In this document: one piece after another, positions 1 to 64,000 of the stretch | Layout: each line of letters begins with the position of its first letter | Numbering within the stretch: the stretch's first letter is position 1 | IMG/VR virus record: IMGVR_UViG_3300038701_001123 | Span: 165-64,164 of that record | Length of the DNA stretch: 64,000 nt | Strand: one strand, 5' to 3' | Origin: a virus | Position numbers and translations under genes: made by a program | Notes under the pieces: generated by a model | What the model saw: only the letters and a program-made list of their open reading frames with translations | Databases searched by the model: none | Told to the model about the DNA's origin: nothing

Positions 1-170
1 CAGTTGGCAGTCGCATCCGGTTCACAATCCTGCGTATGGCGGCATGAATTGTCGGTACAGATACCGGGGGCGATGCTGTCAAAAGTTGCTGTTTCCAGCA
101 TGACCATCACATCATCATAGCCCTCAGCCTCGGCGAGTTCTTTCAGCAATGGGTTATCAGTGTTAAACAT
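1..170 (-). CDS. Hypothetical phage protein, 5' part only (runs off window start)
   Basis: ATG at 170 with AGGAGGCTACC leader and upstream promoter; frame open to position 1 (MFNTDNPLLKELAEAEGYDD...). Confidence 0.7.
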   Translation of the reverse strand, partial: MFNTDNPLLKELAEAEGYDDVMVMLETATFDSIAPGICTDNSCRHTQDCEPDATAN

Positions 171-196
171 TTGGTAGCCTCCTAAGTTACCTTACC

Positions 197-236
197 AGTA
201 TGGGGCAAGGGTTTTCACCTGACCAATTCTATTTAT
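197..236 (-). promoter_or_regulatory. Early sigma70-like promoter, conserved family copy 1
   Basis: ATAAATAGAATTGGTCA-N17-CATACT; same motif recurs at several other loci. Confidence 0.7.
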
Positions 237-429
237 CGCGGAGTTGTGGAGTCTTATTGCCTATGGTGCGCCGTGTTGACGGTCTGTTACCAAGATCTTC
301 CACAAGTCCGCCCTCGGCCGAGGATCTCCTCAAATCGAAGTTGCTTCTTTGTCTTGCCGTGCCGAGAGCAATTCTTCTTCCCTCAGTGAAGTCTGGATCT
401 GAAGGATGAAAACCAGTCTCTTTATCCAA
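229..429 (-). CDS. Small hypothetical protein (TTG start inferred)
   Basis: 3' part of ORF 229..537; ends DK* inside the promoter motif like other cassette genes. Confidence 0.4.
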   Translation of the reverse strand: MDKETGFHPSDPDFTEGRRIALGTARQRSNFDLRRSSAEGGLVEDLGNRPSTRRTIGNKTPQLRDK

Positions 430-706
430 TGGCTTGTTCCCAGTCTTCATACTCGAACATCTCCGGTATCCAGTTTTCAAGAATGAGAATGGTCTCAAGG
501 CATTGCCTCTTGCCGAGGTCTGGACGAAACAGAACACCGACCCGAAAGTGCAGTGTCCCTTCCATTAGTTCTTGCTGGAGCCTTGCTCCCGGTAGTCTTC
601 GACCGAGATCTGGTCCAGTGTAAATCCCCTTGCAGGTGAAGGGTGTTTCTCCCCACTTAGGCGAAGGGTTCCAGAACCCAACCCGAAGACCCGCTGTGAT
701 CCTCAT
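422..706 (-). CDS. Hypothetical protein
   Basis: ATG at 706 overlaps the TGA of the upstream gene (ATGA). Confidence 0.6.
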   Translation of the reverse strand: MRITAGLRVGFWNPSPKWGETPFTCKGIYTGPDLGRRLPGARLQQELMEGTLHFRVGVLFRPDLGKRQCLETILILENWIPEMFEYEDWEQAIG

Positions 707-1221
707 GTCATTAACCGCCATGACGGTTCACCTCTATTGTTCCAGGTGGGAACCTTGGTATCAGTGTCCCACCGTTCCATCAAGTATTCGCGATACGATG
801 ACGGAACTTCAAGGTGAGTATAGTCTATACCGAGTCCATCATGCTTCGCATTGTTTTGAAATGGTAGCAGATCACCTTCCGGGAGACAACTTCTCTTTGA
901 GGCGATATAGGGTGTTCGGTAGCCTGATGCGTGTTCGGTGCCGTAGCGAACCTGATGCTCTTCGTATAGAGCGTAGGCATGGGCCAGACACCATTCGAAA
1001 TTGGAGATATTGGTGCGAACCCAGATGGAGACAGGGTGGTTCAGGTGAGACAGACCATTCGTCAGCAGACCCGGCCCACATTCCCAATCTCCAAAGGGAT
1101 CATGCTCTTTGATGGCGAGCGACATCATTTGATTCACTTCCATCAATAACTTGCCGACACGCTTGTCGTCAAGCGCCTGCGCAGACTTCACAGGACAGCT
1201 ATCGGTGACGAACAGGTTCAT
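703..1221 (-). CDS. Pyrimidine dimer DNA glycosylase / T4 endonuclease V-like protein
   Basis: N-terminal MNLFVTDSCPVKSAQALDDKRVGKLLME and HLNHPVSIW motifs typical of this family. Confidence 0.75.
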   Translation of the reverse strand: MNLFVTDSCPVKSAQALDDKRVGKLLMEVNQMMSLAIKEHDPFGDWECGPGLLTNGLSHLNHPVSIWVRTNISNFEWCLAHAYALYEEHQVRYGTEHASGYRTPYIASKRSCLPEGDLLPFQNNAKHDGLGIDYTHLEVPSSYREYLMERWDTDTKVPTWNNRGEPSWRLMT

Positions 1222-1403
1222 TCGTCGAAGTCGATCATGATGGTCACCTTCTTGGGCGGCTGACCATCCGGCAACAGGCCGTTCGGTACGTAGATTGAGA
1301 AGGGTTGACCGACAACTCCGACCTGAGCCAGAGCCTGTTTGCTGGCCGAGTAGCGGACTGAGTTCTTGCAGATCTTGTCCTGCTCAAAGCGTATTTTCTT
1401 CAT
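1218..1403 (-). CDS. Hypothetical protein
   Basis: Co-directional ORF with overlapping stop/start. Confidence 0.6.
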   Translation of the reverse strand: MKKIRFEQDKICKNSVRYSASKQALAQVGVVGQPFSIYVPNGLLPDGQPPKKVTIMIDFDE

Positions 1404-1406
1404 GAC

Positions 1407-1697
1407 TTACTCCTGTTCTGACGCCCATTCATGGGCGTTGTTGATGATATCAGCGGCAGGGGCGAAGAACGTTGAGAACTCGACCTCTGTCAGTTTGAGG
1501 GTTGTGACTTCACGCCCAAGGAGAGGCCGCTCGTCCACGAAAGTAAGACGGACCTCTTCAATATCGAACACGGCAGGCCATTCAGGCTCAGCAGGTTCGG
1601 CGAGTTTCAAGTCAACTTCGACATCAACCGTAATAGTCTCATCAGTGAAGCCCTGCTCGCAGCAGATCGGCATGTCATGGAACTCAAAGGTCGGCAC
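1407..1697 (-). CDS. Acidic hypothetical protein
   Basis: ORF track; tight packing. Confidence 0.6.
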   Translation of the reverse strand: MPTFEFHDMPICCEQGFTDETITVDVEVDLKLAEPAEPEWPAVFDIEEVRLTFVDERPLLGREVTTLKLTEVEFSTFFAPAADIINNAHEWASEQE

Positions 1698-1908
1698 GGC
1701 GGGACTCCTCGATGAATTCTTTCAAGTCCACCGCAGCTTGCGCGTGTTCGCCGCGTTTGTATTTCTTGCCGGTGATATCACCAGCGAGTTGCAGAGCCTT
1801 GGTCTTGCTGAGACCACGGGCAGTCATGCCCTTCGCCATCAACTGGCAGTGGCCTTTAAGGAATATCGCTTGTACTCGGGCAGCGCCGGGGTCAGTGATT
1901 ACAGTCAT
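1684..1908 (-). CDS. Hypothetical protein
   Basis: AGGAGGCTACC-ATG leader; first gene after promoter. Confidence 0.75.
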   Translation of the reverse strand: MTVITDPGAARVQAIFLKGHCQLMAKGMTARGLSKTKALQLAGDITGKKYKRGEHAQAAVDLKEFIEESRRADL

Positions 1909-1933
1909 GGTAGCCTCCTATTAAGGTGGAACC

Positions 1934-1974
1934 AGTATACAGCAAGGACACTGGCCTTGACCAATTCTATTTAT
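1934..1974 (-). promoter_or_regulatory. Early promoter, family copy 2
   Basis: ATAAATAGAATTGGTCA-N18-TATACT. Confidence 0.75.
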
Positions 1975-2198
1975 CAACTCGATAATCCCCTCAGAACATG
2001 CTCTTCTGTCTGTTTCATCGCGTTTCTGAGTTCATCTTCCTTGACATCAGTGTAGAACAGATGACGTTCCACTTTATCCGCGCCATAGGAACCCGTGAGA
2101 ACCAGCGAGCCATCGCCGATCCTCCACTCCAGGATAACGCCATGCTGAATCATGTATTGGAAACAGCGTGATCCTGCGGCTTTCAGGTCCTCGATCAT
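1974..2198 (-). CDS. Hypothetical protein
   Basis: ATGA overlap with upstream gene. Confidence 0.6.
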   Translation of the reverse strand: MIEDLKAAGSRCFQYMIQHGVILEWRIGDGSLVLTGSYGADKVERHLFYTDVKEDELRNAMKQTEEHVLRGLSS

Positions 2199-3160
2199 CC
2201 AAACATCCTGTTAATGATTTCCATCAGGTATGCTGTATCGATTGTGTCGCTGTCCTTCTCTTTGCACTTGTTGATCACTTCCTGGAAGTAGGCGACGTCC
2301 ACCCCGGTCAGTTGTTCTTCCAGGATAATCGGGTTGTTGAGGTCCAGTTCGCTGATCTGCATAGCCATCTTGAGATACTGGCCCGCATTGATCTTCCATC
2401 CACGTTGAATGAATTTCTTCGCTCGGAACACAGAACAAACAGGATACAGAGATCCACGGTACACCAGCGTCTTGGACATGAGAGCAAGAAGGCTTTCATT
2501 ATTCACCACGACACCTTCATCACGTGTCCAGTAGTTCATGCAGTGGACAAAATCGAAGTTCTCGTGGATAGCTTCGTGATCGCCATGAAACCGCAGGATA
2601 AGCTGGACCCCGCCTTTCAGCGTGATCGCATTGCTGGAGAGGAAGACCGGATGGTAGTCTGGCTTCTCCTTCTGGGCTTCTTCGCTGACCTCGCCCTCGG
2701 CCTGCATGTTCTCGAAGGCCTCGTCAATGTATTCACCGGCATCTGGCGTGTCTACACCATTTCGTTCGAAGTATTCGTAATCCTTGGTCTGCTCATCTCC
2801 GGCCACACCCGCTGATTTCACCACGATCCGAACCCGAGGACGATCAAGTGTGTCTTTCAGTTCTTCCACAGACATGGAATAGTTGATCCCACCCTGCTTC
2901 GCGGTGCGGCCCTTCTGGAATTTCTCCAGATAGTAGTTCGCCACTGCGACAGTTGTCTCGTAGCGACGGAAGTACAGGTCATAGTCATTGACGTCTTCGC
3001 CCAGAAGCATAGAGGCGATGGATCCGCCAGTCACGATGACATCGGACTTGCAGGCTTTCCGCAGCTTCTCATCTTCGATGCTTTCCAGCCACTTGTCGAC
3101 TTTCTTCACCAAGATTTGGTTAATTGTCTTGATTTGTTTTCCCACCATCAGAACATCCAC
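2195..3160 (-). CDS. Pol-beta superfamily nucleotidyltransferase-like protein
   Basis: VTGGSIASMLLGEDVNDYDLYF fits the hG[GS]x(9-13)DhDh NTase signature; third acidic motif candidate NFDFVH. Confidence 0.7.
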   Translation of the reverse strand: MDVLMVGKQIKTINQILVKKVDKWLESIEDEKLRKACKSDVIVTGGSIASMLLGEDVNDYDLYFRRYETTVAVANYYLEKFQKGRTAKQGGINYSMSVEELKDTLDRPRVRIVVKSAGVAGDEQTKDYEYFERNGVDTPDAGEYIDEAFENMQAEGEVSEEAQKEKPDYHPVFLSSNAITLKGGVQLILRFHGDHEAIHENFDFVHCMNYWTRDEGVVVNNESLLALMSKTLVYRGSLYPVCSVFRAKKFIQRGWKINAGQYLKMAMQISELDLNNPIILEEQLTGVDVAYFQEVINKCKEKDSDTIDTAYLMEIINRMFG

Positions 3161-3972
3161 CCAATGCGAACCTGCGTACCGCTGTCTTCATCAGCGTCCC
3201 AGTGACGAATACCGATAAGAACATTATCGGTTATAGCGATATCGGTTCCAACCGAGAAATGATCAGGACCAATTCCCACAAATGGAAGCACACGGCCGAG
3301 ACTGATACCTGCTTGAGCTTCGATCTGATAAAAATCCTCACCAAGATCCATTGCTTGGAAAGCATTAGCCTCAACACCAAGCACGACATATTGAGAAATC
3401 TCATGTCTGTATCCGATGAAACCACCAAGAGTCGTATCATTGTGCGTGACTTCATAGGTTTCAGAGAAACTCTCAGTTCCGATGACATCAACCACAGTAT
3501 CGAAACCAAGATAGTTCATTTGAGCCCAGCGAGGTTGGTTGCTGATAGATCTCTGATCAGGAAGCGAGAAGCTGAAAACTTCACTGGAACCCATCCAGAG
3601 ACCATCATATCCGCTTTGATACCGAACATCTTGATCAGCGGCATTCTGCCAAGGACGATTTACATTGTCCAGAGCTTGAAGCTCTTCTGCATCAGTGAAA
3701 CCAGTCACATTGCATTTCCGACCGAAATGCTTCTCTTTTCCACGAGTGCAGTTATAGTTGTGAATTTCACGCTCACGTGTGATATCTTCTTCCCACGTAC
3801 GAGTGTATTCACGAGTATGTTGAGATTGACCATAGGTAAGACCACCATAGACACCACCCCAAGAGAAGCGAGCAGGAGGAATGACTTCGGGATCATCCAG
3901 ACCAACAGTCACGAGATTGCCAGCATGAACAGAAGTTGTCATCATGAGACTGGCGATAATTGCATATTTCAT
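3148..3972 (-). CDS. Secreted outer-membrane beta-barrel-like protein (Omp25/RopB-like)
   Basis: Signal peptide MKYAIIASLMMTTSVHA; WGGVYGGLTYG, TLGGFIGYR, VVLGVEA strands; C-terminal VRIGWMF. Confidence 0.6.
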   Translation of the reverse strand: MKYAIIASLMMTTSVHAGNLVTVGLDDPEVIPPARFSWGGVYGGLTYGQSQHTREYTRTWEEDITREREIHNYNCTRGKEKHFGRKCNVTGFTDAEELQALDNVNRPWQNAADQDVRYQSGYDGLWMGSSEVFSFSLPDQRSISNQPRWAQMNYLGFDTVVDVIGTESFSETYEVTHNDTTLGGFIGYRHEISQYVVLGVEANAFQAMDLGEDFYQIEAQAGISLGRVLPFVGIGPDHFSVGTDIAITDNVLIGIRHWDADEDSGTQVRIGWMF

Positions 3973-4193
3973 TGTTTCATCCTTATTGCTTGTGAAAAGC
4001 GACCGTCGAAAAACTCGAGGGCTGGTCTTATCCATGTTGGACCACCTTCTCGTTTCCGATAAATAACTACCGGAGTAAGATCGCTCTCGTTGATGCCAAA
4101 CTCAAGGATAGTGTAGGCTTCCTTGCTCTTGGCGTGGATCCACCAAACTTCTTCAACTTCTGGTGGGTGTGAACTCGGATCTTTGATTGTCAT
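3969..4193 (-). CDS. DUF1653-like small protein
   Basis: Y..L..G.NESDLTPVVIYR....PTWIRP..EFFDGRF pattern. Confidence 0.6.
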   Translation of the reverse strand: MTIKDPSSHPPEVEEVWWIHAKSKEAYTILEFGINESDLTPVVIYRKREGGPTWIRPALEFFDGRFSQAIRMKQ

Positions 4194-4543
4194 CAGTGTT
4201 TCTCCGGTGGTTTCTCTTGGGCCATTCCCAGATAGCCGAGTTTGCGGTTCTCCTCAATCATCTTGAGGAAGTCTTCTTCAGGGACATCAGATCCGTGAGT
4301 GACATAGTATTGAACACGCCCAAGGAAGTTCCCGAGCAGAGCCGTATACATACCGGGACCGACACCCATGTTCTTTTCAAAATGATCAGTGAATTCCTCA
4401 ATCACTTTGTGATGCTCGTCCCCTGTAAGGAACAAGCCTCTATGGTCTATATCAGGATTAGGTATCCCACTTCTCCTTTGCGAATGCCAGAACCTTGTCG
4501 AACAGATACTGCTGCATGGCGCGAGTGCAGTCGTCAAGCCCAA
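4193..4543 (-). CDS. Hypothetical protein (start uncertain)
   Basis: Fills the gap between neighbours; 5' part overlaps upstream gene. Confidence 0.45.
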   Translation of the reverse strand: MGLTTALAPCSSICSTRFWHSQRRSGIPNPDIDHRGLFLTGDEHHKVIEEFTDHFEKNMGVGPGMYTALLGNFLGRVQYYVTHGSDVPEEDFLKMIEENRKLGYLGMAQEKPPEKH

Positions 4544-5609
4544 GGTGCTGATGGATGAACTCCTCCCACAGGGTGATCATCAGGAAGTCTCGGCCATTGG
4601 CGATGGTCTGACGTGGGATCAAGATATTGCCTTCTTGCATCTTGCCATAGACACCGCCTCCGAGATGATCGACAAAGAACAGCTTTTCTCTGTCAATGTG
4701 GGCGTTGAGGGTTTTCTCGCACATCTCGATTGCCTGTTCGACAGTGCGCTTCTCATCATCGGATAGGGTGATCTGTTCAATGGCGTCGTCGCCCCGGTTG
4801 GATAGATAGAGTTTCGCTTGGCTGTCGGTGAGACGTCCTTCACGATAGTACCGACCGGCCTCTTCCAGATATGCTTCTGAGGGAGCGCCGCAGTAGTCAT
4901 AGTCCAGATGGTTCTCCCAGACATCAGTGCGACGGCTGAACATCTTCTCCCAGAAATCTTGCTTGCCCACCGTAGGGAGTCGAGAGGCCAGCTTGTAGGA
5001 GACATCGAAGGAGGACTTGGCGGTGCGATCCTCGGTCAACGTAATGCCGTTGATAAAGTTGTAGGTGAAACGTGTCCGCTTCGGCAGTTGCAGCACACGG
5101 ACACCACGATAGAAGATGAACTGCGAGCCGCCCTCATGGATCTCCAGGTCTTCTCCGAGCCAACGCGGCTCACCGTGAAGGAAGATCTTGTAGCGGTCAG
5201 CGTAGGCTTCGCTGATACCATCGCCGCTGACCCTCCAGCATGTGTCAGCTTCCCAAGGTGTATTGGAGATCTTGCCGCCTTCATCAAGACAGTTGGAATG
5301 CAATTCGCGATACGCCTGCCAGACCTCCCAATTCTTGCCGAGATCGGTGGTGAAACCAAGCTGTTCATCGTTCATGAAAACCAGTGGGAATGGCTCACCG
5401 CGTATGATCTTTTCCCGGCTGGTGAAGACATAGGTCTCGCCATCGCTGTCTAGTTCAACCTTGTGTCCTGTGCGCAGAAGCACGGCTATCGCATACTTCA
5501 ACCCGGTGCCGAAGTAGCCGATGGGGTTGTCATTGTTCTTAACGCTGACACCCATTGTCCGGATGACATCCAGATCAATAGCGCCGCTGTTCGCAAAGTA
5601 GATGGTCAT
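4458..5609 (-). CDS. GHKL (HSP90-like) ATPase domain protein
   Basis: MGVSVK..PIGYFGTGLKYAIAVLLR motif and YRELHSNCLDEGG; start after GAGGCTACC leader. Confidence 0.65.
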   Translation of the reverse strand: MTIYFANSGAIDLDVIRTMGVSVKNNDNPIGYFGTGLKYAIAVLLRTGHKVELDSDGETYVFTSREKIIRGEPFPLVFMNDEQLGFTTDLGKNWEVWQAYRELHSNCLDEGGKISNTPWEADTCWRVSGDGISEAYADRYKIFLHGEPRWLGEDLEIHEGGSQFIFYRGVRVLQLPKRTRFTYNFINGITLTEDRTAKSSFDVSYKLASRLPTVGKQDFWEKMFSRRTDVWENHLDYDYCGAPSEAYLEEAGRYYREGRLTDSQAKLYLSNRGDDAIEQITLSDDEKRTVEQAIEMCEKTLNAHIDREKLFFVDHLGGGVYGKMQEGNILIPRQTIANGRDFLMITLWEEFIHQHLGLDDCTRAMQQYLFDKVLAFAKEKWDT

Positions 5610-5636
5610 TGGTAGCCTCGTTGTTAATGCCCCACC

Positions 5637-5677
5637 AGTATACGGGCGGGACACTAACTATGACAAACTCTATTTGT
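5637..5677 (-). promoter_or_regulatory. Early promoter, family copy 3
   Basis: ACAAATAGAGTTTGTCA-N18-TATACT. Confidence 0.75.
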
Positions 5678-5816
5678 CCTTATCGCGATAGATGCGACCA
5701 TTGATGCGCCAGCCGGTACGGAAGCCGAAGCCAACGATTGCCGAGATCACAAAGAGCATCACCATCGGCATACCATGCTCGGTCCACAGCCAGAGAAGAT
5801 CGAAGCCCTCGTTCAT
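5670..5816 (-). CDS. Small membrane protein (48 aa, not in ORF track)
   Basis: MNEGFDLLWLWTEHGMPMVMLFVISAIVGFGFRTGW...DKDK*; ATGA overlap with upstream stop. Confidence 0.6.
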   Translation of the reverse strand: MNEGFDLLWLWTEHGMPMVMLFVISAIVGFGFRTGWRINGRIYRDKDK

Positions 5817-6130
5817 GCCATCACCGTCTGTTTCATAGTTGTCTGTTGACGGATACGCTTCTCATGAAGTCGAGCCATCGCCCGCATCCGCTGCCGGGTC
5901 ATCTTGTCGCCGGAAGGGATTTTCTTGTTGGCGTCGAACTTGGCTTTCTCCCGCTTCATGCGGCGAAGGGTGCCAGCCCGTTCCGGTTCAGGGTTCTTGA
6001 AGGACAAACCCCAATTCGCCATGATCAGGCGCTCGGCCTCGGTCATGGTCGGCGACACTTGTCGCTTTGCGATGCCTTTGTCGCGCTTCCGGCGACGCAG
6101 CTTCTTCGCAATCCGGGAAATGAGACTCAT
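5813..6130 (-). CDS. Basic hypothetical protein
   Basis: AGGAG RBS; K/R-rich. Confidence 0.65.
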   Translation of the reverse strand: MSLISRIAKKLRRRKRDKGIAKRQVSPTMTEAERLIMANWGLSFKNPEPERAGTLRRMKREKAKFDANKKIPSGDKMTRQRMRAMARLHEKRIRQQTTMKQTVMA

Positions 6131-6141
6131 AGATTTTCCTC

Positions 6142-6873
6142 CTATGTGAGTCGTTTCAGCCCGCCTTGGGCCTGTTGAATTGGACGTTGCAGGTTCACCT
6201 TATCACCTGCGGCCATGCCTTGACCATAGGCACTCATGTTCGCTCTCACACTGCTGCTTCGCGGCTGGCGAAATTGAACATCAGGAAGGATGCTCTTCAA
6301 GCCTTGCAGGACGATCTCCGATTTGACCTCAACGAGATCATTGCCGGTACTGTCATGCTGGACGGTACGGGCTTCCATGAGTGCTTCAAGGCGAGTGTTG
6401 ATACGCTCGGCGAAACCAATCATGAACGACCAGTATTGCGTATGACGCGACACTCCCTCCTTCTTTGGGTTTTCCTTGAGGAACTCCTTCCACCCACGAT
6501 CCATGCTGTCGTGGATCAAGCCCAAGAGGAAGCCGTGCATCGCGACGTCTCCCTTAAAGCCGAAGATCTCAGTAACCTTCTTGTTCCTCACAGTCTGAGA
6601 TCGACCATTCCACGCCAAGGTTCCGCAGTAGCGAGCAATAGTCGTATCGCAGTATTTTTGCGAGGGATGCTCCTGCTTCTGCCTCTGTTCGAAAGTGGCG
6701 CTGGACATGTCGCGCTTGAACTCCACGGCTTTCAGATCTTCCTCTGTGACACCGTGTTTCTCCATCAACTTCTCTGCGATCTGCAGAGCAGCGATGGCTT
6801 CGTCTTCAGTTGCGCCGTTCTCAGGTATCTTCGCCTTGAGTGCAGCAATCTTATCAAGTATTGACTGATCCAT
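6142..6873 (-). CDS. DUF2786 domain protein
   Basis: N-terminal ILDKIAALKAK..ENGATEDEAIAALQIAEKLMEKHG pattern; start after GAAAGGCTACC leader. Confidence 0.7.
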   Translation of the reverse strand: MDQSILDKIAALKAKIPENGATEDEAIAALQIAEKLMEKHGVTEEDLKAVEFKRDMSSATFEQRQKQEHPSQKYCDTTIARYCGTLAWNGRSQTVRNKKVTEIFGFKGDVAMHGFLLGLIHDSMDRGWKEFLKENPKKEGVSRHTQYWSFMIGFAERINTRLEALMEARTVQHDSTGNDLVEVKSEIVLQGLKSILPDVQFRQPRSSSVRANMSAYGQGMAAGDKVNLQRPIQQAQGGLKRLT

Positions 6874-6890
6874 TTGGTAGCCTTTCATTC

Positions 6891-6975
6891 TGGTGGAGAC
6901 ACCGGGGCTTGAACCCGGACCGGCCTAATGCTTTTGACAGCGACGGCCTGCTCTGACCGATTAAGCTATGTCCCC
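6891..6975 (-). ncRNA. tRNA-like RNA with Ala identity acceptor (G3:U70, A73, CCA) and non-canonical anticodon arm
   Basis: GGGGACA/TGTCTCC-A-CCA acceptor, D arm GCTT/GAGC, T arm CCGGG-TTCAAGC-CCCGG; anticodon arm is 27 nt rather than 17. Confidence 0.8.
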
Positions 6976-6982
6976 AAATCTT

Positions 6983-7090
6983 TTACTGATCTGAGAACAT
7001 TTGTTCCAGATAGTGCGGCGGCGCAATGGCGAACCCGAGTTTGATCAGGCTATCCGCTGCCCATGCGCGCACGAAGTTAATTAGGAACAT
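6983..7090 (-). CDS. Small hypothetical protein (35 aa)
   Basis: GGAG RBS, MFLINFVRAWAADSLIK... Confidence 0.4.
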   Translation of the reverse strand: MFLINFVRAWAADSLIKLGFAIAPPHYLEQMFSDQ

Positions 7091-7123
7091 GGTGTTCTCC
7101 AAAGGTTGGTTGTTTGAACCCAT

Positions 7124-7163
7124 AGTATACAGTCAAGACAAGCTGCGGACCAATTCTATTTGT
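7124..7163 (-). promoter_or_regulatory. Early promoter, family copy 4
   Basis: ACAAATAGAATTGGTCC-N17-TATACT. Confidence 0.7.
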
Positions 7164-7174
7164 CGTAAACAAGT

Positions 7175-7206
7175 GGGGACGACGCATTTCCCTACGCGCC
7201 GCCCCC
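7175..7206 (-). terminator. 12-bp hairpin ending the structured RNA region
   Basis: GGGGGCGGCGCG-TAGGGAAA-TGCGTCGTCCCC pairs fully only on the minus strand, using three G:U wobbles; followed by ACTTGTTT. Confidence 0.6.
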
Positions 7207-7208
7207 TT

Positions 7209-7281
7209 TTGATGTGACCGGGATCGAACCGGCTACCCTCTGATTAGAAGTCAGATGCTCTACCAAATGAGCTACTCATCT
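7209..7281 (-). tRNA. tRNA-Arg(UCU)-like gene with defective acceptor stem, no encoded CCA
   Basis: Anticodon arm TCTGA-CTTCTAA-TCAGA, D arm GCTC/GAGC, T arm GCCGG-TTCGATC-CCGGT; acceptor AGATGAG/CACATCA has two A:A mismatches. Confidence 0.7.
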
Positions 7282-7324
7282 AGACCAGGATCTTTTCGAG
7301 CATTCGCCGCATTTTACTCTCATA

Positions 7325-7413
7325 ACCAGCGCTCTACCACTGAGCTACCCGCCAGCAGTCCAACGATAAGGGTGTTGGATGGCGGGGCCGGATTTGAACC
7401 GACGACCTCTGTT
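7325..7413 (-). ncRNA. Circularly permuted tRNA-like domain (Y-RNA/YrlA-like topology)
   Basis: On the minus strand the 3' half (AACAG-AGGTC-GTCGG-TTCAAAT-CCGGC-CCCGCCA-T-CCA) precedes a 21-nt linker and the 5' half (TGGCGGG-TA-GCTC-AGTGGTA-GAGC-G-CTGGT); 7/7 acceptor pairs. Confidence 0.85.
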
Positions 7414-7558
7414 TAGGATGTGACGATCTCTAATTGTCTCCTTTCCGTTCTCACACTAAGGGGCACAAGTCTCTATAGTATGAGTGGTTAGCATTCCCCG
7501 GACCAGATCCGGGGCGCTTGTTCAGTCTCAGTCTCAGTCTATCCCCTATGGGATCCGT

Positions 7559-8302
7559 TTAGCCGAGGATATACTCGAAGAGTTCCTTGGCAATCTTCGT
7601 GTTGCCGACCTCAACGCAGTTGGCGCGTTGCCGTGCTTTCTTCACGGCCGAGATCAGCTTGTCCATGCGGCCCAGCATCGCCGACTTTTCATGCGGCGTG
7701 ATCATGCTGGACGTGTGCGTCAGTTCGATGCGAGCGACCGGAACGTCTTCATTCCATTGCTGCACTTGGGCCGGGTGTTCCTTGGTCGGCTCGACCAGGA
7801 TCCGCGACTTGAGAGTTTTCTCGCCCTTCATCGTGACCGTCGGTTGGGCACGATACATTCCTTCGCCGAGGTTGGGATCAGCTTCCCACTTCGTCGACAT
7901 TTCCAGGGTCGGGATTGCGATCAGCACTTCCCGAAGCTGTTTCAGGCGGGTCTCCATGCCCAGAAGGAAGGTGGCCGGGACATCTTTCATGATGGTCACA
8001 CCATCCACGATGAGGTCGGCCTTGGCCCGGCCATTCGCTTCTTCAAGCTGGAACAGGGCATCGTAGTGGCGACCGGTCACGCCGAACAGGTGGTCCAGCT
8101 TGTCGGCGACAGTCGTGACCATTTCTTTGGTCTCGTCGGTGTTCTCGCCAGCGCGGCTTTCGTCAAAGAAACGAACAGTCTTGGTGTGTCCTCGGAAATG
8201 GTCCGGCTTCTTCGCGAAGACCGTCAGGGTTTCCTTACCGATCGCAGCGGCTGCGTTCGTTGTGTCGGCCATCACGGCCAAAAGTTCATGGAGTTTGGGC
8301 AT
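7559..8302 (-). CDS. Uncharacterised conserved protein (resembles the family I recall as DUF7873)
   Basis: MPKLHELLAV, ANGRAKADLIVDG, VPATFLLGMETRL, PTKEHPAQV...EDVPV, KLISAVKKARQRAN motifs. Confidence 0.75.
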   Translation of the reverse strand: MPKLHELLAVMADTTNAAAAIGKETLTVFAKKPDHFRGHTKTVRFFDESRAGENTDETKEMVTTVADKLDHLFGVTGRHYDALFQLEEANGRAKADLIVDGVTIMKDVPATFLLGMETRLKQLREVLIAIPTLEMSTKWEADPNLGEGMYRAQPTVTMKGEKTLKSRILVEPTKEHPAQVQQWNEDVPVARIELTHTSSMITPHEKSAMLGRMDKLISAVKKARQRANCVEVGNTKIAKELFEYILG

Positions 8303-8375
8303 TTTCAGTTTCCAGTTTTTGGTTAACTCTGATAGGCGTAACCTACCCCATGGACGGGGTAGGAGACAAGTTCTT

Positions 8376-9029
8376 TTATTCCTTGCCGACCGTCACAGGT
8401 TCGGTCATCAGCCGGACGAACCCGTTGTTGCTGTCGTGCAGAGTGCGGGACTTGGTGTCAATCTTGTTCACCTTCCACAGCGCAGAAGTTGTGACTTGCA
8501 TGAGGACGTCGCCGACCTTCACGCTGTCTTTCTTGGCCCGGTAATGACGCCGCTCAGGTTTCACGCCGGGTTCCACGTTCAGGCGGATCAGTTCAACCGA
8601 GTAGGGCACGACCTCGGTCAGTTCCTTGGGATCGAACGCCTTGACTTCACCGCCAGCGCCCTTGATTTCCAGGATCCACTTGCCTTCGGAATTCTCGCCG
8701 CATTTCGTGCCGAACTTTCCGTCTTTCGTTTCGTACAGGATATTGGTCATATCGATAGTAACCTCTTCTTGATCTGGGGGATCGAGGAAGACAAAGTCGT
8801 CAGCCTCTCTCCAGCTTCTGTCGTAAGTGTTCTCAGTTCCGTAATGGAGAGAACTCACATATGCGAACCGAATATACCATCCTTTTCTCGGACGTTTCCA
8901 TTTCTTGATGCGGGGCGGATTGTTCGCCGGGCAGTCGCAGGTGAAATAGTCAACTTCCAAGACCTGAATGGCTGATTTGCCGGTCTTCAGTCTTACTCGG
9001 TCGCCGCTCTTAAACGGCGGGTCTGTCAT
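8376..9029 (-). CDS. Hypothetical protein, possibly with internal in-frame start (MTNILYETK)
   Basis: 217-aa ORF with second RBS-like GAAGAGG before an internal ATG. Confidence 0.6.
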   Translation of the reverse strand: MTDPPFKSGDRVRLKTGKSAIQVLEVDYFTCDCPANNPPRIKKWKRPRKGWYIRFAYVSSLHYGTENTYDRSWREADDFVFLDPPDQEEVTIDMTNILYETKDGKFGTKCGENSEGKWILEIKGAGGEVKAFDPKELTEVVPYSVELIRLNVEPGVKPERRHYRAKKDSVKVGDVLMQVTTSALWKVNKIDTKSRTLHDSNNGFVRLMTEPVTVGKE

Positions 9030-9270
9030 GTCCTATCCTTCCATGCTCCATTATCATAATCGTTGTCCCGTTTATACCTCCGAGACCTCCGTCCACTCTT
9101 GGGTCTTCGTACACCCATTTCCAAAAGGCGGGATGCTTCACCCAATCGTAATTCATCCAGAACTCTGTTGCTCGGCTCCGAAGGAACTCTGCCCATGTAT
9201 CACGAGCAGCCATCGGTATCTTACCACCCATCGCCTTGCGAAGCTTCTCTTGGAGTTCTTCATGTGTCAT
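9010..9270 (-). CDS. Hypothetical protein
   Basis: GGAGG RBS before MTHEEL. Confidence 0.55.
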   Translation of the reverse strand: MTHEELQEKLRKAMGGKIPMAARDTWAEFLRSRATEFWMNYDWVKHPAFWKWVYEDPRVDGGLGGINGTTIMIMEHGRIGHDRPAV

Positions 9271-9532
9271 TCTGTTCCTCCAATGCCTGTGCAAGAGCCA
9301 CTTCCCCGGCATGTCTGGCACATAGATTCACACCATCAATCTCGTAACGAGCGGCCATGCTGCACTGTTTCGTCACATCAGCTCGACCTTCATAGAAACT
9401 ATTATAGGTCGTAACTCTCGTGGCTTCACAACGCGGTAAGAATTCTACCTGTGAGGTATTCTTCTTATCGACATTCTGGACAACTCTCGGCTGAGACACT
9501 GCTTCTGGTCGAACTATGACTTTTATCTTCAT
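9260..9532 (-). CDS. Hypothetical protein with Cys/His cluster
   Basis: ORF track; C..C..C..H residues. Confidence 0.5.
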   Translation of the reverse strand: MKIKVIVRPEAVSQPRVVQNVDKKNTSQVEFLPRCEATRVTTYNSFYEGRADVTKQCSMAARYEIDGVNLCARHAGEVALAQALEEQNDT

Positions 9533-10473
9533 CAGAATAGATCCAGTTGCTCGGGGTCCATATCATCAGGGTCTCGGAAGCCCAAGAAGACAGGAAACCT
9601 TGGTTTGTCTTTGATACCGACGGAGAAATACTTTATCTTCGCCAGTTTTGTAATATGACTTTGTCGGTCAAACCAGACTGCATCACGAGTTGCGTCGTCG
9701 AAGCCGGTGCCGACTTGGCATGAAAACGGAGTTCCGTCCTCGAAATGACCTTCCACTTCCAACGCACCGAGAGTGTTCATCGGTACGAGATTCTCTTTAT
9801 GGCCGGAGTGCTCAGTGTATCCGAGTTCATTAATCGTAGCCTCGTTGCCGTTGTGCATCTTCTCGGTAAAGCCAACGATGCGGACTTCCGTATCAATCCA
9901 GCCGCCCTCTTTCATCTTGATGCACTCACATTTCACAGGCGAGCCTCGACCATACTTATAGAAAGCATCGGGATCTCTAAGGATGATACCCTCCTGGCCT
10001 TGTGAGATCATCTCATTGTGGAAGGCCCATACTTGATCCATGGTTTCCAGCTTCCGTGTCTCGGCTGCCCTCATCTTGGGCTCTCCGTCTGAACCCATGA
10101 TAAATTGTCCGGCCACATATTCCACAATACCAAATCTCTCGGTGAAGGTGGACGGCTCGTCCCACTTGTCGAACACATAAAATGTGAAATCATCTGGAGC
10201 GTCGTAGGACATAACGAATTGCATGGTCCTGCGATAGCAATCTGGGGCGATCGGATCTCCACAGATTATCTCCCCATCCATACCTTCAAGGAAGTCTGAG
10301 TTATGTCGAACCCATGATTGTAGTTCCGAAGATCTCACAGGTTTCAAGCTGCGCGTATAAGCATATCCATCTCGGACAAACACACGGATCCCGTCGTACT
10401 TCAATTGGCCCAAGAGAGGAAGCTTCCGTTCAACCTTGGTCTCGTCGAACTTGCCAGCGAGCATAGGTTTCAT
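9532..10473 (-). CDS. lig: ATP-dependent DNA ligase
   Basis: KPMLA, motif I KYDGIR, motif IV EGIILR, C-terminal KYF..G.KDKPRFPVFLGFR OB fold. Confidence 0.92.
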   Translation of the reverse strand: MKPMLAGKFDETKVERKLPLLGQLKYDGIRVFVRDGYAYTRSLKPVRSSELQSWVRHNSDFLEGMDGEIICGDPIAPDCYRRTMQFVMSYDAPDDFTFYVFDKWDEPSTFTERFGIVEYVAGQFIMGSDGEPKMRAAETRKLETMDQVWAFHNEMISQGQEGIILRDPDAFYKYGRGSPVKCECIKMKEGGWIDTEVRIVGFTEKMHNGNEATINELGYTEHSGHKENLVPMNTLGALEVEGHFEDGTPFSCQVGTGFDDATRDAVWFDRQSHITKLAKIKYFSVGIKDKPRFPVFLGFRDPDDMDPEQLDLF

Positions 10474-10859
10474 TTGAAAACTTTCTTGTAGGCAGCGGCT
10501 CCGACCAGAGCGGTGAGCAGCAGGATACCAGCGCCGGGGGCTGGGACCTGAGCGTTCAGGTTCGGGAGATCAGGTCCATCAAAAACAAAAGCGAGACAAG
10601 TATCTCGACCATACCTCTCTTCACAGGGAATAAACTCACCAACGCAAGTCGGTGGCATTTGAAACCATTTCCCAACGATCACGGCAGGTTCCTGGTCGGG
10701 GTCGCGGGGCCAGACAAGGTCCAGGTTCTCTTCAGTTATGCAGACCGTATTCGAAGCATCTCGAGAAAGCAGGTCTTCGAATATGATTGTGTCGGCCTCC
10801 TGCGGCTCCTCAAGTGGAGGCTCAAACGGGTCCGGTGTGGTGAGTTCAACTGTTGCCAT
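10470..10859 (-). CDS. Protein with C-terminal VPLPA/PEP-CTERM-like sorting signal
   Basis: Ends VPAPGAGILLLTALVGAAAYKKVFK (motif, TM helix, basic tail); no N-terminal signal peptide visible. Confidence 0.65.
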   Translation of the reverse strand: MATVELTTPDPFEPPLEEPQEADTIIFEDLLSRDASNTVCITEENLDLVWPRDPDQEPAVIVGKWFQMPPTCVGEFIPCEERYGRDTCLAFVFDGPDLPNLNAQVPAPGAGILLLTALVGAAAYKKVFK

Positions 10860-10885
10860 GTCTCTACCTTTACTTTCTTGACTAT

Positions 10886-10925
10886 ATTATACCGCAGGCG
10901 CTACCCGGTTGACCAACGGTTTGTT
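10886..10925 (-). promoter_or_regulatory. Promoter, family variant
   Basis: ACAAACCGTTGGTCA-N18-TATAAT. Confidence 0.65.
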
Positions 10926-10985
10926 TCTAGCGCCGCCGGAGGCTTGCTGTGCTGGGGCAGGGGCAACGGTGCGCCCTGTGGTGGG

Positions 10986-11027
10986 GCTGGTGGTGCCTAG
11001 CACGGGCAACCGCCCTCCAGCGCGTCC
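10986..11027 (-). repeat. Bipartite element copy D: GGACGCGCTGGA-N21-ACCACCAGC
   Basis: Direct read; lies in GA/TC-free island 10940-11016. Confidence 0.85.
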
Positions 11028-11043
11028 GTAGGGCTCCAAACTA

Positions 11044-11343
11044 TTAGTCGTGGTGGCCCATAAACTCCCAAACGCCCTGCCAATAGTCCTTGATGTTGCG
11101 TTCCATCAAAGCGACATGATCATTTATATGATCAAAGTCTTCTACACCGACCTGCATTCCATTTGCGATTACTTGAAGCCAGCCGATACAGACGTCCTCC
11201 TGCTCTTCACAGGTAAAGACTTTATATCCACCGTCCTCGGTAAGGTGATCGAAAACAAAATCGTGAATATCCGGGTTTTCAAATATGACTTTGTCGGCCC
11301 CTCGGAGGAAAGGACAATCAAAGCAGGGCGCTTCACAAGCCAT
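11044..11343 (-). CDS. Cys-rich hypothetical protein
   Basis: CEAPCFDCPF N-terminus; abuts primase stop. Confidence 0.6.
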   Translation of the reverse strand: MACEAPCFDCPFLRGADKVIFENPDIHDFVFDHLTEDGGYKVFTCEEQEDVCIGWLQVIANGMQVGVEDFDHINDHVALMERNIKDYWQGVWEFMGHHD

Positions 11344-13754
11344 CAGAATGGCTTCTCAATTTCACCGAGTTCTTCTTCATATGGAAGTTCCTCCCATTCA
11401 GTTTCACCATGCGTCGCTTCCCAAGCTGTGCGGCATTGTTCCAACGTACCGAAATCATACACGTTGACACGAGTCTTGACTTGGTGGCTGCGACCTTCGC
11501 TATCGTAATTCTCAACAGTCATACGCTGCTGGTTCTTGATAAGATGCGGGAACATTCTCTTTAGAAACTTACCAAGCTGAGTCGCATTTCCGCGATGGTT
11601 CATCTGCCACCTTTGGGTATACGACGTGAAATCTTCCTCGAGTTGCTTGGTCGGGATCGCTCCCTGCCATTTGGGATGCTGCTCCACGAGACGACCATCT
11701 TGCAGTTTCTGATAGAACCACTCTTCTTCACGGCTCAGTGACAGATCTTTCTGTTCGCGGAGGGCTTCTGTTTGTGGAACCTTACGGACGTTGAAGTCAC
11801 TGAGGTCTATGGACTGCAAATGGTAGAGCAGAGCCTCGTATCCACCGTTCTCCATTTGTTCATCGATTGCGCCGAAAAACTCGCTGTCCTGCTGGTTACG
11901 GGTTCCAATATCGAAAACACAATATCTCCGTTCATCACCCGTGGCACGGATAACGTGTGGATCATTGGAGGCCATGATCAAGTGAACATAGTTGGGATAG
12001 GGTTCTACGTCAATCCCTTTCTGTTCAATTGGAATGGTTTGCTCAGTGATGAGCATCTTGAGAACTGACTCGTGCTGTTTATCTCCAGCAAAGAAGGCTT
12101 CATCAGCGAACAGAGACACACAGTCTTTTAGGTGAGCGTTGAATTGCCCGACAAGGTGTTTCGCGTTACCGATATGAACATGGTGTCGCCCAAAGAGAGC
12201 ACCGAAGTATTTCGCGACGGTGCCTTTACCTGTCCCCTTGCCGCCACGCAGAACGATCGCAACTTCTCCAGGCGTAGCTGGGAACTGAACTACTCGGGCC
12301 ATCCAGTTGATTAGATAGTTGAAGTTCTCTTCATTGTCACCACAAATGTTGACCCGCAAATGCTCCAAGAACAATGAGCAGTCACCCGGTTGCGCCGCAT
12401 ATGAGAAGCCTCTCCAGAGGTTATACACCCCTTCTTTCTCTTGATTCGGCATGAATTTGATGGTGTCGTACTGGCGACGCATCGGATGGTTCAGCCAGAA
12501 CTTTCCAAGATCGACAACCACTGGTGCGCCTTTGTCGCTCGTACCGACTTGCACCTTCTTGTTGCTGTACCTGTTCCGGACATCTTCGAAACTGGAATAG
12601 GTCAGCTTGGTTCGGTTCAACTGATCATCAGGAACTTCCTCAATGACACGACATTTACCGCTGATGTTGCCGATCACCGCATGGCGGTCGTTCATCCATA
12701 CGAGATCATCGCTGTCTCCGGGGGTTTCAGCATATTCCTTGGCTCGGCCAATTTGTCGGACAGCGTATTGTTCAGCGCGGGCTTTGTTCTCTATGACACT
12801 TTCGGAGATGCCCCACTCAGGATCTGTGAGGATAGCATATATGACTTCGTCCGGAACCTTGCAGCGAACCATACCGCAGCAGAAATCGAACAACCATGCA
12901 GACCGAGAGTTGTCCTTCTCTTTGGGCTCGTCTGGGTGCATACCCTGGACCATAATGATCTTGAGCCTGTCCGGCACTTGATACTGATCCAATTCTGAAG
13001 GATCTTCAATGCGAACCACGTTGCCGGGAATGTTGACTTTCGCCCCTGCGCCTGCTGTGCGTCCAGTTCCGAAATCACCTTGGACCCCTTGTGCTTTCTT
13101 GAACTGATCAATGCTGTAGATATTCTTCGCATTGAATTGCAGCAGCTTGGCGAGAGTTTCAACCCGACCTTTCTTTCGCTTCTTTGCATCCGGGACATTG
13201 ACTGTACCGGGTAGACGCATGATGCGATCAACATTGTGACAGTGGTCTCCGCCGAAGATCTGTTCCAAGCGTTTGTTGTAGAGTTCGAAGTCTAGCCATT
13301 TCTCCTCATTGCCATCAATCTGAATGGCTTTGTCCAACTTCCAGAAGGCTTGAAAGCCACCACCTGAGAACAGGATTACTGTCGGCTCGGGGATACCCTT
13401 GGGGAGTTGATCGGTGAGTTGCCCAAGAGCGCGTTCCTGCTCCTCGGCGATATCCTGACCCTCGGCAGGATCGATGTCGACATGGAGCCAACCGGCTTCC
13501 CACATATCGACCTTGTTCGGCTTCTTGATCTTATCCTGCTTAAAGAACGCATTCTGCGGCCTGTTCACAGTGAAATAGATGTTGCGGTCGCCGTTGTACT
13601 TCTCGATCCAGTTACGGCAAGGCTCCAGAGTATTCGGGCCGAATACAGCGGTATCAATGCCTTTACGGTCAGTTGAAATAGCAGTGAGAAGCCACGGTCC
13701 TTTAGGGTAGAACTTCTCGAGAAACTCAATTGACTTTGGGGTCTCACCTTTCAT
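11343..13754 (-). CDS. Primase-helicase (prim-pol/RepB-like N-terminus plus SF3-type helicase)
   Basis: HVDID, FSGGGFQAFW, RIMRLPGTVN; Walker A GGKGTGKGT; FADEAF; IMASN. Confidence 0.9.
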   Translation of the reverse strand: MKGETPKSIEFLEKFYPKGPWLLTAISTDRKGIDTAVFGPNTLEPCRNWIEKYNGDRNIYFTVNRPQNAFFKQDKIKKPNKVDMWEAGWLHVDIDPAEGQDIAEEQERALGQLTDQLPKGIPEPTVILFSGGGFQAFWKLDKAIQIDGNEEKWLDFELYNKRLEQIFGGDHCHNVDRIMRLPGTVNVPDAKKRKKGRVETLAKLLQFNAKNIYSIDQFKKAQGVQGDFGTGRTAGAGAKVNIPGNVVRIEDPSELDQYQVPDRLKIIMVQGMHPDEPKEKDNSRSAWLFDFCCGMVRCKVPDEVIYAILTDPEWGISESVIENKARAEQYAVRQIGRAKEYAETPGDSDDLVWMNDRHAVIGNISGKCRVIEEVPDDQLNRTKLTYSSFEDVRNRYSNKKVQVGTSDKGAPVVVDLGKFWLNHPMRRQYDTIKFMPNQEKEGVYNLWRGFSYAAQPGDCSLFLEHLRVNICGDNEENFNYLINWMARVVQFPATPGEVAIVLRGGKGTGKGTVAKYFGALFGRHHVHIGNAKHLVGQFNAHLKDCVSLFADEAFFAGDKQHESVLKMLITEQTIPIEQKGIDVEPYPNYVHLIMASNDPHVIRATGDERRYCVFDIGTRNQQDSEFFGAIDEQMENGGYEALLYHLQSIDLSDFNVRKVPQTEALREQKDLSLSREEEWFYQKLQDGRLVEQHPKWQGAIPTKQLEEDFTSYTQRWQMNHRGNATQLGKFLKRMFPHLIKNQQRMTVENYDSEGRSHQVKTRVNVYDFGTLEQCRTAWEATHGETEWEELPYEEELGEIEKPF

Positions 13755-14142
13755 TCCAGAACGCCTCCAGTCGGTCGCTGGGCGCGCGACCGTTTTCCAT
13801 CAGGTTGTACCAATACCGGGTGATACCCATGAGATCGGCACATTCCTGTTGTGTCCATCCTGAGCGATAACGCCACAGGAAGCATTGTTCGTGAGGTTCA
13901 AGAGGCTCAACGACTACCATGAAACCGGGTAGCTTGAGAGTTCCTTCTGCCTCGGCGATACCATATTCACGGCGCTTCATACCGAAACTCTTCGCCATCG
14001 CCTTCTGGCTCAAGCGCATACGCCGACGATAGATTAGCGCCCGTTCTCCCTCAGATAAGTCAGAAGCCTTTCCACTTCCAACCCGTTCGGGAAATACAGT
14101 TCCGCTTCCGCTATCATCTGCGGTCTTGTCATGTTGTCCCAT
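13744..14142 (-). CDS. Tandem XRE-type HTH DNA-binding protein (start uncertain)
   Basis: RRRMRLSQKAMAKSFG and RYRSGWTQQECADLMGITRYWYNLMENG. Confidence 0.75.
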   Translation of the reverse strand: MGQHDKTADDSGSGTVFPERVGSGKASDLSEGERALIYRRRMRLSQKAMAKSFGMKRREYGIAEAEGTLKLPGFMVVVEPLEPHEQCFLWRYRSGWTQQECADLMGITRYWYNLMENGRAPSDRLEAFWNER

Positions 14143-14456
14143 AGATTATTTTCCTTGATGTGTCTTCCGGACCAGAAGAACCACGACCTGCTCACCTGAG
14201 CGCACACCAGCGCCAGTCCGCCGCGTTTCTCCCGACGCCAGAGCCACACCTGTTGTTCTTTCGATAGGGGATGAGGGAACTTCACCGGACGGGTGTCCGC
14301 ACTCTTGGGCCAATACTTCATCCACTTGCATTCGATCCAGCCTCCGATAAAATTAACGTCCGGTATGCCTAGACCAGTGGACGGGCTCTCGATAGAGACC
14401 GCATCAAGCGGTTTCAGTTTCTTTACGAGATTGGCGCGGCTGGATGCTTCAGACAT
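14034..14456 (-). CDS. PD-(D/E)xK nuclease (VRR-NUC/Holliday junction resolvase-like)
   Basis: ES..TGLGIPDV...WIECK; LSKEQQVWL. Confidence 0.75.
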   Translation of the reverse strand: MSEASSRANLVKKLKPLDAVSIESPSTGLGIPDVNFIGGWIECKWMKYWPKSADTRPVKFPHPLSKEQQVWLWRREKRGGLALVCAQVSRSWFFWSGRHIKENNLWDNMTRPQMIAEAELYFPNGLEVERLLTYLRENGR

Positions 14457-14470
14457 TTCTTAGAACCCTC

Positions 14471-14510
14471 ATACTACCTTAGCGATTGGCAATTGACAAC
14501 CTCTACTTAT
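14471..14510 (-). promoter_or_regulatory. Promoter, family variant
   Basis: ATAAGTAGAGGTTGTCA-N17-TAGTAT; overlaps the DK* end of the upstream gene. Confidence 0.55.
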
Positions 14511-14976
14511 CGTGGATTGCCTCTACGGGTCCACGCGCTTGGTTGTGATATTTGCCGTCATAGGACTTTTCGACTGGCTGGTCGACACGGTGGAAGACAA
14601 CCTGACAAATCGGCATACCACGCTTGAGCGTGATCTTCTCCTGGCCGTGGTTCGTAAGTTCCAGCGTAAGCCAGCCTTCCCAACCGGGTTCGATGACAGT
14701 GTTCTGCACGGCCAGACCACGGCGAGCCCAAGTGGACTTGTCGTGGACGATCCCCATAACATCGTTCGGCATACAGAAACGTTCCATCGTGGAAGCAAGA
14801 CGGAACATTCCCGGCCAGAGTTGCATTTCTTTCTCGAAGCCGGTATCATCGAACTCCACACGCATATCATAGCCAGCGGGTCCGACGCCATAGGTCATTC
14901 CCTCATGCTTGGTACGCTCTTCGAATGGAGCGATCATATCACCCATTTGGCGAATCGTTTGTCCTGAGAGTATCAT
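14503..14976 (-). CDS. dcd: dCTP deaminase (trimeric dUTPase fold)
   Basis: GPAGYD, DKSTWARRGL, TVIEPGWEGWLTLEL, YDGKYHNQ. Confidence 0.85.
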   Translation of the reverse strand: MILSGQTIRQMGDMIAPFEERTKHEGMTYGVGPAGYDMRVEFDDTGFEKEMQLWPGMFRLASTMERFCMPNDVMGIVHDKSTWARRGLAVQNTVIEPGWEGWLTLELTNHGQEKITLKRGMPICQVVFHRVDQPVEKSYDGKYHNQARGPVEAIHDK

Positions 14977-15161
14977 CAGACAAGCCCTTTCTCAATTGCT
15001 ACATTTTCAGGAAGAGACACGACCCAATCGTGTTCATCCCACTCGTGTTGTGATTTCGGTATCCATACATCAGGTCCGTCTTCTTCGAACTTGAAGCACC
15101 GCGCCTTTTCAGTCTCAGCCTGAAGAGTCGCGTCTAGATCTACTATTTGATTTCTCCCCAT
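14976..15161 (-). CDS. Small hypothetical protein
   Basis: ETEKA....DVWIPKSQ.....LPE.VAIEKGL pattern seen in phage proteins. Confidence 0.6.
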   Translation of the reverse strand: MGRNQIVDLDATLQAETEKARCFKFEEDGPDVWIPKSQHEWDEHDWVVSLPENVAIEKGLV

Positions 15162-17221
15162 GACGGGCCACACTCCGTGTCTACTTTGAAAGGAACAAGC
15201 GGGTCACACCGCTCAGTGATACAATCCCGCATGATGTCACCAGCGGTGACTGCTTCGGCGACCGAACCATAGCTGCCATCTGTCTCATCATGCACTTGGA
15301 GTTGAAGGTAGTAGCCAGCGCGGTCTAGTTCCACGATAGCGAGTTTAGTTTGGTCTGCGCTGGAGCCTTGGATCACACGGTTCAGAGCCTTGTGAGTATA
15401 GTCATAGCTGCCATCATCACGCTGTTCAAAGTGAAGGTGCCGACCAAGGATTGTCTTGACGTAGCCATTGGCCTCAGCGCGTTCTGTGGCGGTTTTAGCC
15501 AGCTTACCAACGAACGGCGCTTCTCTGTCAAACTTGTCTAGGATCTCCTGACCTTCTTCACCCGCCATTTCCTTGACAAAGCCAGTGCCAGTTTCCATGC
15601 GAGCAGCCATAGCGTCCATTCGGGTTTCATAGAACTCTACACGGCGCTCACGACCCCATCCAGATATATGTCCCCAGCGGGTAGGCTTGCCGATATCGTG
15701 ACATAGCTTGGCCCCGCCTTCTCCATAGCAAAGCCCAAGGTAGATAGCCTTGGAGAAACCGCGTTCCACTTTGTAAATCCCCTTCGGATCTTCGGCCAGC
15801 CACATTTCCACTTGGGCATCACCATTCACCAGTCGAGTCATCATATCGTGGTTATCAGTGGATGGGTCTTCTCTGTACCGGCGAGCAGCCTCTGCCGCTT
15901 TCGGTAGATCAAGCACGGCGGCGAAGTGAGTTGTCCAGCGCGGTTCCTGTTGTGAGTAGTCGTTACAGCCCCAAATCGCTCCCTCTTCTGGTATGAAGAT
16001 CTTGCGCCATTCACCAGCAATAACCGGATCACGGTCTGGTGAAGGTTGCTGTTGGAGGTTCGGGTGGGTTGCTGAGAGTCTGCCGTACCGAACACCTTTC
16101 TGATCCCCGGCTTCATCTTCTCGCGCAATTTGGTGGAATTGACAGTGGATCTTGCCATTGACTTGGTAGCGGTGAATTGATGCGGCGAAAGTAGTTCTGA
16201 TCTTGTTGACTTTGCGGGCATGGAGAATGGCATTGGGAACCGGGTGTTCACTGCCTCCGAGCAGAGCCTTGTCAATCTGTGGTGCGCCGGTACTGGTTTT
16301 CTTCAGACGCATGCCGATGGCTTCGAGAGCAGGAGCCAGAGCATTGGGCTTCCACACGTTATCCATACCGATGTCTACGCCAGTGGCGTCTTTGACTTGC
16401 TTGACTGCTTTCTTTTCTTCACTGAGAGCCCATTGTTCGATCTCATCCAGCTTGTCGAAATCAATCCGGACACCACGACGTCTCATGCGAACCAGCACAG
16501 GTAGAACATCGCTTTCCAGATCCCAGATCTGTCGCATACCCATGCGGTCTATGATCTCTTCCTGCTTACGAAGGATCTCCAGCGGTGAAGCCACGTCCTG
16601 CTCACCATAAGCACCAACATATCGACCGGGAAGACGCCACAGCCCTTTCTTTGGGTCAAGACCATGCGCTCTCGCTGCTTCCACCAGCATTGTGTCATCT
16701 TTGGCTTCGATGCCGTAACGCTTACCGATGTTCGCTAGAGAGTAGGAGAAATGAAGTTCGTAGATAAGTGGGTCTGCGATTTGAATATCGCGGAACCTCG
16801 CATTCTTATTCCACTCAAATCCATCATTGTATCCATAGTCGACATCATACGCCAGATTTGCTCCAACGTACTCTCCCTCGAAATGCTTGATCTGCGACCG
16901 CAGATAGCGAAGGGCTTCGTCTTCTGGAATGTTATCACCGCCTTCGTGTCTAAACGGAAGGTAGTGTTTTGGACCACCGTCAATGGCGAAAGCCCATCCG
17001 ACGGTATACCCATCACGCATCTGACCAGAGCCGAGGTTGTTTCCGATTGATGGATCTCTGGTCTCTGCATCGATAGCTATCCTTTTGGCACCAGCCCAAG
17101 AGGGGAGGTCGCTGATCCTGGGAGGACGCCAGTCAGTTTCAGGCATAAAGAAGCCCATCTGAATTGGCGCTGTCCCATCATTGAGTGCTTTCGCATGTGC
17201 CTGTTTAGTCTGCTTCGCCAT
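15143..17221 (-). CDS. polA: Family A DNA polymerase with 3'-5' exonuclease
   Basis: ExoI DAET; GRLSATHPNLQQ; motif A DYSQQEPR; motif B KAIYLGLCYG; motif C QVHDE. Confidence 0.95.
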   Translation of the reverse strand: MAKQTKQAHAKALNDGTAPIQMGFFMPETDWRPPRISDLPSWAGAKRIAIDAETRDPSIGNNLGSGQMRDGYTVGWAFAIDGGPKHYLPFRHEGGDNIPEDEALRYLRSQIKHFEGEYVGANLAYDVDYGYNDGFEWNKNARFRDIQIADPLIYELHFSYSLANIGKRYGIEAKDDTMLVEAARAHGLDPKKGLWRLPGRYVGAYGEQDVASPLEILRKQEEIIDRMGMRQIWDLESDVLPVLVRMRRRGVRIDFDKLDEIEQWALSEEKKAVKQVKDATGVDIGMDNVWKPNALAPALEAIGMRLKKTSTGAPQIDKALLGGSEHPVPNAILHARKVNKIRTTFAASIHRYQVNGKIHCQFHQIAREDEAGDQKGVRYGRLSATHPNLQQQPSPDRDPVIAGEWRKIFIPEEGAIWGCNDYSQQEPRWTTHFAAVLDLPKAAEAARRYREDPSTDNHDMMTRLVNGDAQVEMWLAEDPKGIYKVERGFSKAIYLGLCYGEGGAKLCHDIGKPTRWGHISGWGRERRVEFYETRMDAMAARMETGTGFVKEMAGEEGQEILDKFDREAPFVGKLAKTATERAEANGYVKTILGRHLHFEQRDDGSYDYTHKALNRVIQGSSADQTKLAIVELDRAGYYLQLQVHDETDGSYGSVAEAVTAGDIMRDCITERCDPLVPFKVDTECGPSWGEIK

Positions 17222-17603
17222 TCAAGATCTCCACAATTCTCGCTGCTCGGTTCATAGGTACGGCGGTGACGGAGATCTCCTCTAATTCAACAGTTTGCAG
17301 TTTGCGAAGCCCAGCTTCTTGTTTCTCCTGTCGGCCAGCGTAGCCGATGGAAAGCCCAGAAAGGCAGTGTTCCCTGATCCAGAACTGTGCGTCCTCATCA
17401 AGTACGGTGCCTTCACACCAGAGACCGTAGTCTTTCTCTTGTATTAGATCCCATCGGCCGATGATCTTCGATGAGTCATGCGACAACAGCATCGGCCTGA
17501 CATATGTGAATTTCTTGAGATCTGCCACGAAGCAGCCTTTGACGGTCACATCGTTATGACTATCACTCTCCCCGAATACCGAGGCCCACCCTTTGATGAT
17601 CAT
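17205..17603 (-). CDS. HK97-type prohead protease (S78-like), outside head module
   Basis: IKGWASVFG..D, MLLSHD...IGRW, GLSIGY, EEISVTAVPMN..ARI. Confidence 0.8.
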   Translation of the reverse strand: MIIKGWASVFGESDSHNDVTVKGCFVADLKKFTYVRPMLLSHDSSKIIGRWDLIQEKDYGLWCEGTVLDEDAQFWIREHCLSGLSIGYAGRQEKQEAGLRKLQTVELEEISVTAVPMNRAARIVEILNGEAD

Positions 17604-18277
17604 TATTCGTCACCTTCATAGCCAAATGGGGCGGGATGGTTGATTTTCCCGACGCCTGTGGACGCGCTGGATGCCGGGGGCTGGGTGGTAGCACCACCAG
17701 CACGTCCAGCGGCCCCGGTTTTAGCGGGCTGTGGCCGCTTTAGGCCAGTGGTGGGGGCAGGGGTAGCCCCGGCACCGGCCCGCGCTTGTGCGGCCTCTAC
17801 AGCGTTCCTAAGTATCTGCTCGGCCAGCCCGATCGCAACGGCAAGGTCGCCTTCATTCTGCCAACCGGCAACCGCCAGCATGAAATTCGTTTCCAGCGGT
17901 GAAAGCTGATTGCTTTCGCAGAACCGATTGGTATTCATGATAGCCAGATGGGCGAGTGAGCGATTGGCTCCGACCACAGTCGACCAGTTCTTGAGGCGCT
18001 TCTCCAGAAATGCCTCTTTGGCCTTGGTGAGATAATGGATGCCCTTCTGGACGTCCTGCACACCGTTCTTCTTGTTCCAGCGTGTGACATACTTCGTGGC
18101 TGCGCTTTCAAGATAACCGAGCCGGATATCGATAGACCAGTCCCAATGCTGATAGTCGCTTTGGTAGTGATTACCGCCGACTTGATATTCACTGGCAGAT
18201 TTCTTGCAGTTGCATTCTGCCCCGTCCCACAATTGCTTTCCGCAATCGCAGAACTTTACATCACGATCATGGCTCAT
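17603..18277 (-). CDS. DUF3310/SaV-like nucleotide kinase-type protein with low-complexity C-tail
   Basis: YQVGGNHY, AATKYVTRWNKKNGVQDVQKGIHYL. Confidence 0.75.
   Translation of the reverse strand: MSHDRDVKFCDCGKQLWDGAECNCKKSASEYQVGGNHYQSDYQHWDWSIDIRLGYLESAATKYVTRWNKKNGVQDVQKGIHYLTKAKEAFLEKRLKNWSTVVGANRSLAHLAIMNTNRFCESNQLSPLETNFMLAVAGWQNEGDLAVAIGLAEQILRNAVEAAQARAGAGATPAPTTGLKRPQPAKTGAAGRAGGATTQPPASSASTGVGKINHPAPFGYEGDE
17660..17701 (+). repeat. Bipartite element copy A: GGACGCGCTGGA-N21-ACCACCAGC
   Basis: Direct read; embedded in coding sequence. Confidence 0.85.
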
Positions 18278-18495
18278 TGCATAACCTCTAGCTTCTTGCG
18301 GAGATCAGCGGCCAGAAGAGGATACTCTTCTTCACACGCATCAGCGTAGGCAGCGATCGCAGCAGCGGCGAACGGATCATGGTCCAGATCCAGGACAAAG
18401 TATTCACAGCCGACATGCTTGCCTCCAGGCTCTGACTGGCCGTCTGTGCGTTCAACGTGGAACTTGCGGTAGATACCTTTGTCTTTCTGTCCCAT
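18274..18495 (-). CDS. Conserved phage hypothetical protein
   Basis: YFVLDLDHDPFAAAAIAAYADAC motif. Confidence 0.7.
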   Translation of the reverse strand: MGQKDKGIYRKFHVERTDGQSEPGGKHVGCEYFVLDLDHDPFAAAAIAAYADACEEEYPLLAADLRKKLEVMQ

Positions 18496-19053
18496 TCAAA
18501 ACTCCATGTCGGGAAGGGTCTGCCAATCAGACTCCTTGATTTCGTAATAGAGGTCGATCAGTTCCACTGGAAACTCATGTTGCTTCTTGATCATGAATTG
18601 TTCGACATATTTCTTTTGGGTTTCCACTGTGCGATTACCAAGCATGAGTTGGTCTTTGCACCAGCAGTAGAACTCGAGCATATCGAGTCCCTTGAGCCAT
18701 TTGATTTCTTCGGGAGTACAAGCTGTCACGCTGTCGCTGCCGAAAACCTCGCTGTTGAGGTACATCTCAATATGACTCTGTCGGTCAAAATTGAGGAGAC
18801 CCATTGCCTTTGCAGGATGAGACATATCGCCGGTGACACGTTCAGGCATGTCGTGTTCAAGGACAGCCCAAACGAGGCGGAGAGGAGCATCCGGCCACAT
18901 GATCCTCAGCATTGTCAGCATGTTGAAACTGTGCATCCCGACATAGTGTGGTAGAGGCGGAGGGGTGCAGTGGGTGCGATGAACATTGGCGGCTTCGCGG
19001 GAATATTTCACCCGCTCCACCAATGTTTCGATTGCGTAGGGTTCCGAGGTCAT
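18496..19053 (-). CDS. HD-domain 5'-deoxynucleotidase (YfbR-like)
   Basis: VGMHS, LEHDMPERVTGD, KGLDMLE; ATGA overlap with TS homolog. Confidence 0.8.
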   Translation of the reverse strand: MTSEPYAIETLVERVKYSREAANVHRTHCTPPPLPHYVGMHSFNMLTMLRIMWPDAPLRLVWAVLEHDMPERVTGDMSHPAKAMGLLNFDRQSHIEMYLNSEVFGSDSVTACTPEEIKWLKGLDMLEFYCWCKDQLMLGNRTVETQKKYVEQFMIKKQHEFPVELIDLYYEIKESDWQTLPDMEF

Positions 19054-20075
19054 ACGTCGCGCCTTTCCAGCCATTCGAGACAAGCCTTGCGCCAGTCGGT
19101 TGCAGCGATACGGTCAGCGAAATATCGAGCCGAGTCCATGAAGTCCGGGGCGTCCTTGTCCTTCCACGCTTCCCACGCTTGGAACATCGGCACCACCACC
19201 TTCTTGAAGAAGGGGTCTTGGAAACCCATGACTGGTCCTTCGGACATGAACATATCCAGATCACGGAACCACGTCTCGATATCAGTGTTCACAATCTGGA
19301 ATGGTTGAACTTCCCCGAGTTCGTACGGAGTGAAGCCGGGGGACAGGTTCAGGAGAGCCTTGTGCTTTTCGAAAGTGTTGAGGTAAGCGTGGAAGTTGCT
19401 GCTGATCTGCCAATAGCGACCAACAGGCACCCCGATCCATGTAGCCATGACTTCCTGGAGAACCGAGAAGTGAACAGCGTTGGCACCGTATGCGCCCCAG
19501 ATCAGATCGTTGCTGCGGTTGAACACAGTCATATCGAGATGGCCTGACGGATTGATCCGGAAGGTTGTCACGAGGTTGCAGGGGAAGTCCTTGCCCATCA
19601 TGCCGAGATCAGCACTGGTGTCCCACATTTGGAGAACAATGCGGCGATCATCAGGGTTCTGCTTGAGAGCAGCAGCAATTGTCTGGAGTTGGTCGATGAT
19701 GCCGACTTTCTGGATCTGACCACCATCAGCTTCCCAGGCTCCAAACCAGTTGCGCCAGCGATATCCGTAAGCGCCGTGGAATGTAACACCATCATCAGAG
19801 AATTGCCCAAAGGTGGAATTGAACCGCTCGATCCAAGCGACATCATTACGACCGGCCAGCATCCACAGGCTTTCCATGAAATGGAAGAACGGATTACAGT
19901 CCCGCTCAGGAAGGAACATAACCCTCTCCCTTGGGTTCTGATACACCGTGGTCAGCGGTGCTTCGAAGGTATAGACCGGACCATTGCGACTGTCGCGGTG
20001 CTTCCCTTCGGCCTTGGTTTTCTTCATGCTGAGGATAAGGGCTTCCTCGACATTTCTCGCATATATGACTTCCAT
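19050..20075 (-). CDS. Thymidylate synthase homolog, probable dUMP hydroxymethylase
   Basis: DFPCN catalytic Cys, RSND..WGAYGAN (Asn at the dUMP-specificity position), FHAY; PNPFF-like CNPFFHFME. Confidence 0.8.
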   Translation of the reverse strand: MEVIYARNVEEALILSMKKTKAEGKHRDSRNGPVYTFEAPLTTVYQNPRERVMFLPERDCNPFFHFMESLWMLAGRNDVAWIERFNSTFGQFSDDGVTFHGAYGYRWRNWFGAWEADGGQIQKVGIIDQLQTIAAALKQNPDDRRIVLQMWDTSADLGMMGKDFPCNLVTTFRINPSGHLDMTVFNRSNDLIWGAYGANAVHFSVLQEVMATWIGVPVGRYWQISSNFHAYLNTFEKHKALLNLSPGFTPYELGEVQPFQIVNTDIETWFRDLDMFMSEGPVMGFQDPFFKKVVVPMFQAWEAWKDKDAPDFMDSARYFADRIAATDWRKACLEWLERRDV

Positions 20076-21346
20076 TACAGGAGAACTCCAAAGTGGTTGA
20101 AAAGGATATCATCGGCCTTGTCTGCTTGTGCAGCAGTGAGAGTGCCTTGGATGACTTCGACGTCGACCTCACCATGAGCAAGATCAATGACCCGCTGTGC
20201 CACAGTCTTGCGATCGAACATGGGCAGTAGATCATTTGCATTGGTCTGATAGCGACTTGCTTCGCTGACAGACATATGGCTCGCCTCTAGAATTGTATCG
20301 GCGTATTCGGCAGGATAAGCATCAGGAGGGATCTCAATGTAATGCTCACCGGCCACAAACAGTTCATCACCCATGCCAGCACGGCGAGCCACAGGGACAG
20401 CACCGCGTATCATGGCGTCGACCACCACACGGTTGAAGTGACCACCGATCTTGGAATAGTTCTTGGACCACGATGGATCCACAAGGATCCGGGCTTCCTC
20501 GAGCCAACTATTCACTTCGTCAGTGTCCCAATAGTCGTGATGGGTCATGCCGTTTTCAAGAGCGGCGTCCCAGAACCGGCGACCATCTTCGTGAAAATAG
20601 GCATCCTTGCATTTGTCTTCGCTGGTCATATAGCGATATTCAATTCCGAGGCCAGCGATCTCGCGCAGTTCATCAGCCTCTTTGGGCGGCATATAGGCGA
20701 TTGCCTCCACCAGTTCATGAACATGCTTCCAGGCTTTGAAAGTCTGCATGTTCACAAAGCCGGGTGATTTGATATGCCATTCTTCAATTGACCGAATAGG
20801 TTCGAATTGAGGGTTCACCACCAGCGCACGAGGAACATCGAAGATTTGAGCACCATTGAGAGCGCAGGGGTGAACACAGGCAAGCCCAGAGAGGTGGTCC
20901 TGCACGGCGACGAGGTGACTGTTGCCTTTTACGGCATTTCCATCGTGAATGAACGCAATCTGCTTAATGCGTTCTGGAAGGTCGTACAACTCGGGCCAGT
21001 CATTATTGCCGAGATTGTTCTTGTTTTTGCTTGGACATGGCACGGTCCAAATGATGAGATCGTAACGTTCGAGGATCTGTTTTGCTCCAGAAAGAGCAGC
21101 ACCACCACGATAAGGAATACGCTCCGTACGATCAAAGTTCCACCCCTTTCCTTGATGATGGGCGATACCGCTAGGGCCGATGCTCCAGTCTGCGGTTTTT
21201 CGCTGAGCGGGCGCATTGAACGCCCATACCATTTCTTTCAGATGAACCTCATGGCCGAGGTCTTGAAGACCGCCGATGAGTTGCTCTGTATGGTTGATAA
21301 TTCCACCAAGGTCCATGCACTGGTGGAGTGCGACTAGTATCTTCAT
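20075..21346 (-). CDS. GT-B fold glycosyltransferase
   Basis: MKILV..GGIINHTEQLIGGLQDLGHEV N-terminus; ILVDPSW...GHFNRVVVDAMIRGAVPV C-terminal motif. Confidence 0.75.
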   Translation of the reverse strand: MKILVALHQCMDLGGIINHTEQLIGGLQDLGHEVHLKEMVWAFNAPAQRKTADWSIGPSGIAHHQGKGWNFDRTERIPYRGGAALSGAKQILERYDLIIWTVPCPSKNKNNLGNNDWPELYDLPERIKQIAFIHDGNAVKGNSHLVAVQDHLSGLACVHPCALNGAQIFDVPRALVVNPQFEPIRSIEEWHIKSPGFVNMQTFKAWKHVHELVEAIAYMPPKEADELREIAGLGIEYRYMTSEDKCKDAYFHEDGRRFWDAALENGMTHHDYWDTDEVNSWLEEARILVDPSWSKNYSKIGGHFNRVVVDAMIRGAVPVARRAGMGDELFVAGEHYIEIPPDAYPAEYADTILEASHMSVSEASRYQTNANDLLPMFDRKTVAQRVIDLAHGEVDVEVIQGTLTAAQADKADDILFNHFGVLL

Positions 21347-21408
21347 TTGGGCTTCTCCGAAACTGCCTGACCACCATAGCGGCCCCGCAGGCAAAAGACA
21401 AGTGTAGT

Positions 21409-21591
21409 TTATCGCTTCCAAATCACCATGATCACAAGGATCAGTGGCCACAGAGGAGCGATGATCAGTAAGATCACACAGGCAAGCCAGCCCAGAGAGC
21501 GACGGTTCTTGGCTGCATAATTCAGGAAGAATAGTTGACTGAGCCCGATATACAGGCTCAGCCAGAAGTTATCAGTCAGCCATTCCAGCAT
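21409..21591 (-). CDS. Small membrane protein
   Basis: Two hydrophobic segments. Confidence 0.55.
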   Translation of the reverse strand: MLEWLTDNFWLSLYIGLSQLFFLNYAAKNRRSLGWLACVILLIIAPLWPLILVIMVIWKR

Positions 21592-22483
21592 AGCGGCTCC
21601 GAGGCTTGCCCTGCCCCAGCCTGACCCGTTCGTACTTGTCGAACTCGCAGAGTTGGAACTGGATATCGTGGGGTGCTAGTTGATCCCATTCACTTGGTAG
21701 GAACAGACCTTGGTTCATAACCAGAGCCTTGATGACATCACCCGCCGCTGTTTCTTTCAGAGGTTTGGCATCATCATCGCCGTTGACCCTTGCTGCTCCA
21801 CGACGAGCACCCGGACCGATTGGCGTCCATTCTGTCCAGTCACAAGGAAAGCTGAATGAACCGTCTACAGGGTGTTCAACCTGATCGTCCCAGAAGCTGG
21901 AATAGGTGGTGTCCAGCAGAATTTCCTTGGTCATGAAGCCAGAGCCTCCGAAACCTTGGATGGTTCGCATTTCGTCAGCCACGAACTCCCAGCACATGGT
22001 CCTTTGGGTGATGTCCATCAGCTTCGGAATCGCCTTCTGCAGAGCCTTGAGAAAGTAGTCGACCACCACTTCTTGCTTAGGAGCGGAGATCCCTTGGTTC
22101 GTGATGACATACGCGCCGGTGAACACCCGTTCTTTGTTTGCCAGTCGGTCTTCGGCGAGGTCTTTGACCCATTCCCAATGGTCTTCATCCATTGCCTCGT
22201 AGTCGGTCCAGCCCAAAGCAGTTGCGAACTCGTGCGTTCCGAAGTAACGGAATGTTGCGGCGTTCATCAGGATACTGCGACGGTCGTCGTGAAAGTGTGG
22301 TCCGTAGAATTGTTCTCTCAACTCCCTGCTGGTCCTATCGTGATGACGATGGACGTTGGTGAACTTGTATCCTTGAAGGATGGGATCATCAGTCCAAGGA
22401 CGAGGAAGGCCCGCCTCCTTTCGAAGACGGACCTTTTCGCGTTCCTCGACAAACTCGAAGAACTGGTTCTGACGATCGAGCAT
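21572..22483 (-). CDS. 5-hmdU DNA kinase helical-domain / aGPT-Pplase1-like protein
   Basis: ERE.VR..KEAGLPRPWTDDPIL..YKFTNV.R..DR, GFGGSGFM..E, D.QF.LCEFDKY.R motifs. Confidence 0.75.
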   Translation of the reverse strand: MLDRQNQFFEFVEEREKVRLRKEAGLPRPWTDDPILQGYKFTNVHRHHDRTSRELREQFYGPHFHDDRRSILMNAATFRYFGTHEFATALGWTDYEAMDEDHWEWVKDLAEDRLANKERVFTGAYVITNQGISAPKQEVVVDYFLKALQKAIPKLMDITQRTMCWEFVADEMRTIQGFGGSGFMTKEILLDTTYSSFWDDQVEHPVDGSFSFPCDWTEWTPIGPGARRGAARVNGDDDAKPLKETAAGDVIKALVMNQGLFLPSEWDQLAPHDIQFQLCEFDKYERVRLGQGKPRSRYAGMAD

Positions 22484-23202
22484 CAGGAAGCGTTGGCCTT
22501 GGCCACTTCCTTGGCCGCTTTCGCATCAGCCTTCTCTTTGGCCTTGCGTTCGCGTTCAGCCGCCTTTTCAGCCTTGGCCTTTTCACGGGCCTCTTTCTTC
22601 TCGGCAGCGGCCTTCTCGCGTTCGGCCTTCGCTTTGGCCCGCTCTTCGGCCTTCAGACGTTTCGCCTCTTCGGGGTCGGTCAGGCCGTGCTTCTTGTACC
22701 ACGCGGCCTTGCGTTCAGCGAATTCTTCGTCCGTCGGCTCGGTCACGGTCATGATGCCTTGACCCTGCCAGTTGTAGACGTCCCAAGGCTCGGTGCCTTC
22801 GGTCTCAATGACATCGACAATGGTCATGCCATCCTTGTAGTTCGGCCAGCGATGCGCCCGCCCCTGAGTACCGTCATGTTCGCCGGTCTTCGAAATGGTC
22901 GAAAACATTTTCTTGGTCGGACGCTTGACAACCTTCGCCTCAGCCGACTTCGCCAGACCACGTTCCTTGGGCGGAGCCTTCGGTTTGGTTTTCTTGGCCT
23001 TGGTATCATCGGTGTTGGAAGCGACCCGCTCCAGGGCTTTCCAGGTCTGCGCTTCGGCAGTGGCCTGATCCTTGAAGCCTTTGACTTCGGCCACACCCAG
23101 ATCGGCGGCGACAGCATTGCGGAGGGTCAGAAGTTCGTCGACGGACATATCTTTCAGCGATGCTTGGGTGTAGTCCTTACCCTGGAAGTTGATCGAGGTC
23201 AT
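22483..23202 (-). CDS. Hypothetical protein with K/A/E-rich coiled-coil C-terminus
   Basis: GGAG RBS; AERAKAKAEREKAAAEKKEAREK... tail. Confidence 0.75.
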   Translation of the reverse strand: MTSINFQGKDYTQASLKDMSVDELLTLRNAVAADLGVAEVKGFKDQATAEAQTWKALERVASNTDDTKAKKTKPKAPPKERGLAKSAEAKVVKRPTKKMFSTISKTGEHDGTQGRAHRWPNYKDGMTIVDVIETEGTEPWDVYNWQGQGIMTVTEPTDEEFAERKAAWYKKHGLTDPEEAKRLKAEERAKAKAEREKAAAEKKEAREKAKAEKAAERERKAKEKADAKAAKEVAKANAS

Positions 23203-23310
23203 AGTTGACTCCATTTCTGTGATATCACGTTGTTGCCTCTTGCAAGGTGGAATAACCCTACGCCATCCGAGCCTTAGAGGCAACAACTATTTGTCTTTGA
23301 GAGACAACTT

Positions 23311-25170
23311 TTAGTCAGCGCAAGCACCTGTCTTTCTGCCGAACTCGTCCAGTGCGCAGGATCCAGAAAAGCCATCCTCTTCCTGGAGTTCAGCCAGCTT
23401 CTCGGTCTCCCGATCTTCAGCCTCGTGACCATCAGCCGACTTGATGGGTTCATCGTAATTCCCAGCGGGACGGTAGGTTGTGAGACCTTTTGCTCCGTTC
23501 TCCCACGCCATGAAATAGATGTCCTTGAAGTCATCGTAGGGCATGTCAGCGGGAACGTTGCAGGTTTTGGACACTGCGCTGTCTGACCATCGCTGAGCAG
23601 TACATAGGACCGCAACGTGCTCGGCAGCGGTGATGTTGCCGCTCTTCACTGTGCGACCCTTCACACCAAGATTCTCGATGCCATAGTCGGGGATGACCAC
23701 AGTCTCCATACCGGATTTCATGATGACGTTGCGCTTCTGGGTGTAGTCGATGACTGGCTCGATGCCCGAGGACACATTGTCGGCATACAGGGAGATCGTG
23801 CCCGTGGGCGCAATACTGGTCAGGTGAGAATTCCGGATGCCGTGGCGTTTTATCAGCTTCACGGTATCTTCCCACAGACCCTGGACAAACTGCGAGGATA
23901 GATACTTGTCAGCATCATAAAGTGGGAATGAACCCTTTTCAGCAGCCAGACGAGCCGAAGCCTGATAGCAGTGGTTTGCGATAAACTCACCAAGCTGATC
24001 CTGGAAGTCTACGAACTCAGGGGTGCCGTAAGGGAAGCCCATTGCTTCGAGAGCGTTTGCAAGGCCGGTGATCCCGAGACCCATACGCCGCTTCCTTTGA
24101 GCTTCGATCCGTTGTTCCGGAAGGGGATACCGGCTCCGATCGATCACGTTATCCATGGCCCGTACGACATGAGGGATATCATGTTCCAGAAGCGGCCAAT
24201 TGAACGAATAGGTTCCGTCTTCATTGAGGATAAGGTATTTCACAGCGTTGAATGAGCCCAGGAGGCAGGCACCGTAGGGAGGGAGAGGCTGCTCTCCACA
24301 AGGGTTGGTGGCAGCGATCTTCTCGCAGTAATAGAGATTGTTCATCTCGTTGATGCGATCGATGAAAAGCACACCCGGCTCAGCCCAATCGTAGGTTCCG
24401 CGCATGATCATGTCCCACAGGGCACGAGCATTGACTTCACGATAGTCACGGCCATCGAACTTGAGCATGAAGGGTCTATCGTCCCGAACACATTCCATCA
24501 GTTCATCGGTAACACCGATAGACATGTTGAAACCACGGAGAGGGCGAAGGTCCCAAGGAACAGTGTCGTCCTGGACCTGCTTCGCACGTATAAACTCTTC
24601 GATATCCGGATGGTCGCAGCGTAGAACCATCATCTGTGCGCCCCGGCGATTACCGGCCGAAGCCGTAGCGCGGCACACCATGTCGAAGATACCAGCGAAG
24701 CGCAGCGGCCCATCGGTGGTGCTGTCAACACCCTTGATGATATCGCCAGATGGACGCAGCGTTGAGAAGTCGTAGCCCACACCGCCGCCCTGACGCATGG
24801 TCGTTGCAGCCAGCTTGGCGACGTCCATAATGCTTTCGGAGGGGAATTGACCAGAAGGAACCATCATGCGTTCTGCTTCGGTGGGACCATCGACAAAGCT
24901 GTCGTGGATAGTGGGCATGACAAAGCAATTGTAGAGTGTCACGTTCTTCAGTGAACCTGCCCCGGCCAAGACACGTCCAGGAGGCGAGAAACGCTGTTCC
25001 ATGGTAATCGTGCGGAATGCCATATAGTGATCATGATTGTCTTGCAGAAAGCCCGCCACGCGGTTGCTCATCTCTCTGTGATCTTCGTTCTTGCCTCGGT
25101 ATTTTTCTGCGCCGATAGCATCGCAGTGTGGGTTTCGTGGACCAACCATTCGTCTCGTTCCTTGCATCAT
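23311..25170 (-). CDS. nrdJ: Class II (B12-dependent) ribonucleotide reductase
   Basis: LYNCFV, GGGVGYDFSTLRP, ATNPCGEQPL, CLLGSFN, RNSHLTSIAPTGTIS; no NrdB gene seen. Confidence 0.9.
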   Translation of the reverse strand: MMQGTRRMVGPRNPHCDAIGAEKYRGKNEDHREMSNRVAGFLQDNHDHYMAFRTITMEQRFSPPGRVLAGAGSLKNVTLYNCFVMPTIHDSFVDGPTEAERMMVPSGQFPSESIMDVAKLAATTMRQGGGVGYDFSTLRPSGDIIKGVDSTTDGPLRFAGIFDMVCRATASAGNRRGAQMMVLRCDHPDIEEFIRAKQVQDDTVPWDLRPLRGFNMSIGVTDELMECVRDDRPFMLKFDGRDYREVNARALWDMIMRGTYDWAEPGVLFIDRINEMNNLYYCEKIAATNPCGEQPLPPYGACLLGSFNAVKYLILNEDGTYSFNWPLLEHDIPHVVRAMDNVIDRSRYPLPEQRIEAQRKRRMGLGITGLANALEAMGFPYGTPEFVDFQDQLGEFIANHCYQASARLAAEKGSFPLYDADKYLSSQFVQGLWEDTVKLIKRHGIRNSHLTSIAPTGTISLYADNVSSGIEPVIDYTQKRNVIMKSGMETVVIPDYGIENLGVKGRTVKSGNITAAEHVAVLCTAQRWSDSAVSKTCNVPADMPYDDFKDIYFMAWENGAKGLTTYRPAGNYDEPIKSADGHEAEDRETEKLAELQEEDGFSGSCALDEFGRKTGACAD

Positions 25171-25180
25171 GGGTTTCCTC

Positions 25181-26419
25181 TCACATTCTGACTACAGTCA
25201 CGGCGTCGGCCGCACGGGTTATCGCAGTATAGAGCCACCGCCATTTGTCTTTGCGGAAGCAGTAGCTTTCATCGAAAACACAAACATTCCGCCATTGACT
25301 ACCCTGCGCTTTATGGCAGGTCAGAGCATAGCCGAATGCGAATTCTTGTGCTTCACGTTTTTCGTACCAACCGAGTAGTTCTTCTGTGCCGAGGAAATGA
25401 TGCTCGTGAGCATTTACTTCTATCGACGCGAGACTATCCTCTGGGTGAATTGACATGAACACCTTAGAGTCCATGACCCCTTCCACATCAGACACTTCAA
25501 AGATGGCCCCATTCAGCAAGCCTAACTCACTGTTGTTTCGAAGGCAAACCAATCTGTCTCCGAGTACGGGGTAAGGATCCGTGATCCCTTTCAGTTGCCG
25601 AAGTTTCGCGTTGGTCAGCTTCCTTGTCTTGTTTTTGCCGACCAGTATCTGATCGTAGGACAGCATTGTGTCGGCGTCCAGCTTCGTGCCGGTAGGGTGA
25701 ACGTAGCATCCTTCTCCCCATTCTCCAACTGTAAGTGGGATATGATTGCGAGTATCCGTAGCCATGCGGATGATCGGGCTTTCTTGGGCTTGCCGATGGA
25801 TCTCCGTAAGCATGATGTTCGGGGTAATGTTCTCAGTAAAATACCCTGCGCCTCCGACAGGAGGAAGCTGCGCTGGATCGCCCAAGACGAGGACAGGTGT
25901 TCCGAAGCTTAGAAGGTCTTGACCCATTTGCGCATCGACCATGGAGCATTCGTCGATTACGATAAGGTCGGCATCACGGGCGGCGCTTTCCGTGTTGAGA
26001 ATGAACATGGGCTGTTCAGAGTTGTCGGCTTCGACTTTGATATCTTCCTTGAGGCGGCGAACCTTTGGATGATCCTCAATGAACTCATCTTTCAGACCGC
26101 TTTCATTGAGTTGTTTGACAAGATTCTCGAGTTCGAGTTCCAGTTCTTGCAGACGGGCTCGGCTCTTGTCCCGGCTGTGATATATCAAGCTGTGAATTGT
26201 CTGAGCATTCTCACAACCCTTCTGACGTAGAACGTGGGCGGCTTTGCCTGTAAATGCTGCGAATATAACGTCTCCATCAACACCTTCGGCAAGGTGCTTT
26301 GCAAGAGTTGTTTTGCCGGTGCCAGCAAACCCAAAGAGATGAAATACCTGATGATCGCCGTGATTGAGCCATGCGTTGACTTCCATCAATGCACGATTTT
26401 GTTCTGGACTGAAATCCAT
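25181..26419 (-). CDS. RecD/Dda-like SF1B helicase
   Basis: GFAGTGKTT, IVIDECSM, LGDPAQLPPV, YALTCHKAQGSQW, LYTAITRA. Confidence 0.9.
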   Translation of the reverse strand: MDFSPEQNRALMEVNAWLNHGDHQVFHLFGFAGTGKTTLAKHLAEGVDGDVIFAAFTGKAAHVLRQKGCENAQTIHSLIYHSRDKSRARLQELELELENLVKQLNESGLKDEFIEDHPKVRRLKEDIKVEADNSEQPMFILNTESAARDADLIVIDECSMVDAQMGQDLLSFGTPVLVLGDPAQLPPVGGAGYFTENITPNIMLTEIHRQAQESPIIRMATDTRNHIPLTVGEWGEGCYVHPTGTKLDADTMLSYDQILVGKNKTRKLTNAKLRQLKGITDPYPVLGDRLVCLRNNSELGLLNGAIFEVSDVEGVMDSKVFMSIHPEDSLASIEVNAHEHHFLGTEELLGWYEKREAQEFAFGYALTCHKAQGSQWRNVCVFDESYCFRKDKWRWLYTAITRAADAVTVVRM

Positions 26420-26440
26420 AGAGAGCCTCCAATGAAAGGG

Positions 26441-26474
26441 TGAGGGGCGAGCCTCGGGGAAAGCCCGCCCCTCA
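26441..26474. terminator. Inverted repeat after SSB gene
   Basis: TGAGGGGCG...CGCCCCTCA; weak U tract. Confidence 0.45.
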
Positions 26475-26504
26475 GGGGGTAGATGCGCGTCCTAACAGCC
26501 CAAC

Positions 26505-27365
26505 TTAGAACGGCATCTCATCGTCGTCGCTCGACCCGGAGCCGCCGCCCGAGGAGCCGCCCGACGATCCATCATCCGATCCAGTCACGCTGTCAAAGTC
26601 AGGCTTCGCCAGACCATTCAGGATCATGTCACGGAAGTCTTTTGCCTCTTCCAGCAGAGCCATGTTCTCGCCGGGGTTGATGAGGCTTTCGCGCCACGTT
26701 TCAGCGAACGGGTGGATCGCAAAGTTGAAGAACGAACCATCGTTGTTCTTCTGCTTCACGGTGGAGACCCGCGCACGGTTCGCAAACATGGGCGGACGAC
26801 CCTTCTGGGTATACATCGCGGTCATCCAGTCCTTCTGCACCTTGATCTTGGTGCTGGAGAACGCGAGAACGCAATAGCTGTCGACCGTGGTGCCTTCTTC
26901 GTCCAGGATCAGACAGTAGACGTAATAGGTCTCGACCATTTCGCAACCGTCCGGCCCCTTGAAGGGGATGCGCTTGCCATCGGCCCCTTTCGGTGGGATG
27001 CGGGAACCACTATTGGCCTTGATCACAGCCTTCACTTCGGCACTGTCAGGTTCATACCGGCCCATCACTCCGCCACCTTGGTTGCGGGGACGCCAGCCAA
27101 CCCAGACCTCTTCCTTGTGAACCGGGATCACGCGCAGAGGTTGCGTCATGATTTCCTTGGTCACGGAGTTCAGCAGATCACCAGCTTTGGAGCCTTCGAT
27201 CGTCTGGTCTTCGACCTCCGGAGAGTTGGTTTGCAGCACGTTCACGAAGGGAATGGACAGATCGTTGATCGTCGTATCTTCGAAGCCGCTGTGAGACATA
27301 TCGCCATAGTCGTAGGCTGCGCCCACTGCGGTTGATTTGGCTTTCGCCACGTCAGTTTTCGCCAT
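26505..27365 (-). CDS. ssDNA-binding/annealing protein
   Basis: Gly/Ser linker and acidic DDDEMPF C-terminus; replication-module position. Confidence 0.7.
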   Translation of the reverse strand: MAKTDVAKAKSTAVGAAYDYGDMSHSGFEDTTINDLSIPFVNVLQTNSPEVEDQTIEGSKAGDLLNSVTKEIMTQPLRVIPVHKEEVWVGWRPRNQGGGVMGRYEPDSAEVKAVIKANSGSRIPPKGADGKRIPFKGPDGCEMVETYYVYCLILDEEGTTVDSYCVLAFSSTKIKVQKDWMTAMYTQKGRPPMFANRARVSTVKQKNNDGSFFNFAIHPFAETWRESLINPGENMALLEEAKDFRDMILNGLAKPDFDSVTGSDDGSSGGSSGGGSGSSDDDEMPF

Positions 27366-27544
27366 TTCTGAGTTCCTTGTTCAGAGTTAGTCAGTATCTC
27401 CAGGGTATCCCTCCTGGCAGAGTAGTATAGGTAGAGGGTCGGTCAACTCCCTCATTCATCCGCCTTCATTACCCTTCGGCATCTGGCTTGGTCCACCTTC
27501 CCGCCTAATAAGTCTCCATCCGGACTGCATCCTTCATGCTCCAC

Positions 27545-28093
27545 CTATTCCTTAACCTTCGCGACACGCTGGCGGAAAATGCCAAACGTCTCACGAGGTA
27601 ATTCCACGCCCTCGCCAAGCTGTTCCTTGACCCATGCGTTCAGAGTAGCATGGTGGACGGTATAATTCTCTTTCATGACCAGCGGAGTTTTCATCTTCTG
27701 GACATGCTTTCGGAAGGCTTCAACTTGCTTGTCTGAGCCTTTACCGAACTCGAACGTAAGCTGGCGCTTCACGATGTGACCATAGTCGTTCTCGTCGAGC
27801 CACGCAATTGCGGGGATGCGTTTCTCACCAGCGATGCTTGAACGGATGTCTTCTTTGACCTCGAGTGTGCGCCCATCGGATAGTGCAAACTTTCCCTCGA
27901 GACCGTCTGTCGCATTCGGGATACGCATTTCTGCGATTTCCTTCACAGCGTCCTTGGCTTCCTCCAGTTCTTTTTCCTTGAGGGCGACGTAGGCTTCGGC
28001 GGCCTGGAGTTCGTCTGCCAGTTGGATCAGAACTGTGTCAAGATTTCCAGGAGTTTCATCCTCCCGGAAATCTGCATAGGGATCGTCTTGCAT
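27545..28093 (-). CDS. Conserved replication-module hypothetical protein
   Basis: AIAWLDENDYGHIVK and VHHATLNAWVKEQ motifs common in this phage type. Confidence 0.7.
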   Translation of the reverse strand: MQDDPYADFREDETPGNLDTVLIQLADELQAAEAYVALKEKELEEAKDAVKEIAEMRIPNATDGLEGKFALSDGRTLEVKEDIRSSIAGEKRIPAIAWLDENDYGHIVKRQLTFEFGKGSDKQVEAFRKHVQKMKTPLVMKENYTVHHATLNAWVKEQLGEGVELPRETFGIFRQRVAKVKE

Positions 28094-28157
28094 TCTGTGA
28101 TTTCCTCTTGGGCTTCGGGCTAGTTCAACCTAGCCTATCTGCCAGCAAGTGACAACA

Positions 28158-28496
28158 TCAAAATATCTTCGTGACAATCTCCGTGTACTCGCTATGTCGT
28201 CCACTCCACTGGAGGAACTTGACACGACCTTCATTGTAATGAGCAGCCAGCGCAGTTGACATTCCGATAAGACCGGGGTTGCCAATCAGCAGAAGATGAT
28301 CATCGTCGCAGAAGCCAGACAGCTTCTCGTGTAGGTCGCCCAAGACGAGTTCAGGGTTGAACGGGTGCGCAGATGGCGAGAGGAGATACACGATCTCACC
28401 CCACCGCTGCGCCTTGTTGATCGAAGGGAACCGGGGGACCAGTTCCTTCTTGTGAGGATCGAACCTCATCTGTTGTTGAACCGCAAATACGGTCAT
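28158..28496 (-). CDS. Conserved hypothetical protein
   Basis: ATGA overlap with helicase stop. Confidence 0.7.
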   Translation of the reverse strand: MTVFAVQQQMRFDPHKKELVPRFPSINKAQRWGEIVYLLSPSAHPFNPELVLGDLHEKLSGFCDDDHLLLIGNPGLIGMSTALAAHYNEGRVKFLQWSGRHSEYTEIVTKIF

Positions 28497-29962
28497 ATCC
28501 ATTCCTTCCAGGGATCGCCCTGAATTTCAACAGCGATGTCTCGTTTGTTGCGAAGATTGTCAACGATGCGTTCATCCACTGTGTCATTCGCGACGATATC
28601 AATGTAGTTGACGGGATGCTCGTCCATGCCCGCACGGTGAGCGCGGTCTTCGGACTGCAGACGGTCAATGAGGCGGAAGCTGTTGCTATAGTAGACCATC
28701 GTCTTTGCCTGAGTAAGCGTAAGACCTGGACCGCCCTTCTGGGCTGTTCCGACGAACCATTTCGCATCGCCAGCTTGGAAGGCAAGTTTATTTCTCTCGG
28801 CCTCATCGTCGTCGACTGAACCATCGTATCGTACGGCCTCATTGCCGAGCAGATCCATGAGTTGGTCGACGTCATGCTTGAAACGCGCCCACACGATCAC
28901 CGGGTGGTGTGTCTCATCCCGAATACCTTCCATCACGTTCAGTCTCGGGTTCTTTGCTGTAAACATATGAATCGGCTCATCTTCGCCAACCGGAACATAG
29001 TTGCAAGTGATTTGCTGGAAGCGCAGAAGCTTCACGATTGGGAGTTCTGCTGTGATGATCTCGTCACCAACTTCCAGCATCAGTTCTTCTTCGAGAGTCT
29101 CGTACGCGGTTCTCTGTTCGCGGGACATATCGAAGTAACGCTTCGAGTACAGCTTCGGAGGCAGGTCCAGGACATCATCTTTGAGCACCCGGTCGCTGAT
29201 CTCTTTGAGCCATTCCTTGAGTTGATCAATGTTCTGATATTCCAGCAGCTTGTCGTAGCCGGGATCATATCCATGCAGCCTTTGACAATCGGCACGAGTG
29301 AACCATCGCCCAAAGTGCTGACGGAACTCCACAGAACCGTGGATGCCCTTGTTCTTCCAGAAGAACTCGTCTAAGAAGCGGATCTGCGAGTACAGATCAA
29401 ACGGGCCAACTGCGATCGGAGTGCCAGTGAGTATTCGGCGGAACGGCGCATACTTGCCAGAAGCGACGATAGACTTCGTGCGCTTGGCGTTAGGAGTCTT
29501 GATATTGTGCGCCTCGTCCAGCACATAGAGAACTCTCCGCTTGCGTAGGAATAAGCGAACAGTCTCCTTCCCCTCTTTGGTCATAAATGCGTTGTAGCTG
29601 ATCAGTAGCACGGAAAGACCATCCCATGCAAGGAGGGCATTCATCAGACGCTGGTGCATCTTGGTCTTTTTCTTTGCAGTATGGAACACACCGACCATGA
29701 CATCGAGAGCGTATTCCGGAGGCATGTGCTTTGGGATTTCGTCGGTGTTCCAGTTCCGTTCAACGCCGGGAGGAGCCACAACCACCAGAGCATCGATCCT
29801 GTCATTTGCAAACAGGTAAGCTGCGGTATCAACGATTGGCTTGGTCTTGGCTGTTCCCTGCTCCCAGAGCAGACCCCACGCTTTCTCTTCAACGTGTTCT
29901 GCAAGGTGTTGTTTCTGGTGCTGGAAGGGTTCGATGACGTGCGGGAAGTCTTGAATATCCAT
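28493..29962 (-). CDS. SNF2-family helicase
   Basis: WEQGTAKT, LDEAHNIK, ILTGTP, GGPGLTLTQA, QSEDRAHRAG. Confidence 0.9.
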   Translation of the reverse strand: MDIQDFPHVIEPFQHQKQHLAEHVEEKAWGLLWEQGTAKTKPIVDTAAYLFANDRIDALVVVAPPGVERNWNTDEIPKHMPPEYALDVMVGVFHTAKKKTKMHQRLMNALLAWDGLSVLLISYNAFMTKEGKETVRLFLRKRRVLYVLDEAHNIKTPNAKRTKSIVASGKYAPFRRILTGTPIAVGPFDLYSQIRFLDEFFWKNKGIHGSVEFRQHFGRWFTRADCQRLHGYDPGYDKLLEYQNIDQLKEWLKEISDRVLKDDVLDLPPKLYSKRYFDMSREQRTAYETLEEELMLEVGDEIITAELPIVKLLRFQQITCNYVPVGEDEPIHMFTAKNPRLNVMEGIRDETHHPVIVWARFKHDVDQLMDLLGNEAVRYDGSVDDDEAERNKLAFQAGDAKWFVGTAQKGGPGLTLTQAKTMVYYSNSFRLIDRLQSEDRAHRAGMDEHPVNYIDIVANDTVDERIVDNLRNKRDIAVEIQGDPWKEWI

Positions 29963-30005
29963 GGGTTCTCCTTTTCTAACGCCAGTATAGCCCAAGGGAG
30001 CAGGG

Positions 30006-30270
30006 TTGGCAATACTGACTATACTAGGACTGGTTGTCTCCGAGACTAGTATTGCCATCTCAAGTTATTGTTTTTATTACTATAATTTATCACTGACTAT
30101 ACTGACTATACTGACTATACTAAAATTTCCGGCAGGGTACAGCCGCCACGCCCTGCACCGCTGGGCAGTGTTGCCAGTGTTGCCAGTATAGTCAGGCGAA
30201 ATCTTTTGCTGCAAAGCCAACGGGTTAGGACTTTGGAGATGACATCACTTGACTATACTTGGCAATACTA
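30006..30270. repeat. Iteron-like non-coding region (ACTGACTAT repeats), candidate replication origin
   Basis: ACTGACTAT x3 tandem at 30092-30118, copy at 30014, inverted copy 30185-30195, AT-rich tract 30065-30090, TTGGCAATACT direct repeats at both ends. Confidence 0.65.
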
Positions 30271-30279
30271 GAGAAGCAG

Positions 30280-30786
30280 TCAGTGTTTCATTTCGTAGTG
30301 TGGTCCGTCGATGAAATCAGGTCCAGGATGCCTGATCGTATAGGCACGAACTTCCCGTTTCATCGCCTCAGCGTACGACTCTGGGCTGTTCAGTGTCCTG
30401 GGAGCGTAGTCGTCCATCTCGCGGTCCCATACACCACCCCATCTGAGTTCGAGGTCCATCTCGCGACTCAGATAAGCCATACAGCCAGCAATCGGATAGA
30501 TCAGCGGCCATTCCCAGCGCGGTGATCCAACCCAAGGGACGAGGTCCACAGCCTCGCCATATCCACTGGCCTGTTTCTGATGTTTGGATTTGCGAGAACG
30601 ACCATCCAGCTTGGAAGCGCCCCGCTTGTAGAGTTTCATTTGCATAGAGGCGGTACGCAGACCACCATCATTGAGGATTGTGAAGTCGACGGGTGTGATC
30701 TTGATACACTCTTCGACGAGAGCAACCAGTTCGGGGTGGACCCCTTGCAGGTTTTTCTTGGATCTTTCTCCGAGTCTATATGCCAT
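30280..30786 (-). CDS. Endolysin, M15-family L-Ala-D-Glu peptidase
   Basis: GGLRT..MQ..LY..GASKLDG....SKHQ, GEAVD, LRWGG.W, DGPHYE. Confidence 0.88.
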   Translation of the reverse strand: MAYRLGERSKKNLQGVHPELVALVEECIKITPVDFTILNDGGLRTASMQMKLYKRGASKLDGRSRKSKHQKQASGYGEAVDLVPWVGSPRWEWPLIYPIAGCMAYLSREMDLELRWGGVWDREMDDYAPRTLNSPESYAEAMKREVRAYTIRHPGPDFIDGPHYEMKH

Positions 30787-31348
30787 TTGGGTTCTCCTGT
30801 AATGGATAGAAGGAAGTATATGTCAGCCAGAGTGGATGACACTGATGGGCGACCACAGCGTAAGTTCCAATGAGGGAGCGAACACCGTAGATACGCCAAG
30901 GTCCGGACAACTGACGCCCAACAGGGCGAGTGACCGGAAGATCATGAGACTCAGGCTCAAAGTCCACGAGAAGTCTTTGGCCGGTTGGAGAGAACCAACT
31001 TAGTGATGCGGCAGGCTTTTCAAAGGCTGAAAATGTGAAACTCTCCCTTTCAGGAACAAAGAATTCACAAGTGCGAATTTTCTCAAATTGAACATAGATG
31101 TCGACATAAGGGTCTTCCCATGTCGGTCCAGCCTCTTCATGAAATACTAAAGGAAGGTTCTCGCCGAAAGTTTCGCTATCTGGATCTGTATCGATCGCAG
31201 TCACCACGACGGGAAAGTATTGCCCTTCATATTTTGAGAAGATGGGAAATACAAATGGGATTGAACCGACAAGTACGAGCATGATGAGCGTTGGCACACT
31301 CAACCAGAATTTCAGTTGTTTGTCAAGAGCCAACACTAAATCCCCCAT
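30776..31348 (-). CDS. Membrane-anchored hypothetical protein in lysis cluster
   Basis: N-terminal TM helix. Confidence 0.65.
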   Translation of the reverse strand: MGDLVLALDKQLKFWLSVPTLIMLVLVGSIPFVFPIFSKYEGQYFPVVVTAIDTDPDSETFGENLPLVFHEEAGPTWEDPYVDIYVQFEKIRTCEFFVPERESFTFSAFEKPAASLSWFSPTGQRLLVDFEPESHDLPVTRPVGRQLSGPWRIYGVRSLIGTYAVVAHQCHPLWLTYTSFYPLQENPNGI

Positions 31349-31598
31349 TCACCAGGAACGCCATAAACGCGGCAACGATGCCAGCAACAATCAACCATAC
31401 GATTTTCAGGAGGTAGCCTTTGACGTCGCCGACATCTTGCTCTAACTTATCGAAACGACGATCCAAATGTTTGTCCCTTTCCATTCGTACTGCTCGATCA
31501 GTTTTGGCCTCAGAAACCATACGCTCAAGAGACTGGAGACGTTGGTCATGAGAACTCAACTGATGCTCGATGCTTGTGAGTCTTTGCTCGTTATCCAT
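31323..31598 (-). CDS. Holin-like coiled-coil plus C-terminal TM protein
   Basis: Coiled coil followed by IVWLIVAGIVAAFMAFLV. Confidence 0.6.
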   Translation of the reverse strand: MDNEQRLTSIEHQLSSHDQRLQSLERMVSEAKTDRAVRMERDKHLDRRFDKLEQDVGDVKGYLLKIVWLIVAGIVAAFMAFLVNGGFSVGS

Positions 31599-31797
31599 TG
31601 GTTTCCTCATCAGTGAAGACCTGCCGCAAATCTTTCTTCTTTACATACTCTTCCGAGACCTTCAATTTGAAAGCCGACAAGTCTTCAGAGTTTTTGGTGA
31701 TTTTCCGCCACAGGTTCCACAGTATTGTTGCAACGATACCGGTGAGTGTGACAAGGATGCTGAATATGGTCAGTAGTTCGCCGAAGGTTATACTCAT
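31591..31797 (-). CDS. Small membrane protein (lysis cluster)
   Basis: N-terminal TM helix plus coiled coil. Confidence 0.6.
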   Translation of the reverse strand: MSITFGELLTIFSILVTLTGIVATILWNLWRKITKNSEDLSAFKLKVSEEYVKKKDLRQVFTDEETNG

Positions 31798-32099
31798 TCC
31801 GTAAGCCTCCGATCACGATCTGCATAGTATTCGATAAGTTGTTGGAGTTTGTAACCGCAACGAATAAGTCGTTCACGGTCATTGATCCAGAAGAACTCAA
31901 CCTCACTTTGGGTTAGTTCACGATCCGGCAGCACGATCGGTCTCTGGCAAGCCTCGACAAGCCCAGAGGGAGGAGGGTCTAGCCTCGGAGGTTCAACGGA
32001 CCCGATTGATTCGCTGCACGCTGTCAGCATTGATAGCGCGGCGACCAGCTTCGGGGTCTTCCTCAGCTTCTCGCAATATGTCTGCAATCTCTGCATCAC
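31794..32099 (-). CDS. Rz1-like outer spanin lipoprotein (start uncertain)
   Basis: LTAC lipobox, Pro-rich, overlaps the Rz-like gene. Confidence 0.7.
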   Translation of the reverse strand: MMQRLQTYCEKLRKTPKLVAALSMLTACSESIGSVEPPRLDPPPSGLVEACQRPIVLPDRELTQSEVEFFWINDRERLIRCGYKLQQLIEYYADRDRRLTE

Positions 32100-32367
32100 G
32101 TTCTTCTAGAAGTCTCTCAAGTTCTCTTTGTCTTTCCATTGCAGCTTGAAGGGCTTCATCGTTCGCTTCGATCTGACGATGACGTTCCTCTTCTATAGCT
32201 GTTTGATATTTTTGCTCAGTGACATTGACCCCACGGTCGTAGCCTTTGTCGTAGATCAGCCACCCGATAACGACAACAGCAAGCACAGCCAAGAGATACG
32301 GCAAAAGACGGGCCAATGCAACCCCTGCGCGTTTCCCGAACCAGCCTATGAACAGTGAAGTTAGCAT
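31993..32367 (-). CDS. Rz-like inner spanin
   Basis: N-terminal TM, YDKGY, periplasmic coiled coil. Confidence 0.7.
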   Translation of the reverse strand: MLTSLFIGWFGKRAGVALARLLPYLLAVLAVVVIGWLIYDKGYDRGVNVTEQKYQTAIEEERHRQIEANDEALQAAMERQRELERLLEERDAEIADILREAEEDPEAGRRAINADSVQRINRVR

Positions 32368-32381
32368 GTTACGACCCCTAC

Positions 32382-32423
32382 GGACGCGCTGGATGCCAAG
32401 CCCCGCACCATAGTACCACCAGC
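32382..32423 (+). repeat. Bipartite element copy B: GGACGCGCTGGA-N21-ACCACCAGC
   Basis: Direct read; start of GA/TC-free island 32393-32499. Confidence 0.85.
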
Positions 32424-32488
32424 GCCGCCACAGGGGCAGGCACAGGGGCGCTTGTGGGGCGCTTGGGTATGGTGGCACCGGGCAGGCA

Positions 32489-32800
32489 CTACTTGCCCTC
32501 CTGCGGCGCTTCTGGTGGGTCAATAACTTCTTTATAAACCTTCACTCCATCACCTCCAAACTTTAAGTCATTCACTTGGGTAACAGTTGATGCGGTAAAA
32601 TAAGAAACGACAATTGTAGTACACATTCCAAAAAGAGTACCCAAGAGGAAGCTGAGCTTCTCAATTCGATCTGCTCCATCTTCCGTCGTCACACCCTGCC
32701 AAAGCATCCATCCTCCGACTACAAGCATGAACCAGAAAGATATCCATGCCATCCTACGGCGATTATTGAAACGCTTGTCTTTCATGATTTGATCATTCAT
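32489..32800 (-). CDS. Putative holin (2 TM)
   Basis: RRRMAW followed by two TM helices. Confidence 0.6.
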   Translation of the reverse strand: MNDQIMKDKRFNNRRRMAWISFWFMLVVGGWMLWQGVTTEDGADRIEKLSFLLGTLFGMCTTIVVSYFTASTVTQVNDLKFGGDGVKVYKEVIDPPEAPQEGK

Positions 32801-33807
32801 GGAATTACCTCATATAAGATCACACTGATCTTGCTGATTGCAGCATCATTATAGGAACCATCATCTCTCCACATTTGGGCCATGATATCTATGCTGGTTG
32901 TGGCAGAAGGAACCGCCGCATCATGTTCAATGTAAATAGCCTGACTTCCAATTGCAGTCCTTCCAGTTTCATCGACCGGATTAGTTGCACCATCATTAAA
33001 ACGAAGTCCGATACCTGCGTCGTCATCATCATTCGCATTATGGAATGTGCAGCGGATTAAAGCTCTCACATTTCCAGTTGCAATTTTAGTATCCCATCCT
33101 GTAGGAATGGTAATCGCTTTATTCGCGGCAGTATAAGAGTCCGATCCTCCACCAGCATAGCAATCTTCGCACTGCCATTCCCAATCTCCTGCTGCGTACG
33201 AGAGAACTGCAAAACCGGAATTGGTAATTGTCCAACCCGTTATGTTTGCATCAAATTCGGAGAAAGCTACAACAGCATCATCCCATGGAGAGCTAGCTTC
33301 TTTGATAGTGCAAGTCAGATCTTTCACATAGGCGCTGAGCTCAGTTCCCCCTTCACGAGCTCCCTGCCAACCTATACGAAACGTTCTAGTTCCTGGAGGA
33401 ACAACGATATCTGTCTTAGAGTCCGTAACTTCAGATGAAGGATTTGAGTTGGGAGTAAATCCATGCCCAAGGAAACCAGAACTTCCATCAAAAAATTCAA
33501 CGAAGGCGTGAACACCATCGTCGTCAGTGAAAGTGCTGATAACTTGTGAAATATCAATTCTCGCATTACCGGCATCAATTACAGCTTCTCTCGTAGCCCC
33601 CGCTGGAAAATCTTGATAATGCTTAGATCTATCGGCTGTGTTGCTCGTAATCCAATTTTCGGTTGCCCCTTGTTGGTAAAGATTACCGACAAATGTGGTC
33701 CAATCAGCAGCAGAGCCAGTAGTGGCTTTGATACTTAAGAGAGGAAAAGTATATGGGAACGCAGCTACCACTCCTCCTCCGGCTCGTTTTGGTAGATTAA
33801 GAAGCAT
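32797..33807 (-). CDS. Putative tail fibre / receptor-binding protein
   Basis: Beta-rich, end of tail module. Confidence 0.5.
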   Translation of the reverse strand: MLLNLPKRAGGGVVAAFPYTFPLLSIKATTGSAADWTTFVGNLYQQGATENWITSNTADRSKHYQDFPAGATREAVIDAGNARIDISQVISTFTDDDGVHAFVEFFDGSSGFLGHGFTPNSNPSSEVTDSKTDIVVPPGTRTFRIGWQGAREGGTELSAYVKDLTCTIKEASSPWDDAVVAFSEFDANITGWTITNSGFAVLSYAAGDWEWQCEDCYAGGGSDSYTAANKAITIPTGWDTKIATGNVRALIRCTFHNANDDDDAGIGLRFNDGATNPVDETGRTAIGSQAIYIEHDAAVPSATTSIDIMAQMWRDDGSYNDAAISKISVILYEVIP

Positions 33808-34532
33808 TACCCAGCACTCCCTAATAGCGTCACCGATGCGTTTGCAGCAGTTGCATCAGCCGTAGAAGGAGCGACAATTGTTACAATTGAACCAGCGGCA
33901 ATAATTTGAGAAGTTCCCCCGGTGGTTGTGAATGTAAAGCTACCATCGGTAGCAATGACAACGGTTCCAACGTCAACCCCATCATCCTTCACGCTAATCG
34001 TCATAGAAGCTGTCGGATTTGTGACAATATCACCGACAGATCCCGTCATGTTTGCGGGAAGAGTGACATCACGAACCATCGGAATTGTGTCAATGACTTC
34101 ATCTGCCACTGGAGTTGTGCCGAAAGCAAATCGAATATCGTAATTCTCCGCTCCGCCTCCACCAACTTGACCAACTGTGGCTCGACGAGTTGTCCATTTA
34201 CTGATTGTCACAGATGGACCAGCAGCTTCATCAACAATTACATCACCATCAGTTCCGCCAATTGTTAATTTTCCCGCAGTGACAGCGGTTACTGTTGCCA
34301 CAACAATGTTGTTCGCCGGAGTCAGAAATCCTTCAATTATGACTCTATCATCAACTGCAAAACCAGCAGCGATGAAACCGTTACCTGAGTCATTGTAGCT
34401 ATTATCAGAAGCGGCTGCACTAATAGTAGCTGCATTAATTGTCGTTACCGAAGATTGCTGTGAAACTTCGATTAGTTCGATGCCAGCTAGAGAAGCTACT
34501 GCATCCAGATCTGTAATTCTCTTGATACCCAT
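33807..34532 (-). CDS. Tail-associated structural protein
   Basis: KRITDL..VASL N-terminus typical of fibre-type proteins; Ala/Thr/Gly rich. Confidence 0.55.
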   Translation of the reverse strand: MGIKRITDLDAVASLAGIELIEVSQQSSVTTINAATISAAASDNSYNDSGNGFIAAGFAVDDRVIIEGFLTPANNIVVATVTAVTAGKLTIGGTDGDVIVDEAAGPSVTISKWTTRRATVGQVGGGGAENYDIRFAFGTTPVADEVIDTIPMVRDVTLPANMTGSVGDIVTNPTASMTISVKDDGVDVGTVVIATDGSFTFTTTGGTSQIIAAGSIVTIVAPSTADATAANASVTLLGSAG

Positions 34533-34535
34533 TTA

Positions 34536-37238
34536 TCAGTCCTCCGTGATGCGGACATCTCCGTCTGCAGTTCCCATATAATCTTCCGAGTCTTCTACTT
34601 TTAGCATAGTGAAGTCAACATCGCCATACACAAATTCATGGATCGCAGGTTGAAGAGAATAAATTCCATCTCTCTTAGAGTGAACCTCTATGCGAACCAA
34701 TCCAGGAGCGGAAGGTGTGTAAGTTGTACCAGATGTAGCTGGTTCTTCTGTATGATCTAGAGTTCCATCTAGATAACCACGAACTCGATAAGTCGTTCCA
34801 GCCTCTGGGCCGATATCTCCGAATGTGTGATCATAGATAGTTCCAGAAGTTTGTTGCAGTCTGTCTCTATCAGTCCAGGTTAGAGTTAGTGTTCCCTCGA
34901 GAGCTCCCACTGGATATGATACTGATCCAATCTGGAAATTTCCAGGGGGATAAGGTCTAAAGGCTCTTTGATCTAGAGTAACATCTACCTGCTCTGCCAG
35001 ACTTACGTCTAGAGTTCCCTGACCAGTTGTAGCGGTGACTTTAACTCCAATTGTCTCACCGAGAACATATTCAACTGGATCAAAGCCATTGAAGAAATCC
35101 CAAAAGAAGAGGGGAGATCCGGCGAGATGAAATTTCGGAGTAGTGTCAAGGCAACCTCGACCAAGAACGACAATGTTGTTAACTGTGTCGACACTATCTA
35201 CACGACATAGTTCCATTTGATCATTATCAGTTCCAATTTGAACATAAGTTCCTGTCGTGATTTCATCAAGATCACTGACATTTGTTAATTCAATAGAAGT
35301 CTCGGTAGCGGTGATGAAGCCAGACAGCTCTCCATATGGACAAAAATCTAGACTGGCTGAGTCTTCAAAACCGGTTCCTGGATCTGTCCACAGTCTTCCA
35401 TTAATTGCACTCTCTGGGCGTGAAGCTGCTCCAAGAACATATCCAACTTCGTTATTCGCATCTAGAGTATTATCAATGGCTGTCTGACCCAGATTTTGAA
35501 CTATTTCAAGATACGGGATTTCAGTCGCCATAATAGCGGGAACTGCTGTGGGTGGTTGTGATGGATTTACCCATTCAGTTTCCGAATCAACAATAACTTC
35601 TGTCAGAGCAGTTGAGAATACATCTTCTGAGCAAGTAATTCGAATTTTATTGTTTCGACCATCACCGAAAGCAATCTCTGTAACTCTCATCACCATATCG
35701 GTGATTTTCCAGCGAGGCCAAGTCAATCGGAATACATCACCGACGTTCAGATCTTTTGCGGTTTGATCTGTGTAGATAGTACAGGACAGGAATTGAGAAG
35801 ACAGAGATCTCAGGTCCCTTTGGGCTGCGAGTAGAGCATTTCTCTTATTGGAAAATCCAGGATATTGGATTGGTGCATCAATGACTTGGCCTTGTTGTTG
35901 GACTAAGGCTGTATCTGTCACATTAATGCTATCATCCTTGCCGCTTTTGTAATTCCAGAACTTTACCGTAACGCTGTTTGAGAGCTCACCAAAAGTCGGC
36001 TTATTGGGATTCGTGATCTTAGAAATATTGCTTCTATCCAAAACAACTAAATCATCGAAGACGAAATCATTACGAATAAGTTTTAGAACGAACTTACCAG
36101 TCTTCCTCGATACATAAAGAGCGGCATCAATATGACGAACAATCTCTTTTACGAATTCATCGATTGTCATCGACTTATCCCAAAGGAGAGAAATCCCTAA
36201 TCCCTCTGCGAAGAGAGTATCAGCGGCGGCTGTGAAAGATGTACTGTCGATATCAGAAGATTGATAGCCCATTCCCCAATCGGGATCTGTTAAACACTCA
36301 CGAATGATATGAGCAGGGTTCATATCAATTTGAGGACCAGTTACATAATCCATTCTAACTGTTATGGCGGCATTATCAATTAGATAGGGATTTTCATCTC
36401 GGAAATAAACATGAATGGTGTGAGATCCAGAGTTTCTGAAGGGGTGATTAAAATCAAAAGTAAACCCCGAAACTTGAGTATTCGCAGCATTATCATTATA
36501 GACTTGAACACCGTCCACATAAATGGCAGCAGAATTCTCTCCGCTTCCGTGAATGCGAACTGTTCCTTTTACTGGAAGATTAAATGTTTTCCTGATCCAA
36601 TAGCCGTGTTCTCCTCCAGTACCGCCTTCTGTCAGAAGTGTCCCTAGGCTTCCATCGCGACCAAATGGTCCAGGTCCGCTGGTGTTGTATCCAGTTTCTT
36701 TAGGAGAAGCTGGGGGAACTCTATAGTCATCATAAGAAATTTCCCATGTATCATCAGCAGCAATAATTTGCCCGCTGGCTACTCCCCCTCCATAAATTTC
36801 AGATCTTGATGAATACCATTGAGATCCTCCACCAGTAGTAGTTTTGATGCGAGTTCCGTTGAAAGACCATTTCTTAAGGTATGGATTAACTCCTAAGTAA
36901 ACCTGATTAAGAACCGCTCCCACAACTCCACGATATGCTGGAATTATGTTACCGAGCTGACTTACCAGATAACTATTCTTTCCTTGCGAACTTCCCCCCA
37001 TCTCGATATCGACAGCGCCTGCAATTCCGCCTTCTCTTTCATCACCACCGAATAAATTCGGTTGGAATATAGCAATAGTGCTTCCGGTATTCTTTCCTTC
37101 CCAAGCAACTCGATCATCTACTGAGATCCTATTGATACTATCAATAGGCCCATGACAAAGAACCATGTGCATTCCAAGATAGTAGCGGTATCCTACTGTC
37201 TGTTTCTTAGAGCCGCCCATAAGCAACCTCCACGACAT
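34536..37238 (-). CDS. Central tail / baseplate hub protein (Tal-like, GTA gp15-like)
   Basis: GYRYYLGMHMVLCHGP, DMNPAHIIRECLTDPDWGMG, AADTLFAEGLGIS, RGCLDT, RPYPPGN. Confidence 0.85.
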   Translation of the reverse strand: MSWRLLMGGSKKQTVGYRYYLGMHMVLCHGPIDSINRISVDDRVAWEGKNTGSTIAIFQPNLFGGDEREGGIAGAVDIEMGGSSQGKNSYLVSQLGNIIPAYRGVVGAVLNQVYLGVNPYLKKWSFNGTRIKTTTGGGSQWYSSRSEIYGGGVASGQIIAADDTWEISYDDYRVPPASPKETGYNTSGPGPFGRDGSLGTLLTEGGTGGEHGYWIRKTFNLPVKGTVRIHGSGENSAAIYVDGVQVYNDNAANTQVSGFTFDFNHPFRNSGSHTIHVYFRDENPYLIDNAAITVRMDYVTGPQIDMNPAHIIRECLTDPDWGMGYQSSDIDSTSFTAAADTLFAEGLGISLLWDKSMTIDEFVKEIVRHIDAALYVSRKTGKFVLKLIRNDFVFDDLVVLDRSNISKITNPNKPTFGELSNSVTVKFWNYKSGKDDSINVTDTALVQQQGQVIDAPIQYPGFSNKRNALLAAQRDLRSLSSQFLSCTIYTDQTAKDLNVGDVFRLTWPRWKITDMVMRVTEIAFGDGRNNKIRITCSEDVFSTALTEVIVDSETEWVNPSQPPTAVPAIMATEIPYLEIVQNLGQTAIDNTLDANNEVGYVLGAASRPESAINGRLWTDPGTGFEDSASLDFCPYGELSGFITATETSIELTNVSDLDEITTGTYVQIGTDNDQMELCRVDSVDTVNNIVVLGRGCLDTTPKFHLAGSPLFFWDFFNGFDPVEYVLGETIGVKVTATTGQGTLDVSLAEQVDVTLDQRAFRPYPPGNFQIGSVSYPVGALEGTLTLTWTDRDRLQQTSGTIYDHTFGDIGPEAGTTYRVRGYLDGTLDHTEEPATSGTTYTPSAPGLVRIEVHSKRDGIYSLQPAIHEFVYGDVDFTMLKVEDSEDYMGTADGDVRITED

Positions 37239-37410
37239 GCTCCGCCATAGAGTCTCCTGTTGCCAGGATCACAGACGCTGGTAGCCCCTCAGTTAGAAAC
37301 TTATTCCAATCCAAATTATGTTTACGGAAGAAAGCTCTGCTACCCCCTGAACACATTTTCGCTTTTCGAACATGCTCCATTGTGATCATGATATCTTCAG
37401 ACTTTATCAT
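37207..37410 (-). CDS. Small conserved tail-module protein
   Basis: CSGGSRAFFRKHNLDW..FL..GLPAS..LATGD. Confidence 0.7.
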   Translation of the reverse strand: MIKSEDIMITMEHVRKAKMCSGGSRAFFRKHNLDWNKFLTEGLPASVILATGDSMAEHVVEVAYGRL

Positions 37411-37637
37411 TTCTTACCACCTTTCTTCTTGATGGCAGATGTCTTCAGATGACCGTACCAAACCACGTTAGGGCCGTTAAGATCTCTCGTTCCAAATAGA
37501 ACTGGGATTTCTCTTCCAGCCTCTGCTGTCGGGACCTGAAATTCATCAAGTCCCGCTGGTTTCTGGGGTTGGATCTTTGGTCTCGTCGCATAGACGATTG
37601 CATAAGAAACAATGAAGAGAGCTACATACCACCACAT
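37407..37637 (-). CDS. Small tail assembly protein
   Basis: Hydrophobic N-terminus, PTAEAGREIPVLFGT, NVVWYG. Confidence 0.75.
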   Translation of the reverse strand: MWWYVALFIVSYAIVYATRPKIQPQKPAGLDEFQVPTAEAGREIPVLFGTRDLNGPNVVWYGHLKTSAIKKKGGKK

Positions 37638-38428
37638 TAGACAATCGAACTCCCACCCATTGGATTTAAATCAGGTATAAAATCAAATCCACCGTAATTC
37701 AACAAATTGTTAAATTTGGAGTTACAGGTAGAACGACTATGATTGCATCCAGGATAAATTGAGATTGAAAGGCCCGCTCCATTTGAAGCGAAAGCACTAG
37801 CTAATGAATTACCAACTCTCTGAAGAACAAGTTGGTCTCCAGAATGACTAACGATAAATGAGAAACTTCCATCAGGAGCCGCTACCATTCCCCCTGTGTA
37901 ATATCCATTAGATTGAGAAGCAGCTTCTGGAACTGTTAGAGTAGTTCCAGTTATCGCATTTAGAGTTCCTGTAACTTCGAAAGAAGCAGGAGTGAGATTG
38001 CATCCTCTTCCATACAAAGCATGTCTACAATTCTTCTGAAAAGTGGCCCTTAGACCAGTTCTGCGCAAGCTGGTGAAGATAGACTCAAAAGTGAGTTTCA
38101 TCATTGAGTCATCTGGTTGAAAACTAGCCAAACGACCTTTCCAAGAAGTAGTGACGGAACCATTCCTATCAGTAAATACTGAGATCGTAATAATCTGTTC
38201 ACTGAAAGAAGTTAAGAGTTCAATTGATAATCCATGATCAATAGGAATTTCAAGAGACAGAGCAGATTTAGAGATTTCGTTCTTTTGAACAACCTCTCCC
38301 CTCTGCATTGCAACAGGAGAATAAATCTCATTACCGCTACCAGCATTGTAACTCTGAGCTTTATCAGCACTGGTTACAGTCCAGACCACACTTCCGGAAA
38401 CGATACGGAAAAGATCTATGGTCTTCAT
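37637..38428 (-). CDS. DUF2163 / GTA gp13-like baseplate protein
   Basis: CRHALYGRGC and PGCNHSRSTCNSKFNNLLNYGGF Cys cluster. Confidence 0.85.
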   Translation of the reverse strand: MKTIDLFRIVSGSVVWTVTSADKAQSYNAGSGNEIYSPVAMQRGEVVQKNEISKSALSLEIPIDHGLSIELLTSFSEQIITISVFTDRNGSVTTSWKGRLASFQPDDSMMKLTFESIFTSLRRTGLRATFQKNCRHALYGRGCNLTPASFEVTGTLNAITGTTLTVPEAASQSNGYYTGGMVAAPDGSFSFIVSHSGDQLVLQRVGNSLASAFASNGAGLSISIYPGCNHSRSTCNSKFNNLLNYGGFDFIPDLNPMGGSSIV

Positions 38429-40005
38429 GGTTCTATCTCCACTATCCGGAAAGCGCAGGTGCTGACACCACCAGTTAGATGCTTGATCTCAACAACATCT
38501 GTATCCAGACGCTTTATACCTAGCCACGATACACGCTTTACGGCACTAGATGCAATACCTAAAGCACTATCCAGAGTTAGAGACATCGTATCAGCATCTA
38601 CGATGGCTGCAGAGAGAATTTCTCTGAAATACCATACTCCATCAGCTTCGACAGCTATATGAGTTCTCTCTTGGGCAAATTTGAGATAGTCATCTCTATC
38701 TACTGATAGAGCGGCATCGATATTTCCGGAATTTTTGACATTCAGATCATTTTCAAAAGAGGGTTGCCAGAATTGCCGATAACGACCAGCACGTCTATGA
38801 AGAAATTCACGAAGAGCCCAAGCGGAGGAGAGGTCCTCATTCAAAATCCGATGAGTACGTCCCATTCGGGCATTGTTCCAGGTTCCATAGAATTCAACTA
38901 ATCCAATTCCTGGATCAAAGACATTTAGATTGATGTTAATATCATCATTCGTCGTAGATCCTTCGAGAAGACTCACATCAGTATAAATATCATCAGCTTT
39001 ATATTGTGTAGGAGCAGAAACGGTTAGTTCTTCGTTATCCAGAATGTTGATCTCGAAACTGAAATTAGCCTTATATCCATCTAGACTTTTATTAACTTTA
39101 TTCGAGATAAAACCTGTTCGCAGAGGCAGAACCCATGCGTTAGAGAAAGCTCTTGTATCGGCTGTGAAGACAATAGTCCCCGAAGAAACACTATAGACAC
39201 CCAGAACTTGCCAATTGTCAAAACTCTCCCAGATAAGAGCTAATCCAGACTCTCGGAATTCTGAATAAGTCGTATCTATATTTAGAGAAGTTTGACCAGA
39301 AGCAATGGCTCCAACTACGACTGGTTGTGTCCAAATCGGCATGAGGAATTCTTCATCGAGATTACCCCATAAAACATTCTGTGCAAGACGTTTCTTATTA
39401 GGAGGCGCTGGGAAATTCATCTTGAAACTTTGACGAGGAGACAAAGTAACTTGGAGGCGTTCTTCAGTTCCGTCATGAGAGATACTCACGTCGGTTAACC
39501 ATTCAAGAGTTTCATCAATCGGTGCTTGCGGCTGTAGTGAGAACACCGGAGGCATGTATTCTGCTTCCACAGAAACGTATGAAGTTCCACTTAGTGAATC
39601 GTCATCTAGGCACAGGAGAGCTATCTCATGAACACCAGAAGTTGCAACGAATGTTGGAATAATGATACGATATTCAGGAATATCAGTTCTTCCATCGTTA
39701 TCGGGGTTAAATGCTCCAATATAAGTGCCTCCCCAATAAAGATACAACGCCTGTTCAATTCTTCCCTTGATTACAACTTCGCGTAGACCATCAACAGTGA
39801 TAAAACGTCTGATCCACAATCCATTTGTTCTAGTCCAAGTCGTAGCGGCTTGAACAGATACAGAACTTGCCTCTCCTTCACCGAATGGACCAGGACTAGC
39901 AGTCAGCCAACTGGTAGTTGGAACAGAAACTATCTCAGGACTCGGAGGAACCGTATTTGCTGTTAACTGATATTCCCAATCAGCACCGATAGAGATCAAT
40001 GACAT
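38425..40005 (-). CDS. Distal tail-like virion protein with N-terminal extra beta-sandwich domain
   Basis: ETLEWLTDV...GTEER core; RRAGRYRQFWQP; follows tape measure. Confidence 0.75.
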   Translation of the reverse strand: MSLISIGADWEYQLTANTVPPSPEIVSVPTTSWLTASPGPFGEGEASSVSVQAATTWTRTNGLWIRRFITVDGLREVVIKGRIEQALYLYWGGTYIGAFNPDNDGRTDIPEYRIIIPTFVATSGVHEIALLCLDDDSLSGTSYVSVEAEYMPPVFSLQPQAPIDETLEWLTDVSISHDGTEERLQVTLSPRQSFKMNFPAPPNKKRLAQNVLWGNLDEEFLMPIWTQPVVVGAIASGQTSLNIDTTYSEFRESGLALIWESFDNWQVLGVYSVSSGTIVFTADTRAFSNAWVLPLRTGFISNKVNKSLDGYKANFSFEINILDNEELTVSAPTQYKADDIYTDVSLLEGSTTNDDININLNVFDPGIGLVEFYGTWNNARMGRTHRILNEDLSSAWALREFLHRRAGRYRQFWQPSFENDLNVKNSGNIDAALSVDRDDYLKFAQERTHIAVEADGVWYFREILSAAIVDADTMSLTLDSALGIASSAVKRVSWLGIKRLDTDVVEIKHLTGGVSTCAFRIVEIEP

Positions 40006-43000
40006 TAGAACCGACCTCTATTCAGAATTCCAGTTCTTTCGATTGTGTTGACAATGGCAGTTTCACCTTCAGGAGTATCCAAGAACTGACCGACCATACC
40101 GGGATCTAAGACATTGATAATCTTCGGAGATACTGACACGTTAGATGAACTACCACTTTCTCCATTATTCATCTGTTGCTGTTGAGCAGCTTGTTGCCCA
40201 GGAGTGAGAATATCTACTCGTTCGTCTGGGCGTTTTTTGAAAGCCACGACTTGACTGTCAGTTGATCCAGGTCCGCTTGGAAGAATAGATCCACCGGAGT
40301 TAAAGCCGAAGAGTCCAGCGATACCACCGCCGCCCCCACCACCAAGAGGAACTCCAACAATGCTGCTGAGAAGACGCAAGAGAATTTGCTGTGCTGCAAG
40401 TTTCAAGAGTTGAGAGAACAGATCATTGAAAAACTGTCTCACATTAAATTGACCAGTTTTCGCAAATTCAACAATTGCATCGGAGGCTTTATCAGCGGCA
40501 CCTACCACCCAATCACCAAGAGCAGTACCAAGTTCTCCAGCAGACATGATTGCAGCACTAATAGAAGATCTGAAGCCACCAAAGAGAGTTCCAGATGCTT
40601 CATCAGCGGCTTGCTGCATTTCACGAATAGCGGTCGTATAATCATTAATATCAATACGACCTTGACGGAACAACTCATTAAGAGCCATCTGCCGTTCAGC
40701 CGCTTCTCGACGAGGACCTTCGATACTTTCGAGAACGTCCGCTTGAGTTTTTGCTGCTTCAAGAGCTCTTAGGGTTTGATCTGCTAAAGCTCTCTCAGCA
40801 TCAGTAAGACTTCTCTTGAGTTCTTTCTCAATTTTCAAAATCTCATTAGCTCTTTCACGCTCTCTGACGCTCAAGCCTAGCAATTCAATCTCTTGCTGCA
40901 TCCCGGATATAATGGAAGCGAAATCTGCTCTCTGGGAACCTCCGCCCCCACCGCCTCCGCCGCCTCCAGGAGTGGTTGGAGTGGTTCCACCGCTTGGGAT
41001 AACATCCTGAGCCATGACAGCTTCTTCAGCAGCATTCGCAATATTCTGTCTTGCTCTTTCAGTAATTGCCTGACCAATTGGTTCAAGAGCAGTTCCCACA
41101 GCGCCTACCGTATTCTCCAGATTAGTGGCTTCGAACGTAGTTGCGAAAGCATCACCAAAAGCATTCGCTGCCGCTTTACCTGCCCCTTCATATTCATTTA
41201 CAAATCTACTGAGCTCGACATTCCCGATCCTACCAATTTGACCAGAAAACCCAAAGAGTTCAGCAGCCTTATCGCCGCCGACAAAACTGATCAGAGCGTT
41301 AATCGCATCAATTACGAGGTTGATGGCATTTATAGCACCATTTGCAAAGGCTTCGAAACCTGCAATCAGAGCATTAGCGAGACTTGTGGCAGCACTAGAT
41401 GCCGCCTGTGGAAGTATATCGAAAGCCGCGACAATACCAGCGATTGCTGACACCGCAACCCTTGGGAAGAATGTGAATGCGTCGAACACTAGATTGATGA
41501 CGAAATCCATGACAGTTCGGACTTCGTCACCGAGTGAAGCAAAGAAGCCGATCACGGCTTTAATAGCATCGCCGATTGTCCTGCGTAGAAAATCAGCAAC
41601 AGGAGCGATCGCTTCAATGATAAGCTGGAATGCTGCCACGACAGCATCCTTCAGACCAACTACTCCATCGGAGGTGACTTTAATCTCATTGCCCCAACGA
41701 AGGAATGCAGCGGTAGCCGCTACGACTGCAACGACAGCCGCGCCGATTGGATTTGCGGCGAGAAGTGTGCCAAGGCCAGCCATTGCGCGACCCGCCAGCC
41801 CGATGCCACCAGCCAGCGTTGGAAATAGGCGGGTAAGCCGCGCCGTGGTGCCTGCGCTGGCCGCTTGTGCTGCGGCTAGGCGGGCGTTAGCGGCTGCTGC
41901 GGTGGTGGTGGCCCCGGTTTGTGCTGCGCGGGCTGTAGCAAGCCTTCCAGCGGTCGCAGCTTCAACACCTTCAACAATCGAAAGCTGTTGCGTCACCCTT
42001 GCGAGGTTCGCTTTCGCCGTGCTGAGAGCAACGAATTGACCAGTTGCGATATTGCGAGCGCGGCCATTCGCTACGGTGAATTGCGTATCCAGAACAGTTT
42101 GCTGGAGATCTGCTTTCTTCAGTTGAAGGAGAGCGAGACGTTGTTGCAGTTCTGCCTGACGAGCCGCGTTGGATGCGACAGCCGCTTGGGTCCGACGAAC
42201 ACTCGCTGCGGCGCGAAGGTTCTCGACTTCAAGGAGACGCGCACTCGCTACGGCCCCAGCCCTTAGACTGAGGGTGAAGTTGGCAATCGACTGAATTGTG
42301 CGAATCCCAAAGGAGAGCGCGAAGGCTGCTGCGGCTGCGCCGAGAGTGCCGACAATGAGTTCGATATTCTCTGACAGGAAGATTATTGCATTCGCCACCT
42401 TACTGGAGATCTGGAACGTATCCTCCAGATTATCCAGGAACTCAAGCCAGTTGGTGTTCGCAACAGACAGAGCCTGAGAAATTGTTGGCTGGGTCTGAGC
42501 GAACAGACGATCGATCTCTTCTTCCGCGTTACGGAAGGCTTCAAGAACAACTTCTGCGGAAATCTTACCTTCACGACCAAACTGACGTAGTTCACCACGA
42601 GTGATACCAAGCTGACGGGCAATCACATCTGCAACGAATGGCAGTTGTTCCAGAACAGAACGAAGTTCGTCACCGGACAGGCGGTTCGAAGCAAGACCTT
42701 GGGAAAGCTGGATCAGTGCTGCGTTTGCTTCTCGGGTCGACGCACCAGATAGGATCGATGCTTTCGCGAGACTTTCCGTGAAGCGAGCAGTTTCTTGCTG
42801 ACTGATGCCAAGCTGACGGACGGACAGAGCAGTCCTGTTGTAGATCTCGGCCACAGACTCGAAAGACGTGCGGCTGTCACGAGCCACTTGGAACAGGCGT
42901 GTCTGAACTTCTTCCAGATTTTGTGCGCTGGTAGTGGTCAGGCGTAGCCTGTTCTCGACATTGGTCAGAAGGTCCGCTTGGGTTGTCAGCGCACGGATAG

Positions 43001-43151
43001 CGCCCGCACCACCGAGAACAAAGATGGCTCGCTGCAAGAGAAAGATGCCACGAGTGGAGCGGTTAGCAGCTTCACCAATCTCATCAATTCGGCGCTTGAT
43101 AACTCGAGCGCCGGACTCCCTAAATCTGATATCGACGTTTTCTGTGACCAT
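40005..43151 (-). CDS. Tape measure protein
   Basis: 1048 aa; LIQLSQGLASNRLSGDELRSVLEQLP tape-measure domain. Confidence 0.93.
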   Translation of the reverse strand: MVTENVDIRFRESGARVIKRRIDEIGEAANRSTRGIFLLQRAIFVLGGAGAIRALTTQADLLTNVENRLRLTTTSAQNLEEVQTRLFQVARDSRTSFESVAEIYNRTALSVRQLGISQQETARFTESLAKASILSGASTREANAALIQLSQGLASNRLSGDELRSVLEQLPFVADVIARQLGITRGELRQFGREGKISAEVVLEAFRNAEEEIDRLFAQTQPTISQALSVANTNWLEFLDNLEDTFQISSKVANAIIFLSENIELIVGTLGAAAAAFALSFGIRTIQSIANFTLSLRAGAVASARLLEVENLRAAASVRRTQAAVASNAARQAELQQRLALLQLKKADLQQTVLDTQFTVANGRARNIATGQFVALSTAKANLARVTQQLSIVEGVEAATAGRLATARAAQTGATTTAAAANARLAAAQAASAGTTARLTRLFPTLAGGIGLAGRAMAGLGTLLAANPIGAAVVAVVAATAAFLRWGNEIKVTSDGVVGLKDAVVAAFQLIIEAIAPVADFLRRTIGDAIKAVIGFFASLGDEVRTVMDFVINLVFDAFTFFPRVAVSAIAGIVAAFDILPQAASSAATSLANALIAGFEAFANGAINAINLVIDAINALISFVGGDKAAELFGFSGQIGRIGNVELSRFVNEYEGAGKAAANAFGDAFATTFEATNLENTVGAVGTALEPIGQAITERARQNIANAAEEAVMAQDVIPSGGTTPTTPGGGGGGGGGGSQRADFASIISGMQQEIELLGLSVRERERANEILKIEKELKRSLTDAERALADQTLRALEAAKTQADVLESIEGPRREAAERQMALNELFRQGRIDINDYTTAIREMQQAADEASGTLFGGFRSSISAAIMSAGELGTALGDWVVGAADKASDAIVEFAKTGQFNVRQFFNDLFSQLLKLAAQQILLRLLSSIVGVPLGGGGGGGIAGLFGFNSGGSILPSGPGSTDSQVVAFKKRPDERVDILTPGQQAAQQQQMNNGESGSSSNVSVSPKIINVLDPGMVGQFLDTPEGETAIVNTIERTGILNRGRF

Positions 43152-43603
43152 TAGCCTTCAAACACCCTGAAACCCTTGATCGAGGCACGAGCCTGGAGCA
43201 GAGCAGTTGCAACCATACCGGTCGGGAAAGCCTGACCGGGATACGGAATGTTATTCGAGATATAGATGGCAGTGGTCAGCCCAAGACCGCGCACACCAGA
43301 GACCGCATTGATGCGAGCGTTGCCAGCCGCGATCGCTGCGGCGGCATTCGCATTCTCAAGCATACCTGCGCCGTTGGCCTTACTTCCTTTCGGATACGGA
43401 GAGTAGGCTGGGATCACAGCGCGAGTTGGTGCGCCGATGCCTACCCGCCAGTTCGACCGGGCGACACCCTTGTCAACTTTCGTTCCTTGAACCAGCGAGC
43501 GAAGCGCCGCCTTGGAACTCTGCTTCACAATACGGGTCGCGGAGTTCTCTACCTGAGAACCCCGTTTCCTGATGTTCCGCGAAAATTGCGCAAGAGTTGC
43601 CAT
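43151..43603 (-). CDS. HK97 gp10-like tail completion protein
   Basis: T.VD.GVARSNWRVG, IYISNNIPY. Confidence 0.7.
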   Translation of the reverse strand: MATLAQFSRNIRKRGSQVENSATRIVKQSSKAALRSLVQGTKVDKGVARSNWRVGIGAPTRAVIPAYSPYPKGSKANGAGMLENANAAAAIAAGNARINAVSGVRGLGLTTAIYISNNIPYPGQAFPTGMVATALLQARASIKGFRVFEG

Positions 43604-43906
43604 TCACTTTTTCTTTCTAGCGAGATTTTTAAGATAGGCCGTATCCATCGCTTTGATGTGAATGTGCATAGCCTCAGTCTGTTCTTCGTCCAGTCCCTGC
43701 CTTTCACAGTAGTCTTGAACCGTTGTCCACCATATTGGGCCTGCGCCCATCCCTATTTGCCGACTGGCTTCAAGGGACATGAATGCGATGTAGTATAGTT
43801 CAAGCCCCGGCAGAAGGCTAGGGGCGTTTTTGATCTTTTCGGGTAGATCCCAACCGCTCCTAGCGCACTGTTCGATGATCTTCTGCTCAGCAGGTCCCTG
43901 ATCCAA
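43604..43906 (-). CDS. Tail assembly chaperone, frameshift extension (GT-type)
   Basis: In the -1 frame relative to 43924..44358; no own ATG. Confidence 0.75.
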   Translation of the reverse strand: MDQGPAEQKIIEQCARSGWDLPEKIKNAPSLLPGLELYYIAFMSLEASRQIGMGAGPIWWTTVQDYCERQGLDEEQTEAMHIHIKAMDTAYLKNLARKKK

Positions 43907-43923
43907 CTGGTAGATCAGGAACT

Positions 43924-44358
43924 CTACGAGTTTTTTGTTTCCTCCTCCAGTTCCGCACGGCGGAAGTTCGACAGAGACTGCGCCTGTTCCTGCACGTCCA
44001 TGAACAGACGCGGCAGATTGTGAAACGCTTCCTCCACATTTTCCTGATTGAAGGGGATGATGTTACCCTCTTTGTCTTCGATGCCCTGCGACCATTCACC
44101 ATCTTCGCCGCGAACTTCCCAATTCAGGACGATGGTCTTGGAATAGATGTCGGCCATCAGTGCCAAGGAGCGCTCGTTGCTCAGAGCACCGGCGTTCATG
44201 GCTTGGCGAACAGGCTTGAGTTTCTTCTCGGCATAGCGGACATAGTTCTTGTTGCCCTGACCGGCCGAGGCGATCAGCATACGGAAGTCACCATAGTCCA
44301 GCCAAACGCCGTTCTGTTCAAGGTTGCTGTCCGTCTCGAAAGTGTCGTACATTCCCAT
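43924..44358 (-). CDS. Tail assembly chaperone (G-type)
   Basis: Between tail tube and tape measure; GVWLDYGDF, IASAG.GNK.Y. Confidence 0.8.
   Translation of the reverse strand: MGMYDTFETDSNLEQNGVWLDYGDFRMLIASAGQGNKNYVRYAEKKLKPVRQAMNAGALSNERSLALMADIYSKTIVLNWEVRGEDGEWSQGIEDKEGNIIPFNQENVEEAFHNLPRLFMDVQEQAQSLSNFRRAELEEETKNS
43930..43936 (-). other. -1 programmed frameshift slippery heptamer A-AAA-AAC
   Basis: ACA AAA AAC TCG TAG at chaperone end; -1 slip reads KLVEFLIYQLDQGPAEQK into the next ORF. Confidence 0.8.
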
Positions 44359-44418
44359 CTTGAATATCCTCTCTTGGGTTATGTTGGGACGCCCAAGAAG
44401 TGGACGCCCCTATCTTGA

Positions 44419-45951
44419 TTACGCTGCGTTCGGCAGGTAGTTGAAGTAGGTGATCAGCATGGTGTGATCGAGGTTGGTATCAACGTCCTGACCGGAAGCC
44501 GCATCGGTGGTCAGGGGCAGCGTGATTGGCTGGTCAACCTCAACCGACAGACGACCATCACCAAGCGCGATGAGCGGCAGATCGAAGATGATGCCCTGAT
44601 TGTCACGAGCGAAGCCGATATCCAGTGTCACGTCGGAGTTGTTGCGAACAGCCTGCGTTGCCGCGACATCGGCGAAGTAGGCAGTCAGCGAACCCGAAAC
44701 AGTGAACGTACCAGCAGTCACGTCAAACGCGCCGAGGACACCCACCGCTTTGTTCGGTGTGACGTTGTTGTTGATGCTGATCGAACCTTCGGTGATGAAG
44801 GCGAACAGAGCAGCCGGAGCAGCATTCACATCAGAGACTGTGGACAGGCGAATGCGTGTCACGTCGCTGGAAGTGTTGTACTCTTTGGAAGCTGCTGCAT
44901 CCTGAACGCTGGCCTGTTTGGGTCCAGTCACGCCATCGCGCTGAGCATTGTCAGTTGCGACGAAGGTGATATCTGCATTCAGTAGATCGGCCGAGGGAAT
45001 GTTCAGCGTGAACTCATTCGGCACTGCACCGATCAGCACTTCTGACTGGATCTGAGCGGGAGCAGCATCGTCGGGTGCGCCGAGCGTCCGTTCAATGTTG
45101 TAGCTGCGCCGTTTGATCAGAGAGCCGGTTTCGTTACGGATAACGTCACCGAAGAAGATCCGCAGATCCACACCAGCGGCAGTCTCAGCAACCATCGCAG
45201 CGTCAGATTTGTCGATTTCCAGCCGTTGAGCCGCAATCGTACGGATCCGCTTGAAACCGTTGTTCACCGCGTTGGTGAATTGGTTCGCCGCGATATCACC
45301 GCCGAGGAAGATCCACTGGCCGGGGACAAGCCCAAGAGTGGTGAAGTCCAGCGCAGTTGAGGTCAGCGCAGGCAGAGAGCCAGAGACATCAACGTCGATA
45401 TCGCCGGTCGTGCCTTCATAACCAACGACGCGAATGTTCGCACCGGTCGGAGGCGAACCTTCAACGGTTGTTTGAGCCGCTGCGATCGTGGTGTCAGCGA
45501 CAACCGCTGTCACAACGTCCAGGCCGTTGTTTGCTGCGTTGGTGAAGCCCTGACCTTTGATCAGCGAGTTGACCAGGAAGCCGGTTGTCGAAGCGACTTC
45601 ATAATCAGTGCCGGTAACGCCGGTCGGCTCTTCGTAGCCTTTCTCGCGCTCGTCTGCAAACATCAGACCCTGCATCAGATCACGCAGGTTCGAGAAGGTG
45701 AAGTTGTGGTTGATCCCACCGCTGGCGTTCAGATCGGTGGTTACACCTTTCCGGCGCTGGCGCGAGGGATTGATCGGGTTGGGTGCCACGGTAATGATTT
45801 CACCGCCGAAATCATTGTAGCTGTTCGGATTGAGACGGTTCCAGACAGGAGTGCCTGCTTGACCGTTTTCACCGGGAAGACTGCCAAGTACCGCTTCCTC
45901 GGCGTATGCGAGGCCTGTGATATTGGAGTCGATCTTATTGACCTGTGCCAT
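44419..45951 (-). CDS. Major tail tube protein
   Basis: AEEAVLGSLP, PNPINPSRQRRKGVTTDLNASGG, TVSGSLTAYF. Confidence 0.85.
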   Translation of the reverse strand: MAQVNKIDSNITGLAYAEEAVLGSLPGENGQAGTPVWNRLNPNSYNDFGGEIITVAPNPINPSRQRRKGVTTDLNASGGINHNFTFSNLRDLMQGLMFADEREKGYEEPTGVTGTDYEVASTTGFLVNSLIKGQGFTNAANNGLDVVTAVVADTTIAAAQTTVEGSPPTGANIRVVGYEGTTGDIDVDVSGSLPALTSTALDFTTLGLVPGQWIFLGGDIAANQFTNAVNNGFKRIRTIAAQRLEIDKSDAAMVAETAAGVDLRIFFGDVIRNETGSLIKRRSYNIERTLGAPDDAAPAQIQSEVLIGAVPNEFTLNIPSADLLNADITFVATDNAQRDGVTGPKQASVQDAAASKEYNTSSDVTRIRLSTVSDVNAAPAALFAFITEGSISINNNVTPNKAVGVLGAFDVTAGTFTVSGSLTAYFADVAATQAVRNNSDVTLDIGFARDNQGIIFDLPLIALGDGRLSVEVDQPITLPLTTDAASGQDVDTNLDHTMLITYFNYLPNAA

Positions 45952-45963
45952 CTCTGGCCTCCT

Positions 45964-46380
45964 TTACTTAGTTTCGTAGTAAGAGAATTCCGCCAAGACT
46001 TGTGTCTGATGAAATTCTCCGTCGCGTCCTATCTCTTGTATACGAACGTTTCTGAACCAAACCCCATTAGGAGATGTGACGCCCTCGTACGCATCTGCCA
46101 CAGTTTTAGCCAAACTGTAAGACTCTGACAAGCCCTTTCCGATGGGAACAAAGACCGCCGCAATGGCTGTGCCTTGACGTTCGAAGTCTCGATTACCCAC
46201 GCCCCCGAGACTGGCTTGGCGACCAGACGCATGTCTGATCACAAATTGAACCCACGGATCCTCTGATGGATCTCGTTGGTCACGAACATTCTCCCAATGA
46301 ACCTTCACTCCAGAAGGAGTGATTGCATTGAGAAAGATCGTCTGAATATCGTCGATCGCTTGCTTGTAGGTCAGGCTCAT
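45964..46380 (-). CDS. Tail terminator-like protein
   Basis: Position; PWVQFVIRH, GVWFRN motifs. Confidence 0.7.
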   Translation of the reverse strand: MSLTYKQAIDDIQTIFLNAITPSGVKVHWENVRDQRDPSEDPWVQFVIRHASGRQASLGGVGNRDFERQGTAIAAVFVPIGKGLSESYSLAKTVADAYEGVTSPNGVWFRNVRIQEIGRDGEFHQTQVLAEFSYYETK

Positions 46381-46778
46381 CGTCTCACCGCTACAAAAGC
46401 CAGAAGCAGGGTCGTTGCAGGTTTCAGGACCTGTAGACCGATAATGCCCCAGCGACCATTGTCCTCGATATGTGTGAAGGTACGCAGATCATTGTTTTCC
46501 GGGAACACGATGGCGATCTGTTCAGAGAAGGCAATCACATCATCGAATTCGGTGCCTTCGCCCAAGGCGGTGACGCCAAACTGACGGACCGTGTTTGGAG
46601 GTACGAAAACACCATACAAAGGAACTTCCGTCGGTGGCGCTGCGACCTCATCTCCTGGGCCTTCCCACGGCTTGAGAGGATCTGCCTTAGTCTCAGCTTC
46701 ACGAATAAACGTGATCTGACGCCCGTTGGCTTCAACGAGACGCTTGGCAGTGGCAGCGAGTTTGACGTAGTCAACCAT
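46377..46778 (-). CDS. Head-tail joining (stopper) protein
   Basis: MVDYVKLAATAKRLVEANGR; position. Confidence 0.7.
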   Translation of the reverse strand: MVDYVKLAATAKRLVEANGRQITFIREAETKADPLKPWEGPGDEVAAPPTEVPLYGVFVPPNTVRQFGVTALGEGTEFDDVIAFSEQIAIVFPENNDLRTFTHIEDNGRWGIIGLQVLKPATTLLLAFVAVRR

Positions 46779-47287
46779 TAGCGATAGACCCCTCCATTCC
46801 CTGAAAGAGTGATCTGGCGCATAAGCTGATCTGCTTTCGCAACGATTGGATATTTGCGGCCAACTGCACCATCACCAGAACCGGACCATTCAGTCTCGGT
46901 TTCGATGGGACCAACTTTCTCTTTCAGAAAAGTGATGCCGGGGCCAGACGAACCGTCGTTATCGAGGAACAGTCCATTGTTGTAGGAGAACCACGCATAT
47001 TCGACAGTCGCCCGGACTAGCGCTCGGGGGAGAGACACAGGATCAGTGATGAAATAGTCAGTTGGGAAGCACAGGGCTTGATCTTCGGAGATCTCTACGC
47101 CGGGAGCAGATTTGCCCCAGCGAATATCAATGTATTCCGTACCAAGACGGAGGTTCTGCTCGATCTGATCATCGGTCAAGGCCGTGACATCGATGCCGCG
47201 ATCGGCGAAATACGACTTGAAGAATGCAACGTCTGCATAAGACTCTGCGTTGTCCAGCCCTGTTGCGTCTTCTACGACGAGTGCCAT
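46778..47287 (-). CDS. Head-tail adaptor protein
   Basis: MALVVEDATGLDNAESYA, QALCFP, KEKVGPIETE. Confidence 0.75.
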   Translation of the reverse strand: MALVVEDATGLDNAESYADVAFFKSYFADRGIDVTALTDDQIEQNLRLGTEYIDIRWGKSAPGVEISEDQALCFPTDYFITDPVSLPRALVRATVEYAWFSYNNGLFLDNDGSSGPGITFLKEKVGPIETETEWSGSGDGAVGRKYPIVAKADQLMRQITLSGNGGVYR

Positions 47288-47392
47288 TTAGATCTCCTAT
47301 GGAGCAGATTGACGGGCACGGCGTCGTTTCCTCGCATAATAGAGAAAAGCCTGCATTCTACGAGAAAAGCGACGTCGTGCCATTTTCTTTCC

Positions 47393-47953
47393 TTACATTT
47401 TCGGCCGGACTTTTTTCTCAGTGGCCTTGGCTTCGTCCAGGGGAGAACGGGGTGGCTTGCCGGTGAGCAGAGCCTTGTTCGCGTTGAAGTCAGCAACACG
47501 AGCGGCGCGAGAAGTGTTGGAAGCATTGATCGCATCCATGATATGCCGCTGGTTCGCTTGACGGTCATAGGTCTGCTTCATCAGACGATTAGTCGTCTCA
47601 TTCAGCACACGGCCCGCCTCGGCTTCTGCTTCTTTGGCTTTCGCCAGATCAGCCACCGATTTGTCGTAGGCCTCTTGGGCAGCAACGATCTCTGGATGAT
47701 TGTAACCCTCGGTGTTTTCTTCCTCAGCTTCGACCTCCGGTTGCTCTTCCTCCGGCTCGTCCTCAGAGACATCAAAATTCTCACGTGAGAACTTCGGAGC
47801 AGCATCGATGATGTCGGCCCGTTTCAGGTTTTCGATTTCGCCGAGTTCGGCAACCTTGTCCACCTTGGGCGCACCGTCGGTTGTCCACTGTTCATCATCC
47901 ATCGAGTCCATCATCATCAGGGCGTCGCGGATTTTATCCTTCATATCATCCAT
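47393..47953 (-). CDS. Hypothetical protein in head module
   Basis: AGGAG RBS; DEQWTTDGAPKV motif. Confidence 0.7.
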   Translation of the reverse strand: MDDMKDKIRDALMMMDSMDDEQWTTDGAPKVDKVAELGEIENLKRADIIDAAPKFSRENFDVSEDEPEEEQPEVEAEEENTEGYNHPEIVAAQEAYDKSVADLAKAKEAEAEAGRVLNETTNRLMKQTYDRQANQRHIMDAINASNTSRAARVADFNANKALLTGKPPRSPLDEAKATEKKVRPKM

Positions 47954-47963
47954 GGTTATCTCC

Positions 47964-48347
47964 TTACTCCAGGATCACGATGGTCTGGGTGCCAGTACCA
48001 TCGTCGGTGAATGCGACTGTGTTCGTCGCAGCAGCCGCGTCACCCTTGGTCGGATGAAGCGTGTAGAGGTTGACCCCTGCATCGGCGAGCCAGTACAGAG
48101 TTCCGGCCTCAAGCCCAAGAGGAAGGTCGTCACCGTAGACCAGAACGCGGGGATTGCCTGCGGCGAGAGTATCCTCGCCAGCAACCGTGAGTTCATTCGT
48201 CGCGTTGGCTGCGGTGAAGGTGTATTCGGGGAAACGGCCTGCGGGATCGATGTCGCCGTTTACGAGATCAGACTTCAGATGATCAAGGCGATCACGAGCC
48301 AGTCCTTTCAGCGAACGATGACGCAGATTGCGAAGACGTGCGGTCAT
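47964..48347 (-). CDS. Putative head decoration / virion protein
   Basis: Directly after MCP; LPLGLEAGTLYW..., AFTDDGTGT. Confidence 0.6.
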   Translation of the reverse strand: MTARLRNLRHRSLKGLARDRLDHLKSDLVNGDIDPAGRFPEYTFTAANATNELTVAGEDTLAAGNPRVLVYGDDLPLGLEAGTLYWLADAGVNLYTLHPTKGDAAAATNTVAFTDDGTGTQTIVILE

Positions 48348-48374
48348 GATTTTCTCCAATCGCCTGATGCGGTA

Positions 48375-48394
48375 GGGAGGCCCGTAGGCCTCCC
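48375..48394 (-). terminator. Hairpin after major capsid gene
   Basis: GGGAGGCC-TACG-GGCCTCCC (UNCG-type loop on minus strand), no strong U tract. Confidence 0.55.
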
Positions 48395-48401
48395 CGTAAG
48401 A

Positions 48402-49445
48402 TTACGACTCGCGGGTGATGAGGCGAGCGATCTTGATCTGCTTCCGTTCCGGGAAGCGCCGCTGCCAGGAAGTCGCACCCGCCAGAACCGCGTTGGTCGG
48501 ACCACCCTCCGGCGTTGCGCCGACGTAGGCGTGACCCTTGGGGTGGAAGCCCCAGCGAACACGGTTGTAGAGGATTTCCTGACCGGCACCGTTACCGGCA
48601 CCCGGCTGATTGTCGACCTCGACCGGTTTGTCGGGCGAACCCTGAGCAAACACAACTGCGCCAGCGCCGAACAGCCACGTCTCGTAGACACCACCAGCCG
48701 CAGGCAGGGCATCGTCCACGATGACTTCACGACCGAGGAACGTCGGGATCTGAACGGCCTGACCGTTCACCGAGTCCGGAATGAAGTCAATCAGGTTGTT
48801 CTTCAGCGCGCGAGCGTAGACCACCGAGTGCATCATGCACATGGACAGATCTTCCATGCTGTCGCCCATCGTCAGGGTGGTGTCGATGAAGGCTTCGGCC
48901 GAGAAGTCGGTCACACCTGCAACGTAACCGCCGCCGGAGATGTCGTTGGTCATGTCGTTTTGAACGTGCTCGGAACCTGCCGGAGCAGCCGCGTTGTCGG
49001 CGAAAACGCCGTTCACCACGGAGATGAAGCACGCTTGCTGACGACGAACCCAATAATCGGCGACGCGCGACTGGATCGCACCCATCGGGTCATCGCCAGA
49101 CAGCAGCTTCGCCAGTTTGGTTGCGGTCCACGAGTTGTTGCGCTCGAGGCGAACGGCAATCTCGTTGAAGGTGCTGATTTTGTTCGGGGTGGGATCAACC
49201 ACACCGCCGGTGAAGGTGTTGCGAACGCTTTCATCGGCGACCCGTTCTTCGTCGTTGTCCAGGTCGTCGTAGGTCGGCATGTTGAAGGTAAGTCCGCCAC
49301 CATTCAGCTTGTCGGTCATCTCGTCGTCAGTGACCACAGCGCCCGAACGGATGAGGCGGGATTTTTCTTCGGTCTCTTCCAGTGCGTAGGGAGCGAAGAT
49401 TTCCGGGACAATGATGTCCGCGATGGAAGTGTGTCCAGAGGCCAT
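48402..49445 (-). CDS. Major capsid protein
   Basis: IADIIVPEIF, GGLTFNMP, DPMGAIQSRVADYW, MHSVVY, TFLGREVIVDD. Confidence 0.9.
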   Translation of the reverse strand: MASGHTSIADIIVPEIFAPYALEETEEKSRLIRSGAVVTDDEMTDKLNGGGLTFNMPTYDDLDNDEERVADESVRNTFTGGVVDPTPNKISTFNEIAVRLERNNSWTATKLAKLLSGDDPMGAIQSRVADYWVRRQQACFISVVNGVFADNAAAPAGSEHVQNDMTNDISGGGYVAGVTDFSAEAFIDTTLTMGDSMEDLSMCMMHSVVYARALKNNLIDFIPDSVNGQAVQIPTFLGREVIVDDALPAAGGVYETWLFGAGAVVFAQGSPDKPVEVDNQPGAGNGAGQEILYNRVRWGFHPKGHAYVGATPEGGPTNAVLAGATSWQRRFPERKQIKIARLITRES

Positions 49446-49584
49446 GGAGTCAGGTCCTTTCCTATGTTTTCATGGCTAGAGAGAATTCGCTAGTCCCATG
49501 ACCAGCCGGATTGAATTGCCAAACGTCAGTCCCATGACCACGTTTGACAATTCTATACATCACGCTGCGTCGAAGCGCAACAGG

Positions 49585-50415
49585 TTATTTGCTCGGAGCC
49601 GGCTTCGGTCCACCGATGGTGGTTCCCGCAGCTTTCGCCAGACGGGTTGCCAGATCACGATCTTTCCGCAGAATTTGACCCTGAGAGGTCGCATTCCAGG
49701 TTTCAGCTTTCCAAGGGTTAGCTTCACCTTGGCCGAGACCGGTTCCACCGCCAGCACCACCGCCTTCGCTCGCAGGCCACCAGTGGGGACGCATCTTCTG
49801 CATTTCCTTGAGGAATTGCTTGACATCCACGCCGGGCGTCACATCTTTGACATCGGCCTTGGTCACGAAATCGCCAGCTTCGTTGCGTTCCAGATACATT
49901 CCGGCAACCATTTCCACGTCGGGAATGGCGGTCGAAATCACCTTCATTTCCGTAGCGACAGCCCGCACCGCATCGTTCCGGTCACGAGTTTCGATCTGGC
50001 CTTTGAGGACATCGTTCTCCACTCGGGCTGTGTCGCGTTCCTCGGTCAGGGTTTTGACCTGACGCTCCAGCGGAGCAGTCTTCTGGGTCAGTCGGCCCTC
50101 AACGAGTTTGTTGATCTGTTCTTCGTCCAGCTTGCCTTCGGCCGCAGCTTCAAGTTCTGCGATGCGATCCAGCTTGGCTTGGACATCGGCAATTTCGCCC
50201 AGAGAGGACCACGGGGTCAGCGCGTCTTTCGCTTTCTTGTGGTCTTCACGCTCTTTGCGCAGTGCCTCTTGGACGCTGGTTACGTCCTTTTGGGTCTTCA
50301 TGCCGTTGACGCCAGCAAGGTTGAATTTGCCGTCGACTTCGTCATAGAGTCCCTTGAAACCCTCCGGGATTGCTTCCGCAGAGTCGTAGGTCAGGTCAAG
50401 TGTAACGTCAGGCAT
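49585..50415 (-). CDS. Scaffold protein
   Basis: Coiled coil between portal and MCP; AAGGAGG RBS. Confidence 0.75.
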   Translation of the reverse strand: MPDVTLDLTYDSAEAIPEGFKGLYDEVDGKFNLAGVNGMKTQKDVTSVQEALRKEREDHKKAKDALTPWSSLGEIADVQAKLDRIAELEAAAEGKLDEEQINKLVEGRLTQKTAPLERQVKTLTEERDTARVENDVLKGQIETRDRNDAVRAVATEMKVISTAIPDVEMVAGMYLERNEAGDFVTKADVKDVTPGVDVKQFLKEMQKMRPHWWPASEGGGAGGGTGLGQGEANPWKAETWNATSQGQILRKDRDLATRLAKAAGTTIGGPKPAPSK

Positions 50416-50476
50416 CCATATGCCTCCTTCTGATATGAGAGACACCACTGTCTCTCGGTTATTGAGGGATCACCCC

Positions 50477-50590
50477 TCAGAAAATGATGCCGCCCACAAA
50501 AGCGCAGCCAGCACCGAACATGACAGTGTAGAGTGGATGAGCAATCCACGCCTGATAGAGCCAGTCTTTGAAACCGTTCCAGATACCCAT
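50477..50590 (-). CDS. Small membrane protein (37 aa)
   Basis: TAATG overlap with portal stop; MGIWNGFKDWLYQAW...FVGGIIF. Confidence 0.5.
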   Translation of the reverse strand: MGIWNGFKDWLYQAWIAHPLYTVMFGAGCAFVGGIIF

Positions 50591-52104
50591 TATTGACCTC
50601 CGTCTTTTGCGGTTTCACGAGCCGATTTGTCATCGTCCGTGTCATCGCCGGGTTGATTTTGATCTGCCCCCGCCATGTCCGGTTTCGCCGGAACTGCAAA
50701 TGGGTGATCCTCTTCTTTCTCTTTCGCTGCTTCCGCCATCTCCTCGTCAAAGGTACGGACAGTGATACGGCGCTTCATAGCGAGATCATGCAGTGAGCGG
50801 GCACTGATCGGGAACCCAAGAGTACGGGCTGTCGCCATCTCGACCATAGTCTGGCCGGTGAGCGGCATTTCACCGAATTCTTTGTTCGCCGTGACTTTCA
50901 CTTCTTCTGGATCTTCGTCCATCCAAACAGCACAGGTGCGAAGGATCTCTTCGAGCGCGGCTGCGCCCGCATCAGCGATTTGGTTCAGATCAGCGGTACG
51001 AGCAGCAACGCGCTGACGCATACTGTCACCGCTCTCACGCTCGCGGCTGGTGCTGTCAAGCGTCTGTGCGCCCATCGTGCCAGCGCGGCTCTCCAGCTTG
51101 TCCAGTGCTTGGCGTTGTTCAGCGAGGCCGGAACTCTGGACGCCGACATACTTCGCATCGCCGCCCTGAGGCAGATCCACCCGTGCGCCAGCGCCCGTCC
51201 GGACTGCATCGTCTTCGTCAAATGCACCACCAATCGTGACGAATGTGTCCTGCCCTTGCATGAACAGGTTCTGTCGGTAGTCTGCATCGGAACGATACAT
51301 GGTGAGACACAGGTTCGACAGGTCCAGAAGGACTGGATCGTCTGGCTCAGCGGTGATATCGATTGAATTGAGGATGACAAAGGGTATCTTCTCGAGACTG
51401 CGACCTTTGTACGACGGAGTGATCATGGAACTCTCGTCAAATCCGGTATCAGTGAAAAGACCCTGTTTGTAGACTCCATCGGGGTTGTTTTCGTCCGCCT
51501 TGCCCAGAACGAGGACACGGAACTGCGTCTCCTTGTCCCACATGAAGTTCTCTTTGCGGATATTGGTACTTTCGTCCAGAACCACCAGATTGAGTTCGTC
51601 GAAGGTGAGTTCAGTGGCTCCAGTGTCCCAATTGATGATGCGTTCGGCACCATACAGCGAAAGAATGGGCTGGTCAGGGCCATCTCCGGGTTTCAGCGGC
51701 AGATCAGCCATAAGGCCGACACGTCCCGTCAGAAGCTGTTCAAAATTGATCCGACGGAGGAAATCTTCCAGTTTTTCATTCCGACTGGACCGAATGTTCT
51801 TCATGGCCTCCGGCAACTCAATTCGAGGCGGCTGATTGTGCATCATACCGACTGCCATCTGCACAGCTTCGCGAACAAAGTTGTGATAACGAGCTCTCGT
51901 CTTGTATGCCTCGTAGGCTTGATAACCGATAGCCTGATCGTTGTTGCCGCCGTATCCATCCTGAATATGACCGCTCGTGGCGGGCAGATAGGTCGTGCTT
52001 TGGGATTTCACGCGCCGCTCACCTTTATAGGTGTCGCGCATCTGCTTCCAATCAGGAAGATGATCGGTGTAGAGCGGGTGAGTGGAGGCGAGTGTTGTAG
52101 ACAT
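50590..52104 (-). CDS. Portal protein (DUF4055-like)
   Basis: HPLY...W, YLP, Y..YK.RA.Y.N, IPFV, ESGDS. Confidence 0.88.
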   Translation of the reverse strand: MSTTLASTHPLYTDHLPDWKQMRDTYKGERRVKSQSTTYLPATSGHIQDGYGGNNDQAIGYQAYEAYKTRARYHNFVREAVQMAVGMMHNQPPRIELPEAMKNIRSSRNEKLEDFLRRINFEQLLTGRVGLMADLPLKPGDGPDQPILSLYGAERIINWDTGATELTFDELNLVVLDESTNIRKENFMWDKETQFRVLVLGKADENNPDGVYKQGLFTDTGFDESSMITPSYKGRSLEKIPFVILNSIDITAEPDDPVLLDLSNLCLTMYRSDADYRQNLFMQGQDTFVTIGGAFDEDDAVRTGAGARVDLPQGGDAKYVGVQSSGLAEQRQALDKLESRAGTMGAQTLDSTSRERESGDSMRQRVAARTADLNQIADAGAAALEEILRTCAVWMDEDPEEVKVTANKEFGEMPLTGQTMVEMATARTLGFPISARSLHDLAMKRRITVRTFDEEMAEAAKEKEEDHPFAVPAKPDMAGADQNQPGDDTDDDKSARETAKDGGQ

Positions 52105-52157
52105 AGCGAAGAACCTAGCAGATGAGGGGTTTCATGGCAAGCAGTATTTGTCTCTGA

Positions 52158-53678
52158 TCAGTGGTTTCCTGTTGTTGTTCCACTTTTGCCGATTTGGCCC
52201 TGCGATCGGATGAAATAACGCGCTTCGTCAGCGATATGGTCCTCTGCGTCCGTATTTACGTCATCTGGCTCCTTTTCATCGCGAGGAAGCACAGGTACGG
52301 TCTCAATAAAGGACGTGCAGTTGGAAAATACGAACAAAGCGGCCTTTTCTCGGGGAAAAATCGCCACAACTTCGTTATTTTCGTCCAATTTCTTGTTCGG
52401 ACCGGCATTTTTCAGCATTTGTCGCATCTGAGTCCAGCCCGTGATGCGACTTCCCGGCCTTTTGTCGGCCGGTTGCCACTGAATTCCAGGATATTTGTTC
52501 CCATCGTCCAATCGGACCTTAACTTTCATGTCCGTTGCGATGCAATTTCCGTTTTCAGCGGCGAAAATCTGACTATCGGCGATCCCACCCTTGACGCGGC
52601 ACCATGTAGTCCCGCGTTCACGCCATCCCCACTCCAATTCTCGCTTGACAATTCCTTCTGCGATCTCCGAAGCAAGGATATTGAGACCCTCGTTGGGTTT
52701 GTTGGGCTGACAGCCGTACCATTCTTTGATCCGGAACACGTCTCCCTTGATTGTGGACCTCCAACTGCCATCTTGAAGCTGAACGTCCTCACCATTACTG
52801 ATCGCCCACCAGCCGACGGAGAACGGTTTCGAGGCTCCCCAGTCGAAACTCCTCGTTATCCTCCACCGGTCCGGAATAAAGAACGGTTTTACGATGTTGT
52901 ACTTAGGATCCCAGACATCATCGAACATGCCTCCGGAGACGATATCCCAAGAGCCGTCGAGCCACGCCTTCTTCTGCGCCTCGTTGTCGGCCGAAGCGGC
53001 GATTTTCTGCTTGTACTCTGGGTCAGCTTCCAGCAGCGCACGGTTTTCGTCGATGTGAGACTTGATACTCAAGCGCGAGGGTTCCTTCAGACCATCCTCA
53101 TCGATCAGATCTTTCCGTACAACCATGTTCAGGCTGTGAGGCTTGAAGCGGTGCTTCACCCAATTGTGTCCAGGCCCAGAAGGGTTCGTGGTGGCTCGGA
53201 CCATACGCGGCATTCCGGTCATGGAACTCCGGCAGCAGGAGAACATCTTCTTGTAGCCCTTGTCATTGGGCCAGTTGCAGAGTTCTTCCCAGCCGATCCA
53301 CGGATATTCGTGGCCGTGATAGTTCCAATAGTCGTCCTCTTTTGCGAACTGACGGAGCAACAGTTGCTCACCAGTCGGCCAAGTCCAAGTGTGTTCGGAG
53401 TGGTTGAACTTCGCCTCCGGCCAAATCTGTGGGATCCACTTCTTCGTCTTCGAAATAACGTCCGTCAACTGCTTATAGGTCTGACGGAAGAGGATCCCTT
53501 TCCAGGCCGCACCGTACCCCTTGCCGACGTGCATACAGAAAGACATGAGGAGGCAATCTGTCTTGCCGCCACCACGGGTCCCTTCAAAGAGGACTTCGAA
53601 GATGGGACTGCTCGCAAGAAAAGCCTCTTGCGAACCGGGCATCGGCCTCCAGATAACATTGGATGGATACTTGGTCAT
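52158..53678 (-). CDS. terL: Terminase large subunit
   Basis: FEGTRGGGKT Walker A, WIGWEEL, RATTNPSGPG, FDWGASKPF, AEDHIADEARY. Confidence 0.95.
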   Translation of the reverse strand: MTKYPSNVIWRPMPGSQEAFLASSPIFEVLFEGTRGGGKTDCLLMSFCMHVGKGYGAAWKGILFRQTYKQLTDVISKTKKWIPQIWPEAKFNHSEHTWTWPTGEQLLLRQFAKEDDYWNYHGHEYPWIGWEELCNWPNDKGYKKMFSCCRSSMTGMPRMVRATTNPSGPGHNWVKHRFKPHSLNMVVRKDLIDEDGLKEPSRLSIKSHIDENRALLEADPEYKQKIAASADNEAQKKAWLDGSWDIVSGGMFDDVWDPKYNIVKPFFIPDRWRITRSFDWGASKPFSVGWWAISNGEDVQLQDGSWRSTIKGDVFRIKEWYGCQPNKPNEGLNILASEIAEGIVKRELEWGWRERGTTWCRVKGGIADSQIFAAENGNCIATDMKVKVRLDDGNKYPGIQWQPADKRPGSRITGWTQMRQMLKNAGPNKKLDENNEVVAIFPREKAALFVFSNCTSFIETVPVLPRDEKEPDDVNTDAEDHIADEARYFIRSQGQIGKSGTTTGNH

Positions 53679-54055
53679 TTAATTTCTCTCAAGACAAAAT
53701 AGCCATCAAGACTATCTAATAAGAGACCTTCACGAGATGGATGAGGATCATGAAACATTGAGTCCGTTTCTCTGTCCCATACAACCAGATGACGAATTCC
53801 ACGAGGAGAAATTCCGCTCCTACCTACATATCTCGGCCAGAAATCTTTCTCGTTGTTGGGAAAATAATCTAATTGTAATCCATGAATTTCTTCAAGATGT
53901 TCAAAGAACTGCATATTCCACTGAGTAGGATCTGAATGATCTATCGGATGAGGAAGACATAGGTCGTCTTGGGCTAATGTATAGACGACAGCCCTTGTGC
54001 AGTCTCCGTAATGTTTAGGAGGCTCATGTAGAACTTGTTGATCAAACTTAATCAT
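53675..54055 (-). CDS. Hypothetical protein, possible papain-like (C39-type) peptidase
   Basis: GDCTRA ... RHLVVW ... HDP Cys/His/Asp spacing. Confidence 0.5.
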   Translation of the reverse strand: MIKFDQQVLHEPPKHYGDCTRAVVYTLAQDDLCLPHPIDHSDPTQWNMQFFEHLEEIHGLQLDYFPNNEKDFWPRYVGRSGISPRGIRHLVVWDRETDSMFHDPHPSREGLLLDSLDGYFVLREIK

Positions 54056-54570
54056 AGGTTCTCACAGGTGCAGGCGTCAAACTCTGGACTCTTATCATGG
54101 ATAGCCATGAAATCCCAATCAGGGCAGAAGTGCAGTTTCTGTGCGCCTTTCTTCTTGTAATATTCATAGAGGACCGCTTCGTGGTCCATGTTCTCAGTCC
54201 ACTGAACGCCGCACTTCTCTGCCAGTTTCTCGGCTGTCATTCCGGGTTTCCTTGGTGATTTACTCAGATTGGTGAACACGGCCTGACGTCTGTGATGCGC
54301 TCGAATGAGCCTCACTATACTCCGTGGGCTTACGTGGAGGCAATGACTTTCAATCTCGACCCGTCTATTGACAGGTATATCGAAATGATCTTTGTGGAAC
54401 CAATGCTTACCCAGACCTATCTGTCTCGCCATCAGAAACAGATTCGATCGGGAATACGGGAGGCATACCAGATGTCTCCGCCCGTCCGTAACCAAGGCTT
54501 GGATCGGAGGTAACAGCTTCAATTCGTATTTCAGCGATTTCAATTTGGGCAAGTGCTTTCTTTCCTTCAA
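54052..54570 (-). CDS. DUF4031-like protein (start uncertain)
   Basis: HL......L..MARQIGLGKHWFHKDHFDI. Confidence 0.5.
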   Translation of the reverse strand: MKERKHLPKLKSLKYELKLLPPIQALVTDGRRHLVCLPYSRSNLFLMARQIGLGKHWFHKDHFDIPVNRRVEIESHCLHVSPRSIVRLIRAHHRRQAVFTNLSKSPRKPGMTAEKLAEKCGVQWTENMDHEAVLYEYYKKKGAQKLHFCPDWDFMAIHDKSPEFDACTCENL

Positions 54571-54736
54571 CGTAGTAGGGTTGATAGTTCGTCGCCCCTA
54601 CAATATTCCCATCCCAATCGACGCCCAAGCAGACGCACCCGTCTCCAGGTGTAAGACCGATCACGATCCAGAAGCCTGGATACTTGCCGCCTGCTCTCTT
54701 GAAAACCTTGCCGACCAGATGTGACCAGTCACTCAT
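54407..54736 (-). CDS. Hypothetical protein
   Basis: MSDWSHLVGKVF...; large overlap with neighbour makes one boundary doubtful. Confidence 0.4.
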   Translation of the reverse strand: MSDWSHLVGKVFKRAGGKYPGFWIVIGLTPGDGCVCLGVDWDGNIVGATNYQPYYVEGKKALAQIEIAEIRIEAVTSDPSLGYGRAETSGMPPVFPIESVSDGETDRSG

Positions 54737-54920
54737 CGATTTCTCCGTTCGAGTTCTGCTTCTGGCGCTGTCCATCGATATAGATGGTGAAATCATCGCC
54801 CGCATGGTGGGAAGCATACCATTCTGAAACGCGCTGACAAGAACTACGTTTCGTGATGATTTCTGCCGAGCATTTACTGCTAGTCCGGTTGTTGAACCGT
54901 AGCCTGACTAAGAGGTCCAT
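54729..54920 (-). CDS. Hypothetical protein
   Basis: ORF track. Confidence 0.4.
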   Translation of the reverse strand: MDLLVRLRFNNRTSSKCSAEIITKRSSCQRVSEWYASHHAGDDFTIYIDGQRQKQNSNGEIDE

Positions 54921-55210
54921 CGTGTATTCCTCGCAACTTCTTGATTGAGCCAGTGGACAAGGTCAGTCGACACGGTGCGAACGCTGTCGTGGAACGTGTA
55001 TCCCTGAATACGCATCCCCTGGAGCCTATCGCGCATCTGTCCTGGGCTTTCCATAGTTCTGTGAATGGTCGTCAATGCTCCGACCACTACGATACCTGTG
55101 GATCGGTTCACTTTAATGCTGCTGTCATTCGGCAGCGCAGCTTGGAACTTGTTGAGTTCCTGATCTCGTATCTTGCTCGTCAGATAAAACGTGACGTGTA
55201 TGAGGCTCAT
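54908..55210 (-). CDS. Hypothetical protein
   Basis: ORF track; overlapping stop/start. Confidence 0.55.
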   Translation of the reverse strand: MSLIHVTFYLTSKIRDQELNKFQAALPNDSSIKVNRSTGIVVVGALTTIHRTMESPGQMRDRLQGMRIQGYTFHDSVRTVSTDLVHWLNQEVARNTRWTS

Positions 55211-55740
55211 TTCGGTTTCTCTTTCACTGGATCTGGTAGGAATTTCACATGAGGTTTCGAAGAGGAGCCCAAGCGGCGCACCCGAGGTTCAATCGGAAGA
55301 GTCAGATCAGCTTCACGAATGGTTTCCATCATCCGCTCTTCTATCTTCGAAAAATCCACTGAGAACATAGCATCGTCTCGAGAGTATTTCTCGATCATCA
55401 CCTGCGTAGCAGTCTTCTCCACCACAGGCTCGATACCGCGATACATCTCCTCGTACATTCGGCTCTTGGGTATCAGCATCTCCGACCCCATCAACCGCTG
55501 TGCTGCCTCCATCATCTGTATCTGATGGTCATGCAGAAACCCACCATATCTCATCGGAGGCGGGTCATCCTTGATATATCGACTGCGCCGCTTCCGTTCC
55601 GCTGCTTCTCGTCTCTCCTGGGCCTTTCGGATCTCCACAGGATCTTCTACCAATCTCAAGATCTGTAGACAATGAACCTCGCCTGCCTTCCGACACGCAC
55701 AGTATCCATGTCTCATCTCACAGAATTCCACTGCTTCCAT
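55207..55740 (-). CDS. Hypothetical protein
   Basis: ORF track; Cys-rich N-terminus. Confidence 0.55.
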   Translation of the reverse strand: MEAVEFCEMRHGYCACRKAGEVHCLQILRLVEDPVEIRKAQERREAAERKRRSRYIKDDPPPMRYGGFLHDHQIQMMEAAQRLMGSEMLIPKSRMYEEMYRGIEPVVEKTATQVMIEKYSRDDAMFSVDFSKIEERMMETIREADLTLPIEPRVRRLGSSSKPHVKFLPDPVKEKPK

Positions 55741-55984
55741 CTTGGGTCCTCTCGGAGTTGCTGCCCAAACGGGTTCGCGCGCGCATCTGCTCGCAAAATC
55801 TGTGGGTCACGATTTTTCCCTCGGCGACCAGAACGGCAGAATCACCACGCCGATAATCACCATAATGGTTCCCGCAATGGGATAATTCGGGCTGATACCA
55901 GCTCCGATGGTTCCGAACAGGAAGGCGATCGTTGCATTTCGTCTGATATTATATTCCATAGCGGCTTACTCCTGACCTTTACCT

Positions 55985-56024
55985 ATTTTAGCCGGGGGCG
56001 GGGTCTGTGACAAATTCTGTTTGT
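55985..56024 (-). promoter_or_regulatory. Promoter, family variant
   Basis: ACAAACAGAATTTGTCA-N17-TAAAAT. Confidence 0.65.
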
Positions 56025-56173
56025 CTTTGCTCGAATGATGAGGGATGCTCGCCAATTCCGGGTACGCGGGCCTTGCTTGGCGTGGGGTCGTCGTCACCGC
56101 CGGTCGTGGGGGCGGGTCACGGGCGGCAGGCTAGGGCAAGGCTTTCGCCCTGCCCTTGTGCCTTAGTGCTGCC

Positions 56174-56557
56174 CTACTTGGCAGGAACGAGCCATGCCTG
56201 CTTCGGGTTGCTGGCCCATGTCGGCATATTGTGGGCCTGCCAGCCACCACGCGGCGGGGCGATGCTGCTGGCCGCTGCACCTTCCACGAGAGCCGCCTTG
56301 TACTGTGCCAAGGTAAAGCCTTTGGGGTTGGCTTTGCTGAGGTCACGTGCCACCTGCTGCGCATAAGCGCGGTGTGTGCCGGGGCGCACCGGGGGCATGG
56401 TGCCAGCCACAAACAGGGGCGCTTGCGGTGCGCTGGCCTGTGCTGCCTTGCTGCCCTGTGCTGCCTTGGTGGTGGCAACGGTGCCCGCGCCTGTGGCGCT
56501 GGTGGCGGTGGGGGCGGTGCGCTTGGTGGTGGTTGCTTTCTGTGCTTTGGTAGCCAT
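56174..56557 (-). CDS. Basic Ala/Thr-rich protein encoded in the largest GA/TC-free island
   Basis: AAGGAACTACCAA-ATG leader; only one Asp and one Glu. Confidence 0.7.
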   Translation of the reverse strand: MATKAQKATTTKRTAPTATSATGAGTVATTKAAQGSKAAQASAPQAPLFVAGTMPPVRPGTHRAYAQQVARDLSKANPKGFTLAQYKAALVEGAAASSIAPPRGGWQAHNMPTWASNPKQAWLVPAK

Positions 56558-56762
56558 TTGGTAGTTCCTTTTGTTGTGTGCTTGGCGTTAGTGCCTTGCT
56601 ACACCATTTAACTTAGGAGTTGGGGCGGCATATGTAAACCCCCTTTTTGTCCCCTATAGCAAAAACTCGTAAACAGTTAGTTTCCGATTTAGGTGCTAAT
56701 CCGCCTTAATTCTGCCACATTTGTAGTGCAGATTGTAAGGGTAGTAAGAAAGGAACCTACCA

Positions 56763-56921
56763 ATGTTTAAGAAGTTTTACCAAGCCAAAGCCCAAGAGCG
56801 CAGCACCGAAAACGCGGTTGTGCGCGACCGTTACACCGACAAGGTGATTTTCCAAGGTACGCGCGACCAGTGTGTTGCATACGTTGGCGCGTTTGACCTT
56901 TGCTATGTGGAGGCGGCATGA
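56763..56921 (+). CDS. Small hypothetical protein (52 aa), divergent cassette
   Basis: AAGGAACCTACCA-ATG; MFKKFYQAKAQERST... Confidence 0.6.
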   Translation: MFKKFYQAKAQERSTENAVVRDRYTDKVIFQGTRDQCVAYVGAFDLCYVEAA

Positions 56922-57088
56922 GATACGTTTTGTTGCTGACCCTGTGGAGCGAAACCACGCCGGTCCCCGAAGTTTACGTTTTGGACCACGCGCTGACCGG
57001 GGAGGATTGCATAGCGCAGCTAGAGGAAAGCTACAGACCGGACAGCCTTGGGATCCTCAGTTGTGAAGTGGACGAGGGAGAGCAGTGA
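56918..57088 (+). CDS. Small hypothetical protein, divergent cassette
   Basis: ATGA overlap; MRYVLLLTLW... Confidence 0.55.
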   Translation: MRYVLLLTLWSETTPVPEVYVLDHALTGEDCIAQLEESYRPDSLGILSCEVDEGEQ

Positions 57089-57248
57089 TGCTCTCTTTTC
57101 TTTTTGATTGACCGGCGGGAAGAAGAAGACGAAGAGCCAGAGGGCTGGAGACAGGGACTAATTGAGTCTGTCGGTCAAATTCGAATTGATGCAGTCAAGC
57201 GGCAGGCGAAGAGGAAGAAGACTTGCTCAGTTCGTCGGAGACGAGGGA

Positions 57249-57494
57249 TCACTCCCTCGCCGCCTCCTTCAAGCCGCGCACGGTGGAGAACAGAATAACG
57301 ATCTGCTCTGGCGTGACGTCGTTCATGGACAGAAACTCCCCATCAGTGGCAGTCACTACCATGGAACCCTCAATCGGCTCCTCGATGCGGAAGAAGTTGT
57401 GCTCTGCAGAACTGTAGAACTGGACATCATCCAGGTCCACGTTCTGCTGTAGAGCCACGTTGCTGTGAGGATCGTAGAGCCAGAAGCTGATCAT
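57249..57494 (-). CDS. Hypothetical protein
   Basis: TGATG coupling. Confidence 0.55.
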   Translation of the reverse strand: MISFWLYDPHSNVALQQNVDLDDVQFYSSAEHNFFRIEEPIEGSMVVTATDGEFLSMNDVTPEQIVILFSTVRGLKEAARE

Positions 57495-57607
57495 CAGCCG
57501 ATCCTCCGTCCCTTGGCATCGTAGCGGCGGATAACTCCACCACGGGCAACGTAGTCAGCGGTCAGGGCTGCAACGTAAGCGGAAAGGTCTGTCTTGCGAT
57601 TGGGCAT
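57494..57607 (-). CDS. Small hypothetical protein (37 aa)
   Basis: AAGGAGG RBS; first gene after promoter. Confidence 0.55.
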   Translation of the reverse strand: MPNRKTDLSAYVAALTADYVARGGVIRRYDAKGRRIG

Positions 57608-57643
57608 CGTGGCCTCCTTGGTTTAAGCTGGTGTGGTACAATC

Positions 57644-57683
57644 AGAATAAAGCATACGGCAATCCGTGACAAACTCTTTTTAT
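57644..57683 (-). promoter_or_regulatory. Promoter, family variant
   Basis: ATAAAAAGAGTTTGTCA-N17-TATTCT. Confidence 0.65.
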
Positions 57684-57829
57684 CTCCACGTTTTATCTCC
57701 AAATTTATACGGAGGAAGAGGAAGAAGACGGACATACCTGCGGAGACAAAGTGATAATATGACTCTGTCGATCAAATTGAAGGAAACAGCTTGTCGGTCA
57801 AAAAGACAATATGACTCTGTCGGTCAAAA

Positions 57830-58459
57830 TCAATCTTCATCATTGCCCAAGAGAGGAGCGCCGGGGGTGATGTCTTTCGCAGCGCCGAACCTCGACTCCC
57901 AATCATCGATGCTCTCCATCTCGGCAGGAGCCACAAGGACACCGCCAGTGTGATTGACCTTAAACTCTTTCTTATCTCGATAGCCCTCGTCATGCTTTTT
58001 GAGTTCCAGTTCAATCAGTCGGATAGGGTAATCGTAGCTTGTCTCAATGAGATTGCCGTCTTTGTCGTAGCGGTTCTTCTCCACGCCATTGAACACGAGG
58101 TTCTGGTGGTGGGAGACCAGCTTATCTCGATATTCTTCCTCCTGCATGTAGAGGGCCTCGGCGAACTCTTCATCTTCTTCTATGTGCCGACGGACTGTGC
58201 CTGGAGTGACACCCGCTGCGGCAGCGGCTTCTCCCATCCTTCCCCATTTGGCATACTCTCGGAGGAATATCTCCTTGGCGACATCGTCGAATTTATCTCG
58301 AGACATACGGATCACAGTCCGCCATTCTCCAGTTATCTCGTCCTGTATCTCCACCTTTACGGGTTTCGATCCTCGACTGATAAGAGAGCGAAGACGGGGC
58401 TGCATCGTGTACTTCCCGTTGTCGTAATCTTCTTTGTACTGCTCGATGTCGTCTGTCAT
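57830..58459 (-). CDS. terS: Terminase small subunit-like protein
   Basis: FLREYAKWG.MGEAAAAAGVTPGTVRRH HTH; GVEKNRY; GYRDKKE..VNHTGG. Confidence 0.7.
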   Translation of the reverse strand: MTDDIEQYKEDYDNGKYTMQPRLRSLISRGSKPVKVEIQDEITGEWRTVIRMSRDKFDDVAKEIFLREYAKWGRMGEAAAAAGVTPGTVRRHIEEDEEFAEALYMQEEEYRDKLVSHHQNLVFNGVEKNRYDKDGNLIETSYDYPIRLIELELKKHDEGYRDKKEFKVNHTGGVLVAPAEMESIDDWESRFGAAKDITPGAPLLGNDED

Positions 58460-58589
58460 CGTTGTCTTCCTATTTAAGCACGTCCACGCGCGAGAAAAGA
58501 ATGAGGAGATCTCCCGTTAAACACTACCCTGACAGATGGCCCAAGAGCAAGCGCATTATCTCCAGATTTCAGGCTTCAAGACAGTCCTT

Positions 58590-58850
58590 CTGTTTAGTGT
58601 AGTCAGCCGACTTCTGGACAGACCACGTCAACCCCTTGTTATTACTTCATTTCTACTACTTCTATAAATACTAAATACTATCTACTACAGGCTACCCCAT
58701 AACTTCCACAGCGGAGACCTCCCCGGCCCTGCACTTTGGGCTTAGTGTAGGCTTGCCAGAAGTATTTATTTAGTCACAGGAGAAAACTTTGACTTTACAA
58801 CAACATAACAGAACACTACTATACGTCTATCATACTACACGACAAAAAGG
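58590..58850. repeat. Second CTACTAC/TAGTGTAG-rich non-coding element sharing a core with 30.1 kb region
   Basis: GCCCTGCAC..TGGGC..AGTGT..TTGCCAG core at 58726 matches 30150; many short ACTA-type repeats. Confidence 0.55.
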
Positions 58851-58859
58851 ACGACCTCA

Positions 58860-59501
58860 ATGTGGAACCCATTGCAGCCAGTTCGGGACACGGCAGGCCT
58901 CAGCCCAAGGACGCATATCTCCCATCCCCAGTCAATATATAACCCATACGACCCGAAGAATATGACAGCACAGCTATCGCTCTACAACTGGTGCAGCGGC
59001 ATGGACTATGTGAACGGAGCTGGTATTGCTGATCTTCATGAGTTCCTGTTCGGGGCTGGCTCGCCGGTAACATCTCGGCAAATGGGCATGACAATTATTC
59101 AGGCGACGCAGTACGACCCAAGGAAGCTGAAAGCCAAGACGCTGGACAACGATCATGCGAAGAAGATGTATGTGTTCAAAAACCCACTCGACCTGAAATA
59201 CGGCCTGGAGTGGATGCTCAGCATGTGGATCTGGAACCTGGAATGGGCGTATGCTGATATTGCGAGGCAAGAGAACCGACTGCAAATCATGCAAGAAATT
59301 TTTGACGAACTAGGCTCGTGCGAGAGCGATAAACTGAATACCGAGTTTATTGAGCGCGTTTGGGAAGGCGATCTGTATGAGATGAGCCTGAATGAGCCGA
59401 AGCCTGACTGGCCTGCTCTTTGGGCTAAGTTTGGTTGGGAACGAGAACCGGCAATGACGGCTCCGACGGAACGGGGTGATAAGCCAAGGTCTCTGATGTG
59501 A
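58860..59501 (+). CDS. Hypothetical protein (plus strand)
   Basis: 213-aa ORF, AAGGA RBS; no better minus-strand ORF. Confidence 0.65.
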   Translation: MWNPLQPVRDTAGLSPRTHISHPQSIYNPYDPKNMTAQLSLYNWCSGMDYVNGAGIADLHEFLFGAGSPVTSRQMGMTIIQATQYDPRKLKAKTLDNDHAKKMYVFKNPLDLKYGLEWMLSMWIWNLEWAYADIARQENRLQIMQEIFDELGSCESDKLNTEFIERVWEGDLYEMSLNEPKPDWPALWAKFGWEREPAMTAPTERGDKPRSLM

Positions 59502-59677
59502 TGGAAGAGCAATTCACATATCTCTGCAAGGCGACATATCTGTATCTGGCGAATGACAAATGGCCCAGGAACATAATGATGTTCCCGAGCCTGCAAGCGT
59601 TCGAAGAGTGGTGTGAGAAGTATCCGATGCAGGCTGAGAAAGTGAATAGTGGCGATCTCAGCCCGCTGTTTCGTTAA
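59501..59677 (+). CDS. Small hypothetical protein (58 aa)
   Basis: TGATG coupling to upstream gene. Confidence 0.55.
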   Translation: MEEQFTYLCKATYLYLANDKWPRNIMMFPSLQAFEEWCEKYPMQAEKVNSGDLSPLFR

Positions 59678-59931
59678 TTCAGTTTACCCCTCAGCAGTTC
59701 ACCGAGATCGGGAATCATATGGCCCTCGGTCTCGTCCATGGTCTTCTTCAGCGTGATAAACCTGTTGAGGTTCTCGAAGACAGCGTCGAAGAGTTCCTGC
59801 GCCCGCGCCTTGGCTTTCTCGCCTTCTTTGTTGCGACCAGCGTTGAGTTCCACCTGATATTGCGTTGTGCGGAACTCGAGCTCTTTCCACTTTTCGTCTG
59901 TGTCTTTCCGGATATCGCAGAGTTCACACAT
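59674..59931 (-). CDS. Hypothetical protein
   Basis: TAATG coupling. Confidence 0.6.
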   Translation of the reverse strand: MCELCDIRKDTDEKWKELEFRTTQYQVELNAGRNKEGEKAKARAQELFDAVFENLNRFITLKKTMDETEGHMIPDLGELLRGKLN

Positions 59932-60296
59932 TAGAGTAATTCCTTCAGTTTGTTTTCGTGGTGAAGTTGAGTTTTGAGGATGATATGGCGCAGGATCATC
60001 TCCGACCAGCGGTCGTCAGGGAGTTCTACCCATTCGAAATCGTTCTGGTGCTGCATCTGGAGTTCGCTGCGCTCGCCGCTGGAATACCATCTGGCAGAGA
60101 TGCGTCTTTCCCGAGGCAGTTTGATCCAGCAGGTTGATATTCCACGTTCAGAGTAGTCCATACCGCCGAATTCGCCCCGCGTGATTTCCTCGAGCAGGGT
60201 TTGCACCTTTTCAGGGACCGCGCTGGATGCAGCGCCACGGGCTACCCTACCACCAGCACGCCCACAGGCTCCCAGGATGCGTCTGAGCAATCCCAT
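59931..60296 (-). CDS. Hypothetical protein
   Basis: TAATG coupling; N-terminus overlaps bipartite element C. Confidence 0.55.
   Translation of the reverse strand: MGLLRRILGACGRAGGRVARGAASSAVPEKVQTLLEEITRGEFGGMDYSERGISTCWIKLPRERRISARWYSSGERSELQMQHQNDFEWVELPDDRWSEMILRHIILKTQLHHENKLKELL
60215..60257 (+). repeat. Bipartite element copy C: GGACCGCGCTGGA-N21-ACCACCAGC
   Basis: Direct read; GA/TC-free 60227-60270. Confidence 0.85.
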
Positions 60297-60808
60297 TACA
60301 GGCTCCGCAAATGGGCCAGCGCGGCAATTGCGTCTTCAGCTTGGTCCAGAGCATCTTGGCTGGCAACGTGTGCTGTGACACGATCAGGCCGCACCCATCC
60401 CTTCATCTTGGCGATGTCGAAGAGAGTGCGCGTGTCCCGGTGCTGGTGGTATCTCCAGGGAGACTGACCACCCATGTAGAATTCGGCAATCGGGATATCG
60501 AACGTAGCGCCGTGAGACCAGACCAGTTCACAAGCGTTCTTCTGCCAGATACCACAGAGTTCCGTCATCACCTGATGGATCGGCACACCGCCGGAGATCA
60601 GCGCGTCCGTTGCCTTTCCTTCTTGGGTTTTCCACCAGTTGACAGTTTCAGTGTCAACTGTTCCACCAGCGATCAGGGACGAGGCGACGTTGATCACCCA
60701 ACCGCCCCAGCCATGGACACGGTCATGGTCAAACACTGCGAAGCCCAAGGAGGCGACCGCCGCATTCTGCGACAGTGCAAATGTTTCGAAGTCAATCATA
60801 AGGTTCAT
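60296..60808 (-). CDS. DEDDh 3'-5' exonuclease (Rv2179c-like)
   Basis: LMIDFET, VWSHGATFD, RDTRT, HVASQDA. Confidence 0.85.
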   Translation of the reverse strand: MNLMIDFETFALSQNAAVASLGFAVFDHDRVHGWGGWVINVASSLIAGGTVDTETVNWWKTQEGKATDALISGGVPIHQVMTELCGIWQKNACELVWSHGATFDIPIAEFYMGGQSPWRYHQHRDTRTLFDIAKMKGWVRPDRVTAHVASQDALDQAEDAIAALAHLRSL

Positions 60809-61002
60809 GAGGTTATCTCCACTCTTCTGGCTCTCCAGCCTTCACGTTTCATTTGTTCGATTTCAGATTTCACTGAACGACCGCCCTGCATCAACATTTC
60901 CCAGTCACGACAGTTGTCCCACGCATCTTTCGCATTGCTTGCAGGCGGCGAGAACCAAACTCCCATTCCGGGATGGCAGATCATCCAGCAGTATTCTTTC
61001 AC
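60805..61002 (-). CDS. Hypothetical protein
   Basis: ORF track; ATGA overlap. Confidence 0.55.
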   Translation of the reverse strand: MKEYCWMICHPGMGVWFSPPASNAKDAWDNCRDWEMLMQGGRSVKSEIEQMKREGWRARRVEITS

Positions 61003-61164
61003 TTCAACATCTCCTCGATGTTGCGAGCCATGCCTTTGCAGAACATACGGAGATCTTCCCGTTCCCGGCGCAGCTTTTCGATTTCGCGTACCGCCGCCTC
61101 GGCGATAGGCTTCGGGTTCGGCACAGGTGCGCCGTTGGCGATACAGCGCAAGGCTTTGAGTTGA

Positions 61165-61401
61165 TCACCAGTCACGGTTCGCAGCCTTGAATTGACGCCA
61201 CAGCCATTCGGCCCACAGGACGATGATCGCCACGTCCACCGACATCAGGAACCAGTCGCCGTTCTGGTAGTCGATCCAGAGCAGATATGGTCCCACGATG
61301 CAGGAGATCAGCATGGCGAGCAGGACAAGTATGAAGCGGATCATTGTGTAAACCTCACGTAATCTTGGACTTCGGTCAGCATGAAGATAGGGCTGGCCCA
61401 T
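61165..61401 (-). CDS. Small membrane protein (start likely MIRFIL)
   Basis: Two TM segments. Confidence 0.55.
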   Translation of the reverse strand: MGQPYLHADRSPRLREVYTMIRFILVLLAMLISCIVGPYLLWIDYQNGDWFLMSVDVAIIVLWAEWLWRQFKAANRDW

Positions 61402-61661
61402 TGTCCATCATTGTTCCCCAAGAGAACGCCGCAACCGTGAACTCGGTGTGAACCAATTCGGAAACCAGGAATGGCTCCATCCACAGTTTTCTGGGCGAGT
61501 AGATTGTCGCCGTTGGGGAAAGTCGCAGCGACCATCACATCTTGTACTCGATGGTCCAGCCAGCCCATGATCTTGTAGAGGCTCTGGATATCCGTGGTTT
61601 CAACCTGACTTTGATTGACCGAGGTAATCCACGGATTGATAAGGATAACATTCATTTTCAT
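61341..61661 (-). CDS. Hypothetical protein
   Basis: ORF track. Confidence 0.55.
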   Translation of the reverse strand: MKMNVILINPWITSVNQSQVETTDIQSLYKIMGWLDHRVQDVMVAATFPNGDNLLAQKTVDGAIPGFRIGSHRVHGCGVLLGNNDGQWASPIFMLTEVQDYVRFTQ

Positions 61662-62032
61662 GGCAGAATACAGACCTCCAGCTTTTCTTCGAACCCATCG
61701 TCGTAGAAGGCCGAGATGATGTCGCCGGGTGCATCAGTGTCAATGAAGATCGCTGAATCCAAGCGCCAAGCGTGATCACCAAAAGAATGTCTGATAACGG
61801 ATCCCTTGATGCGTTCCAGGTGAGCAGTGCAGACACTTTCGCCGCCAGCGTCATAGCTGATACGATACCGGATCACTGGATTGTATCCACCATCGGCGAC
61901 ACGCTGCTCCCAGAGCCGAGCATCTCGTGTGTGACGGTCAGCATCAGCCGTGTCACCATCTTGTCTTGCCAGCCCAGCCATCTCCCAATGCTGATCGGCC
62001 TTGCGGCGGCAGTCTTCAGCAGAGTAACTCAT
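61658..62032 (-). CDS. Hypothetical protein
   Basis: GAGGAG RBS. Confidence 0.6.
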   Translation of the reverse strand: MSYSAEDCRRKADQHWEMAGLARQDGDTADADRHTRDARLWEQRVADGGYNPVIRYRISYDAGGESVCTAHLERIKGSVIRHSFGDHAWRLDSAIFIDTDAPGDIISAFYDDGFEEKLEVCILP

Positions 62033-62289
62033 ACGAGATACTCCTCATGCTTGTGAGGATGAGCCTCGATCTCGAACACAGCGTTCGGCCAAGGACCATT
62101 GTGTTTCCAGCCGTTGCGCTGTTCTTTCGCAGCTTTGATAAGATGTTCGTCGGTGATGTGATCCAGCCGGTTCAGCCAAGGCATCGTCTTGAACTTGGAA
62201 GTGCTGGTGATCGTACAGATCAAGCGGCGGGGAGCATGATGTCCTTCTTCACGGACCCACAGTTTCACACATTTAAGATCATTGGTCAT
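62029..62289 (-). CDS. Hypothetical protein
   Basis: GAAAGGCTACC leader after promoter. Confidence 0.65.
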   Translation of the reverse strand: MTNDLKCVKLWVREEGHHAPRRLICTITSTSKFKTMPWLNRLDHITDEHLIKAAKEQRNGWKHNGPWPNAVFEIEAHPHKHEEYLV

Positions 62290-62318
62290 AGTGGTAGCCT
62301 TTCATAACTTGCCCCTAC

Positions 62319-62359
62319 AGTATGCCATAGGGGCAAGTAGTGTGACAAATTCTATTTGT
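62319..62359 (-). promoter_or_regulatory. Early promoter with 11-bp inverted repeat around the -10
   Basis: ACAAATAGAATTTGTCA-N18-CATACT; ACTTGCCCCTA/TAGGGGCAAGT. Confidence 0.7.
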
Positions 62360-62924
62360 CTTCCATCTGGACTGTGGCTTCGCCCGCCCGAGTGACACGG
62401 TTGTTCTCGTAGTCCACATTCACTGGTCCAGGATAGACCGTTACCTTACTCTCGACGTAGTGAGGTTCGATACGGCCTCCGTCACCAACGCAGAAAACCC
62501 AAGTGGCGGCGGTGTTCTTCGATGCGAAGATCCCATTCGGCTCTGCCTGTTCAACAACTCCATAACTGGCATGTCGCGCCCCAGCTTCTGATCCGGCTCC
62601 GAAGATCCTGCGGTCTTGGACCAGAGGATTCGTGAGTGAAGTGTCAAATGGCATACCAAATCCCATGGATCGGCAGTCCCCTTCAATCAGTCCATAGTCG
62701 CTACGCCACACAGAATAGGTTGTCACTTCCTGGTTCCGGATATTGTAGAGTTGGATCAGGAGATCCCGCTCCAGCGACCAATCATAGGCCGGAACTGGCT
62801 GAGCGATCGCCATCTGTGCTTGCTGACGGTTCACTGCTTGGGCTTCTTTGTCGCTTGCAGTTTCTTCCGGAAGACAAGCGGCCAGCAGCCCGATCATTGG
62901 AATGAAAAGCAGAAGTTTCTTCAT
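62352..62924 (-). CDS. Lipoprotein
   Basis: MKKLLLFIPMIGLLAAC lipobox. Confidence 0.75.
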   Translation of the reverse strand: MKKLLLFIPMIGLLAACLPEETASDKEAQAVNRQQAQMAIAQPVPAYDWSLERDLLIQLYNIRNQEVTTYSVWRSDYGLIEGDCRSMGFGMPFDTSLTNPLVQDRRIFGAGSEAGARHASYGVVEQAEPNGIFASKNTAATWVFCVGDGGRIEPHYVESKVTVYPGPVNVDYENNRVTRAGEATVQMEDK

Positions 62925-62925
62925 T

Positions 62926-63231
62926 TTAATTCTCCAGTGCGTTGATCTGGATGCGAATCGCAGCCAGTTGCGCTTCATAATCAGCGCGGGTTGAAGCGGA
63001 GAGATCATCACGGCGAAGCTGCGATTCAATCTCAGCCATAGAAGCTCGGAACGTGTTGAGTTTTGCTTCATCACCAGCAGATCGCTGATAGCTTTCTTCG
63101 AACACTTTCCGTTCAATCATCGTTTGCCCAACGAGGCCGACATAGCGGAGACCTGTAAAGACAATCGCGGATATCACAAGCAGGAGAAGGATCCACATCC
63201 ACCATCCTGCAAATTCACGTTTTTCACCCAT
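62926..63231 (-). CDS. Membrane-anchored coiled-coil protein
   Basis: N-terminal TM. Confidence 0.7.
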   Translation of the reverse strand: MGEKREFAGWWMWILLLLVISAIVFTGLRYVGLVGQTMIERKVFEESYQRSAGDEAKLNTFRASMAEIESQLRRDDLSASTRADYEAQLAAIRIQINALEN

Positions 63232-63562
63232 CGGGTTTTCCTTTCATTATTCGGATGAGTTCATCCATTTGCTGATCTTTAACTTCGACCAATTCTTGAT
63301 GGAAATCCATCAATTGATCCAGATGCTCGTGAGCAGCGATACGAGCCTCTTCCATAGCCGCTTTATCTTTAGCATCGGCGGCAATTTGAAACTGCTTCAT
63401 GGCCAACTCACCATGATTCTTAATGCTTTCGACTCGGCGGGTCATTTCAAGCAATCGTTCAGTGGATTTATTCATGACTTCATTCCTCCCATCAGAGCCT
63501 CGGCTTTCGCCATGACATCGGGCTTCTCGGCGGCGATCTTGTCGCGCATCTGGCGCATCCAC
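63224..63562 (-). CDS. Hypothetical protein (start likely MNKSTERL)
   Basis: ORF track. Confidence 0.55.
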   Translation of the reverse strand: MDAPDARQDRRREARCHGESRGSDGRNEVMNKSTERLLEMTRRVESIKNHGELAMKQFQIAADAKDKAAMEEARIAAHEHLDQLMDFHQELVEVKDQQMDELIRIMKGKPDG

Positions 63563-63786
63563 GTCCTGTTCTGCAAAGACCGAGCAATGATGCGGGTTTC
63601 AGCTTCGGCAGCGGCGACCACTTCTCCGATAGCTTCTTCAAGATCAGCATCCGGATCTGCGTTAGCGGCGGCGACCAGCTTTTTCCGTGCGATCTCTGCC
63701 CTCGCTTGGGCTTCTTCAACACGTCCGTTTGTTTTCATACATTCGATCAAACGATCCACTGCTTCTTGGTCAAAAATTCCAGACAT
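63472..63786 (-). CDS. Hypothetical helical protein
   Basis: AGGAAG RBS. Confidence 0.6.
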   Translation of the reverse strand: MSGIFDQEAVDRLIECMKTNGRVEEAQARAEIARKKLVAAANADPDADLEEAIGEVVAAAEAETRIIARSLQNRTWMRQMRDKIAAEKPDVMAKAEALMGGMKS

Positions 63787-64000
63787 TTTACTTCCTTCTC
63801 GCTTGCCCTGTGGGGCGGGTTATAAGTTGGGGGCAGGACAGCCCGGAGGACCGCCCTGCGCCCCGTCAGACGGGTCAAAGACGCTGCCGTAGGCTACCAC
63901 ACCAGCCAGCATCCAACCACGTCCCAGACCGCTATACAGCGGTCCGTAGTAGCCGCGCCCTATAGTCCCGTGAGCATAAGCGCGGCTTTTCCATGGGCGC

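Follow-up and report, generated by a model that had tools for sequence, protein, structure and literature searches.

A palindromic DNA element with a centre of fixed length at four gene junctions of a siphovirus and its relatives

The replicase of pRN1, which combines an AEP domain, an SF3 domain and a winged helix, is co-transcribed with a small repressor and needs a stem-loop of about 100 nt located just downstream of its own operon; the integrity of the stem is required, and three-base deletions in the loop abolish replication (PMC4234260). Similar stem-loops after such replicase genes have been reported in phages, e.g. in BIP-1 (PMC4234260). In RSF1010 the RepB' primase initiates exclusively at ssiA and ssiB, hairpin signals of 40 nt, one per strand (PMC8567376). 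Sites of another kind are the localized nick sites of T5, the phiKMV-like and the tf/LUZ24-like phages, where every site is found on one strand, and the positions of the sites are conserved among related phages (PMC3517423). The replication start signals of phages carrying an AEP-SF3 primase-helicase are almost unknown, and about 1,700 homologues of this enzyme are present in public data.

The DNA analysed here (the window) is a stretch of 64,000 nucleotides, positions 165 to 64,164 of the IMG/VR virus record IMGVR_UViG_3300038701_001123. All of its long ORFs are on the minus strand. It carries the tape measure, major head protein, portal and large terminase genes of a siphovirus, and a replication block with an SNF2-type helicase, a Dda-like helicase, a ribonucleotide reductase, a family A polymerase, a dCTP-deaminase-like protein, an HTH protein, an 803-aa primase and an ATP-dependent ligase. 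The gene order of this block matches that of the Pseudomonas phage PaMx11, the 5-hmdU pathway of which has been characterised (PMC8989533). An earlier note on the same DNA had drawn attention to the box CGCTGGA, followed after 21 nt by a second box, ACCACCAGC, at four places, and had suggested a binding or nicking site for a phage protein. Our analysis shows that the four motifs belong to a single conserved DNA element, very probably a cis-acting one, which is under selection and has been undescribed so far.

The phage of the window resembles the pRN1-type replicons in the AEP and SF3 domain classes of its replicase, in the small HTH/repressor gene coupled upstream and in the presence of a stem-loop-capable element just downstream of the replicase operon (copy A, see below). 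In both cases the sequence of the loop is free; its size matters in pRN1, and the centre of the phage element measures 26 nt in all 24 copies aligned. In contrast to pRN1, the arms are conserved in sequence and not just in structure, four dispersed copies are present, the stem is shorter (17 interrupted pairs), the loop has 26 nt instead of about 58, and the winged helix of the phage primase is putative. The RSF1010 signals are comparable in that the primase domain of the phage has RepB' among its closest structural relatives, and that hairpin-capable signals with conserved flanking bases are found on both strands of the genome. However, ssiA and ssiB are 40 nt long with the hairpin at nt 7-27 and stand side by side in oriV by the iterons, whereas the elements of the window are about 70 nt long, lie 6-28 kb apart and not adjacent to iterons, and have no ssiA sequence in common. 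With the phage nick sites they share the few copies of a short consensus at conserved positions; the nick sites, however, are 9-19 nt long and lack a long variable spacer, whereas the elements are bipartite, occupy both strands and flip in evolution.

Structure and location of the four copies

The exact pattern CGCTGGA-N21-ACCACCAGC was found four times in the window and not once in 100 dinucleotide-preserving shuffles, which bears out the original observation of four copies with a spacer of exactly 21 nt. The motif cores are at 10986-11022 on the minus strand and at 17665-17701, 32387-32423 and 60221-60257 on the plus strand. No further exact copy is present in the complete virus record (64.6 kb), and a fuzzy search, with mismatches allowed and spacers of 15-27 nt, gave no degenerate fifth copy. 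As had been noticed before, the spacer is free of GA and TC in each of the four copies, and this holds likewise for all 24 copies when the relatives are included. The motif had also been described as usually preceded by GGACG, which is correct for three copies, while copy D has GGACCG at this place. The inverted boxes listed earlier, TCCAGCG at 11016, 17705 and 41946 and TCCTGCG at 32499, could be confirmed. The heptamer CGCTGGA/TCCAGCG as such is not over-represented in the genome (23 occurrences against about 19 expected).

Alignment of the flanks indicated that the motif is real but incompletely delimited, being merely the core of an element of about 70 nt with conserved flanks. On the motif strand the conserved stretch reads ...CCTACGGACG-CGCTGGA-N21-ACCACCAGC-NCNN-CCACAGG..., the conservation extending beyond the motif into ...CCTACGGACG on the 5' side and NCNNCCACAGG on the 3' side, and the whole makes up an imperfect palindrome. 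The canonical reading, taken from the opposite strand, is 5'-CCCTGTGG-nnnn-GCTGG-[TGGT-N21-T]-CCAGC-GCGT-CCGTAGGG-3', with the outer arms CCCTGTGG and CCGTAGGG, the inner arms GCTGG and CCAGC, and the centre of 26 nt. The arms follow the consensus GGACGYGCTGG / CCAGCRCGTCC, extended by CCCTGTGG and CCGTAGGG, respectively. The outer arms pair with two G-T wobbles, and in some copies the middle segment pairs as well (GGACGT/GCGTCC). The right arm, TCCAGCGCGTCC, is the best-kept part of the element and the left arm is more variable. The inner arms are 31 bp apart from centre to centre, about three helical turns. Two isomers of the element exist, in which the asymmetric centre is oriented differently relative to the asymmetric arms.

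Copy A (10964..11044) has the canonical GCTGGTGGT...TCCAGCGCGTCC reading on the plus strand, antisense to the flanking genes. It is intergenic, with the stop of a 99-aa ORF (11044) on one side and the start of a 129-aa ORF (10859) on the other. It stands directly after the primase operon, starting at the stop codon of the 99-aa ORF which follows the primase gene, and about 50 nt before a sigma-70-like site (10915-10886) that precedes the 129-aa ORF and the ligase gene. Copy B (17643..17723, minus) has the canonical reading on the sense strand and is located inside the DUF3310/nucleotide-kinase-like ORF 17603-18277, in its 3' low-complexity part rich in Gly, Ala, Thr and Pro, about 40 nt ahead of the following start codon, on the upstream side of the PolA gene; the frame of this ORF is open across the element in the relatives G001, G003, G004 and L070. 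Copy C (32365..32445, minus) is in the 120-nt gap between the last ORF of the tail-fibre module (stop 32489) and an Rz-like spanin (start 32367), and its right outer arm overlaps the ribosome-binding region of the spanin gene, an AGGGG/GAGG stretch 8-12 nt before the ATG. Copy D (60199..60279, minus) is found where the Rv2179c-like exonuclease gene (60296-60808) ends and an orphan ORF of 121 aa begins, for which no homologue was detected in any relative examined; this copy has the boxes and the inner arms but lacks the outer stem. The earlier count of two copies in coding DNA thus has to be put more precisely, since A and C are intergenic, B is in the 3' part of the DUF3310-like ORF and D is at the 5' end of the orphan ORF.

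Several familiar identities could be rejected. A sigma-70 promoter would require a spacing of 16-18 nt between its boxes instead of the 21 nt observed, and promoter scans found nothing on the elements; sigma-54 promoters (GG-N10-GC) gave 25 matches against 30 expected. The view that the motif is not a promoter was therefore correct: the sigma-70 geometry is lacking, the sigma-54 pattern is not enriched and the orientation is mixed. An intrinsic terminator does not agree with a centre of 26 nt and the absence of a T-run after any copy, and no Rfam family matched the elements. The palindrome encodes G-R-A-G-G in both orientations; a peptide repeat was nevertheless rejected, because a stop interrupts the shared frame in copy A, neither A nor C is within a gene, and the identity at the nucleotide level is without synonymous variation.

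Conservation, folding and orientation in the relatives

Relatives were collected by scanning IMG/VR for the pattern, by searching with the polymerase protein and by means of an HMM. In the exact-pattern scans the single matches were mostly due to chance and about 7 contigs were true relatives; taken together, the element was detected in at least 10 further viral contigs. No closely related phage is in culture: megablast and blastn searches against cultured phages gave no relative with the element, and the nearest cultured isolates, PaMx25, NP1, DoCa3 and MMDA13, have only about 63% capsid identity. Where the DNA could be compared, the relatives are only 65-75% identical to the window. Five complete or near-complete genomes carry 3-4 copies each at the same four junctions, of which one follows the primase operon, one precedes the polymerase gene, one precedes the lysis genes and one is in the early region. 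The earlier note had named the presence of the motif and the constancy of its spacer in close relatives as part of the test of its proposal; the element is at syntenic places with unchanged spacer length, and this favours a signal.

The length of the centre is constant throughout the 24 aligned copies although its sequence drifts, and the sole indel falls in a right arm. Between different loci of the same genome the identity was 0.71 in the arms and 0.30 in the centre, between the same loci of different genomes 0.72 and 0.50, and where both locus and genome differed 0.67 and 0.35. These values indicate that the arms are held to one consensus everywhere and that the centres drift by descent. 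Since the arms share this consensus at all loci, a common factor that reads the sequence is the simplest account. Concerted evolution of the copies was not seen in the same comparison, and a DGR, CRISPR-like or guide function of the variable centre was discarded, because the centres are merely orthologous. The element of locus A is kept in the window phage, G001, G003, G004, G005, G008 and L070. In three distant relatives (L144-L146), the primases of which are 56-63% identical, the boxes have diverged and GC-rich islands free of GA and TC persist at A and B. In G005 the copy at locus C has decayed, with loss of the inner arms, which means that some copies are dispensable.

The alignment of the 24 copies has one pairing register: columns i and 81-i form standard pairs in 73% of cases, as compared with 36-50% when the partners are slid by 1-3 columns, and the inner helix pairs in 88% of the cells. 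Covariation, however, was not detected, as shuffling the 3' letters within columns left the pairing at the same 73% and raised the covariation score. Each of the copies A, B and C folds into a single long hairpin, with single-stranded DNA z values of -2.2, -2.8 and -1.8 for the 65-nt cores of the canonical strand; in copy D (z = -1.0) the hairpin is not formed. For the whole islands of locus A the folding was not better than that of shuffled sequences (z about 0). Several single substitutions (CCGGC, CUAGC, CUGGC, GUUGG) keep wobble pairing on the canonical strand only, and one exchange of G-C to A-U was seen in the G004 lineage. There is no constant relation between the strand that folds better and the one that is transcribed. 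What the data demonstrate is a conserved primary sequence with fixed spacing. Since there is no covariation, the excess of folding is modest and D is without the outer stem, a binding site in duplex DNA fits as well as a hairpin.

The mixed orientation relative to transcription that had been noticed in the window (3:1) was found again, with flips, between the relatives; in G001 the split is 1:3. Element A is antisense to its neighbours in all seven genomes that keep it, and B has the sense orientation in the close relatives. In the window and G004 the orientation of C is sense, in G001 and G003 it is antisense; D is sense in the window only. As the counts vary between genomes, there is no polar rule. 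A polarity of replication strands was rejected as well, as the cumulative GC skew has no turning point in the window. When locus C is compared between the window and G001, flanks and arms can be aligned in a single orientation but the 26-nt centre is inverted; at locus D the whole element is inverted between relatives and the flanks do not align. Hairpin-loop (flip-flop) inversions occur in the non-coding hairpins of chloroplasts and in the terminal repeats of parvoviruses. The centre between inverted arms, present in both orientations at locus C of the relatives, is similar to these; the difference is that here the inversion is seen between genomes only. The source population is single-form, one unbroken contig with a depth of 1105 spanning B and C, and flip-flop within the population was rejected on this ground. 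GA and TC are avoided on both strands, inversions have taken place at C and D, and copies exist in coding and in non-coding DNA; the signal is thus a DNA-level one, tolerant of either orientation. We consider it highly probable that it is a cis-acting signal which one sequence-specific factor reads at the level of DNA.

GA/TC-free islands and the hypermodification genes

GA and TC form the commonest reverse-complement dinucleotide pair of the window, with a mean gap of 6.5 nt, and are absent from the left inner arm through the end of the centre in every one of the 24 copies. The window contains GA/TC-free runs of 196, 124, 107, 91, 77 and 64 nt, and five control dinucleotide pairs gave nothing comparable in it. 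In the relatives such runs reach 693 nt (G003), 616 nt (G007) and 301 nt (G005); their long runs are almost exclusively those of GA/TC, with AA/TT contributing one run just over the threshold in each of three. PaMx11 has no GA/TC-free islands, and its repeats differ from those of the window phage.

The island around A (10940..11016, 77 nt) is bounded by the inverted heptamers CGCCGGA...TCCAGCG, and its extent is identical in the window phage, G001, G005 and G008. Beside B there is an island of 91 nt (17706..17796), and the core of the element (17672-17704) is a further GA/TC-free run. The island around C (32393..32499, 107 nt) is bounded by CGCTGGA...TCCTGCG, and a run of 44 nt (60227..60270) extends over D. 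Three of the six largest islands of the window are bounded by inverted CGCTGGA/TCCAGCG with at most one mismatch, as compared with a background rate of 1%, and the same heptamers recur at the corresponding islands of the relatives. The largest islands extend over an early gene that is conserved and codes for an Ala/Thr/Lys-rich protein; of the others, one is inside the tape-measure gene and one is between inverted AGTATAGTC iterons upstream of the helicase gene.

The avoidance of a reverse-complement dinucleotide pair points to a property of duplex DNA. The window has a thymidine-hypermodification cluster (19050..22483, minus) consisting of a thymidylate-synthase homologue (19050-20075, minus), a GT-B glycosyltransferase (20075-21451, minus; below the Pfam cut-off) and a 5-hmdU DNA kinase (21572-22483, minus; PF18723, E 1e-32). 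Judged from the gene content, this pathway would be the only encoded activity that could plausibly make GA/TC meaningful in duplex DNA. Nothing usable on the sequence context of 5-hmdU-derived modifications was found in the literature. It is conceivable, if doubtful, that thymidine hypermodification by the 5-hmdU kinase and the glycosyltransferase is targeted to TC/GA, and that the phage family has carved deserts of 40-700 nt around its replication or regulatory elements acting in cis, and over one entire early gene, the palindromes being the landing sites of proteins inside them. If this is true, it would be the first virus to shape motif-free islands in order to keep selected DNA readable, and the sequence specificity of thymidine hypermodification would have been revealed from sequence alone. 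The tie of the elements to the GA/TC-free islands provides a prediction, based on sequence only, of where thymidine hypermodification would go and where the phage would refuse it.

The candidate reader and competing explanations

The primase-helicase gene (11343..13754, minus) codes for 803 residues with an N-terminal AEP domain, an SF3-type NTPase (DUF5906) and a C-terminal helix-helix-beta-hairpin. The model of the N-terminal 330 residues (pLDDT 87) was matched by Foldseek to the S-2L PrimPol 6zp9 (E 6e-9) and to RSF1010 RepB' (3h20, E 7e-6; 3h25, E 2e-5). Residues 462-660, which carry the Pfam DUF5906 NTPase, match the PDB 'Primase' chain 6k9e/6k9c (E 1.5e-9). PF16793 (RepB_primase) is just below the cut-off in the window protein and is recorded in many of the approximately 1,700 homologues. 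A search of PDB sequences with the primase profile found nothing, and only the fold search gave matches. The last 180 residues were modelled as helix-helix-beta-hairpin (pLDDT 82), with weak matches to winged-helix proteins of the PDB (RTP 1f4k, TFIIE, ORC; E 0.047-0.3), and this predicted module may be a winged helix. The gene of the 132-aa HTH protein (13744..14142, minus) overlaps the start of the primase gene and looks like the operon's own regulator. Besides this HTH protein, the terminase and the protein encoded at 22483 had been proposed as candidates to act at the motif; we think that the AEP-SF3 primase-helicase is a better candidate than either of the latter two.

From these data we infer the identity of the reader, its role in replication and the connection of GA/TC with modification. 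A single sequence-specific factor would read the arms of the element, and the 26-nt centre, fixed in length, free in sequence and without GA/TC, would serve as a ruler. The most likely reader would be the phage's own RepB'/PrimPol-like AEP primase fused to the SF3 helicase. The elements would then be start or loading sites of replication, for example stem-loop origins or single-strand priming signals, copy A being placed just after the replicase operon as in the pRN1-type replicons, and they would be kept in GA/TC-free islands so that thymidine hypermodification leaves them untouched. A role of the element in the loading or priming of the AEP-SF3 replicase, at sites that are kept unmodified, is put forward here only tentatively, as a possibility. 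The pRN1 pattern agrees with the place of copy A, with the pairing of an HTH gene and the primase gene, and with a centre that is constant in length and free in sequence; the GA/TC-free island of locus A persists even where the primase is only 56-63% identical; and the primase resembles S-2L PrimPol and RepB', and replicases of its class, such as RepB' and that of pRN1, start at structured, specific sites. However, there are four dispersed copies instead of one origin, and a classical iteron cluster (AGTATAGTC, six times, 30025-30259), which adjoins no copy of the element, is located elsewhere. In PaMx11 the replication module is syntenic and a primase of similar size is annotated at the corresponding position, and yet this phage has neither the elements nor the islands. 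The lack of covariation, the modest folding excess, the missing outer stem of D, the weakly supported C-terminal winged helix (best E 0.047) and the decayed C copy of G005 are also unfavourable to this explanation. An element with such a strict length ruler is a concrete substrate for binding and priming assays.

Alternatively, the palindromes could act in RNA, as hairpins of the sense transcripts which stop, process or stabilise mRNA at the module junctions, be it as a factor-dependent terminator or as an RNase III-type site; at C the hairpin would in addition sequester the spanin ribosome-binding site. All four copies are indeed at gene or module ends, a promoter-like site follows A, and the palindrome folds in either orientation and would tolerate flips. 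Since a canonical hairpin-plus-T-run terminator was not found on the sense strand of the window, transcription must be punctuated by some other signal; at the equivalent of locus B, just before the gene pair ending in the polymerase, an intrinsic terminator is annotated in PaMx11. The AGGGG/GAGG stretch in the right arm of C is likewise in favour of this explanation. On the other hand, avoiding both GA and TC suits duplex DNA and not one strand of RNA, and the strand that folds better is the antisense one at A in all genomes, with a switch at C and D. An invariant 26-nt centre with an invariant 12-nt arm is unlike terminators, and a U-tract, covariation and a match in Rfam are all missing. A function in RNA therefore seems to us rather unlikely.

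The element may also be a duplex operator or enzyme site for another phage protein, such as the HTH protein (13744-14142), a nickase, or a component of the modification system that bounds the unmodified islands. The primary sequence is conserved, the half-sites have a fixed spacing, either orientation is tolerated and covariation is absent, all of which would be expected of such a site; moreover, inverted heptamers bound three of the six largest islands and recur in the relatives. The unequal conservation of the arms, the right one being far better kept than the left, the type-1 copies that keep only GCTGG of the left half-site, and the heptamer not being enriched genome-wide make this explanation an unlikely one. 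For a nickase in particular one may refer to the ATP-dependent ligase encoded just downstream of A and to the nick sites of other phages, the positions of which are likewise conserved among relatives (PMC3517423). Since the known nick systems keep all their sites on one strand and the elements do not, nicking is very unlikely.

A palindromic repeat of the REP or RPE kind, selfish or relict, which had reached its four places in an ancestor and is functionless now, would explain the imperfect palindrome in both orientations, the in-frame insertion in a coding region at B, the decay of C in G005 and the context of D in the window, which is not common to the relatives. We regard this as highly improbable, however. 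The 3-4 copies are stable and syntenic across genomes with only 65-75% identity in DNA, and neutral DNA at such a divergence would have lost the invariance of the 12-nt arm and the indel-free 26-nt centre found in 24 of 24 copies; in addition, no empty site, target duplication or transposase was found.

A Chi-like recombination hotspot is close to refuted: the second box is the complement of GCTGGTGG and the E. coli Chi octamer is in all four copies of the window, which has 13 octamers, 10 of them on the sense strand where a third-order Markov model expects 4.3, but the octamer shows no excess in the relatives and is disrupted in many of the orthologous copies, a Chi site requires no partner box and no spacer of fixed length, and the samples are algal and marine metagenomes and not enteric hosts. 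The resemblance to Chi is thus coincidental, as had been suspected earlier; the second box of the relatives reads GTTGGTGG, GCTGGCGG or TCTAACGG. Altogether 19 sequencing runs, from algal, marine, aquatic and animal-gut metagenomes, contain the phage.

GA/TC-free runs in coding sequences

A conserved early gene, which encodes an Ala/Thr/Lys-rich protein (MATT...PLFVAGTMPPVRPGTHRAYAQ...PKGFTLAQ), was almost or wholly devoid of the dinucleotides GA and TC. In the window the GA/TC-free part lies at 56344-56539, with further stretches at 56291-56339 and 56567-56617, and its counterparts were located in three related viral contigs (G003, 23605-24297; G007, 10482-11097; G005, 19200-19500). The longest GA/TC-free run over this gene, found in one relative, reached 693 nt. 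The protein had no match in Pfam.

An internal GA/TC-free island of 95-124 nt was also kept in the tape-measure coding sequence of four genomes (window 41823-41946; and, in the related contigs, G001 44948-45057, G005 5396-5489 and G004 11916-12030), and a CGYTGGA-like box forms the start of this island.

Element C and the spanin gene

Element C, the imperfect palindrome between the tail-fibre module and the Rz-like spanin gene, shares part of its right outer arm with the purine-rich ribosome-binding stretch of that gene (window 32367-32385), and this overlap was present in the window as well as in G001, G003, G004 and G005. If the element C hairpin formed in RNA, it would mask this ribosome-binding stretch.

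In gut metagenomes of one study, a relative approximately 93-95% identical to the window was detected. It was seen in the run X3, an animal gut metagenome, as a 64,635-nt contig, which was compared over window 12601-32600; three sites of the contig, distributed on both strands, match the left flank together with the first box of element C.

Repeats upstream of the helicase gene

Upstream of the SNF2-type helicase gene (window 30025-30259) the 9-mer AGTATAGTC occurs six times, in five direct copies and one inverted copy, accompanied by a ACTGGCAAC doublet and an AT-rich stretch. This cluster, which flanks a 64-nt GA/TC-free island, resembles an origin or operator of the classical iteron type. 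In the Pseudomonas phage PaMx11, a segment of about 300 nt is duplicated in inverted orientation (413-715 and 28241-28542, the pieces being 80-100% complementary). One copy is situated at the left genome end and the other upstream of the phage's own helicase gene, in the position equivalent to the iteron cluster of the window.

Other features of the window

Immediately upstream of the polymerase gene, and overlapping it, lies an ORF of 132 aa (17205-17603). It matched head maturation protease families of the HK97 type (phrog_80, E 6e-21), and such a gene is strange to find next to a polymerase. On the sense (minus) strand a canonical hairpin-plus-T-run terminator was not found in window 1-64000, and a good one lies near 57060-57110 on the plus strand. 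Beside the tRNA-Arg(TCT) gene (7208-7282), Rfam predicts another tRNA-like gene at 6894-6975 with 44 bits, which was not reported by ARAGORN.

Over the whole window, the 7-mer CTTGGGC was present in 27 copies on the minus strand and 16 on the plus strand, where a third-order Markov model predicts about 9. The copies (on the minus strand for example 56796, 48119, 45336, 17100, 9586 and 6526) are dispersed across coding DNA, and their flanking sequence is not conserved.
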